This document shows positions 1 through 64,000 of a stretch of DNA of 64,000 bases, piece by piece (positions within the stretch are counted from its first letter, which is position 1; each line of letters starts with the position of its first letter). Source of the DNA: Eledone cirrhosa (lineage: Eukaryota); contig OZ024740.1 of NCBI GenBank assembly GCA_964016885.1, positions 191,022,001 through 191,086,000 on the forward strand, given 5' to 3'. The position numbers and the translations under genes are program-made. Under the pieces are notes generated by a model. It was not told the DNA's origin. It saw nothing but the letters and a program-made list of their open reading frames with translations, and did not search any database.

Positions 1-3000
1 AATGCCTTTTGAAGCGTTCCAAAAGCGTGAAGGGGCCAATTTTTCTTTAACCATCCCTGGAAACTGTTTGTGATAGTCCCTAGTGCGCCTATGACAATCG
101 GGATCAATTGACTTCATGGCAGTTCCTAATCCTTTTTACCTCCCACTTTAAGTCCTGGTATCGGTTAATTTTCTCCCTCTCCTTTGCTTGCACTCTCGTG
201 TCGAATGGGCAGGCAACATTCACAATCAGGCACGATCTTTTTTCTTTGTCCACAACCAGCAGGTTGTGTTCCAGTTTCTTGTCCGCCTGTATCCTAAAAT
301 CCCACAGCACCTTCACCTGATAGTTTTCTATCACCGACTCTGGATTATGCTGATACCATTTCTCAGAATGTGGTAATTTGTTTACTTTGCATAGGTGCCT
401 GTGAATCACCCTACCCATCACATCATGTCTCCAGCCCTTATAGTGAGTCTGGGCTAGGTGTTTACACTCGGATACAATGTGAGCCACAGTCTCCTCTCTC
501 TCTCCACAGATCTTGAACAGTGGGCTAGCATCCTCCTTGTAAATATGGTGTTTCAACCACTTCGTTTTGAGGGCCTGCACCTGCGCAGCCATTAACATTA
601 CTTCTGTAGCCTTTTTAAGGTCTCCTCTTTTCAACCAGTTCCATGTCTGTGAATCTCTAAATTCAGTTTTCTCAAAGAAGGTACTATGAAGAGATTTTTC
701 CTGAAGGCTGCTCTTTCTCCTTGATGTTATTTCCTCCTTGGACATCCCCTGGCCTATTTTCCCCTCCTTCAGTACAGTTCTGAGCATTGGCTCCTTACTA
801 TCAGTCACGTATTTGTGTAGGGTGTTTTTCTCCATCTGAACACAGTCCTCTATGCTGATAAGACCTCTTCCACCTTCTGATCTCCTTAAGTAGAGTCTAT
901 CGACATCACTCCTCTTGTGGAACATGTTGTAGATAGTCAATAGCTTCCTAGTCTTCCTATCCATTTCTTTTTGTTCAGCAACATTCCATCTCAGAATTCC
1001 CGCACTGTACCTAATAATAGACACAGCTCGGGAATTGACTGCACTTATGGCATTCCTACTGTTCAGATGTGACTTTAATATCCTCCTTATTCTCCGAATG
1101 TATTCAGTTCTTATCAATTCCTTCATTTTTTTGTTCTTGATGTCATCAGCCTCCAGAACACCCAAATACTTGTATCCTTCTTCAGTGTCAATTTCCTTTA
1201 TCATCTCACCTGTTGGTACCTGGATTCCGTTACTTCTCCTCAACTTACCCCTCTTCATCACACTGACTCCACACTTACTAATACCAAATTGCATACATAT
1301 ATCATTGCTGAAAATACGGACAGTGCCAACAAACACATCCAACTCCTTCTCACTCTTCCCGAAGAGCTTAAGATCGTACATGAAGAGGAGGTGATTGATG
1401 GTAAGCCCTCCCTTTCCCAACCTGTATCCTGCTATCACTTTTCGCAGTACACTGGTCAGGGGCATCAGGGCAAGGACAAACAACAGAGGGGACAGACTAT
1501 CTCCCTGAAAGATACCTCTCTTGATCTTCACGCTTCCCAAGGAATCTCCAGTTGACGTTAACTCTGTTTCCCAGGACTTCATACTTTTGCCCAAAAACTG
1601 TCTGATGTTATCTGCCACTTTGAAGATCTCCAGGCTTTTGGTGATCCAAGAATGAGGCACCATGCCAAATGCCTTTTTGTAGTCTATCCATCCCTTGGCA
1701 AGACCAGTGTGTCTACTCTTGCAAATCCTCATTACCATCTTATCAATAAGTAACTGGTCCTTTGTACCACGTGACTTCTTTCGGCATCCTTTCTGTTCGT
1801 TCGGTAACATGTTGTTTGTGTGGAGGTGATTGTAGATTTCCTCAGACATAATGCTTGTCAACAGTTTCCACATGCGGACAGACATGTGATAGGTCTATAG
1901 TTGGTAACATCATTACCCTTGATTCGGTCTTTCATTATCAGAACTGTGGTACTTTTGTCAACGACTCTAGTACCTCACCTGACATGAAGCAGTCACTGAA
2001 CATGGTTGTCAGTTTCGGGTGGAGGGATGTTATATTTTTTATCCAATACCCCTGCAAACCAGGCCTGGTGATTTCCAGTTGGTTAGTTTTTTGGCCTGCC
2101 ACTTAAGAGTTTCAACTGTGATACTCAAATCAGTTTGTTGGTGTACCTGTTCACTAATCTCCTTCTGTACTGTCTCAATCCACACTGCCTGGTCATTATG
2201 TTTAATATCCTGCTCCCATATTCCTCTCCAGAATGTTTTAGTTTGTTCCGCCTCAGGGATCAAGTCGTTGCCTCTTTCTTTCCCTTCAAGCTGTCCTAAC
2301 AGCATCTTCTGTTTGTTGTCGAACATGCGGTTCTGTCTATACTGACTGACTCTGTTCTCGTATCGCCTGATTTTTGCGCTCTTTGCTACAATGTGTTGCA
2401 TCAGTTCCTCTATGATAATATTTAGCCTTTTCCTCCTAGTTTTGTACCTTATCTCCAGTCTATTTTGGGGTCTATGCTTTTTAGTGTCCCATTAAATAGA
2501 GACTCAAGCTTTCCAATGTCATTTCTCATTTCCCTGATTTGACCACTCAGTCGTTTCTTCCACCAAGGCTCTGCTCTTTCTTGTCTGTTGTTTCCTCTCG
2601 CTTTTATACCAAGTAGTTTCCTCACCGTATTTGCCTTGTCTTTGAGGATATTGTTGCACTGATGAAGGCTCCTCGCCTCAAGGTATGGGATGACTTTGTT
2701 TACCTTAGCTGTTGTTTCTTTTAACTTTTTCCTGTCTACAAATCTTAGATTCATATGTCTCCCACTATCATTGTTCAATTCATCTACCACTAAGTTTAGG
2801 ATATCAAACAAATCTTGTCCTAGCCCGTCAGAATTCATCTCCTCAGTGGCCGTATCTCTGTTCCAGGTATTATTTATCTCAGAATTCAGATCATTGTCTG
2901 CTTCGGGTGGTTCCTCCGTTCTCTCGACATCTTCACCTTCATTTCCCACTGGCACGTTTGCCTGGCACACTCCACTCTCCATCTCCAAGCTAATCTCTCT

Positions 3001-3884
3001 GCTCATTTGCTCCAGTTCCAGCTCGCTTATCCACCCATTAGTTCTTATTACCCAAGCCCTGCCCGGCCAATTTTTGTTCATCTAATTTAAATAGACCAAT
3101 CTCGTTCCAGATGTTATGCATCCGTTTCCTATAGCCTTTCTCCTTGGGGTTACTCTTCAGGTAACATTGCATAACAGTTCTATTCATTTCTTTCGTCCAG
3201 TTGGTTCTGGTCCCTTTCCTTCTTCTTCTTCCTCCCACACCAGCAGTATTTGGTTGACAGCCAGGTCCCTGCCAATTGGGTGAGAGTCTGTCACATGACG
3301 TTCTAGTCTCCATTTCACCGTTATTCGAACTCTTTAGGTTCGACATTTAAACACTCTTATCGAGGATTGGCGAATGTATGGTTACATAACCACCGGTGAA
3401 TTCATCCTCTCCGGTGGTTCCGTCGCTCCACGTGATTTTTGTGTGGCATTATCACGCTGTAGACGAACATAAATAAACAAACAAACATCAGCCCCCCCCC
3501 CCCCAAAAAAAAAATGAATAAGCATAAGTTTCATTGTAATGTAGTGTTTGAATGTCTGACTTAGTTTTTCCCTTCCCTTCTATGTCCGTCTGTTTGTTTT
3601 TCTCTTCATTCTTATTTTCTTTACGTTTTTCGTTGTTGCTGTGCTGCTTTGATTTTGATTATTGTTATTTTTATTTTGACCGGGTCATCAATTCAGTCTA
3701 TTTATATGTTGATGCATTCCTCTTTTAGTGGAGGTTCTACGATGTAGCAGGGGTTAGCGGGAGAGAATAGCGGCGGTAGTGATAATGACGCAGTGGTGGT
3801 GGTGGTGGTGGTGGTGGCGGTGCTGTGCTAGCAGCAACTAGCAGGAGGTAGTGGGAGAGAATAGCGGCGGTAGCGATAAATCAT
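1..3884 (-). mobile_element. R4/Dong-clade RLE non-LTR retrotransposon, family A, copy A1 (frameshifted; 3' end runs off window; 5'-truncated within UTR)
   Basis: ORF pieces 3038-3346, 2449-3081, 2039-2401 and 104-1885 are collinear with intact ORF 35123-38515: [16 protein letters not shown] (degenerate FMDD), [17 protein letters not shown]. Abuts an (AAT)n tract. Confidence 0.95.
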
Positions 3885-3892
3885 TATTATTA

Positions 3893-3929
<37 letters not shown>

Positions 3930-3932
<3 letters not shown>

Positions 3933-6345
3933 AGTTGCATTTATCTTGCTTTATGTTCATACAAGTTATCACCAAGTCACAACCAGTGACATCAAGATAC
4001 AACAAGGTCCGCCATGTTCAAGAAAGAACATACATACTCACACATGCATCTTTAGTGTTTAGACTTGTGATGTACTTATATTGACAGAATCTTCCTTAGT
4101 ATATGGGCAGTTCCCATTAGTATTATCATTTGTATTTCTCCTATACGCGGGTTTCCTGGGATTTGCGATAAGTAATCATTAGACCTCTTAGGTATCATTC
4201 CCAGAGCGCCTACAACCACTGGTATTGTTTTAGTTCTCAATTTCCACATTTTTCCAATTTCTATCTCCAGGTCCTTATACTTGCTCAATTTTTCAGGAAC
4301 AGACATATCAATTAGCAGGCATACCCTCTATTTAAAGTCCTTCAATATTATATCAGGTCTATTTGCATCTATTTTTCGGTCTGTTTGTAAGCTAAAGTTC
4401 CACAAGATTGAGATGTGATATTTTTCAAGTATGGGAGGTGGTTGATGCACCCACCAATTCTTTTGATGGGGCAGGTCAAAATGCTTACACATTATCCAAT
4501 GTATGTATTGTGCAGCTCTGTCATGCCTGTTTAGGTATTCGGTTGGAGCTATAGGATGCACATTGAAATTATATGGTCAATGTTCTCTGGTTGTTTTTTG
4601 CATACACGGCATAATGGGCTGCATCCATTATTTATTATGTTGGCTTGGTAATTTTTTATTGGCAGACACTGATCTTGTGCTGATATAATCAGTCCTTCAA
4701 GTCTCCGATTTCAGTCCAGAGGATGCCAACCACTGATGGGTTAAATTTTTGTCAACATCAGGATTGTTAGCTCGCTCTGGGTATTTTCCATACAGAGGCT
4801 TTTCTTGCCATTTCTTAGCCAGTTTCTGTAGCAGTTCTTTCTTTGCAGTTACTTTTACCTACTTTGCTTTTTCTGTGTTTTCCATTTCAGCAGTAAATGG
4901 GACTTCTGAAATTTAAAGTCCATTACTGTATCTTTGTGCATCTTTTGTAATGGAATATGATCTTTTAATGCTTTCGTGTTTCAAAACGAGTTTGATCATC
5001 CAATCATGTGATTCCCTTAGATATGTAGATAATGCAATTGTTGCAGTTTTCAACGCAATGTCTAACTGGATTAACCCACGTCCTCTTTCTTTCCTAGGGA
5101 GATATATTTTATCTATATCTGACTTAGGGTGATGCATTCTGTGCATGGTTAAGAATTTTCGAATTTTTGTATCGAGCCTACGGATCTCTGTGCTTGACCA
5201 GTTGATGACATTGTAACTGTAGGTTACTACTGGTATGGCAAGCGTGTTTATGGCATCGATCCTATTCCTTGCATTCAATTCCGATCTTAAGATTGCTCTT
5301 ACTCTGCGGTAACATTCCTTCCTTATCCTTTCCCTCATTGTCGAGTGCTTGATTCCGTCGCCTTCACAAACACCTAGATATTTGTAAGTTTTTTCTTGAT
5401 CAAGTTCTCTTATCACGTTCCCCCGATCAAGATTAATGTCTGAACTCTTCAGCAGCTTTCCTCTGGTGAACGTTGCTTTGGCGCATTTATCTAGTCCGAA
5501 CTCCATTTTAATGTCATCACTGAACTGTCCACAGTGGATAATAGCCCTTGCAATTGTTCATCATTTTTTCAAATAGTTTCAGGTCATCCATGTAGAACAA
5601 GTGATTAATGGTTTTGTCATAGACTTGATATCCATGTTTTGTTTCATTGAGCATTTTACTTAATGGTATAAGTGCGATGCAGAATAAAAGCGGTGATAAA
5701 GAGTCACTCTGAAAAATTCCACAATTAATATTAACTTCTCCAGCTTCCAGTGATTTTGTTTCACTATTCAAAAGGAGTGTCGTTTTCCATGTCTTCATAC
5801 TGAATGACAATAACCTCCTGACAACGGGGGATATTTTGAAAATCTCTGAACATTTTTCCATCCAACTGTGTGGCAAACTATCGAATGCTTTTTTATAATC
5901 TATCCAAGCAATCGATAGATTTTTGGGTCTATTATGACAATCGTCCAGTATCATTTTGTTAACCACAAGCTGATCCTTACATCCATTTGAGCCTCGTTTA
6001 CACCCTTTCTGCTCAATGGGAAATAGGTCATTTGTTATCAGGTGGTCATATGTGTATTCAGTTAGGACTGATGTTAAAATTTTATACATTGTTGTCAAGC
6101 AAGCTATCGGTCTGTAATTTTGGGGATTGTTTGTCTCATCATTCTTCTGAAGCAGGAATGTAATGCCGTTAACTAGCCATGATGGTATCTTTTCTGGCTC
6201 CTTAACTATTTCATTGTAAAGTTGGGCTAACAGCTTATGAGACTCTGTGAAGGCATTTATCCAAACATTTTGTATTTTGTCTTTTCCTGGGGATTTCCAT
6301 TTGCTGGTTTTTCTTAGAGCCAAGCGCAACTGTTCAAGTGTTATT
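3930..6345 (-). mobile_element. R4/Dong-clade element, family B, copy B1 (5'-truncated, disrupted)
   Basis: ORFs 5517-6329 (KSPGKD, YRPIACL, DYKKAFDS, YMDDLKLF), 4913-5506, 4328-4561 (RHD, NRPDIIL) and 4076-4306 (KYKDL..VVGALG). (AAT)n tail at ~3884-3929 on the element strand. Confidence 0.93.
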
Positions 6346-6357
6346 ATTATTATTATT

Positions 6358-6538
6358 GGTGGATTGGCAGTATCGGTAGAGGGTCGGACGCCATGCTTTC
6401 CAGCATAGTTACGTCCATTTATGATCTGAGTTCAAATCCCGCCGAGGTTGACTTTGCCTTTCATCCTTACGGGGTCGATAAAATAAAGTACCAGTAATGC
6501 ACTGGATAATTGCTGGCCTTGTGCCTAAAGTAGAAACA

Positions 6539-6571
<33 letters not shown>
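6358..6571 (+). mobile_element. tRNA-derived SINE with (TTA)n tail
   Basis: A-box-like TGGCAGTATCGG, B-box-like GAGTTCAAATCCC, core GACTTTGCCTTTCATCCTTACGGGGTCGATAAAATAAAGTACC (recalled as Meta-domain/cephalopod SINE-like). Homologous copies at 13458, 43459 and 44618. Confidence 0.85.
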
Positions 6572-6786
6572 GAATGCCATGGTTGACGGAGGCTCGGCTC
6601 TGTAAGTTATAGTAATTTTTAACCGTTAAAACAATTGTAAATTGTTTAAAACTTGAACCAAATTGTTGATAAAGACAACCTCCTCCTCGTGAGAGGGGTC
6701 TTTCTGTCCGTTATTTGGCCCTTCGGGGTTAAATAACCAGTTATTGGGGTTTTGTACCCAATATTCATTTTAAACAAAAAAACAAC

Positions 6787-8837
6787 ATGGCTACGAAAAA
6801 GGAATTTCATACGTCACTCCCACTCATTACGTCTTCTTCTTCCTCAATCATCACTACAGCAGAGAGAAGATTGTCTCTCTCCCTCCCTTCTTTAAATGTG
6901 TCTCTCTCCCTCCCTTCTCTTTCGCAAGTGACGATAAAAAAGAAAAGTCTCGTGCAAAGCGTGCAAGGTTTCTCCACGACGACGACGACAGCGACGAAAC
7001 AGGTGTGCGGGAAATACGAAAACCCAGTTCATTCGTCTGACGTCAGGAATAATAGCAGTAGCAGCCGTAATAACAACAGCAACAGTGACAATGAAAACAA
7101 CAGTAGCAGCCGCAACAGCATCACTAGCAGCATAAACAACAACAGCATTAGCAGCAGCAACACCAACAACAACCACAGCAACAGCGGCGGAGGCAGTAGT
7201 CGTAGTGCCTGCAGCAACAACACAAGTACCAGCAGCTCTGACAACAACAACAACAGCAGAGAAAAAACAATCTCATTTGCAGGTATTGCGAAAAACTTGG
7301 AAACAATCCTCATAACAAATGAGGAATTAGAGGAAGCGAAGAAGATGGTGACAAAGAACGGACACCGAGCAATCTGCAAGGCAGCGGAAACATTTTTCGA
7401 AACCCAAGAGCACTGTACCGTCACGTACCGTACAGTAAGTACAAAATCCCGTAGGGTGGAAAGAGCCACAGAGGCCCAAATACAAAAAGCCTTGGGGTCT
7501 GTGTGGCAGCGGAAAACGCACATCACCCGAGGCAAAAAATATGCCACCGTAGACGTACTTTTTGCCACACCCCAGGAGGCAAAGGCCCAATCAGTAGTGA
7601 CCCTAAGGAGCGAGAAAATGGTGTTGGTGCCCTCCTACTGCGGGCAAAAAATTGTGAGGTTCAAACTGACCCACGTCCCCCCCGGAATGACCCCTTCTTG
7701 GCTGGCCGCGTCTGTCCTCGTCGGAATCGAGGACAAAACAACTGTACTGCAAGTACAGTAAGAGAAGATTGGGTCGGCTCCTCGATTGAGATGCTAATCC
7801 AAACCAACCAGGAGTGCATCGAAGCTATCCCGGATGTGATAGACTTCGATAACGGCACTCAACTGCCCATAAGTGTTGAGGGCAAACGCCCGAAATGCTT
7901 TCGCTGTGGATCGAAGACTCACCTCAGGGCCTTCTGCAACGAGAAGACCCTGAGAAAGGAGAAAACCCCCCTCCTTCCGAATCCGGCTCCACGGCTACCA
8001 GCAACAGGACAAGCGGCAACCAGGAACGATAGGTCCGTGGCACCCATACCCACTCCACGGAAATCAAAAACAGCAGTAGCAGTGGAAATATTAACAACAA
8101 CAACAGCAATACCAAATGCAGCTGCAACAGAGACTCCAGTGCAAACATCACCAACAACAACAAGTGAAAGAGTGGAGCTGGTACCCCTCCCCGACCTCAC
8201 AGAATCAGACATGGAGTGTGAGGTGGGAGAGAGATGGCAAAAGGTCGTAGAAAGGCACAAACGCAGAAGCAGCGCATCGTCGCCTTTGAAAAGGGAGGAA
8301 AGAAATGAGAAAAGGGTAAAGTCTACTGCAAAGAGACCCACAGCAGCAACACCACCAACACCATCACCACCCACACTAGCACCACCATCACCACCGGCGA
8401 CAACCCCACCGCCAACACCTTCAACACCACCACCACAAGCACCAACATCGCAAACACAACAACAAAACACACACACCCAGCAACAACGACAAGAAAATAG
8501 CAGAAACACACCCCACCCCTAGAAAAACAAATGCACGGCAATAAATACACACAAGAAACTAATGACTTACATAATTGAACACACAGACATTTCACAACAC
8601 GACTACATAATACCAGCACCAATCAAAACGCCAACTAACATAAGACTGCTAAAAATAGCACAGCAACAATACACAAACATTAAAACGAAATTCCCCAACG
8701 CAGTTGGTGATTTCAGGGACCCAGGAGGAACTATCAATCGAAGAGTATATTCAGACATTCTCTTAGAAGAGCCGACGACCAGCCGAAGGACAATTCAAAG
8801 GTCCCTTCACCAGACGATCAAGTGGAAAGGGATGTAA
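6787..8837 (+). pseudogene. Tx1 ORF1 (gag-like, CCHC knuckle), frameshift near 7760 and stop at 8520-8522
   Basis: ORFs 6787-7761, 7503-8522 and 8562-8837; zinc knuckle CFRCGSKTHLRAFC; Ser/Asn and Pro/Thr low-complexity blocks; homologous to 28014-29513(-). Confidence 0.85.
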
Positions 8838-8904
8838 AAACCATCCCTCATCTACGAAAAGTACGGTAAGTGGTCTTTCCCATCTTATCCACTCTATTTT
8901 AAAC

Positions 8905-11900
8905 ATGACCTCACTCAGAATAGGCAGCATAAATGCGCGTGGCTTGGGGTCGTCATGGAAGCAGGGTCACCTGCTCAACGACCTCAGGTCACTAAACATA
9001 GATGTAGTGGCCATCAGCGAGACCAGAATCTCTGAAGCACGGGCCTTCGCACCGATCTTCGGCAGCTACGATGTGTACGCATCTCCCAGCCGTCCTGGAT
9101 CGAGGGGAGGAGTTGATGTGCTTTTTCGGAGAGGTTTGGATCTCGCCATACGGGCCATCTTCCTGGACCCAGAGGGTAAGCTGGTGGTGCTGGACGTGAC
9201 CAGCGGAGACGGGCAAGCTTTCAGGCTAGTGGCCGTCTATGCCCCGACAGGAGCAGGGCGGCCTGATTTCTTCCGGCGTCTGGAGACCTTTCTTGGAACG
9301 TCCCGCTCTTTAGTGTTAGTGGGCGACTGGAACGGGATCTTAGATGCATGCTGGGACTGTGTGGGATTAGCGGATAGTGGTGGAGGGTGCAAGAGCCTCA
9401 CCAACCTGCTCAGGCGTTTTGAACTGTCTGACAGGTACCGATTGGATTTCCCGAATGCGCCAATGTGGACTTGGACAAATCGCATAGGGTCATCCAGATC
9501 ATATCTAGATAGAGTATTTTGGAGGGAAATAGATAGGTCTAGCATAGGCTGTCCACAATTCAAGATAGTCAGCTACACGGACCACAAATTCGTGATCTGT
9601 GTGCTTGACTTAGATAGGCACAATAGACAAGGACCAGGCTACTGGAAGCTAAATGCGTCCTTACCAGCGCGCAAGGCCTACAGAGACCGGATTAGCGAAC
9701 TAGTTAAGCGGGCGTTGACGGGGGCCATCGTCAACAACAAGTGGTGGTTTGCTCTGAAAAGAGCGATTAGAATAGAATCGATTAGGTTTAGTAAGGCTTT
9801 AGCAATAGAGAAAAATAGAGCAGAGGGAGAACTAGTTAGAAAATTAGACGAGGCGCTTAGCAAAGGCATTGCGACCGACGTGCTTGCGGCGAAATTGGCC
9901 CTTGACCAATTCTTCAATGCAAAGCACGAAGGCTGCGTTGTCAGAGCTAGGGTGCGTGCTCTCAGACACGAGGGGACGAAAGCCGTTCAATGGGCCCGAG
10001 TGGCGGAGGCGCGTCGTGGCAACAAACCACGATCCGGTCTTTGGTGGACCACGACGGGCGCATGCTACTCGATCCCGGGCAAATGTGTGAAGCTTTTCAG
10101 CGACACTTCGCTCAGCTGTTCGGGGGCAGCGGGGGGCCGGGTAGAGGGATGGTCTTTAGTGTCTACCTCGACGGACTGCCGCGGCCCTCGGCCACTGAGG
10201 CGATAACAGCCGCTGAAGTAAGGGAGGCAATGACTGGCTGCACAAGGGGTAAATCACCTGGTTTGGATGGTCTGCCCTATGAACTTTACGTACAGATGCC
10301 AGACTTGTTCGGAGGCCTCTTGGCGGACGTCTACTGCAACTGGCAACAGAACGGGAGAACTCCCAGTTCTGTGAGCCGAGGAGCGGTGGCACTGCTGAGA
10401 AAGGATCCGAACAAGGGGGATAACATAGAAAATTTCCGGCCCATAACTCTGCTAAACACAGAGTCTAAGATTTTGGCCAAGGTGCTAGCAAAGAGGTTGG
10501 CGCTTGTCGTTGGTGGTCTGGTGGGAGAGGCGCAGACATGCGCCATTCCCGACAGATCCATCCGCGACAACCTCCACCTCATGCGATACATCGTAGAGAG
10601 GGTAGCTAGGGAACCTGGCACGGGTGGGTCCTTGATCAGTTTAGATCAGTCGAAAGCTTTGGATAGGGTCGACCATCGTTACCTAGCGGCAGTCCTGAGG
10701 GCGGCTGGCTTTGGGCCCGTCTTCAGAGGCTGGATCGCTGCCATGCACAGCGACATCTGCTCTGTGGTGAGAGTGAACGGTCACCTGTCGGAACCGTTCA
10801 ACATCATGCGCTCGGTCCGCCAAGGATGTCCCCTCTCGTCCCCCTTGTACGTATTGACTCTCGAGCCATTACTGCACAAACTGGAGACGTTGAGGGGAGT
10901 CCCGCGCGAACTAGGATGCGGAAGATCCGTGACAGCATATGCGGACGATGTAACCGTAGTGGTGTCGAACGCCAAACACATCGAGGCGATCGGCACTACA
11001 CTAAGAGAATACGAAGCGGTGACAGGAGCAATGATCAACCAGGAAAAGTCAGTGGGCCTGCAGCTCGGCACCTGGAGAGGCAGGTCCATGCCGTCCCACA
11101 GCGTCGTCGGGCGCTGGACGGACGGACCGGTTAAATTGCTAGGGGTCTGGTTCGGACCGGACCTCCAGACGGACAAAAACTGGGACGAGGTGACGAGCAG
11201 GGTGGCTTCTCTCACCCAGAAATGGGCGGAGAGGAAGCTATCCCTGAAAGGTCGAGCGGAGGTGGCTAACGCGTACATCGCGTCTGTCATCTGCTACCGC
11301 CTAACCGTCGTACCTTGTCCTAAGCCTCGCCTGACTGCGCTGGAGCGTTTGCTCTTTCGCTTTTTGTGGATGGGACGTGCTCCGATGGTCAGGCGGTCCA
11401 TCTGTTGTCAACACCCGCTACGTGGAGGGCTGGGCATGCCGTGGCTGATAATGCGCAGGCACGCGCTCAGGCTACGACATCTCCACCTCTTCCTCGACGG
11501 TGATCAGGTGTGGTCGCTGTTTGCTAGACGCGTTTTTCCCCAGCTCGTTTCCTTGACGGAGCTGCAGTCCTGGGTCAAGCGAAGACCGAGAGGGAGCGCC
11601 TGGAGACTGGAATGTCTTCAGGCGCTCACAGCCCTCGACCAATCGGGCAATGTGATCGGTGGAAACTCCACCTCGGCGTTCTATAGAGGATTAGTGGAGG
11701 GTAAGAGCGACGACGTACTTGGGGAAACTCTAGGCGTCGACGAAAATCAACTAGCCAATCTCTTCGGAAGAACTTTCGGGCCGGGGCCTATGGACAACTT
11801 CCAGAAATCTCTGGCCTGGCAGTGCTACCGAGGAGCCTTGCCAGTTCGGGATAAACTCTACAGGCATGGAGGTGCCGTCAGCCGGGCATGTCCGAGATGC

Positions 11901-12305
11901 GCGCAGGGCGACGAAACCGTCCTGCACGCACTCGTCCAGTGTCCGAAAATTGCTGACTTGTGGGTTTATGTCGAACACCTGCTGTCGCGTTTAGGGCAGA
12001 TCCAGCTATCATCTGAGTCCATCGTGAGGATTGCCCCGCCCTCCTCCTTTAGCCGGGAAGGGCAGGCAGTTTTTATCTGTCTGGTGGCCATGGCGAAAGA
12101 GATAGTATGGTGGACACGTTTGAAAGGGCTGAAGACGAGCACTTACCTCTTCGGTGATGCTCTGATTGACTTTTTCAAATTTCATTTGAAAAGGAAAATC
12201 AGAGTAGAGAGGGAAGTGCTCTCTTCCCAGCATTTTGTTGAAAGATGGGTGAGAGAAGCAAGAATGGCCCGAGTGAATGGGCCTACTCTGAGTATATATC
12301 TGTAA
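8905..12305 (+). pseudogene. Tx1 ORF2: APE endonuclease + reverse transcriptase + C-terminal zinc finger; single frameshift near 10025
   Basis: SINARGL, ISET, VYAP, GDWN, YLDR, TDH (APE); KSPGLDG, FRPITLLN, VRQGCPLS, YADD (RT); CPRC..ETVLHALVQCP. Confidence 0.93.
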
Positions 12306-12579
12306 ATTAAAGGTGGAAAACTGGGAGAGGGCACTTGCCTTGGTGGTCAGGGTCATTGTGGCTTTTTACTGGGCTTTCTCAACAAATGTCCCTCCGAAGT
12401 CTCCCCCCTATTGGGGAATTTTTCATTGTTATTTTTTTGTTACATCCTCTGTTTTTGTTTTTTACACGCAGAAATGCCGATTTGTACCGTCCTGCATTGT
12501 CCTGCACTGTCCTTAATGTCTACTTTATGTAAACCCTTGTGGTTAATAAAGAAAACATTATTATTATTATTACTATTAA

Positions 12580-12615
<36 letters not shown>

Positions 12616-13457
12616 CATTTTCTCTATTAATCGGTCATTAGTTGCTTCGTGATACTTGCCCTCAGATCAGAACCTGATCTCAGGGAATCAATAAAATACA
12701 TAGCATCCCGGCAGTGCAGGTGGTCGTAGAAGTTAGGTCAATGCCTATGAAACCGGGGATACCAAGGCTTTTCATCGATGACGTACAGGGATTTGGAACC
12801 GAACCTGGCCGTCCTATGACAATTGACATGACTACTGATCAGTTCTAATAACGGGTGCAAGGAATGTATGCTTATTGATATTTTCCGTTTCATTTTCAGC
12901 CATATTGGGGCATTGTGTGTTTGCAATATCAGCTACAGTCGATCTTCCATGTTTCAGGATGGGGGGAGGGGGTGTTAAAACAATACCAGTGCGGATGTGT
13001 ATGACTTTGTTTGTGGTATTGATCTTATGATCCTAAAATAACTCTACTCTCTCACTTGATGGGCAAGATTTCAAAAAAGTATGTTCGTAGAACTCATATT
13101 GTATATCTATGCTGTATGTTCTGCACGATTCTCAATGGACTCATTCTCCCTTAAGATCATGCTGGAATTTATAACGCCATTTTACTAATTGCTCACATCC
13201 ACTAGAAATATTTGGCTCTGATTCGTTTGATTTATGGCATACTCTGCAGTGTGAGCAATTTTATTCACCGATTTTAGCATTCATTGAATTGATTCTGAGT
13301 GCCTAGTCTTTTGCGGCAGTAATACTAACCTCATTGCTCTTTTCAACCCAACCTGCAAAATGCTGAAACCAAGTCCTATGGTCAGTAATGTCATTAATGG
13401 CAGCTGAAAATTCATTTTCCCTGTTCTCATGCATGCCTCTTTAAACATGCCCAATCA

Positions 13458-13653
13458 ATTTTTGGCAAAGGGATGTCGATTACATCGAACCCAGTTCGTG
13501 ATGGGTAGTTTATTTTATCGACCCTCGTAACGATGGAAGGCAAAGGTAACATCAGAGGAATTTGCACTCAAAACATAAAATGACGTAATCTATGCTGCAA
13601 AGTTTTACCGATCGTGACAACCGACGCTTTACCGATCGTGACAATTCATTTCC
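13458..13653 (-). mobile_element. Older, diverged copy of the tRNA-SINE
   Basis: Reverse strand CCTTTGCCTTCCATCGTTACGAGGGTCGATAAAATAAACTACC matches the SINE core; short internal duplication at 13605-13643. Confidence 0.7.
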
Positions 13654-13679
13654 CTAATAATAATAATAACAATAATGAT

Positions 13680-14350
13680 ACAAATCATATTAAGGAAAAC
13701 CAAGCTGATATTATTATTAAATATTTAAACATAAGACCTGTTTACTCATTGACATGACTGTACAGTCTGAAAGAAAGGGGTCAGCAAAGGTTTGAGAGAA
13801 ATGTACAAAATATAAAGATCTAGAAATTGCGATAAACTTAATGTGGCACCTTAAAACACTTACACTTCTGGTAGTGATAGGAGCTTTAGGTGTCATAAAT
13901 ACAGCTGTTCAAAAGTTTCTAGAAAACATACCTAGTAAACCTAGTGTATATGAAATCGAAAATATAGTACTAGCAAGTTACCACCTGCATACTGTGTAAT
14001 TTTTGTCTCTGTAATATATGTTAATATAATCCTCTGTTTAATTTTTAGAGCAAATGTTATTAATATTCAATACTATTCAAATATTCTGTATAGAAAATCA
14101 ATTCATATGTTTTATACTCTTTAATACCAGTTTTTAACTGCCCCTACGTCAACCATTTTATAGTTTATCTTTTCATTCTTTTATCAACTTTTGTCATGTG
14201 ACTTGTTAATGGAACGTGAGAACGGCACAGAGGAACGAGAAACGATGGTGTAATAAAAATGAAACGAAACTCTCTAAATCAACGATGAATACTTTAAGTA
14301 TCTGGTTGATATTCGGTACTCATTGCTCATAAAGTAAAATAAAAAAATAA
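13680..14350 (+). mobile_element. Decayed 3' fragment of a Dong/R4 element (RLE domain + 3' UTR)
   Basis: Follows (AAT)n; manual translation gives CLLIDMTV and KYKDLEIAINLMWHLKTLTLLVVIGALGVI. Confidence 0.8.
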
Positions 14351-17300
14351 AATAAAATAAACAAATAAAAAAACACCAGTTCCTCCTACAATGTTGAACA
14401 AATAGAAAATGAAAATGCATATGATGCTATGGCAGATACCAATCATGTCGTCCGTATTTATAGTTAGGACTCTTGAAACATTTGAAATAATATGGATGTA
14501 AAATCCATTTGTGCGTGAAAATCTTAGGAAATGTCTCAATACTCACCGATAAATATATTATAGATTTATTCACTTATCCACTTGAATAATCTAAATTATT
14601 CTGAATGATTTCATATAGATAATTCTTAAATAAATTCTTATGTATTGGATGAGTTATTTAAATAATGCTAGATTTACTTTCGTTTAAGAGAATTCAAATT
14701 TCAGATGCGGATGCATAACGAAATTCAGTTATGACAGCAACTTTCTTTTGAACTCGATAATATACCAAGTTAAAAAAGTACCCCTGTTATAAATATGTAT
14801 AATTCAAATTCGCGATGAGTTTCATTAATCATTATGAAGTTTCCCTTCGTCCTTTCTCTTGTTTTGATTCCAGCCGTCGGCAATCTCATGATTCCAGCCG
14901 TCGTAAATTCTCAATGATGGTGATTACGATCATGATCTACAGCGCAATACATCTTCAAAGTTGTCATTTTGAGCACAGCTTCATTGAGTACAGGTGCCAT
15001 AAGCTCTCGTCTGTCAACATCTCAGCGCATCATTCTTGCATATTTAATTTCAAACATATCTCTCATTGGAGGGGGATGGCCAACGCGCCATATATCATAT
15101 ATTCATATTACCTACCCATGCTAATACAAAGACACAATCACCCATATAATGATCTAAACGTGCATGTGTGTATCACTGTTCTGCTAACTATTGGTTCCAC
15201 GTCCCACTGCATTCAATAGCTAATTATTTAAATCTAATTTGCTGCTGTCTTGAAAGATCTTAACAATATAGATAATGACGTCATACTTTCCAATTATTGT
15301 ATATTTGATTATACTAAGGCAAATTGACTGTTCATATTTAGCATGCTATCACCCATTTAATATTATTTTATTGTAGCAATTAACAGTATGTATATCTTCG
15401 CAATCATATCTATGTTTTACCGTATTTAATATCTAACCATAATATCAGGACCAGCGTTCTCAATCTCATATTTAAAATACATACATTGACAGACTTCACA
15501 GCTACACTTCATTGAAACGGAGTGCTTTCATTACATACATTCCGTACATCACCTTTAAGAAAATAAAAATATTATACTATCGCCACAAAATACAAAATAT
15601 CGCTGAAAATGTCATTGTAATTGATAATATATTTCCAGTACAACTAATGTTTAGATGCGATATATTTTGGGGCAATACAATTTATCAATAAACATAATAA
15701 ACATTATTAACATTTAATAGATTCAAAATTATCATTAGGAAATATATACCTCTGACATTTGATAGTTTATGAATTAACACCTGTACGTTTTTAATGTTTA
15801 CAAATCAATAATAGTCATTTTTTAAAACATATTTGCACCGTTTATACATTATTCGTGTAATATTTACAATGAAAGGACATACGTTCTTCATTTCTATTAC
15901 ACATTTTTTCTATTCATTATGCATTTGCACAAAGTAATTTACTGTAATTATATTTAAGACTTTAATAAATAGTTCATTTTTCTAAGTTTGGATATAATTC
16001 TGCAGAACGACATTGGAATTTTAATGAGATGCTGGTTATTGCTATATAAGACATGTACATATGAACCTTTATTCTAGGTTATGTTGAATATAATGTACAG
16101 AAGGACATGAACTGTATATGTAACACTAGTAATACTTTGCGTGCTGTGAGAATCACTAACGAACGGGTTGATACCATGCTCTAACATGGTGCGTGCGGGA
16201 ATAAGTACTGATTAAGCTACACTTAATATTCCTTACTTAATATTCCTACACTTAATGTCTAGAAAATCTGAGTAAAGAGCAGGTTAATTTGATCAAATTA
16301 ATTATTGCTTAAGAAACTACTAGTATTTCATAATGATATATCTACGTTCAAAAAAATACCTGGGATAACGAAAGAAAGTATCCTGCCAATAAAAGGTTTA
16401 CCGTCACAGAAATTAAACTGGCTGAAATAATGCGTTGTGTAGTATGTACACGAGTGTGTGCGATTGTGTGTGTGCGTGAATATATAAATAGAGCTACAAA
16501 AAATGAAAAACACATCCTAATCCCAGAGGAATACATCAATATAAGTGTAAAGTAACACAAGCCATATTAGAGGCCAAGTGAAAATACCCATCATTGGTTT
16601 CGAAACCATAATATTTATTTCTAAATGATATGTAACATCTACATTCTCAATAAACTACTCTAAGTTAGCGTTTATAGAATAATGGTTAAATGTACGTCCA
16701 TCAACCTTGTCATTCAAAAATGATAAATATTGGCATAATGACATCCTGTTCTTATCACATATTTGACATATCTAATGTTTCCAGGAAATGCTCACCTCAA
16801 TACATGTTTCCTATTAAATACCTATATATATCCAATCTTAATAATGATAAAATGAGTTACAGCTTTTCCATGATTATAATAAATAATACATATCATAAGC
16901 CTACAAATTCGGAGATGCTGATAACACATAAAGAAACGTCATGCCTTCTCCCTAATGGCCATGTAATGCCAAATTGAATATGAACGGTACAACATTCATC
17001 TTCTACAAACAAGTACTACGTATAGTGGTGAATCATTTCGAAGCTATGATGAAAAATCATCCGTATTCATCCTTTTGATGTTAAGAAAAGAGTAAAATGT
17101 AACAGAACTGAGCAAATCCATCTTGAAATTCCAATGCTTGATCTTGTATTCGATACCAATTGAAATATACCTGAACGCGGCTCGCCACAATTATTTTATG
17201 GCCTATACATAGCAGGAAACTTATTCATACATAAGAACCGTAATATATACAACAACTACCTATATATCAGATCAATGTTTTTCACCAAATATCACCACTT

Positions 17301-19863
17301 TGATAAGCATCTAATCAAGTATACAAATTCATATATATACATGCGTATGGAAAGAGATAGAGAGGGAATGGAAGAGTGAGTAAACATCCCTTCTCCTTTT
17401 GCTGTACATTTTCTACAGACTGGTGAGTGAAGGCACGTCCATTAATGTGCCAAATACAAGCAATGTCTCCCGGTCCTGTCTCTAATTCAGTCAAAAATAT
17501 ATATATATATAAGATAATTTCAACTTTACATCATCAACATATCGATACTGCTTGAAATTTAAGTAGCTGATATATTATTAATGGTATTACTGAAAATATA
17601 ATTTTTCTGAGATGATAAACTTACTCTTCAATACTTTTCAAGAAGAAAATCAAATATATCGATTACTAACAGAACAACTACTACCTGAAAACGAACATGT
17701 GCCACATTCCAGATTTGCTTGTTTTAACTCAGGAACAATACTTATATGTTCTGAAGCTATAAATCTAACCAAACATACACATTGAATTCGCATTCATTAT
17801 CGTAGATAATGCAAATGCAATTTATTGCGCACACATTGCATCTATTTTATAATTTTTTCTAGATTAATTCAAGTTTTGATGTTATACGCTTAAAATATGA
17901 TTATTTCTGTTTTTCGCTATAGCATTGTCACTTCTATCACAAATTAAGTTCTATTTAAGGAATATTTTCCCAATCTATTCAAAAGCCTTTGCTTAAATTT
18001 CAAACTAATTGAACTCGAAAATATAATTGTTTTTCTACCAGTTCGTGTTTTGTTCAATAACTTGTATTACAGAAATTAATCTATTAAAATCACAATTGTC
18101 TACTGGGACCTGATAATTAGCATGAGAATTAATACAATTATATATTTTAGCATATGTCCACAAATATCAATAGTTATGTGAGAGTGATTAACACATACTA
18201 ACACAATTATTTCTATAAAAGCCTCAGGAATTCATATTCTACAAAACTAGTTTAAACGTCAGATATACATATAAATTCGAAGATATTTGGGAATAATTAA
18301 TTCTTATATTCAAGTGTTCGCCTTTCTCAACGATAAGACTAGCTGCATATTATTTCTTAAAATATAAATTAATAAAAGCTATTAATTGATATAACACATA
18401 TTTATATAAATTCTTGCATATTTTCATGAATTATTTCTTCACTTTCAAACATTATAACGTCCCACTCATTCATGTTGACCTATAAACGCTGAAATATAAT
18501 TCGATCAATACAAAGCATATCTGTTCACATGAATCCAGTGGATAATGTTCCTCATGAAGCATAGTTCAGGCGTGAGTAGTATATGATATATTGCAAATTT
18601 TGTTTTATTCATTTGAAATATCTTTGCAGATCATATTGATATATACTCATACATAAAATGTTGTATTGGCCCCAAAAGTATTAAATGTGACAATGTGCTT
18701 CACGGAAGGTGCTGGATGCAGTTGCCTATTAGGATTTTATGAGCTGAATTAGATTCCTAATTAGATACATGCAGACAAGTAATTAGATTATCGATGAGAT
18801 ATCAATAACACTAGTAGAGATAAAGTTTGAATACAGTCTAATTCAAATAAATAACTTTTCTTCTTCCAAAGGGACATAATGTAGCATTGATTTCTAACAG
18901 ATTTTCGATGTCTGATGTATCTGCAAGGCTAGAGTTGATAAACTTCTACACAACCAATTGACAGGTGATTCTTGTATCGATGAGGAAGTAAGAGAAGCAA
19001 ATCAACATTCATGGGATTTCAAATCATGAGGCAAATGGATGTAACTAATTACTACATTAGTCATTATCTCATACCCCGGTTTTGAAAGAGCACATTTTCC
19101 GAAAAAAAATATTACTTATGTCTACAAGATGTTGCAAATTTACGAGTCACGAACATAATCCATCAACTGAAACCTACTATATTTCGTCATATTTTGCCTC
19201 GATGACATAGATTTATCCTGGATATTTGAAGAAGTTTTAACCCAATCTAAAGAATGACATTGTTTTCTCGTTAAGCATTTGGATTCCCTGCCACAGTATT
19301 TCTCTATTTCCTGCTTACAGAACCATATGATATCTAATATAACATCAAGTTTATTAATACGTACGAATGGAATTACTAAACGGAACGTATTTTAGTCCAG
19401 TGATGCCAATGGACGCTGTACTCAAAACACACAGCTAGAATGTCCGAGAGAGCGAGTTTTCAGTACTGCTACAGTATCCTGTAACTTCTAACTTCTTCTA
19501 AGGAAACGAGAAACAAAATTCTTCTTCTTCTTCGGGGCGAGAGAAGGAGATTGAATTCAGAACAATATTTGCCAATTAAAATTAGCTGTTATACAATTTC
19601 ATAACCAGCAACTGTACCCCTAAACCACCAAGTCTGTTCAAGACTTTTATACATTTAAAAAAAAATTATATTGCAAATATTAACCTTTGTAAACTTTATG
19701 GATTCAGCTAATTTACAATTACATATTGATTTGCTGAAGTATTTTACATTTTTTAAAATTGGGTTCGGTTATTCTATCAATTATTAAAGACTAAAGTTTA
19801 CTTTCAGGTATATAAATATTTTAAATTTTGTCTGTACAAATAACTAAATCTCTCTCTCTGTCT

Positions 19864-20046
<183 letters not shown>

Positions 20047-20523
20047 GTATAGGATTATCCAAGATGTAGTAATGGTTAATTACTACACTACAAGACAATA
20101 CACTGCTTATCACTATACATGGTAACTCAGTACAATTCCTAGATTACTACTACAAATCCAAAAGTTCACTCACCACACATACTTTATCTGTCCCCTCTCT
20201 ACCTATATCTCTCTCTACATCCATTACACTCTCTCTCTCACCTTTGACCTACCTCCCTCTCAACATCTATGAACCTGCCCTCTGGGGCAATAAATAATTC
20301 CGACCTTAACTATCAACGCATCTCTCCAAGAGTAACCAGTATAATAAAACCCCTACCATAACATTTTGATTAAGATATCTACAAGCCACTCTCTCCTACT
20401 TCTCCAACCCCTGCATATCTTTCCTTCTCTCCCCTACTCTTCCCTACTTTTCTCTCTTCCTGTTCCACTCTTTCTTCCCCAACAACCCCACTTAAGGGTT
20501 TTTACATTGTACATTTACCATTC

Positions 20524-20635
20524 TGCTCTGAGGAAACAGTGGTCACAGCATTGGATATTCGAGTTCTGCAAGTACTTGTGAATTTGCACGTAGCGGAACT
20601 AGGCTGCAGTACCACCGTGGAAACACTTGTAAGCA
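20524..20635 (+). ncRNA. Type I hammerhead ribozyme motif with long helix II (Penelope-LTR-like context)
   Basis: tgct-CTGAGGA-aacagtggt...accaccgtg-GAAA-cacttg-TA-agca; GUA cleavage triplet; AATAAA at 20641, then (TA)n. Confidence 0.7.
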
Positions 20636-20682
20636 CACGGAATAAATTACCTTTTTATGATGTCTACCTGTTATTATTCATT

Positions 20683-20745
<63 letters not shown>

Positions 20746-21968
20746 TCTCGTTTTCTCACACACTCTCTCTCTCTCTCTCTCTCTATTGAAACAGCTAGCG
20801 AGTTTGATACTAGATATAGAATGATATATAGTTTGATACTGTATAGAATGAAGAGTATTGGTACGGCAATACTCATCTTTTTCTATTTCTTAGGGGCTTC
20901 TTAACCCCACTATCAGGCTAGAATTTCTTTAGTTAAAAAGATACGGCGACAGCTACTATTTATAATTTATATATACATATATACATATGTGTGTGTGTGT
21001 GTGTATGTGTGTGTGTGGGTGTGTGTGTGTGCGCGCGCGCGCGTGTGCGTGTGTGTGTGTGTGTGCGTGTGTGTGTGTATAAAGATATATATATATATAG
21101 AGAGAGAGAGACTGACTGGTATGCCTACACAGATTTTCATACATACGCTGTACAAATATGCCAGAATATATATATACATCATCGCCTCCCCCTTTGCTTG
21201 TTAGCCTTAATTTGTTACTGGAAGCTTGTTTCTCTGAAAACACTTCGAAATCTCACAAAAACAATATAGCAACTAGAAGAAAATTAAGATATATACGTAT
21301 CTCAACAGCCAATACACATAACATAGCGAACATCTTTACATAGAAAATCGAAATACAATGGCTAAGCTAAATACGCCTAGTTTTTAATAACGGTTATATT
21401 GAAAATAATTTCACACACACCATATACTCTCATTATCACAATGCATGAACATAATTGATCCTCAAGCTCAAAACTTCTTCGAGTCTACCTACCATACTTC
21501 GGGGTATGACGAAATAGACTAGTAGATTTTTGAAAACTAACATTCTAAACTGAAAGCTTTATAATTTTTGCTGCTTTAAATATATCATTGACTATCTATA
21601 TAATATTCTTCTATAGCAGATTCGTTTATTCGTGATTTGTCACACAGTACGTTTGATATTATTTATTGTCATATTTACCCTACAAACAACTAAAGTAGGG
21701 CAAAAACCTTAAAAGATGGAATAAGTATTTGCCAGTAAATGATAACTTCAACGCCATATCTTCCAGCCAGGTATCTCGTAGCTGGTATCTGGAAAATGGC
21801 GTTTACTTCCTAATATCGGTCGTCCGGAAATAGTTTTTCTGTCTTTTAAAATACTTTACCCTATTTTATAAGGTATATTTACTACATTTCTCGGCTTAAG
21901 CACTTTATTTATATTTATATAATTACATATATATTCATCGACCCAAAAGCCGAGAATTCGGGCTTCGT

Positions 21969-22099
<131 letters not shown>

Positions 22100-22500
22100 C
22101 GTGCACTTATGGGTTATGCAACCATCGCCAAAAAAATCTAGGAACGTAAGGACAACAACAGTAACTACAGTATCAACTGGTCGAGGTTGTCGGCCGCAAA
22201 GACCTACAGTACCGGTATGTTCCACTGTAGGCTATGTGATCTAGAGTTACTGTATCTCCTTAAAAATGTAAAAAAGGCTACTTAACAACAAGTTAGAAAG
22301 ATATGTCTTCAGCAGACACATGATCGCCACTAAATTCGTAAGATTTAAACCTCCGTGAATCGAACACACGTATCCTAGCTCTCAACTTAGGATACCCACT
22401 AAACTGCTTGAAACACCACAGAAATATAATCATTAAGTACATTCTAGCCTTCTTAGTACTATACCACACTAATGTCTGTAAGTACCTCATCAACCCATAA

Positions 22501-22561
<61 letters not shown>

Positions 22562-22672
22562 TTGAAAAAAATGAAAACGAAATTTCATTTCTCACTCTTA
22601 GTATGGCACTTACTTAAATGTAAGTATGTATGTATACGTACATACATATATGTATACAGACGTACAGTAGCA

Positions 22673-22744
<72 letters not shown>

Positions 22745-22919
22745 CATACATATACACATATGCATACAGGTACACATACATATATGCACGCATCAGTTTA
22801 GCCGACGTTTATTATAACGCCTGCTTTGTCGTTTGTTTGTTAACAAATCGAACAGCCTGAATTTATGCCATACGGTGTTAAGGCAACCACGTCACCTTTT
22901 TGTTCAACACTGACACAGG

Positions 22920-22964
22920 AACGATGTACTAGTTTCAAGCTTGTTAGCTATCATCTGCACCGTT
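22920..22964 (-). ncRNA. Hammerhead motif, core mutated (CAGAUGA)
   Basis: Reverse strand aacggtg-CAGATGA-tagctaacaagctt-GAAA-ctag-TA-catcgtt. Confidence 0.75.
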
Positions 22965-23232
22965 TACCCATCTGCCAGATAGTTGAACGTTCGAAAGTAT
23001 ATACTTTCCTTATGAAAATTAACGGCTGAGCAGCCTAATTTGCATATTGAGTGCGTTAAATCGGTCAGGCATACCGAAAACGATAAGTTGAAAAAAATGA
23101 AAACGAAATTTCATTTCTCACTCTTAGTATGGCACTTACTTAAATGTAAGTATGCAAATTAGGCTGCTCAGCCGTTAATTTTCATAAGGAAAGTATATGC
23201 TTTCGAACGTTCAACTATCTGGCAGATGGGTA

Positions 23233-23277
23233 AACGGTGCTGATGATAGCTAACAAGCTTGAAACTAGTACATCGTT
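23233..23277 (+). ncRNA. Type I hammerhead ribozyme, intact core, palindromic helix III
   Basis: aacggtg-CTGATGA-t agct aaca agct t-GAAA-ctag-TA-catcgtt; predicted cut after 23270. Confidence 0.85.
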
Positions 23278-23449
23278 CCTGTGTCAGTGTTGAACAAAAA
23301 GGTGACGTGGTTGCCTTAACACCGTATGGCATAAATTCAGGCTGTTCGATTTGTTGACAAACAAACGAACAAAGCAGGCGTTATAATAAACGTCGGCTAA
23401 ACTGATGCGTGCATATATGTATGTGTACCTGTATGCATATGTGTATATG

Positions 23450-23533
<84 letters not shown>

Positions 23534-23766
23534 TGCTACTGTACGTCTGTATACATATATGTATGTACGTATACATAATACTTACATTTAAGTAAGTGCC
23601 ATAGTAAGAGTGAGAAATGAAATTTCGTTTTCATTTTTTTCAACTTATCGTTTTCGGTATGCCTGACCGATTTAACTCACTCAATATGCAAATTAGGCTG
23701 CTCAGCCGTTAATTTTCATAAGGAAAGTATATACTTTCAAACGTTCAACTATCTGGCAGATGGGTA

Positions 23767-23811
23767 AACGGTGCTGATGATAGCTAACAAGCTTGAAACT
23801 AGTACATCGTT
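23767..23811 (+). ncRNA. Type I hammerhead ribozyme, second tandem copy
   Basis: Identical to 23233-23277; predicted cut after 23804. Confidence 0.85.
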
Positions 23812-24107
23812 CATGTGTCAGTGTTGAACAAAAAGGTGACGTGGTTGCCTTAACACCGTATGGCATAAATTCAGGCTGTTCGATTTGTTGACAAACAAAC
23901 GAACAAAGCAGGCGTTATAATAAACGTCGGCTAAACTAATGCGTGCATATATGTATGTGTACCTGTATGCATATGTGTATATGTATGCATATATATATAT
24001 ATATATATATATATGCATGCTACTGTACGTCTGTATACATATATGTATGTACGTATATATACATACTTACATATATATATATATATATATATATATACTT
24101 ATATATA

Positions 24108-24181
<74 letters not shown>

Positions 24182-24937
24182 TAATAATAAATTTCAAGAC
24201 TGTATACGGGAGTTTTGCGTCTGTGTAAGTATGCAGGTTCGTACGTATGTAGGGTGTGTGTTTATGTGTACTTCATGTTTTGGTTGACTTACGTCTCCGA
24301 ACATACGTGTATTTACATGTATGTATGTGTGTGCGCTTGTTATATACGTATTTATTTATTTATGTACGTTTATATAATTATTTATTTATTTGTATACACG
24401 CATACACACACACAGATATTTATATGTGCGTGGTTTTGTATCCGTATGGTAAGTGTTTTGCGTATGCTTGTGTATGTACGTATTTGTTTGCGTGTATGTA
24501 TTTATATATTTATATTACTTCTGTATTGTATTTATTTACTTTGTTCTTAAATCTGTAGCGGAGATTAATTCGGTCTCCTAGTTAGAATTTTAGTCTACGA
24601 CTTCTGCTATACCATTTACGTAGTTTTGTTTTTGCGTGCTATTGTTCTCCACGGTCCGCATATGACGTATTATCTTCGTTTTTTCGTTCATTGCCAGAGA
24701 ACGTCTCTATGAACTAACTAAGAGAACATTAGTCTACGACCTCTTTTATATCAGAAACGTGGTTCTGTCTTTGCGCGTAATTGTTTTTCACCGCTCCTAT
24801 TAATGACGTATCTCATTCGTTTTTTCCCGTTCTTTGCCAGCGAACGTTTCCAGGAACCAAAGTATCGTCTTCCTGTCTTTCTCCGGTGGCAACGTTTTTT
24901 TAAATATCCACTTCTGCGTTTACAGATTGACTTTGTT

Positions 24938-24988
24938 AGTTTCAGAAGATCCCGTTAAGGGTGAAAGCAGCGATTCTTTGCTTAAACT
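24938..24988 (+). ncRNA. Hammerhead motif, core mutated (CAGAAGA)
   Basis: agttt-CAGAAGA-t ccc gttaa ggg t-GAAA-gca..tgc-TT-aaact; all three helices pair. Confidence 0.65.
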
Positions 24989-25122
24989 TTAATCTGTTAT
25001 TTTAATAAATATATATATATATATATATATTTATTAAAATAACAGATTAAAGTTTTAGTCTTCAATTTTATTATTATTGCTATATATATATATATATTAT
25101 TACTATTATATATTATTATTAT

Positions 25123-25200
<78 letters not shown>

Positions 25201-25224
25201 TTATATATGTATACATATATATAT

Positions 25225-26667
25225 ACTCTTTTACTCTTTTACCCGCTTCAGCCATCCGGCTGAGGCCATGCTGGGGAACCGCCCTTGTTGCTAAACATTT
25301 TATCTCCAGCCTGTATAGGTTTCCACTGGTTTAAGAGGGAGTTTGCTGCTGCTGCTCTTAGGTTTCACTCGTGTCTTCCTGTGGGATCATCCGGGATCCT
25401 GGATAACAAGTTGTCGAGATGTTTCATGAAGACATCCACCTCCACGTCATGCAGATCTCTCAGGTCCCTCGGCAGCCTGTTGAAGAGCTGAGGGCCCTTG
25501 AATCCCAGGCTATTGCAATACCTGCTCCTTATTCTAGATATGGAAGACGGGACCTTTGGCACCACACAGTGACGTCCTGTTCGACGGTTGGTCCAGCTCC
25601 CAATGCCAAAGTTTGTTGCTAGTCCCTCCAGGATTTTCCACATGTAGATCACTGCGTATCTCTCCCGTCTTCGCTCCAAGGAGTAGAGGTTCAGTTCCTT
25701 TAGCCTCTCCCAGTAGCTTGTCTCCCTCATCTTGGCAATCCTCTTGGTGTAGCTTCGCTGGATTGCCTCAAGCTCCGTGGTTAGTTTGACACTATGGGGT
25801 GACCACAACTGGGAGCAGTAGTCCAGGCGGCTTAGGACAAATGTCCTCCATAATGTCAACATGGTGTCTCGAACTCTTGTCCGGAAAGTCCTCAAGATCC
25901 AGCCAGCGAGTCGTCTGCACATTGTCGCCACTTTCATGACGTGTGAAGAAAAAGATGCATCATCGCTCATGTCTATGCCCAGGTCTCGTATCGATTTTGA
26001 CACGGGGATATCGGTCCCTCCTGGTCCCGTGTAGTTGTGTTCCACTATATTTATGTTTGCAGGTTTGTTTAGAGGTTTGTATTGTAGGGCTTGGAATTTG
26101 CCAGCATTAAACTGCATGTTGTTTTCTTCCGCCCATTTGTATATGGCATCCAGATCCTGCTGTAAAAGGGCAGCGTCAGCCGGGTTTTTGATTGCCTGTG
26201 CAACCATAGTGTCATCAGCATAGCTAGTGAGGGTTGTTGTTGTATGTACTACAGAGGGCATGTCTGAGAGAGCCACCAAAATCACTAGTGGTCCCAGGAC
26301 TGTCCCCTGGGGCACCCCGCTTGTTATTGGTGTTTCCTTTGAGAGGGCCCCATTTGCTGCGACTACCTAGCTTCTGTCCCTTAGGAAGCCATGCAGCCAC
26401 TCACCTACTTTTCCAGTTATGCTGAGTCCGTGTAGTTTCGAACATATCATTCAGTGGTCGACCTTGTCAAAGGCCTCCGCAAAGTCAAGATATATCACGT
26501 CCACATGTGAGCTGTCTAGTTGTTGTCTCAGTACCCAGTCGTAGTGATGTAGCAGCAGTGTAAGGCAGCTTCTTCCTGGACAGAGGCCATGTTGCGTGCT
26601 AGTCAGGCGGTCATTTTCCTCGAGGAAAGTGATTAGTTTCTTTCTGACGACTCGCTCCATGACCTTT
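25225..26667 (-). mobile_element. 5'-truncated CR1/L2-group LINE (RT and C-terminus)
   Basis: YLDFAEAFDKVDH, PQGTVLGPL, YADD, LDYCSQLWSP, LYSLERRRERY; 3' tail (TAAAAGAG)2 next to (TA)n. Confidence 0.88.
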
Positions 26668-29513
26668 CGCAGCGCTCAGCGTCGACCGTCGAGATGCGCG
26701 GCAAGCCGTCAAGGTAGGGACTGACATCCGCTACTTTCTCAGACTCGCCACTCCTCCCGAACAACCGAGCAAAGTGCTGGCGAAAGGCCTCACACATCCG
26801 CTTGGAATGGCTTATCTCGTGTCCGTCTCGGTTCGCCAAAGACCGAATTGTGGTTTTATTTCCACGCTGCGCCTCTGCCACGCGGGCCCATCGAACAGCT
26901 TTGGTTCCCGCGTTTCTCAGCGCACGCGCCTTAGCTCTGACAATGCAACCTTCGTGTTTCGCATTGAAGAAATCGTCTGATGCCATTCTCGCCGCTAGCA
27001 CGTCAGTTGCGATGCCACTACAAATAGCCTCGTCTAACTTATCTACCAGCTCCCCCTCCTTTCTATTTTTCTCTAACGCTAGTTCTTTTCTGAACTCTAT
27101 CGAAGTTAGTCTAATCTCTCTTTTGAGAGCCCCCCCCCCCCCCCACCATCTGTTGTTGATGATCCCCCCTGTCAACTTTCGCTTAACTAAATTTTTGACT
27201 CGGTACCTGTAAACCATACGTGCCGGAAATGACATGTTCAGCTTCCTGTAACCCGGTCTTAACCTACGAATTTTATCTAGGTCGACCGTACAGATCACAA
27301 ATTTGTGAACTGAATAGGCGACCGTTTTAAAAAGTGGACAGCCCCCACTATTTCTATCTATTTTCCTAATTAATATTCTGTCTATGTACGATCTAGATGA
27401 CCCCATTCGGTTGGTCCATGTCCACGTTGGCACATTGGGGAAATCTAGTCGGTACCTGTCAGACAGTTGGAACTGGCTGAGTAGTTGCTTGAGGCTTTTG
27501 CACCCCGCGCTCCTATCGGCTACTCCCACACAATCCCAGCGTGCGTCTAAGATGCCATTCCAGTCCCCTGCTAACAGTAAAGGGCAAGACGTACCCAGAA
27601 AGGACTCCAGGCGCCTAAAGAAGTCCGGTCGTCCGGCCTCTGTAGGGGCGTAGACGGCCAGCAGTCTAAAGGCACCACCTTCGCTACTGCTCACATCCAA
27701 GACCACCAACTTACCGTCCGGGTCCCGGAAGATCGACCTTACCTCGAGATCCAGTCCTTTCCTAAACAGCACTGCCACCCCAACCCCCATTCCCGGTCTG
27801 CTATTAGATGCGAAGTTGTGATAGTCTTCGAAAATGGGGGCTAGTGCGCGCGTGTCGAAAATCTGCTCTCGCTGACGGCAATCACATCCATTTCCAGCGA
27901 CCTGAGGTCGTTGAGCAGGCGACCCTGCTTCCAGCGTGACCCCAGGCCGCGAACATTTAAACTTCCTACTCTTAATATGGCCATATTGGTAAGCTAAGAG
28001 AGAGAGGGAAGGTTTACTTACCTCCCGGGGTCCTGTGAAGATCGGGTTGTTCGACCGCCATGGTTGGTGGGGTTTCTTTTGGGAACCCCTTTAAAAGTCT
28101 TGATGTGGGTTTCACATTCGGAGTTCCCACGTCATGAGGAAAGCTCTCTCGAATTTCTTTGAAGGAATTCGGACCAGAAGCAAATCTTCGGGCACGCAAA
28201 ATGTGCTCATTTCAAACATCTCCCCCTCCGTTTGAATGTCCTCGCTTCGTGCTAACAGCGCCATCAGTTTATCGTTGGCCCATCTGACAAGCACCAAGGT
28301 TTTAACATTTTGTTGGTGTGGTTTCATTTTTTTCGTTTTGGTGACTGTGGTGGTGATGGTTTTGGTGGTGTTGTTTCGGGTATGTCTATGTTTGTTGTAG
28401 GTGTGGGTTCTGCAATATCAGGTATTTGTGTGTTTATTTGTACTTGTGTTTGTTTAGGTTGTTTGCGTTTCGGGGATTGTGGTAGTGGTGTCGATGTTGC
28501 TGTTGGTGATGATGTTATTGTGAAAGTGTTTGCATTAGTGGTGTCTGTATTTGTTGTTGTGTATGTTTTTGTGTTATTTTGGGCTTTTTTTGTGAGTTTT
28601 CTCTGTTTTTTTGCACTTTTGGGTTTTCCTTCATCTTCGCTGCTGGAAGAGAAAGGGTCTGTGGCTGTGAGTGTCTCTGTGTCTGTGTGTGCGTTTATTG
28701 TTTTGTCTATGTGTATAACGGGGGGGGGTAGGGGGAGTGGGAAAGCTTTCCTCCTTTTCCACTTGGATTGGTTTTGGTGTTGGTGGTGATCCGGCTGTTT
28801 TTGATGTTGGTGTCTGTGTTTTTGTTGGTGTTGTTTTTGGTGGTGGTGGTGGTGCAGCTTTCCGTGCTGACAGTGGCGTTGGCAACAAAGAAGGTTTGCC
28901 ACCCCCTGCAATTTTGCCCTGAGTGCAGAATGCTTGCAGATGGGTTGCTTCCCCGCAGACGAAGGAGCGAGGGCTTCTTCCGTCAATGATTAGTTGGATT
29001 GTTGTCCCGTCCTGCAGGTGGGCAAAATCCGGGATGTTGTTCATGTCCTCCGGTTTCATTTCGAGAAGAATCTCCAAATCCATTCTGGACCAGTTCTCTC
29101 TCTCTGTCCTGTTGATATCCAGGAGGTTAGTGTCTGTCCCCTTCTCGATTACGCATCCTAGCAGCCACCATATGTTCATTCCTGGTGGAATGCTGGGAAT
29201 GCGGACCTTTACTGTCCTTTTACCAATGTAGGACGGATGCATGATAATGCGTTCCGTTCTGCAGGGGGTCGCCGAGTACTTAATAGTGAGGGCCTCGGTT
29301 TAGAACAGTACCAAGATGTTACCGAACTGTTTGCCTCTTGCTGTATACTCTATGTTACTTCCGATGAACTCCAAAGCAGCCTCGACCTCTGCTTGGCTAG
29401 CAAATTCCACTTTTCGTTTCTGCACCGAAATGCATCGAAAGAACACCGTCCTCCTTTGCATGGCCGCTATTGCCTCGTCCGGGATGGTCAGGTTTGCCCA
29501 GGACTTCTCCCGT
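26668..29513 (-). mobile_element. Second, diverged Tx1 element: partial ORF1 + APE part of ORF2; truncated at both ends
   Basis: ORF2 ATG at 27984 (MAILRVGSLNVRGLG); ORF 26633-27790 is homologous to 8905-10206; ORF1 pieces with knuckle (S)FVCGEATHLQAFC; 5' end abuts (ATT)n on its own strand. Confidence 0.9.
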
Positions 29514-29560
<47 letters not shown>

Positions 29561-29562
<2 letters not shown>

Positions 29563-32500
29563 AGACGCACGAGGTGACGGAGGTCATGAAATCGCTCCCG
29601 TAAGTTTTGAATTTTTAACATATTTAAATCATTTGTGAAATAACAACTCTTAGTACAAATGCTATGTAAAGCACCCGGCTTGAGCCCCAAAAAAATTCGG
29701 ACCCAAAATATATTGTTATAAGGCTCAAATATTCAAATATTCAACTTTGTATTGTACACTGTATATCCCAAAAAAAATGGCTATAAATGGAAGAAGAAGA
29801 ACCCCCCCCCCCTCCTCTCCTCTGGCTACACTATATAGGACAGCTAAACTCACCAACACCAGAAACTAGATACACCACCCACCCCATCATCTGTGTACAC
29901 TGAACACAACAGCATTTTCACCTTCACCGCCACCGCTCACTACGGCCATCATTACCACCACTATCCCATCACCGCCGCCACCACCCCTTGACTCCTTCAC
30001 TGCTGCTGCCACCGCTACAGCACCATCACTACAGTAATACGGCTCAAATATTCAAATATTCAACTTTGTATTGTACACTGTATATCCAAAAAAAAATAAA
30101 ATGGCTATAAATGGAAGAAGAAGAACCCCCCCCTCCTCTCCTCTGGCTACACTATATAGGACAGCGAAACTCACCAACACCAGAAACTAGATACACCACC
30201 CACCCCATCATCTGTGTACACTAAACACAACAGCATTTTCACCTTCACCGCCACCGCTCACTACGGCCATCATTACCACCACTATCCCATCACCGCCGCG
30301 ACCACCCCCTGACTCCTTCACTGCTGCTGCCACCGCTACAGCACCATCACTACAGTAATACGGTCGCATCACCGCCACCACTGCCTCGGTATCGACATCA
30401 CCACCACCACTGTCTCAGTATCGCCAACGCCGCCAGTCTCTGCTGGCTACCACTTCCACATTATAGAATTCCTACTACTAACAAAGAGGAAGGCATCAAA
30501 ATATATAGATAGACTCAAAAGAAAAAAGAAAAAACAAACAACAAAAGCAGCACAGCAACAACAGTAAAAAACGAGAAAAACAGAGAAAAACAAAAACAAA
30601 AAAAGAAACCCCAAAAACGTAAAGAAAATAAGAATGAAGAGAGAAGCAGGCGGACGGACAGAGAAGAGGGGGGAAAAAGTAAAACTTAAAAAACAAAAAC
30701 TAAGTCAGACATTCGAATACTACATTACAATGAAACTTATGCTTATTCATTTTGGGGGCCCTTTCTGCCCGTGTGTTTGTTTGTTTATGTGTGTCCGTAT
30801 ACAGCGTGGTGATAATGCCACACAAGGGCCAAGTGGGATGGCGGATCCACAGATGGCTATGTAAACATACATTCGCCAATCCTCGATAAGAATGTTTAAA
30901 TATCGAACATAAACAGTTCGAATAACGGTGAAATGGAGACTAGAACGTCATGTGACAGACTCTCACCCAACAAGTGCCCCCTGGCTCAGCAGCAGGAACC
31001 TGACTGTCAACCAAATACTGCTGATGTTGGAGGAAGAAGAAGAAGGAAAGGGGCCAGAACCAACTGGACGAAAGAATTGAATAGAACTGTTATGCAATGC
31101 TACCTGAAAAGTAACCCCAAGGAGAGGGGCTACAGGAGACGGATGCATAACATCTGGAACGAGATTGGTTTATTTAAATTAGATGAACAAAAATTGGCCG
31201 GGCAGGCTCGGGTAATAAGAACTAATGGGTGGATAAGCGAGCTGGAACTGGAGGAACTGAGCAGAGAGAATGGCTTGGAGATGGCGGGTGTAGTATGCCA
31301 GACAAGCGAGCCGGCGGGAAATGAAGGTGAGGAGGTCCTGAGAACGGAGGAACCACCCGAAGCAGACAATGATCTGAATACTGAGATAAATAATACCTGG
31401 AACAGAGAAACGGCCACTGAGGAGATGAATGCTGACGGGCTAGGACAAGATTCGGTTGACATCCTAAATTTAGTGGTAGATGAGTTGAACAATGATAGTG
31501 GGAGACCTATGAACCTAAGATTTGTAGACAGGAAAAAGTTAAAAGAAACAACAGCTAAGGTAAACAAAGTCATCCCATACCTTGAGGCGAGGAGTCTTCA
31601 CCAGTGCAACAATATCCTCAAAGCAACAGCAAATACGGTGAGGAAACTACTTGGTATAAAAGCGAGAGGAAACAACAGACAAGACAGAGCAGAGCCGTGG
31701 TGAAGAAGCGACTGAGTGGGCAAATCGGGGAAATGAGAAATGACATAGGAAAGCTTGAGTCACTACTGAATGGGACACTAAAAAACATAGGCACTAAAAA
31801 TAGACTGGAAATAAAATACAAAACTAGGAGTAAAAAGCTAAATATTTTCATAGAGGAATTGAAGCAACGCATTGTAGCAAAGAGTGCCAAAATCAGGCGA
31901 TACGAGAACAGAGTCAGTCAGTATAAACAGAACCGCATGTTCGACAACAACCAGAAGATGCTGTTTGGACAGCTTGAGGTGAAAGAAAGAGGCAACGACT
32001 TGATCCCTGGGGCGGAACAAGCTAAAACATTCTGGAGAGGAATATGGGAGCAGGATGTTAGACACAATGCCCAGGCAGGGTGGATTGAGACAGTACAGAG
32101 GGAGATCGGTGAGCAGGTACAGCAACAGACTGATTTGAGTATCACAGTTGAAACTCTTAAGGGGCAAGCCAAAAAACTAACCAACTGGAAATCACCAGGC
32201 CCAGATGGTGTGCAGGGGTATTGGATTAAACATTTAACATCCCTCCACCCGAAGCTGACGGCCATGTTCAATGACTGCTTGGTGTCGGGTGAGGTGCCAG
32301 AGTGGTTGACAAAAGGTACCACAGTTCTGATAATGAAAGACCGAATCAAGGGTAATGATGTTACCAACTATAGGCCTATCACATGTCTGCCCGTAATGTG
32401 GAAACTGTTGACGAGCATTGTGTCTGAGTAATTCTACCATCACCTCCACACAAACAACTTGTTGCCGGACGAACAGAAAGGATGCCGAAAGAAGTCACGT

Positions 32501-34409
32501 GGTACAAAGGACCAGTTGCTTATTGATAAGATGGTAATGGGGAATTGCAGGAGGAGACACACTGATCTTGCCATGGGATGGATAGACTACAGAAAGGCAT
32601 TTGACATGGTGCCTCATTCCTGGATCACCAAAAGCCTGGAGATCTTCAGGTTGGCAGATAACATCAGACAGTTGCTGGGCAGGAGTATGGGGTCCTGGGA
32701 GACAGAGTTGACATCAACTGGAGTATCCTTGGGAAGCGTGAAGATCAAGAGAGTATCTTCCAGGGAGATAGCCTGTCCCCTCTGTTGTTTGTCCTTGCCC
32801 TGATGCCCTTGACCATTATGCTGCGAAAAGTGAGAGCAGGATACAAGTTGGGAAGGGGAGAGCTTACCATCAATCACCTCCTCTTCATGGACGATCTTAA
32901 GCTCTTCGGGAAAAGTGAGAAGGAGTTGGATGTGCTTGTTGACACTGTCCGTATTTTCAGCAGTGATATATGTATGCAGTTTGGTATTGGTAAATGTGGA
33001 GTCATTGTGATGAGGAGGGGTAGGTTGAGCAGAAGTAACGGGATCCAGATACCAACAGGTGAGATGATAAAGGAAATTGACTCTGAGGAAGGATACAAGT
33101 ATTTGGGCGTTCTGGAGGCTGATGGCATAAAGAACAAAAAAATGAAGGAATTGTTAAGAACTGAATACATTCGGAGAGTAAGGAGCGTATTGAAGTCACA
33201 TCTGAACAGCAGAAATGCCATAAGCGCAGTAAATTCCCGAGCTGTGTCTATTATTAGGTACAGTGCGGGAATTCTGAGATGGAATGTTGCTGAACAAAAA
33301 GAAATGGATAGGAAGACTAGGAAGCTATTGACTATCTACAACATGTTCCACAAGAGGAGTGATGTCGATAGACTCTACCTAAGGACATCTGAGGGTGGAA
33401 GAGGTCTTATCAGCATAGAGGACTGTGTTCAGATGGAGAAAAACAACCTATACAAATACGTGACCTATAGTAAGGAGCCAATGCTCAGAGCTGTACTGAA
33501 GGAGGGGACAGTAGGCCAGGGGATACCCAAGGAGGAAATAACATCAAGGAGGAAGAGCAGCCTTAAGGGAAAATCCCTTCATAGTACCTTCTTTGAGAAA
33601 ACTGAATTTAGAGATCCACAGACATGGAACTGGTTGAGAAGAGGAGACCTCAAAAAGGCTACAGAAGGAATGCTAATGGCTGCGCAGGAGCAGGCCCTCT
33701 AAACGAAGTGGTTGAAGCACCATATCTACAAGGAGGAGGCTAGCCCACTGTGCATGATCTGTGGAGAGAGAGAGGAGACTGTGGCTCACATTGTGTCCGA
33801 GTGTAAACACCTAGCCCAGACCCACTATAAGGGCTGGAAACACGATGTGATGGGCAGGGTGATCCACTGGCACCTGTGCAAAGTAAACAATCTACCACAT
33901 TCTGAGAAATGGTATGAGCATAGGCCAGAGGCGGTGATGGAGAACAGTCAGGTGAAGGTGCTGTGGGATTTTAGGATACAGACGGACAAAAAACTGGAAC
34001 ACAATAGACCTGACCTGGTGGTTGTGGACAAAGAAAAAATATCGTGCCTGATTGTGGATGTGGCCTGCCCGTTCGACACGAGAGTGCAAGAGAAGGAGAG
34101 GGAGAAAATTAACCGATACCAGGACCTAAAGTGGGAGGTGAAAAGGATTTGGAACTGCCATGAAGTCAAAGTGATCCCGATTGTCATAGGCGCACTGGGG
34201 ACTATCTCCAAAGGTTTCCAGGGATGGTTAAAGAAAATCGGCCCCTTCACGCTTTTTGGAACGCTTCAAAAGGCATGCTTGCTTGGAACGGCAAGAACCC
34301 TCCGATACGTCCTGAATATCTGAGGCTGCAGGTAGTGGCTTGATATTCAATCCAACGGACTTTCCAGTTAACCAACATCAATGACTGAGATTCAAGGAAT
34401 AACAATAAC

Positions 34410-34448
<39 letters not shown>
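29561..34448 (+). mobile_element. Dong family A copy A2, apparently full length (~1.37-kb 5' UTR); ORF broken by two frameshifts and two stops
   Basis: ORF pieces 30933-34323 are nearly identical to 35123-38515; (AAT)n on both sides. Confidence 0.95.
29722..30361 (+). repeat. ~319-bp tandem duplication within the A2 5' UTR
   Basis: 29722-30040 repeated at 30041-30361 with few differences. Confidence 0.93.
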
Positions 34449-37400
34449 TACCAGCACTATCATTACCACCACTACCCACCCCTTCACTCCTTCACTGCTG
34501 CCACCGCTACAGCACCATCACTACAGTAATACGGTCACATCACCGCCACCACTGCCTCGGTATCGACATCACCACCACCACTATCTCAGTATCGCTACCG
34601 CCGCCAGTCTCCCACTTCTCCCTGCTGGCTGATACTTCCACATTATAGAATTCCTACTACTAACAAAGAGGAAGGCATCAAAATATATAGATAGACTCAA
34701 AAGAAAAAAGAAAAAACAAACAACAAAACCAAAGCAGCACAGCAACAACAGCAAAAACGAGATAAACAAACAGAGAAAAACAAAAACAAAAAAAGAAATC
34801 CCCAAAACGTAAAGAAAATAAGAATGAAGAGAGAAGCAGGCGGACGGACAGAGAAGAGGGGGGAAAAACTAAAACTTAAAAAACAAAAACTAAGTCAGAC
34901 ATTCGAACACTACATTACAATGAAACTTATGCTTATTCATTTTTGGGGCCCTTTCTGCCTGTGTGTTTGTTTGTTTATGTCTGTTCGTATACAGCGTGGT
35001 GATAATGCCACAAAAGGGCCAAGTGGGATGGCGGATCCACAGATGGCTATGTAACCATACATTCGCCAATCCTCGATAAGAGTGTTTAAATATCGAACAT
35101 AAACAGTTCGAGTAACGGTGAAATGGAGACTAGAACGTCAGGTGACAGACTCTCACCCAACAGGTGCCCCCTGGCTCAGCAGCAGGAACCTGACTGTCAA
35201 CCAAATACTGCTGATGTTGGAGGAAGAAGAAGAAGGAAAGGGGCCAGAACCAACTGGACGAAAGAATTGAATAGAACTGTTATGCAATGCTACCTGAAAA
35301 GTAACCCCAAGGAGAGGGGCTACAGGAGACGGATGCATAACATCTGGAACGAGATTGGTTTATTTAAATTAGATGAACAAAAATTGGCCGGGCAGGCTCG
35401 GGTAATAAGAACTAATGGGTGGATAAGCGAGCTGGAACTGGAGGAACTGAGCAGAGAGAATGGCTTGGAGATGGCGGGTGTAGTATGCCAGACAAGCGAG
35501 CCAGTGGGAAATGAAGGTGAAGAGGTCCTGAGAACGGAGGAACCACCCGAAACAGACAATGATCTGAATACTGAGATAAATAATACCTGGAACAGAGATA
35601 CGGCCACTGAGGAGATGAATGCTGACGGGCTAGGACAAGATTCGGTTGACATCCTAAATTTAGTGGTAGATGAATTGAACAATGATAGTGGGAGACCTAT
35701 GAAGCTAAGATTTGTAGACAGGAAAAAGTTAAAAGAAACAACAGCTAAGGTAAACAAAGTCATCCCATACCTTGAGGCGATGAGCCTTCACCAGTGCAAC
35801 AATATCCTCAAAGCAACAGCAAATACGGTGAGGAAACTACTTGGTATAAAAGCGAGAGGAAACAACAGACAAGAAAGAGCAGAGCCGTGGTGGAAGAAGC
35901 GACTGAGTGGGCAAATCGGGGAAATGAGAAATGACATAGGAAAGCTTGAGTCACTACTGAATGGGACACTAAAAAACATAGGCACTAAAAATAGACTGGA
36001 AATAAAATACAAAACTAGGAGTAAAAAGCTAAATATTATCATAGAGGAATTGAAGCAACGCATTGTAGCAAAGAGTGCAAAAATCAGGCGATACGAGAAC
36101 AGAGTCAGTCAGTATAAACAGAACTGCATGTTCGACAACAACCAGAAGATGCTGTTTGGACAGCTTGAGGGGAAAGAAAGAGGCAACGACTTGATCCCTG
36201 GGGCGGAACAAACTAAAACATTCTGGAGAGGAATATGGGAGCAGGATGTTAGACATAATGCCCAGGCAGGGTGGATTGAGACAGTACTGAGGGAGATCGG
36301 TGAGCAGGCACAACAACAAACTGAGTTGAGTATCACAGTTGAAACTCTTAAGGGGCAGGCCAAAAAACTAACCAACAGGAAATCACCAGGCCCAGATGGT
36401 GTGCAGGGGTATTGGAGTAAACATTTAACATCCCTCCACCCGAAGCTGACGGCCATGTTCAATGACTGCTTGGTGTCGGGTGAGGTGCCAGAGTGGTTGA
36501 CAAAAGGTACCACAGTTCTGATAATGAAAGACCGAATCAAGGGTAATGATGTTACCAACTATAGACCTATCACATGTTTGTCCGTAATGTGGAAACTGTT
36601 GACGAGCATTGTGTCTGAGGAAATCTACCATCACCTCCACACAAACAACTTGTTACCGGACAAACAGAAAGGATGCCGAAAGAAGTCACGTGGTACAAAG
36701 AACCAGTTACTTATTGATAAGATGGTAATGGGGAATTGCAGGAGGAGACACACTGATCTTGCCATGGGATGGATAGACTACAGAAAGGCATTTGACATGG
36801 TGCCTCATTCTTGGATCACCAAAAGCCTGGAGATCTTCAGGGTGGCAGATAACATCAGACAGTTGCTGGGCAGGAGTATGGGGTCCTGGGAGACAGAGTT
36901 GACATCAACTGGAGTATCCTTGGGAAGCGTGAAGATCAAGAGAGGTATCTTCCAGGGAGATAGCCTGTCCCCTCTGTTGTTTGTCCTTGCCCTAATTCCC
37001 TTGACCATTATGCTGCGAAAAGTGAGAGCAGGATACAAGTTGGGAAGGGGAGAGCTTACCATCAATCACCTCCTCTTCATGGACGATCTTAAGCTCTTCG
37101 GGAAAAGTGAGAAGGAGTTGGATGTGCTTGTTGACACTGTCCGTATTTTCAGCAGTAATATATGTATGCAGTTTGGTATTGGTAAATGTGGAGTCATTGT
37201 GATGAGGAGGGGTAGGTTGAGCAGAAGTAGCGGGATCCAGATACCAACAGGTGAGATGATAAAGGAAATTGACTCTGAGGAAGGGTACAAGTATTTGGGC
37301 GTTCTGGAGGCTGATGGCATAAAGAACAAAAAAATGAAGGAATTGTTAAGAACTGAATACATTCGGAGAGTAAGGAGCGTATTGAAGTCACATCTGAACA

Positions 37401-38598
37401 GCAGAAATGCCATAAGCGCAGTAAATTCCCGAGCTGTGTCTATTATTAGGTACAGTGCGGGAATTCTGAGATGGAATGTTGCTGAACAAAAAGAAATGGA
37501 TAGGAACACTAGGAAGCTATTGACTATCTACAACATGTTCCACAAGAGGAGTGATGTCGATATACTCTACCTAAGGAGATCTGAGGGTGGAAGAGGTCTT
37601 ATCAGCATAGAGGACTGTGTTCGGATGGAGAAAAACAACCTATACAAATACGTGACCTATAGTAAGGAGCCAATGCTCAAAACTGTACTGAAGGAGGGGA
37701 CAGTAGGCCAGGTGATGTCCAAGGAGGAAATAACATCAAGGAGGAAGAGCAGCCTTAAGGGAAAATCCCTTCATAGTACCTTCTTTGAGAAAACTGAATT
37801 TAGAGATCCACAGACATGGAACTGGTTGAGAAGAGGAGACCTCAAAAAGGCTACAGAAGGAATGATAATGGCTGCGCAGGAGCAGGCCCTCAAAACGAAG
37901 TGGTTGAAGCACCATACTTACAAGGAGGAGGCTAGCCCACTGTGCAGGATCTGTGGAGAGAGAGAGAAGACTGTGGCTCACATTGTGTCCGAGTGTAAAC
38001 ACCTAGCCCAGACCCACTATAAGGGCTGGAGACACGATGTGATGGGCAGGGTGATCCACTGGCACCTGTGCAAAGTAAACAATTTACCACATTCTGAGAA
38101 ATGGTATGAGCATAGGCCGGAGGCGGTGATGGAGAACAATCAGGTGAAGGTGCTGTGGGATTTCAGGATACAGACGGACAAAAAACCGGAACACAATAGA
38201 CCTGACCTGGTGGTTGTGGACAAAGAAAAAAGATCGTGTCTGATTGTGGATGTGGCCTGCCCGTTCGACACGAGAGTGCAAGAGAAGGAGAGGGAGAAAA
38301 TTAACCGATACCAGGACCTAAAGTGGGAGGTGAAAAGGATTTGGAACTGCCATGAAGTCAAAGTGATCCCGATTGTCATAGGCGCACTGGGGACTATCTC
38401 CAAAAGTTTCCAGGGATGGTTAAAGAAAATCGGCCCCTTCACGCTTTTTGGAACGCTTCAAAAGGCATGCTTGCGTGGAACAGCAAGAACCATCCGATAC
38501 GTCCTGAATATCTGAGGCTGCAGGTAGTGGCTTGATATTCATTCCAACGGACTTTCCAGTTAACCAACATCAATGACTGAGATTCAAGGAATAACAAC

Positions 38599-38630
<32 letters not shown>

Positions 38631-38637
38631 TAATAAG
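34449..38637 (+). mobile_element. Dong family A copy A3, 5'-truncated in UTR, head-to-tail behind A2
   Basis: Starts directly in the (AAT)n tail of A2 and ends in its own (AAT)n tail. Confidence 0.95.
35123..38515 (+). CDS. Uninterrupted 1130-aa R4/Dong polyprotein: N-terminal DNA-binding region, RT, CCHC finger, restriction-like endonuclease
   Basis: WTKELNRTVMQCY N-terminus; [33 protein letters not shown]; [18 protein letters not shown]; RHD; RPDLVVVD..IVDVACP..KINRY (PD-(D/E)xK). Confidence 0.95.
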   Translation: METRTSGDRLSPNRCPLAQQQEPDCQPNTADVGGRRRRKGARTNWTKELNRTVMQCYLKSNPKERGYRRRMHNIWNEIGLFKLDEQKLAGQARVIRTNGWISELELEELSRENGLEMAGVVCQTSEPVGNEGEEVLRTEEPPETDNDLNTEINNTWNRDTATEEMNADGLGQDSVDILNLVVDELNNDSGRPMKLRFVDRKKLKETTAKVNKVIPYLEAMSLHQCNNILKATANTVRKLLGIKARGNNRQERAEPWWKKRLSGQIGEMRNDIGKLESLLNGTLKNIGTKNRLEIKYKTRSKKLNIIIEELKQRIVAKSAKIRRYENRVSQYKQNCMFDNNQKMLFGQLEGKERGNDLIPGAEQTKTFWRGIWEQDVRHNAQAGWIETVLREIGEQAQQQTELSITVETLKGQAKKLTNRKSPGPDGVQGYWSKHLTSLHPKLTAMFNDCLVSGEVPEWLTKGTTVLIMKDRIKGNDVTNYRPITCLSVMWKLLTSIVSEEIYHHLHTNNLLPDKQKGCRKKSRGTKNQLLIDKMVMGNCRRRHTDLAMGWIDYRKAFDMVPHSWITKSLEIFRVADNIRQLLGRSMGSWETELTSTGVSLGSVKIKRGIFQGDSLSPLLFVLALIPLTIMLRKVRAGYKLGRGELTINHLLFMDDLKLFGKSEKELDVLVDTVRIFSSNICMQFGIGKCGVIVMRRGRLSRSSGIQIPTGEMIKEIDSEEGYKYLGVLEADGIKNKKMKELLRTEYIRRVRSVLKSHLNSRNAISAVNSRAVSIIRYSAGILRWNVAEQKEMDRNTRKLLTIYNMFHKRSDVDILYLRRSEGGRGLISIEDCVRMEKNNLYKYVTYSKEPMLKTVLKEGTVGQVMSKEEITSRRKSSLKGKSLHSTFFEKTEFRDPQTWNWLRRGDLKKATEGMIMAAQEQALKTKWLKHHTYKEEASPLCRICGEREKTVAHIVSECKHLAQTHYKGWRHDVMGRVIHWHLCKVNNLPHSEKWYEHRPEAVMENNQVKVLWDFRIQTDKKPEHNRPDLVVVDKEKRSCLIVDVACPFDTRVQEKEREKINRYQDLKWEVKRIWNCHEVKVIPIVIGALGTISKSFQGWLKKIGPFTLFGTLQKACLRGTARTIRYVLNI

Positions 38638-38640
38638 TAA

Positions 38641-41600
38641 AGAAAACGCACGTGGTGGATAGAGCGTTATGGAATCGCTTCCGTAAGTTTTTGATTTTTA
38701 ACATGTTTAAAACAATTGTGATATAACAATTCGTAGTACAAATGGGACATAATATCCTGTTATATCGCTCAAATATTCAATTCTGTATTATAAATTTTAT
38801 ATTCAAAAAAGAAAACCCCTCTGTCTACAATATATAGAACAGCCAAATAACAGCAATTTCACCACCGCCACAACCTAGATTCACCACCTATCCCACTACC
38901 CCTATGTGTACACTAAATACAACAGCCAGATAATGGCAATTTCACCACCATCACCAACACTACCAATTCCTGCATAATAATAATAATTACTATTATTGTA
39001 TCGCAAGTTTTCTCAAAATGTTTAGTTCAAATATTAAGAAAATATGTCAACATATATATATATTAAATAGGCGACAAAGCGCATAGATATACAAATCAAA
39101 CAAACGCATACCAGTTACAGTCTATTCAACAGAACTCAGTAACGACAACGCCATCACTACATTAACCACCACCACCACTCCATCATTGCTACCACTATCC
39201 CATCACCGCCGCCACCACTCCATCATTGCTACTCCACTACCTTCTGTTAACTTAAGAAAGTGGAAGGTGGCGGTATCACTAGACAATGGAGAGGCTAGCA
39301 AAATATATCAATAACTGACTTAGTGACCCGGGAAACGTCAAAGACTATGTCACTGCTGGCTCCACCCTTCCCCACCCAAAATAGAAAAAGCCCCATCACC
39401 ACCACCGACATAGCCAACAACAACAACAAGCAACTTCAACAAAAAGAATATTATATTATTAATAATAATTTCATTATTAAGACACGCTGTGCTCACATTA
39501 AGGAACCACTCATGAAAATAACAATTTAAAAAACAAAAAAAGGAAATCTCCGTGACCAATAAATACCGGGATGGCGGCCGGCGGGGGATGGCCGTGTCTC
39601 TAGAGGAGGACAACCCATATAGTCGTGGTTGACCATCGTCCTAGGAGTGGTAACACGAAATCATTACCCTTTGGCGGTTAAGGATAAAACGCAAGAAAAT
39701 AAAGTCTATGTCAAATGATAAAATCTCATACCGAATCGGCCGAAAGTCGGGTCAAAAAGGGCCGCGTCCCTCAGAGAGAAACCAGACTGGGGTCGGAAAA
39801 TCAGCTAATGGTTCAAACCTTCCCATCACTTCGGAGCTGGTGACCCCCAATAACCGGAATACTCCTACTGTTGGCCCTCCATGTTCAACACCAAGACATC
39901 TAAAGAAAAAGAGAGAAAAATGGTCAAGGGAAGACAATAAAGAAGTCATTGAGGTTTTCTACACTGCCATGCACTACCCATCAAATAGATCGAACACAGA
40001 ACAAACATATATCAACTGGAAAAAGAAACATCCCGAAAACAGAGGCTATATTGACAGTAACAAACTAGCCAATATACAAAGAAACATTGTTAAAAACAGT
40101 TACTAACTGATATAGAAATTGATCAGATCAAGCAATTAGCACAAAGTCAGCGAAAAAAGAATGAAACATGTGTCAGTGAAAACAAGGTAAATTGTATCAC
40201 TTCAAATCTCAGGGTTGGGGCAGAATCACTGATAGCAGAACAAATTAAAGAAAGGATCGAAAAAGTGGAGGGAGTGCATGCTCAAGATGAAACTCGAAAT
40301 GTAAACAATTAGATCGTAAATGATAAAGAAATGAATGAGAATGAACTTGCCAACTTGAAGGATGAAATTATGATCGAAAGGATGAAAATGAAAGAATCTG
40401 ACAAGAGGAAACGAGACACTCTCCCTAAGATCCAGAACTCCAAACAGAACTAAAAGAAAATACACAAGACTAACATAATTCTCAAAACAATTATTATCAA
40501 AAACAAACTAAACATTACTGATCTAACTCATTTCTATTATACATTGGCTTAAATCACCTCTCACTTATGTGGAGTGAAGATGAAAAAAATAAACGAATTC
40601 CCACAAGAAACCTACGTGGCAAGAGAAAATCAATCGCCAAATAAACCTTCTCCGATCTGACACAGAAATGTTAACAAACTACAAAGTAGGTGAACATGTT
40701 AAACAAACAAAACATAGAAGATTGAAAAGAAAATAGTGTATAAAATCAACAAGTGATATAGGCATGCTGATAGAAATAATCAAGCAATAAGTGTCGGCCA
40801 AAGCTGCTCGTATCAGGCGCTTTGAATAACGATCTAGATTCTATAAGGACAACAAAATGTTCAAAAACAACCAAAAAAACATCTACAGAAAAATTGGCAA
40901 GTCAACAATAACTGCAAAATCAATACCACCCAAGGATGAAGTGCAAGAATTCTGGGAAAAGATCTGGGCCGAAGAAAAAGTTCATAATATACATGGCCCA
41001 TGGATAGACAGACAAATGAAAGATACAGCTCACCTTCAGGAGCAAACATGGGAAAATATAACAGTTGAACAGTTGCGTTTGGCACTTAGAAAAACCAGCA
41101 AATTGAAATCCCCAGGAAAAGAGAAAATACCAAATTTTGGATAAATGCCTTCACAGATTCTCATGAGCTGTTAGCCCAACTTTACAATGAAATGGTTAAG
41201 GAGCCAGACAAGATATCATCATGGCTTGTTAACGGCATTACATTCCTACTTCCGAAGAATGATGAGACAAACAATCCCCAAAATTACAGACCGATAACGT
41301 GCTTGACCACAATGTATAACATTTTAACATCAGTCCTAACTGAATATACACATGATCACCTGATATCAAAGATCTATTTCCCAATGAGCAGACAGGGTGT
41401 AAACGAGGCTCATATGGCTGTAATGTTCAGCTTTTGGTTAACAAAATGTTACTGGAAGATTGTCATAATAGACACAAAAATCTATCAATTGCTTGGATAG
41501 ATTACAAAAAAGCATTCGATAGTTTGCCACACAGTTGGATTGAAAAAATGTTTAGAGATTTTCAAAATATCTTCCGTTGTCAGGAGGTTCCTGTCATTTA

Positions 41601-43414
41601 GTATGAAGACATGGAAACCAACACACCTTTTGAATAGTAAAAAAGAATCACTGGAAATTGGAGAAGTTAATATTAATTGTGGAATTTTCAGTGTGACTCT
41701 TTCACACCGCTGTTATTCTACATCGCACTTATACCATTAATTAAAATGCTCAATGAAACAAAACATGGATATAAAGTTTATGACAAAACCATTAATCACT
41801 TGTTCTGCATGGATGATCTGAAACTATTTGCAAAAAATGATGAACTATTGCAAAGGCTATTATCCACTGTGAAGCATTTCATTTATGACATTAAATGCAG
41901 TTTGGACTAGATAAATGTGATAAGAGAACTTGATCAAAAGGAGACTTACAAATATCTAGGTGTTTGTGAATAAGACGGAATCAAGCACTCGACAATAAGG
42001 GAAAGGATAATAAAGGAATGTTACCGCAGAGTAAGATCAATCTTAAGAACGGAATTGAATGCAAGGGATAGGATCGATGCCATAAACACGCTTGCCATAC
42101 CAGTAGTAACCTAAAGTTACAATGTCATCAACTGGTCAAGCACAGAGATCCGTAGGCTCGATACTAAAATTAGAAAATGCTTAACCTTGCACAGAATGCA
42201 TCACCCTAAGGCAGATACAGATAACATATATCTCCCTAGGAAAGAAGGAGGACGTGGGTTAAACCAGTTAGATATTGCGTTGAAAACTGCAACAAATGGA
42301 TTATCTACATATCTAAGGGAATCACATGATTGGATGATCAAACTCATCTTGAAAAACGAAAGCATCAAAAGATGCACATTATAAAAGATGCACAAATATA
42401 TTATAATGGACTACAAATATCAGAAGTTCCATTTACTGCTTAAATGAAAAACACAGAAAAAGCGAAGCAGGTAAAATTAACTGCTAAGAAAGAACTGCTA
42501 CAGAAGCTGGCTAAGAAATGGCAAGAAAAGCCTCTGTATGGAAAATACCCATAAAGAGCTAACAATCCTGATGTTGACAAAACTTTAACCCATCAGTGGC
42601 TGGCATCCTCTGGACTGAAATCGGAGACTGAAGGACGGATTATATCAGCACAAGATCAGTGTCTGCCAATAAACAATTACCAAGCCAACATAATAAAAAA
42701 TGGATGCAACCCATTATGCCGTGTATGGAAAAAACAACCAGAGATCATTGATCATATAATTTCAATGTGCAGTCCTATAGCTCCAACCGGCATGACAGAG
42801 CTGCAAAATACATACATTGGATAATGTGTAAGCATTTTGATCAGCCCCATCAAAAGAATTTGTGGGAGCATCAACCACCTCCCATACTTGAAAAAGATCA
42901 CATCTCAATCTTGTGGAACTTTAGCATCCAAACAGACCGAAAAATAGATGAAATAGACCTGATATAATACTGACGGACTTTAAAAAGAGGGTATGCCTGC
43001 TAATTGATATGTCCGTTCCAATAGACAAGAATGTATCTACAAAAAACATTTGAACAATTGTGCAAGTATAAGGACCTGGAGATAGACGTTGGAAAAATGT
43101 GGAAATTGAGAACTAAAACAATACCAGTGGTTGGAGGCGATCTAGGAATGATACCTAAAAGTTTTAATTATTACTTATCGCAAATCCCAGGACGCCCGCG
43201 TATAGGAGAAATACAAAAGTTAGTACTAATGGGAACTGCCCATATACTAAGGAAGATTCTGTCAATATAAGTACTTCACAAGCCTAAACACCTAAAGTTG
43301 CATATGTGTGTATGTATGTTCTTTGTTTAACATGGCGGAACTTGTTGTCTCTTGAGGTCACTGGTTATGGCTTGGTGATAACTCGTATGAATATAAAGCA
43401 AAATAAATGCAACT

Positions 43415-43458
<44 letters not shown>
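38641..43458 (+). mobile_element. Dong family B copy B2, apparently full length but heavily decayed
   Basis: ORF pieces 39708-43270 (WSREDNKEVIEVFY, YRPITCL, CMDDLKLF, RHD, KYKDL); same 3' UTR as B1; (AAT)n tail. Confidence 0.92.
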
Positions 43459-43620
43459 TGTTTCTACTTTTGGCACAAGGCGAGCAATTACCAGTGTATT
43501 ACTGGTAATTTATTTTATCGATCCCGTAATGATGAACGGCAGGATTTGTACTCAGACTTGCAAGGGCCGTAACTATATACGTCAAAGCATGGCGTCCTAT
43601 CCTCTACCGATACTGCCAAT
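43459..43620 (-). mobile_element. tRNA-SINE copy (internally deleted) between (AAT)n tracts
   Basis: Reverse complement matches 6358-6540 at the head (ATTGGCAGTATCGGTAGAGG) and tail (CCTTGTGCCAAAAGTAGAAACAATTATT). Confidence 0.85.
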
Positions 43621-43636
43621 ATAATAATAATAATAA

Positions 43637-44170
43637 TGCCCTGTCGTTCGCATGATCTCCAAATTCTGACAAATTTTATGAGCATCAAACAAAAACAGTC
43701 ATGGAAAAGGGCATGATATCAATCATGTTGGATATGCCTGTGACAAATGTACGATAAATCACTGCTAACAGATCATATATTGTCATAAAAAAACAAAAGA
43801 GAGTGTATAGGTAGCGTCATAGATATTTCCGTACCAGCTGTCAAGAATGAATCTGTAAAATATAATGGAAAAACTGTCAAAACACAAAGAACGGAAAAAA
43901 CAGATCATATGCATTGGGAGGATAACAAACACAATCAATGTGGTAATAGGAGAATTAGGATTAATAGCGAAATCATCAGACCTGCATCTTAGCACCATTC
44001 CCTGTGAGATCAGCAACTACCAGCAACAGAAGACGGGCTACTAGGGAGAGCATACATTCTAAGAGTTATATCTCCACAATGAGAATTACTATTGCCCTAC
44101 GTTCAATGCCTAAAGCAGACAATAGAGAAACAGAACACATCTAAAAGGAATAACACAATAATAAAAATAA
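43637..44170 (+). mobile_element. Highly decayed Dong RLE 3' fragment
   Basis: Manual translation KLSKHKE..INVVIGELGLI and LLGRAYILR; bounded by AAT-rich tracts. Confidence 0.65.
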
Positions 44171-44617
44171 AATCACTATATAAAAATTGTGAATGTGAGA
44201 GGGAAATAATTTTCTTCCAATGTGATGGAAAGAACTCTGGAAATTTCAGAATACAAGACACGTTGGATCAAAACAAAGACTCGTTTACTAAGATATCAAA
44301 TTTCTAGTACAATGTGACATAGATTAAATATGCAATAGCAAATAAATAATTTACGTTCTTGATATTGCGAATAATCACTGTTTTATGCCAAACTTGTCGA
44401 TATATTATATTGTTTTATTATGTAACATATTGTTTCATTTACATATATATTATTTCATTAACATAACACGGAATATTTATTTATTCATGATACAATTCTT
44501 ATTAAAATCAGAAATGATGTTTTAGATATCTATTTCACCACATATGTTCAAATACAAAGTTAAATGGTTCTTGTTACGATACTAAGTACATCATCAAATA
44601 TAATTATTATTTTACTA

Positions 44618-44805
44618 CAGGGCGGTGGATTTGCAGTATCGGTTGAAAGTCGGACGCCATGCTTTGACGCATAGAGTTACGGATCTTTCCATTCTGAGTT
44701 CAAATCCCGTCGAAGTTAACTTTGCCTTTCATCCTTACGGGGTCGATAAAATAAAGTACCAGTAATGCACTGGGCATTTGCTGGCATTGTGCGAAAAGTA
44801 GAAAC
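44618..44805 (+). mobile_element. tRNA-SINE with target-site duplication
   Basis: Homologous to the 6358 copy; AATTATTATTTTACTA at both 44602-44617 and 44806-44821. Confidence 0.88.
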
Positions 44806-45592
44806 AATTATTATTTTACTAGAGAAAATGCGGCCTTTCTATTTTTGAAAACATATATTTGCGACCAGAATTTAGCTACCAATCTGATATCAGTTATTTC
44901 CTTACACACGTTAATCAGCACGATACATTAAAATAATGTTTCACATTTTAAAATAAATCACGCTATTAAAACATGATGACGACATTGGATAAAACAGTTG
45001 AAGCTATAGAAAACGAAAAAATTGCAATATCCAGAAAAATTTAATAAAAAGTTGATTTGATCAAAGGAGAACTGAGACCAAACAAGAAATTTCAGGACAA
45101 GAATTGGCACTGAATCATCGGAAAACGATTAAATTATATATATATATATATATATATAGAAGTGGTTACACAACAGTAGTAGTTTCACTTTAGCGGATCC
45201 TCAGCTAGTAATGAACATGGTTATACGGAACAAGAAGGACGGACAACCTTAGGGACCGCATGGGCAGAAACGATCACTTCACACGGGCATTGCGTGTGAG
45301 AGCTGTAAGGGAGATAACTGCGAAAGTCCGAAAGTTTCTAGTTGATAACATTAGGATGTTGTTGTAATTCAATCCGGAGCTTTGTAGTTATGTAACAGCT
45401 GTTACCAGACGTGAGAACAACGAGTGAAAAATTCATTACTCGTGTTTAGGCAATCACTATTGCGTAATCTCTTTAGCATATGTATTCATTCATCAATACA
45501 TAGTCCACACAACAGATTGCCCCTTGCGTATGGCTTGGACTTAGTGATGGCTTTAAATTGAATGGAGAAGTCTTTACTTGAGTCCTAGAGGG

Positions 45593-45632
<40 letters not shown>

Positions 45633-45633
45633 G

Positions 45634-45806
<173 letters not shown>

Positions 45807-45817
45807 GAATACATATA

Positions 45818-45855
<38 letters not shown>

Positions 45856-45885
45856 TGTATGTATGTATATATATATTTATTATGA

Positions 45886-45984
<99 letters not shown>

Positions 45985-45986
45985 AA

Positions 45987-46380
45987 TATATATTGGTAAA
46001 CGGAATAGAAAATGCTGACAAATTGTTCACAGTTGAAAAATGGTTTAATTAGGAATAAAAGAGTATTAGTGATTGTATGGGTTAGTATTCAGTTGTGGTT
46101 TTAAGTTTTTAAGTTTTTACCGGTTGCGCATTTCTAAATGCTTTTCAAAAATAATTTTGAGATAGAGTGTCCGTGCTGTTTGAGCAAAGAGCACGGACAC
46201 TCTATCTCAAAATTATTTTTGAAAAGCATTTAGAAATGCGCAACCGGTAAAAACTTAAAAACTTAAAACCACAACTGAATACTAACCCATACAATCACTA
46301 ATACTCTTTTATTCCTAATTAAACCATTTTTCAACTGTGAACAATTTGTCAGCATTTTCTATTCCGTTTGCCAATATATA
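45987..46380. repeat. Near-perfect ~390-bp palindrome flanked by (TA)n
   Basis: Arms symmetric about 46183/46184 without indels; two mismatches noticed. Confidence 0.95.
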
Positions 46381-46413
46381 ATAACTTGTGTGTTACACCT
46401 CTATTCTTTTAAC

Positions 46414-46515
<102 letters not shown>

Positions 46516-46823
46516 TATAAATATATATATATATATATATGTAATATAAATGTATATATATATATAAATATATAAATAAAAGTAAAATTAATGTAAGCAA
46601 AATGCCAACAATAATTCAGGCATATAAGTGAATACAACATCAAGATGAAAACATGTATAACGTAATATGAGGGAACAAGTAATACAATCTTAACTCAAAA
46701 CAAATCAAGAATAAAAACTTTGTAATCAAACTGTGTGTAAGTTGGATAAAAAGTAATACAAACTTAATTCAAAGTAAAATTAAGAATTAATACCCAACCG
46801 TCAATTTAGGGAAAACTACAAAT

Positions 46824-46903
46824 GCACTATATAGTCTTAAAAGACCATTTCACGAAACCTTTCAGTGGGATTAGTCACGGTTGTGATTGATCTTCAGTAG
46901 TGC
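46824..46903 (-). ncRNA. Type I hammerhead motif, intact core
   Basis: Reverse strand gcacta-CTGAAGA-tcaatc...tttcgt-GAAA-tggtct ttta agacta-TA-tagtgc. Confidence 0.78.
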
Positions 46904-47228
46904 TCAAGACATTAACTAAACGCTACTGCTAAAATACCGAGGTGAAAAAATAATCCACTGGGAGTTAAAAGCAGGTAAGCAAAAGCGTGTAGAAATGAAA
47001 TAACAAAACACACGTGAACACAAGCTAGTGATGGTAGGAGGAGACGAAAAAGCTGATTACAATATACAAAAGTCAAAACATTCCGAAAAAACTAAACAAA
47101 AATATGGAGTTCAGCATGAGCAATATTATTGCAGTTTTTTTTTTTGTAAGTTGGGAAAAAGCAATACAATCTTAATTCAAAATTAAATAAAGTAATACTT
47201 AACCGTCAACTTGGGGAAAACTACAAAT

Positions 47229-47308
47229 GAACTATATAGTCTTAAAAGACCAGTTCACGAAACTTTTCAGTGGGGTTAGTCACGGTTGGAGTCGATCTTC
47301 AGTAGTGC
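47229..47308 (-). ncRNA. Second copy of the same hammerhead (GAAA>GAAC), 405 bp away
   Basis: Lies in diverged direct repeat 46738-46940 / 47147-47350; helix II cga/tcg pairs in this copy. Confidence 0.7.
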
Positions 47309-47352
47309 TCAATACATTAATTTAACAAAACTAATAAAATACCTAAGGGAAA

Positions 47353-47383
<31 letters not shown>

Positions 47384-48094
47384 AATATATATAATATGTA
47401 TATAATGCAAAGTTGACTGTCACCACAGATTATGAACCTGAAGATTGCGAAAGCATGACAGTAATTATTCAATTAACACTTAACATTTAATCTTCTACCA
47501 TTCTATATTATTCTAATACCATTATCAATTTTAAAGAATGTTAAAGGAGTGTAAATAAAACCAGTAAATCAGAAAAAGTTGGAATTCCTTTTATTAATAT
47601 ATATATATATTACTATTTTGTTCTGCATCCCCATGCATTGAACCACAAAGTTACTAAGACAAAACCTATATATTTGCTGGCATAGGTATGCATCTGTATA
47701 TATATGTTGGTAGATATACTAATGCATGGGGATGCAGAACAAAATAGTAATGGTTTGGCTGCTGTCTTCTTAACAAACCACTCATCACTGATTAACCTCG
47801 ATGTCACGTGATTGATTCTTTTGAATTTGCCACCGACCGAGTAGGCAGTGATTTTTTCAATGTCTTGGAACTTAGTCCACGCTCTGCTTTTTTCCATCCA
47901 CTGAATTATTCTTGTATAAGTTCCCTCTGTCCACGCATTGCCTGGAAACTTAGCTGAGAATAGACTTCCCTGATGACGAAAGGACTTCCTCGTGCGTTTC
48001 TTCGGAAACCATGTTTATTCCCTTTCAGAAACTAATTAGCTGCAGTGAAATTTTAGTAAGTTAATTTTTATAATTTTCTTATTTTACGTCATTC

Positions 48095-48140
<46 letters not shown>

Positions 48141-48382
48141 CTTTATATATAAGGAAAAACGATGAAATCGAAAATACAACTGGGGTCTTATTTTAAAAAA
48201 ATATATATATATTTATTTGGTTCCTTTACCGGTTTCGCAGTTCTTCTGCTTTTCAAAAGTACATTTGAGATGGAGCGTCTGTGGTTTTCCACACAGATGT
48301 GAGAAAAATCACAGACTTTCCATAACAACTCTACTTTTGAGAAGCAGAAGAACTGCGAGAGAGAGAGAGAGAGAGAGATATG

Positions 48383-48433
<51 letters not shown>

Positions 48434-48598
48434 GAATGTATATTATATATATATATATATATATGTGTGCATATATACATATATATATATATATGTATAT
48501 ATAAATATATATATATGTAATATAAATATATATATGTAATATAAATAAATATATTTATATATATATAAATATATAAATATATACAAATATATATATAA

Positions 48599-48679
<81 letters not shown>

Positions 48680-48960
48680 AGAAAAATAAATCGAAAATGA
48701 AAGTGGAGTCTTTTGAAGGATAATTATTTGTTCTCTTTACCGGTTTCATATTTCTTTTACATCCGCGGTAAAGGATACAAATAAATATTCTTAAAAAGAC
48801 ACCAGTTGCATTTTCGATTTCTCTTCTTTATACTATCACTCGTGTAGCACATCAGGTTCGTTTCTATTTTTAAAAATCTTCTTTGCTTTTATATATATAT
48901 ATTTATACAATATAATCTGAAATAAATAAATCCAATATATAAAATTTGGCTTCGTTTATT

Positions 48961-49015
48961 ACTGCTATATATATTTTGGTAACAGCCATTTTTGGCTGTG
49001 ACCTCTTCAGGCAGC
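48961..49015 (-). ncRNA. Hammerhead motif with G12>A change
   Basis: Reverse strand gctgc-CTGAAGA-ggtcacagcca aaaa tggctgttacc-AAAA-tatata-TA-gcagt. Confidence 0.72.
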
Positions 49016-49959
49016 CCGAATTAGTGTAGTAGAGACGAGTACACATGTTGTTGAAGTGTTTAACTTCGTCAATACTTTGTCAATACAACCAACATATACT
49101 CAAAATTTATGGAAGAAGTAGCCTAACGGTGTAATTTCAAAGAAGTGATTCTTTGAATTTAAACCATTAGGCATCACCACACCAGCTTGGAAAATTAACA
49201 TCTGACTATTTAAAAGAGATGACTTCAGAACAACTCTAACCCTTAATCACTTTTATAATAAGGGCAATATACAAACCATAATTGTATATATTTAAAATAT
49301 TGTTTTAAAATATTTCTTAAATAAACCAACGAAATTGATAAAGAAACCTCAATGTCTATACCCACAACCCATCTACATTTAAACACTATCAGAAAAATTA
49401 TCAAATCACATCAACCATAAATTCACATAGAAACTGTTTTAACTATAATTATCTCGCTACATATATACATATCTTAATACTACATAGCATTTTTTTGTAC
49501 TGCACAACAGCTTTACTTTTACTTGGATTGTTTATTTAATTATGTATCTGATCCAATCTCAGCATCGCATCAACGAATCTTTATCGATGTACATTACGCA
49601 ATATGCTTCACACTTTTCACCTTATATCCTACCTATGCAATCCTGACTGCTTACTATGTTCATCATATTACACCTATATTCTGTGATATCTTTGCCATAG
49701 TATGCAGTATATGCTTAACAGCTCTGCATTATTTGCCATATTATTCTGTATATGCTTAATACCTCTGTATTATTACTGCCTATATGCTTATGTACCAATA
49801 ATGTACTCCTTTGCGAGTAACCTTCTATTATACTCTTTATTATACCCTTTGTTGCAGACTATAACATATTTACTCACTTTGAATATGACAGTATTCATAG
49901 CAACAATATCGGAATTTATTTATATGTTTAAACTTTGCCAATGCTTATTATATAACTGG

Positions 49960-50125
49960 TTATTACTCACAAGTCGCATCTTTCCGACATCCAGAAAAAA
50001 GATTCACAACAGCTCTGGCTAGCAGAATATGTGATTTGAAAGACCATATATCCAATATAAATTGGATTGGTCAATGTTGAACCAATCTAAAGAATATGCA
50101 AGGGGAACAAGAAGATGCACACATT
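49960..50125 (+). pseudogene. Penelope-like GIY-YIG-region remnant
   Basis: Manual translation SFRHPEKRFTTALASRICDLKD..LDWSMLNQSKEYARGTRRC resembles the PLE endonuclease C-terminus. Confidence 0.65.
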
Positions 50126-51266
50126 TTAATTTTATTTTTATTTTTACTTCACATCCACCAGTAACCCCTCCCCCTAATTTTCGATTCACTTACCTAATAT
50201 CTTCACATTCCACATTATACTTCCCCATTTTCTTTCACTACCTGATATCATTGTCACTTGCGTTTTCCACCCAGATAGATTCTGTTTTTTCGCAGCCGAT
50301 TATATATTTGTACTCATTTATTCATACGGCTGGTTTATAATCTGTATTTATGCGCGGGAGTGTGCATATGTGTGTATACGTTCTGTATATGTATACGAAC
50401 GCCTCCGTATGTGTTCGTCCTTACGTATATATATGTATGTGTATGTGTATTTTTATATCTATGTTTTTTTTATATCTATGTTTTTGACATACTTATTTAT
50501 ACGTGTGTGTGTGTATGCGGGTGAATGTATGTGTATGTGTATGTGTATGTATATGTGTGTATATGCATAGGTATGTATGGGTGTGTATGTATATATGTAT
50601 ATATATATATATAGTCGCGTACGTACGTGTGATTAGATATACATGTGGCGATATATATATATACGTGCCTCGTGTGTATGTATGTAGTGCATTCATGCGC
50701 TTTTCTCTGTACGTATTTTTATGCATAAATAGTTTTATATGTATATGTGTGTGTACGTGCGTACCTATGTTTGTTTTCTTTTTTCTAGTGTTAATTGATT
50801 ACTTTTTCTTAGATTTAAAAAATGTTTTCATTCTCATATATTGTTTCATTTGTATACATATATCGAGAATGACACTTATTTTTACTATTACACTCCCTTT
50901 ATCTACCGCATATAAGTGACAGTGCGTGTGTGTGTTTATAGGCGTGCTTTCATACTCACATGTGTATTTAATACCTGTATCTGGATGCGTGTTAACTATA
51001 TTATCTTACAATTTCTTTTTCAACTCATATTATATACGTATTTGTGGTCACATATACACAAATATACTTGCCCTCATACATGTACCTACGCACACATTTA
51101 AACCATACACATGCATTTGTACATACACACATATGTACATGTGTGAGTGTATATACATACATATACACATACCCTAACTATATTTCCTTTTTTTTATATA
51201 TCTCTTGCATTACTTTTATTTATATATTTTTTGCCCGTTAAACTCTTGCCTTTCTTGAGGAGACTT

Positions 51267-51380
51267 TTCAAATATTTCACTATGTTTTAAATTGCCATGT
51301 ACGATCAACGAATGAGGACGTTTTTCGTATTCGTCTTATTCGGGAAACCTCTTGTAATGAGGTAATTATGTTGTATTGTT

Positions 51381-51432
<52 letters not shown>

Positions 51433-51541
51433 AACAATACAACATAATTACCTCATTACAAGAGGTTTCCCGAATAAGACGAATACCAAAAACGTCCTCA
51501 TTCGTTGATCGTACATGGCAATTTAAAACATAGTGAACTAT

Positions 51542-51546
<5 letters not shown>
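51267..51546. repeat. ~118-bp inverted repeat centred on (TA)n
   Basis: 51267-51384 is the near-exact reverse complement of 51429-51546. Confidence 0.93.
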
Positions 51547-51585
<39 letters not shown>

Positions 51586-51599
51586 ACAATCTACTGTAT

Positions 51600-52640
51600 A
51601 AGTATGCACATTATCTCAAGGACACAATATGTTTTGAATATCTGGTGGACATTAGCTTACATTGTTCTAGAAGGAAGCAAAACCTTCCGGGAGGTGAAAT
51701 TAACCTGGCGATAAGAATCCAGATGCCATCCCCAATATCACAAACCTCATTCACCTTCCGAGATTGGTAGCTCTGCAATGTTTGACGGAAGCTGGTTTAT
51801 TTCTGTGGGCAAAGTGGATACTTGAAAGCTTTATGCCTTCAAACGTAGACAAGGCAACACATAGCTCCTTTGCTGCAAACACCAGAACACCAGAACACCA
51901 GAGGCTGCTACAAAAACCTTACCGACAACAAGCAACAATAGCGACGCCAAATTCAGTAGTAGCAGCAACATCAGTAGCAGATCCAAATCTCGCAGCAGTA
52001 GCACGTACACTGCAAACAGCAGGTTTAACACCACGCACAGTAACTGCTGTAACATCAACACCACACCAAACACCAGGTAATATGCAAAGCCACCCTTTTT
52101 ATCTGATAAGCAAGCTCTCCCTCTTACGCCCCTTCCCCTCTTTCTCCATCTCTTCTGAATACAAACACAAACATATTCTCAACCATGTCAGCTTTAGAAT
52201 CCGCAGACCTGTATTTCCTCATCTCTAACTGAAGAAGAGGGGGTCCCTCAAATACAAAGAAGGAAGAACACCCCAATATATCTATCCTCACACACCAGAA
52301 AAAATACAACGCACACACTACAGATATATACACATCTACAAAAACACCAAAGCTAACACCAACAGAACCAACAAAACAACCACGACCACATATTGACAAA
52401 GATAAAACATGAAACATCAAATTACCTGAAAAATACCAAACTTTACGCTAGCGAGGAAGAACAATGGTAAACATAGCATAACTACAGCATTCCACTCTTG
52501 GGGAATGTTGTAGTTATTTCTTGTTAGTTGTTCTCTGTTCTAGTTCTTTACATGTGTTATGTAAATTCTCACTATCTCTGTATGTTCTATTGTGGTTTAG
52601 GTCTCGACCCGAGTAGCAAATAAAGAATTAACTATTATTA
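51600..52640 (+). mobile_element. Decayed Tx1-like derivative: ORF1 remnant joined to a 3' UTR
   Basis: YFCGQSGYLKALC knuckle remnant near 51800; Thr/Pro-rich block; T-rich UTR ending AATAAAGAATTAAC then TATTATTA. Confidence 0.6.
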
Positions 52641-52879
52641 CTATTAATATCGTTGTCACTCAGTGCAGATGGTTATTGCACCTGGATAATTAGTCATCTG
52701 CAAGTTACAGCATGGACCTGAGACAGATAATATTTCCCTCAAAATAGACACAGTAATTGAAAAGCCGCCTTTTGTATGATACCAAACCATGGTATTGCCT
52801 GTCTGTGGCTTTCAGAAGTCATGAAGTTTGAAAGGGTTTGACTCTAATTTCCCGATCACAATTATTATTATATAATTAT

Positions 52880-52906
52880 TTGTAGTAGTAATAATTTTAG
52901 TGGTGT

Positions 52907-52962
<56 letters not shown>

Positions 52963-52966
52963 ATAA

Positions 52967-53020
<54 letters not shown>

Positions 53021-53269
53021 CAGCAGCAGCAGCATCAGCTGCAACATCTGCAGTAGTAGTAGTGGCAGTAGTAGTAGCAGTAGTAGTAGTAGTAGTAGTG
53101 GTAGTAGTACTAGTAGTAGTAGTAGTAGTAGTAGTAGCAGCAGCAGCAGCAGCATCATCACCATCACCATCGGCAGCAGCAGCATCAGTAGTAGCAGTAG
53201 TAGTAGTAGTATTAGTAGTAGTATTATTATTAGTAGTAGTAGCAGTAGTAGTAGTAGTAGTAGTAGTAA

Positions 53270-53320
<51 letters not shown>

Positions 53321-53350
53321 CCGCAGCAGTTGCAGCAGATGTAGTAGATA
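52880..53350. repeat. Compound (TAG)n/(CAG)n microsatellite
   Basis: Direct observation. Confidence 0.97.
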
Positions 53351-54171
53351 AATATCAAATTGACTGCGTTAAATTTCCCTTATATCATTTGATAGATCTA
53401 TATTACTTAAATAATTTCGCAATCTAGTCCCTTTCGACATTTCTAACATTTAACATACAATATGTCCGTCTATATAAAGTGTATTTTACTTTTTGAATCT
53501 TAATAATTATATGTATTAGCAGCAGTAGACCAAACGGATTTTCTCTTAAATTGGACCATGTTCTTACCTCTTGTATGTTAGAAATTATCATCATACAACA
53601 GATACTTTTCACGTCATTATTTCAAATTTATACATTGAGGTCTTGTTTCATAACATCCCTTCATATAGTACCTTTATAACACGTTCTAATATATGAATGC
53701 CAGCGTGTCTGAGTTAGTGTTAATACTTTAGCTGACAAAGTGTTATGCATTTTAATATGTTGCTCGATGCGAAAGCAGCATTTATTCATATGAATACATT
53801 GGGATCCATAGATTTAATTTCATTCATCTTGCGATATACCGGCTGTAATTTGTAATATATTATCGGAAATATACAGATTCACAATGACATTAAGATCCAA
53901 TACTTATGGCTACTTCGTTCAGTTATTGACGCCAACACAACTGCAACACGTTTTCGTGGGATATAATTGTCAGTGGTAAGATCTACAAGACTAATTTAAT
54001 AATTCCATGGATTTATACATATTTAAGGAATTATGCTTCTCGTATGTAAAATATATTTCTTTTGAATATTGCAACATTTTGAATAGATTGTCGTTGCATT
54101 CAGTGCCTTCTAATCGTGAGTTAGGCAGTTGTGAAGCAAATGTTTTAATCATTTGCCAAAACACACACACA

Positions 54172-54222
<51 letters not shown>

Positions 54223-54411
54223 TTATTTATGTAATCACAAGATATCATAATTATTCCATTTACCAATGGTTTCTTGAAAGCAACTAAAATTGCTTTCATT
54301 CATGTGAAATAGTTATCTTATGTTGTTTATTACATAACTAATAAGCTCTATAATTCACATAGAGCACTCTTTTTTCCTGGACTTTTCTGACGGAATTACC
54401 TCATTCATTTA

Positions 54412-54497
<86 letters not shown>

Positions 54498-54639
54498 GAT
54501 TGGACACGGTAAAAGCTTCTCTTTTAGCACCTTACTGTGTCCATGTTAATCATCAACAAAGATATCCTTCATAGGATAATACCATCGCTGCGTGCTGCCT
54601 CACATCTCCTACTCTGAATATTTGATGAATATTTACGAT

Positions 54640-57600
54640 GGATAAAAACCACAACATTTTGGCAAATCAACGGCTGTTTATATGCCTTAGCAACGATAGC
54701 AGAGATATTAACAAGAACAAAACACCACAACAAATACCTTCATATATAACTAAAACAGAAAAAACAAACATTGCTGACCTACGAAAAACCATAGGATATT
54801 AGACAAGGCTCCTTACATGCCAAAAAAACACAAAACAAATCTCACTCCTCACCAACAAAGAGTGACACATAAAATAGAGACGATGTTTGGTAACAGTAGA
54901 ACCAGAACTCTTCAATATAAGCTGATCACCCTCAAACAAGAATTGAGAGCTGTTAACGAAAAACGCCGATACCTGAAGAATGTAGATGAGAGAGAGGTGC
55001 TTCATAAAAGATTCAGACGAAACCAAACATCAGCCTATAGAGATATAAAGAACAAAAAATAACTGTCAATGAGGCCCCATCCCAGAAAAAATATATTACT
55101 TTTGGAACAAAATATGGGGTGAAAAGAAGAATTTCAACCAAGATGCAGTGTGGCTTAGATAAATCCGAAATAACTATTGCTCCTACACTACAACAAAACC
55201 ATACGAAATAAGTGAGGGTACGCTTGAGACTGTGATAGGAAAACTCCAAGATAAGAAAACCCCAGGAAGAGACATGATTGTCGGCTACTGGTACAAAAAA
55301 CTGATATTCTATCGGAAGTATCTTACTGACCTCTACCAACAAGTTCTTAAGGGAGATACACTTATACCAGAATGGTTGACATAAGGACAAACATTACTGG
55401 TCCCCAAGAACAAAGACACCCACGTGGCAAAATACTACCGACCCATTGCATGCCAGAACCTGATGTATAAGATGCATACAGACTCCACAACCTATTCCTC
55501 CAAGATCACTGTGAAAATAATAACATCATCACAGATGAACAAGCAGCTGGAAAGAAAGGGGTTTGGGGATGTGCTGAACAACTCCTAATCAACAAAACTG
55601 CGATGTCAGAGGTGCGACAACTTAAGAGGAATATGCTTACAGTCTGGGTGGACTACAAGAAATATTTCGATTCTATTACGCACCCTTGGATGATAGAGGC
55701 CCTCCAACTTGCTAAAGTCCCAGACATTATTGTCAGAGCCATAGAGAGGCTGTCTTCTTCTTGGGCTACTATCCTAAGATTAAAGACAGAGAGGGGGACT
55801 CTATTTTCATAAAATAAAATATCGCAGGGGTATATTTAAGGGGACAGTCTATCTGTGATATTATTCATCTTGTCATTAAACCCCTTGTCTGCTCAAGAAA
55901 TGTGAGGGATACATCATTGGCTCACAGGAGGATAAAAATACGAAACTAACCCATAATTTCTTTGTGGACGATCTGAAACTCTATGCCAAGAATATGGATG
56001 GGATGAAGAAAAATCTTGACCTTGTTACGACGTTCTCAAAGGATATAGGAATGGAGTTTGGCCAAAATAAATGCTCATACATGACTGTAAAGCGAGTAAA
56101 AACAACAACCCAGTTTAGCAACATTGTCATCAATAGCCTAACTGTTTCAGCGATATCTGATGTGGACAGCTACAGATACCTGGGGATAGATGAGAACATA
56201 TCCTATAATGGTATCTGTAATAAGGAACGCGTAACCAGGGAATACTACACCCGATTAAGAAAGATTTGGTCATCGGAACTCTCTGCACAAAACAAAACAG
56301 TGGCTCACAATGTGTTTGTTGTGCCTGTCCTGACAGCAACGTTTGGAATACTCAATTGGATGATAGACGAAATCCGAGCAGTTGATGTTGGTACTCGAAA
56401 AATAGTAAACAACACCGGAAACTTCCACATCGACAGTGACATAGACCGCCTTTACTTGAAACGTAAGCAGGGAGCTAGAGCCCTAACATCAGTCCAGAGA
56501 GCATTTGAATGTCGCATCATAACTCTCCGACATCTACGAACCTGGAAGCGTAGGAGCCCGTCTCTCGAGCAAGTCTATCTGCATGAAACAGATAAGATCA
56601 TTAAAGTTGGGAAGGAAGTCCTCGAGAGATATTCCCTGTGTGATAATCAAAAACTCACACCCAGGGAAGTCGCTCAGCAGTATCGCAGTGAATCCATGGG
56701 TGAAAAACTGCATGTTTATCAGCAAAAAATCATGCATGGATATGTTGCCAGGAAGCTCCAGTGTGAGTGTAATATAGATAAGGAAAGTAGTCTATCTTGG
56801 ACCAACAACCACTATATTGGCTCCGACTTTGAAGGATACGCCTTTCCAATCCAAGAACAGGAGATTAAGACGAAATACCTGATTCACAAAAGAGATAGGG
56901 ATGCAGGCAAAACACCTAGATGTGATAACAAGTGCAGACTCTGCAGAACTAAAATCGAGGATATCACCCATGTCATCAGCAGCTGTCCAAAGAGATCATC
57001 GCGGTACTATCTACCTATGAGGCATGTAGTTGTGGCTAAAACACTGTACAATGCAGTTCGTTAAACGGATAGACCCGATAATAAACACATTAAAATCTAC
57101 AACAATGTGGAAGATATCCAGTACTGGTGCAACTTTCCAGTAAAAAAAAAAACGATAAAAGGCAGGCATAACAGACCATATATTATGTGATATGGGACAG
57201 AGAGAAGAAAGCATGCACAGTAGTGGAAATTAGCTGCCCAGCAGATGCCAATATAATATCAAAGATTAGCGAAAACGAGAATGTTTATGCAGAACTGATG
57301 AGAAATCTGCAGATACTCCACCCTGATTACACCTTTAGATTTATGCCTGTGATTATTGGGAAACTGGGGGTATATTAGTAACTGCCTGAATACAAATCTT
57401 GAGAAGCTAGGCTTCATAGGAACAGACAGAACACAACTTGTTAGGAAAATACAAGTACAATCAATTAATGGAACAGTTAAAGTATTTAAAACGTTCCCAA
57501 AATTGTGCATCTAATATCTGCATATAAATATGTACAGATACAAAGCATATACACATGCACACATACAACTCAAAACATAGACATCCACACACACAATAAC

Positions 57601-57722
57601 ATCCATATCTACTCATGCATGCATGCACACATAATCTACATAGTTGATGTGTAAGTTGTCTATGTTAGAAACCGACTCTCTCACTATTGGGAAAAAAATT
57701 CTGAAATTATAAAACCAGAAGA
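54640..57722 (+). mobile_element. R4/Dong-clade element, distinct family C, decayed, 3' end in (TA)n
   Basis: WVDYKKYFDS, FVDDLKLY, CRLCRTKIEDITHVISSC, HNRPYIMIWDREKKACTVVEISCP; ends ATAAAACCAGAAGAA followed by (TA)n. Confidence 0.88.
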
Positions 57723-57754
57723 ATATATATATACATATATATATATATATTTAA

Positions 57755-57877
<123 letters not shown>

Positions 57878-57899
57878 TAAGCCAATTCTAGCGGCTTCC

Positions 57900-58240
57900 C
57901 ACCAGCACTAGTAATATTCTCTCGCTTCTTAATATTCTCTACCAGATATTTCGTTTTAATCTCAGCGCCACACTAATCGATACTGTTCCCACGCCCTGCA
58001 TCAACTCCTCTGCGTCCATCAATGTGTTTGTTACCAGAACTATATCGTCGGTCAGTTCAGCATCCTATATCTTTCTCGCCTTACCTCTCCTGCCCTGTGC
58101 CACTGTTAGATTAAAGCCAGAATCCTGGATTTTCTCCAACACAAGGCGCATACAATAATCCACTGCGATGATAAAATATAGGGAGCCAATGTATCTCCCT
58201 GCCACTCAGCTAGTATCTCAAAGAACTCCGTCATACCATC
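57900..58240 (-). mobile_element. RTE-clade RT fragment
   Basis: Manual translation DGMTEFFEILA..QGDTLAPY.FIIAVDYCMR..ELTDDIVL. Confidence 0.75.
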
Positions 58241-58446
58241 ACAATAGGTTTAGTACTTCCTGTATCTGGGAGCAAAGATTGGGAATATAGAAGATGGTGT
58301 GGTCGAGAGAAAGATGATTTCTACCAACTCGTCCTTCAAATACCACTGGTTGACTGTCCTGTGCACGCTGTCACATCTCTCTGACACGTGTTGCAGGACG
58401 GCTATCTTATATTATCTTACAGTTGTCTGGAACGTATCAACCTAAC

Positions 58447-58525
58447 ACACGCTGATGACCCATAGGTGTTTCCATTTCAGTCAATAATTATTTGGCGAAA
58501 CAAATCTCTTTGGATTTGTACGTGT
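58447..58525 (+). ncRNA. Type I hammerhead ribozyme with stable helix III
   Basis: acacg-CTGATGA-cccata...tttggc-GAAA-caaatc tctttg gatttg-TA-cgtgt; GUA triplet. Confidence 0.8.
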
Positions 58526-58649
58526 ATATAGTTATAGCGGTGCGTATACATATTTTGAATAATATTTTTTATTATTATGTGACTACCTTACCTTCCGTAG
58601 TTTATAGATTCCATACACTGGTGGTTTCCCTGTTCATTCATCGCACACA

Positions 58650-58746
<97 letters not shown>

Positions 58747-59052
58747 GTGTGTTATCATTTCTACGATGGACTAAATTTATTTATATGTAACCCATTTGCA
58801 ACCACACAGCACGCCATGTTTTCATATATTTACATATTTTCCTCCGCTATGACCCCGTCTGTATCTTTCTTAGTGCTTCCCGTTTCTCCGTATCTCTCAC
58901 TTCCTTTTACCCCCTCTGGCAGTCACTCTCTCTGTTAGCCTCTTCCTCACACTTTCACTCACTCACTATCTGCTACTCCCTCTCTTACTTCCTCCCGTTT
59001 GACCTGTGCGAAATTCTTTCCTCACTCGCATTTCGACCAGGTCGGTGAGTAC

Positions 59053-59097
59053 AAGGCTCTGATGAACTCCAACAATGTGAAACATATCTGTCAGCTT
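59053..59097 (+). ncRNA. Minimal type I hammerhead ribozyme (GUC)
   Basis: aaggct-CTGATGA-ac tccaacaat gt-GAAA-ca tatc tg-TC-agctt. Confidence 0.75.
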
Positions 59098-59255
59098 ATC
59101 TCCCTTCCTTTGCTGAAAAAAGATGTAAGTGTCATAGACACTACTTTAAAATAATAGCGCAAGTTCTTCAAAATGTCTTTAAATAAACATACAGTATGTT
59201 ACCAAATATACTATACATACATTCATGTATACATCGCTATTTCAGAGCACCAATC

Positions 59256-59308
<53 letters not shown>

Positions 59309-59599
59309 GTTTATATATCATATTAGTTACAACACTGACTCGTATAGGTATTTAAGTATCGTTGAGTTGTTTTCCCAAAATGTTTAAGCCTGTCATAAAG
59401 TAAATAATTGCTTCCCATCATGGAGATGTTAGAAAGAATAGGAAAATACTATGTGTAGGTAACTACAAAATACTTTGAATAAAGGAAGTGATATGTGAGT
59501 GTGCCTAAAGTAGAAACAATTATTAAAAAAAAACAAGGTAGCCACTTGAGTGTCACATGGAGCCCAGGGTTTAAGATGAAATGTCGAAGAAAATAAATT

Positions 59600-60110
59600 C
59601 AATGAATCTGGTCTAGACAATTTTCAGAACAAACATTTTTTGGTGAGGACTTCGTTTGAAACACTCGAGCTGCGTATTATAGAAGCACTTCCTTGAAGTC
59701 AGTTGTGAGAATATATTTCACTACTCGAGTTACACAGCTGCCAAAATTGGTCCAATTGATATAGGGTGTGTATTTTACCAGAATAAACCATTTAATGGAG
59801 AAAGGTGTGCCGTTATCTTTGATTTCCAAGGATGGATCGTTAGTTAACTCGTATGAGTTTCGACAGGATATCTGAAAGTTGTTTCATGGTTCAGGAAACG
59901 ACGTTTGAACCGGTTCTCAGACATTTCTAGTTATGTCCAGGCTTCAGTTTCTTGGAGGTCACTTTGCTTCGTATATCACCACAGGAAGTTTGCATTCTTG
60001 ATCCAGGTGGTATGTGTATCGGTAAGGTGGAAGAATTGTTGCGTTTGTAGGAGATGCGAGATTTCATGCTTTTCTTGGACGAATAGCCTATTTTCAATGT
60101 CTGTTGGTTG
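59600..60110 (-). pseudogene. Penelope-like GIY-YIG endonuclease remnant
   Basis: Manual translation with frameshifts: ECKLPVVIYEAK..WT*LEMSENRFKRRFLNHETTFRY..EIKDNGTPFSIKWFIL. Confidence 0.72.
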
Positions 60111-61088
60111 AATATTTTATGATATTTATGGCATGCAGTTAGGTGAAAATCTAAGGCGGCTGGTAATCTTCTACCTACATTATTAAATTTCAGCGCGAAA
60201 TGTGGTGTGAACTACACGGCGGGTGTATGCCGAGAATATTTTCCTTGTTAGACGTCAGAGAAATGCCTAATAGAAATACTTTGTAACACTATTTATGTCT
60301 GGCACATACACGTGATGCATAATGCGTCACCTTTCTATGAAAACAGCTAGAGTTATCTTGAGATTCCTGTGTTAATGATGTATTCATTACGCTTTGTGCG
60401 TCCTATTTGCAAACTTACGTCATACATGTAGCGAGAAAGTATGGCAGCGCGTTGGACGCTGACTGCTTGTCATCGACTCAGGCATACAGCGACAGACAAA
60501 ACAGCATATGCTCTTTCTTCTGTTGGAGGAATCGGTTGCCTTTAACACTTGAATAATGAAGGGCTCTACCAGCTTTTACAAATAAATATTTGTACAAATA
60601 AATATTTTCAACACGAGGTATATTGACTGGACGCCAAATTATTGATATATCTTCATGATTGTGTGTATATGTGTACAGGTGTATTCGTACAGATGCATTT
60701 TAAAGTGTTTCAGATACCCGCACTCACATACACATGTGGTATAACTTCTTTATTAACCAATTAACAGTTTAACGTATCTAAACATATTTGTGAAAAACAC
60801 CCTTAACTCCTTATTTGTACATGCCATAAGGACTACATTCACAAGTTAATTATTTCACATTTCTACTTTGAATCTTGTTTAATTCTTGATAATGTGTCTT
60901 ATGATGTGGAACACATCCTTTTATTTTTTATTATATTTTCTGAAGAGATGCGGCTTGGCGTAAAGCAACTTCATTGGAGTTATTTAACTGATATTATCTG
61001 TTTTTTCTCTCCTGAATTGATGCAATATTCTAAACGCGATGGAATTAACATAGATGTATAAATAAATAATAATAATAATAATAATAAT

Positions 61089-61170
<82 letters not shown>

Positions 61171-61171
<1 letters not shown>

Positions 61172-63690
61172 GATGAAAACTCTGGTTAAGTCGACTCAAC
61201 CGCTATTTCTACTACAACTTCAACACCATCACTACAGTAATACGACCACATCACCACCACCGCTACCTAATAATGATTTATCGCTACCGCCGCTATTCTC
61301 TCCCACTACCTCCTGCTAGTTGGTGCTAGCACAGCACCGCCACCACCAACACCACCACTGCCTCATTATCACAACCGCCGCTATTCTCGCCCGCTACCCC
61401 CTGATACATCGTAGAACCCCCACTAAAAGAGGAAGGCATCAAAATATATAAATAGAATGAATTGATGACCCGTTCGAAATCAAAAAAACAAAAATCAAAA
61501 TCAAAGCAGCACAGCAACAACGAAAAACGTAAAGAAAATAAGAATGAAGAGAAAAACATACAGACGGACAGAGAAGGGAAGGGAAAAACTAAGTCAGACA
61601 TTCAAACACTACATTACAATGAAACTTATGCTTATTCATTTTTGGTTTTTTTTCTGCCAGTTTGTTTGTTTGTTTATTTATGTTCGTCTACAGCGTGATA
61701 ATGCCACACAAAAATCACGTGGAGTGACGGAACCACCGGAGACGATGAATTCACCGGTGGTTATGTAACCATACATTCGCCAATCCTCGATAAGAGTGTT
61801 TAAATGTCGAACCTAAACAGTTCGCTAACGGTGAAATGGAAACTAGAATGTCATGTGACAGACTCTCACCCAACAGGTGCTCCCTGGCTCAGCAGCAGGG
61901 ACCTGGCTGTCAACCAAATACTGCAGGTGTCGGAGGAAGAAGAAGAAGGAAAGGGACCAGAACCAACTGGTCGAAAGAATTGAATAGAACTGTTATGCAA
62001 TGTTACCTGAAGAGTAACCCCAAGGAGAAAGGATATAGGAAACGGCCACTGAGGAGATGAATGCTGACGGGCTAGGACAAGATTTGGTTGATATCCTAAA
62101 CTTAGTGGTAGATGAATTGAACAATGATAGTGGGAGACCTATGAACATAAGATTTGTAGACAGGAAAAAGTAAAAAGAAACAACAGCTAAAGTAAACAAT
62201 GTCACCACATACCTTGAGGCGAGGAGACTTCACCAGTGCAACAATATCCTCAAAGCAACAGCAAATGCGGTGAGGAAACTACTTGGTATAAAAGCGAGAG
62301 GAAACAACAGACAAGAAAGAGCAGAGCCTTGGTGGAAGAAACGACTGAGTGGTCAAATCAGGGAAATGAGAAATGACATTGGAAAGCTTGAGTCCCTACT
62401 GAATGGGACACTAAAAAACATAGTCACTAAATATAGACTGGAAATAAGGTACAAAACTAGGAGGAAAAAGCTAAATATTATCATAGAGGAACTGAAGCAA
62501 CGCATTGTAGCAAAGAGTGCAAAAGTCAGGCGATACGAGAACAGAGTCAGCCAGTATAGACAGAACCGCATGTTCGACAACAACAAGAAGATGCTGTTTG
62601 GACAGCTTGAAGGGAAAGAAAGAGGCAACGACTTGATCCTTGAGTCGGAACAAACTAAAACATTCTGGAGAGGAATATGGGAACAGGATGTTAAACATAA
62701 TGACCGGGCAGTGTGGATTGAGACAGTACAGAAGGAGATTAGTGAACAGGCACACCAACAAACTGACTTGAGTATCACAGTTGAAACTCTTAAGTGGCAG
62801 GCCAAAAAACTAACCAACTGGAAATCACCAGGCCAAGATGGTGTGCAGGGGTATTGGATTAAAAATATAACATCCCTCCACCAGAAACTGACAACCGTGT
62901 TCAATGACTGTTTGATGTCAGGTGTGGTACCAGAGTGGTTGACAAAAGGTACCACAGTTCTGATAATGAAAGACCGAATCAAGGGTAATGATGTTACCAA
63001 CTATAGACCTATCACATGTCTGTCCGTAATGTGTAAACTGTTGACAAGCATTATGTCTGAGGAAATCTACCATCACCTCCACACAAACAACTTGTTCCGG
63101 GTCGAACAGAAAGGATGCCGAAAGAAGTCACGTGGTACAAAGGACCAATTACTTATTGATAACATGGTAATGAGGAATTGCAAGAGGAGACACACAGGTC
63201 TTGCCATGGGATGGTTAGACTACAAAAAGGCATTTGACATGGTGCCTCATTCTTGGATCACCAAAAGCCTGGAGATCTTCAAGGTGGCAGATAACATCAG
63301 ACAGTTGTTGGACAAAAGTATGAAGTCCTGGGAAACAGAGTTAACATCAACTGGAGAATCCTTGGGAAGCGTGAAGATCAAGAGAGCTATCTTCCAGGGA
63401 GATAGTCTGTCCCCTCTGTTGTTTGTCCTTGTCCTGATGCCCCTGACCAGTGTACTGCGAAAAGTGAGAGCAGGATACCGTTTGGGAAAGCGAGGGCTTA
63501 CCATCAATCACCTCCTCTTCATGGACGATCTTAAGCTCTTCGGGAAGAGTGAGAAGGAGTTGGATGTGATTGTTGACACTGTCCGTATTTTCACCAAAGA
63601 TATATGTATGCAATTTGGTATTAGTAAGTGTGGAGTCATTGTGATGAAGAGGGGTAAGTTGAGCAGAAGTAACGGAATCCAGGTACCACC
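61171..63690 (+). mobile_element. Dong family A copy A4 (same subfamily as A1), internal deletion, 3'-truncated in RT
   Basis: After (AAT)n; ORFs 61836-62060 and 62270-63709; UTR variant shared with A1. Confidence 0.93.
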
Positions 63691-64000
63691 ACCACCAATC
63701 CCAGCATAATAATAATAATTACTATTATTATTGTCTCAAGTTTTAACAAAATGTTTAATTCCAATATTAAGGAAAAATATGTCAACACATATATTAAACA
63801 TACGCGACAAACGCATAGATACACAGATCAAACAAAACTAGTCTATTCGACAACACTCAGTAACGACAATGCCATCACTATAGTCACCGCCGCCACCAAT
63901 CCATCCATCATTGCCACCACTATCCCATCACCGCCGCCACCACTCCTTCATTGCTACCACCACTATTCCCCCATTACCTTCTGTTAACTTAAGAAAGGGG
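63685..64000 (+). mobile_element. 5' UTR of a Dong family B element (continues off window)
   Basis: Collinear with 38953-39262, e.g. GCATAATAATAATAATTACTATTATT...TACCTTCTGTTAACTTAAGAAAG. Confidence 0.88.

Follow-up and report, generated by a model that had tools for sequence, protein, structure and literature searches.

Tx1 and Dong elements, which belong to the APE and RLE branches of the non-LTR retrotransposons, carry related leaders at their 5' ends in the genome of Eledone cirrhosa. From about +40 to an ATG, the Tx1 and Dong leaders are very likely of common descent. On balance, the favored reading is that a 5' UTR of Tx1 type, with an internal promoter, was grafted once onto Dong and was later swapped among Dong lineages.

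Elements in the Window

The window, i.e., the whole stretch of 64,000 nt that was analyzed, is composed of LINEs nested within (AAT)n/(ATT)n. The family names used here (T1-T9, Dong A-C and RLE3) are labels coined in the present analysis. The features are the following:

6539..6571, plus strand: (ATT)11 target microsatellite preceding the Tx1 element; ATT is found before 23/23 leaders of family T1
6572..6786, plus strand: 5' UTR of Tx1 family T1, with a donor-like GTAAGT at 6602-6607, hairpins and an A-run
6787..8522, plus strand: Tx1 ORF1, ATG at 6787; frameshifted in the window copy, open in the family consensus
8767..12305, plus strand: Tx1 ORF2 (AP endonuclease, RT, zf-RVT), frameshifted
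12557..12612, plus strand: (ATT)n closing the 3' end of the Tx1 element
26633..29514, minus strand: 5'-truncated copy of T2, a second Tx1 family
29515..29560, plus strand: (TAA)15, target common to T2 (minus strand) and Dong A (plus strand)
29561..29779, plus strand: Dong A leader of Tx1 type, with donor at 29600-29605, AT-rich intron-like stretch, A-run and ATG at 29777
29561..34397, plus strand: Dong A element, with a broken RT-RLE ORF and a 321-nt tandem duplication at 29718-30363
34449..38589, plus strand: 5'-truncated Dong A copy; its RT-RLE frame (35090-38515) is unbroken over 1141 codons
38636..38815, plus strand: Dong B leader of Tx1 type, with donor at 38683-38688 and acceptor AG at 38810-38811
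38636..43415, plus strand: Dong B element, ORF decayed; protein 42-44% identical to Dong A
39550..39660, plus strand: GC-rich conserved segment ahead of the Dong B ORF; a Dong relative from another organism has a 5' region (L186:233-328) that matches it at 76% identity

The segment described in an earlier note on this DNA is the first 74 nt of the T1 5' UTR (6572..6786). Both Dong leaders of the window are damaged copies: the one of Dong A is without the first 5-6 nt and the acceptor AG, and the one of Dong B has lost ~41 internal nt and the ATG. The ATG at 29777 in the Dong A leader opens no long ORF. Full-length copies of T2 elsewhere have a diverged leader, with the same layout as in T1. 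The tandem duplication in Dong A repeats the A-run/ATG region and defines a subfamily, accounting for ~14 of the 30 sampled A copies. A SINE-like repeat of 200 nt is also located within (ATT)n (window positions 6341-6549, 13490-13671, 43426-43636 and 44624-44815). It is frequently found upstream of Tx1 leaders, and one Dong B subfamily (L309, L310) has a piece of this repeat as a fixed part of its UTR.

Clade Assignment

The element at 6572 encodes an ORF1 and an ORF2 with an N-terminal AP endonuclease, an RT and a zinc-binding domain (PF03372, PF00078 and PF13966). Its RT is nearer to L1/Tx1 than to R2 (E = 1e-36 for L1 ORF2p vs. 1e-19 for R2), and the second-best match of ORF2 is named Transposon TX1 149 kDa protein. 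Dong A has a single RT-RLE ORF without APE; Pfam gives RVT_1 alone, and R2 structures outrank L1 structures. Behind the RT, the Dong frame contains what we take to be the CCHC, RHD and PD..D motifs. The Tx1 and Dong RTs are ~25% identical. The domains, the RT E-values and the structure ranking uphold the earlier assignment of the two groups to APE (Tx1/L1-like) and RLE (R2-superfamily, Dong-like) elements. The label "Dong" is putative and is based on structure and target, as no named Dong/R4 protein was among the protein-search matches. Among molluscs, R4-Dong is reported to be nearly confined to cephalopods (PMC10294476), and Dong-R4 and L1-Tx1 are listed among the recently active LINEs of O. 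vulgaris (PMC13282606).

Leader Match and Attachment to the Elements

The three leader sequences quoted in the earlier note are present at 6572, 29561 and 38642, with GTAAGT at 6602, 29600 and 38683. Over 70-80 nt, the score of Tx1 against Dong A is 39, a value reached by 1/5000 dinucleotide shuffles and 2/5000 local shuffles; against Dong B, the score is 46 (0/5000 for both kinds of shuffle). None of 4404 AT-rich genomic tiles, taken from the fetched loci, reached 39, the top tile scoring 38. The match is hence significant against both shuffled sequences and AT-rich controls.

Among the best-scoring hits, the leader runs on into its element at 20/20 T1 loci and 30/30 Dong A loci. The Dong B leader continues into Dong B for at least 110 nt in 30/30 cases, and for more than 1470 nt without interruption in 21/30. 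For one leader subtype, loci were taken by position, and a Dong body was present behind 30 of 30. This constant attachment rules out a free-standing repeat without a fixed element. The copies are numerous: at least 1287 minus-strand exact-pattern matches were obtained for T1-type leaders (the 100 listed are all T1), and at least 1916 Dong leaders with an intact donor were counted by exact pattern, with reversed-pattern controls giving 0.

A common start with GAA right after the microsatellite, as assumed before, does not hold. Full-length Dong begins with AGGGAAG, and GGGAA precedes the quoted start in 29/30 Dong A copies; the window copy is therefore clipped. The idea of a single target niche is correct as to the microsatellite but not as to the strand: (ATT)n precedes the leaders of T1 (23/23) and T2 (21/21), whereas (AAT)n precedes 61/62 Dong leaders and also many Dong relatives from metagenomes.

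A chance likeness, or an independent short repeat landing in the same microsatellites, can hardly explain these leaders. The 70-nt score of Tx1 against Dong A is barely above the top control tile (39 vs. 38), but the constant attachment, the opposite target strands, the profile scores and the scores of family T4 against Dong (see below) refute this explanation. The 9-mer TGACGGAGG is common to T1 and Dong A only and absent from Dong B and C; it was not accepted as a separate exchange.

The Tx1-Type 5' UTR and Its Dong Counterpart

The module proposed in the earlier note is a real shared leader, but it extends over ~220 nt rather than 70, and several Tx1 families have it as their normal 5' UTR. 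It consists of a short GC-richer segment, GTAAGT, an AT-rich stretch, a hairpin, an A-run and the ATG, which is located behind the A-run at 207-233 nt from the start in T1-T5 and T7. GTAAGT is found in T1, T4, T5, T6 and T8; the canonical donor is absent in T2 and T3, which have variants, and in T7, which has none. The further Tx1 families were obtained by flank mining and patterns. T1, T2, T3, T7 and one T5 copy were recovered independently of the motif; T4, T6, T8, T9 and most T5 copies were recovered with donor-containing patterns.

Dong A, B and C possess a colinear version of this UTR. The similarity sets in shortly ahead of the donor and extends through the A-run to the ATG, and the donor-to-ATG distance is 170-178 nt in Dong vs. 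171-185 nt in T1-T5. With the donor removed, T4 scores 92, 76 and 52 against Dong B, C and A (z of 13.1, 11.8 and 6.5; 0/500 local shuffles each); T4 is the best of 15 Tx1 rows, and the pattern that found it contained GTAAGT. The top of 2202 AT-rich tiles is 42 against T4, and 44, 56 and 42 against Dong B, C and A. The corresponding scores of T1a, also without the donor, are 55, 26 and 34. A profile built from Tx1 only gives 37.8 bits for Dong B, 25.5 for C, 21.8 for A and 7.5 for a divergent second C copy. The Dong-only profile, in turn, gives 46.3 bits for T4 (model positions 42-225) and no positive score for T1. The homology of the leaders is thus supported by the profile scores, the T4-Dong scores without the donor and the colinearity.

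Measured globally between donor and ATG, T4 shares 65% identity with Dong B and with Dong C, which is as close as its match to T3 (65%) and T5 (68%); with Dong A, the value is 60%. T1a is 58% identical to Dong B and 53% to T2, the latter value being about background, since z is near 0 for that pair. Hence, the closest living relative found for the Dong leader is T4 and not the T1 of the window; the likeness between the window Tx1 and Dong goes back to a single UTR type from which both descend. T4 copies carry the Tx1 ORF1, APE and RT. No Tx1 family with a leader nearly identical to that of Dong was present among the 100 listed of 549 pattern matches. The first ~40 nt of the Dong leader match T4 poorly (18/40) and may contain the start site.

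Convergence on host core-promoter and splice-donor motifs in AT-rich DNA, comparable to the downstream promoter element of insect LINEs, is very improbable. GTAAGT and T-runs are indeed simple motifs; T4, T5 and T6 have a constant 21-nt gap between a GACG-like word and the donor, with differing letters in between; and short shared downstream elements are described across retroelements in PMC4748587. All this is outweighed by ~175 nt of similarity without the donor, colinear to the ATG and far above 2202 AT-rich tiles, by which convergence is largely refuted.

Probable Direction of the Transfer

The transfer quite likely went from Tx1 to Dong. This direction is suggested by the greater diversity of the Tx1 versions, from an ATG that opens ORF1 only in Tx1, from a hairpin intact only in Tx1 and from the absence of the leader in Dong relatives. 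The Tx1 UTRs are 53-68% identical, compared to 67-80% for those of Dong. The ATG opens ORF1 in Tx1 and no long frame in Dong, and the last hairpin, perfect in T2, T4 and T5, is decayed in Dong. In a tree of 15 leaders, from which the poorly alignable T6, T6b, T7 and T9 were omitted, the four Dong rows form one branch (97/99). Support for the deeper branches is weak, and the tree was rooted arbitrarily; diversity and decay are therefore what the direction is based on. The same picture of the leaders is obtained when actual copies are aligned.

In a search for an ORF1 relic behind the Dong ATG, 1/12 pairs exceeded z 3 over 100 nt. A candidate relic at z up to 4.4 over 250 nt is low-complexity sequence and was not accepted; one Dong A consensus contains a frame of 240 codons, which the others lack and which was attributed to composition.

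Dong relatives from metagenomes were represented by 80 loci (an initial scan gave none), of which 20 with at least 200 nt before the ORF were used. No resemblance to the leader was detected upstream of any of these 20 (scores of 16-36), and 12 of them have a microsatellite junction followed by other 5' ends. Given the distance of these outgroup elements, they might have different UTRs in any case. Among the RLE3/CR1 loci, none of 40 matched either profile at 14 bits, the CR1 5' ends being not clearly reached. RLE3 (L283, L270, L275 and L285; window 55880-57064) inserts into (ATAC)n; its 5' end, which is sharp and rich in hairpins, differs from the leader.

Other heads were observed at the 5' ends of these relatives. 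A tRNA-like head is located directly after the microsatellite at L227:84-167 (Rfam tRNA, 30.3 bits), and A- and B-box-like heads were seen by eye at L190:10-85 and L210:25-95, again after the microsatellite; possibly, these are autonomous RLE elements capturing a Pol III promoter. Loci L192, L193, L201, L204, L206 and L208 share another conserved structured 5' end in the first 130 nt after (AAT)n, which is a ribozyme candidate.

In Dong B, a GC-rich segment (39550-39660) lies ~900 nt downstream of the leader, and 4/23 of its predicted pairs are changed on both sides (four sequences). Probably, it is what remains, downstream of the graft, of an older Dong UTR. Nested helices and a pseudoknot are possible by eye, and a similar hairpin loop is visible in Dong A. 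An HDV-like ribozyme was found neither with our own descriptor (0/18 regions, run without a positive control) nor with Rfam. Rfam gave nothing on the leaders or the pre-ORF segment; for an SL RNA or snRNA head, no match was obtained at E up to 5 at three leader loci, although Rfam may lack mollusc SL RNA.

An unlikely alternative source for both groups is a third one, most probably the 5' end of a host gene; the same low probability covers a passage from Dong to Tx1. The exon, the GT-AG intron and AAAATG do resemble the first intron of a gene, a working acceptor was observed in Dong only, and the leader tree is without a root. Against these readings, the ATG opens ORF1 in Tx1 and not a long frame in Dong, the Tx1 versions are the more diverse, and Dong relatives elsewhere lack the leader.

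Exchange of Leaders between Bodies

Dong A and B are 79% identical over the first 390 nt, in contrast to the 42-44% of their proteins. In a tree of 25 RT regions, Dong A and Dong B are each placed beside relatives found in other organisms; a joint clade of the two is rejected (AU p = 0.0002). One leader subtype (398 copies) is nevertheless found on both: of the first 30 loci, 20 have a B body and 10 an A body. As these bodies do not form a clade, the module was exchanged. Leaders of T4 are combined with two ORF1 types, and so are those of T5; the types are only ~30% identical. The exchange among elements that was proposed earlier is therefore seen as swaps within groups; across the superfamilies, the data fit one transfer and not free traffic.

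Tx1 families are also arranged head to tail, behind one another's (ATT)n tails (upstream flanks of L085, L090 and L096), and Dong leaders often recur at a spacing of 4.5-6 kb in head-to-tail arrays. Both kinds of array would favor 5' swapping. In L126, L183 and L184, internal deletions, none of them beginning at the donor, have joined a T4 leader directly to Tx1 sequence from far downstream; these copies are possibly non-autonomous derivatives.

Splice Donor and Probable Promoter Function

GTAAGT was noted earlier as a shared word, which is correct; its role as a splice donor is an addition of the present analysis. Of 1922 Dong leaders matched up to the donor, 1916 are intact and six are without GT. 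Five of these six are long deletions starting exactly at GT (four events), and the sixth is a small change. In L309 and L310, the exon is joined to AAAATG by an exact removal of GT..AG, without microhomology. The two are 90-92% alike, and each is 96% identical to a different unspliced copy, which makes two events likely. In the tandem pair L307/L308, the left edge of the deletion is precisely at the donor and the right edge is 5 nt before AG; in L311, the deletion also starts at the donor, and the sequence picks up again ~870 nt further downstream. Two positions served as controls, one 2 nt ahead of the donor and the other 5 nt behind it; of the seven hits obtained there, none was a long deletion. 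On the record of these deletions, GTAAGT works as a splice donor in the Dong leader and is occasionally used. Furthermore, the 16 nt around it are identical in Dong A, B and C (16/16 in all three pairs), compared to 52-88% elsewhere, depending on the segment.

No spliced copies were found for Tx1: the single match in the T1 search is a 2-nt deletion, and the T5 patterns caught an intact variant. A GT..AG joint at the donor was not present in the contigs of four runs, which are of unspecified kind and hence uninformative.

From its position, its sharp 5' end and the known biology of L1, the leader is probably an internal promoter. In the human L1, as described in the text of PMC5860796, the internal promoter has a splice donor whose mutation lowers promoter output, and spliced copies are dead ends. 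In Dong, GTAAGT would have been retained because it helps transcription, through U1 binding or an overlapping factor site. A weak acceptor would keep most of the RNA unspliced, and rare spliced RNAs would give rise to dead-end copies.

Shared descent could also be combined with a main function at the RNA level (translation, RNP assembly or export), transcription then being by read-through; this is rather improbable. The hairpins and the A-run are conserved in Tx1 UTRs, Dong copies are often in head-to-tail arrays, and the self-cleaving 5' end reported for the silkmoth Dong (PMC3774820) suits co-transcription. In Dong, however, the hairpin is decayed and the donor region is the best-kept part; moreover, thousands of copies have one sharp 5' end, and the leader is without a match in Rfam.

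Possible Route of the Graft

Returning to an internal promoter taken from Tx1, a Dong body would have come to follow the 5' end of a Tx1 element in the same orientation. Due to their opposite strand preference, neighboring insertions in one microsatellite are back-to-back and not fused; a same-strand fusion therefore needs a template switch in the course of reverse transcription or, alternatively, a Dong insertion into the Asn-coding AAT/AAC runs at the start of the Tx1 ORF1. Nested insertion and template switch are about equally probable. The read-through RNA, copied by the Dong protein, would then have founded a self-transcribing family, and head-to-tail Dong arrays would have allowed Dong A, B and C to swap the leader among themselves. 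No clean fusion intermediate was found among 86 Tx1 leaders; one same-strand Dong fragment lies within 1.5 kb, with unrelated DNA in between. At L180, a same-strand 3' fragment of another LINE is located in the Asn-rich start of a Tx1 ORF1, ~560-1530 nt after the start of a T4 leader; by eye, it has what are presumably RNase H-like motifs.

A wider scenario is put forward tentatively. An RLE element, whose known relatives are released by a ribozyme, would have captured the intron-bearing internal promoter of an APE element (Tx1) targeting the other strand of the microsatellite, and would have become self-transcribing. The module would then have passed among Dong lineages that predate the host group, which may explain the expansion of Dong in cephalopods, and the tRNA-like heads seen elsewhere would be parallel captures of promoters.

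Comparison with Known Systems

A swap of 5' UTRs is known inside the L1 clade; notable here are the crossing from APE to RLE and the genomic record of splicing. The transfer between the two main non-LTR branches is traceable, the donor family being still in the genome, and it shows that the control of transcription can move independently of the replication machinery. Leader capture is also a testable reason for the success of Dong in the present genome (at least 1916 leader-bearing copies). Several thousand donor-bearing leaders lie beside host sequence and could start chimeric transcripts. No report of a cross-branch leader transfer was found in the literature searched (Repbase reports, subscription journals and supplements were outside its scope). 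BovB chimeras with CR1 pieces are a cross-clade case, for which the literature search gave no confirmation.

The recruitment and exchange of 5' UTRs resemble those of mouse L1 families, in which a young 3' body acquires an older or contemporary 5' end, with recombination, heteroduplex and strand-switch models described in the text of PMC3600994. Both fusion routes proposed above would be covered by these models. The mouse exchange stays inside one clade; here, the donor is an APE element and the recipient an RLE element. Like the SpIREs of human L1 (PMC5860796), Dong has a splice donor in its 5' UTR and rare retrotransposed spliced copies. In human L1, according to that account, the donor region is required for promoter output, and a comparable role is proposed here. 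Unlike in SpIREs, the Dong intron extends from ~+45 to just before the ATG, and the spliced copies belong to a family that borrowed its leader.

A short 5' signature common to many retroelements is also known from trypanosomatids, where Pr77 is an internal promoter (PMC4748587). As described there, Pr77 is carried by L1Tc/ingi elements, which are related to one another, and by their derivatives, and it doubles as a ribozyme; the present leader is shared by two superfamilies, and no ribozyme was detected. As in the Dong/R4 clade of Bombyx (PMC3774820), the Dong elements of the present genome have a single RT-RLE ORF and a (TAA)n target. The Bombyx Dong, in the same account, cleaves itself at the 5' end, while the Dong described here has a UTR of 1.1 kb headed by a leader of Tx1 type.
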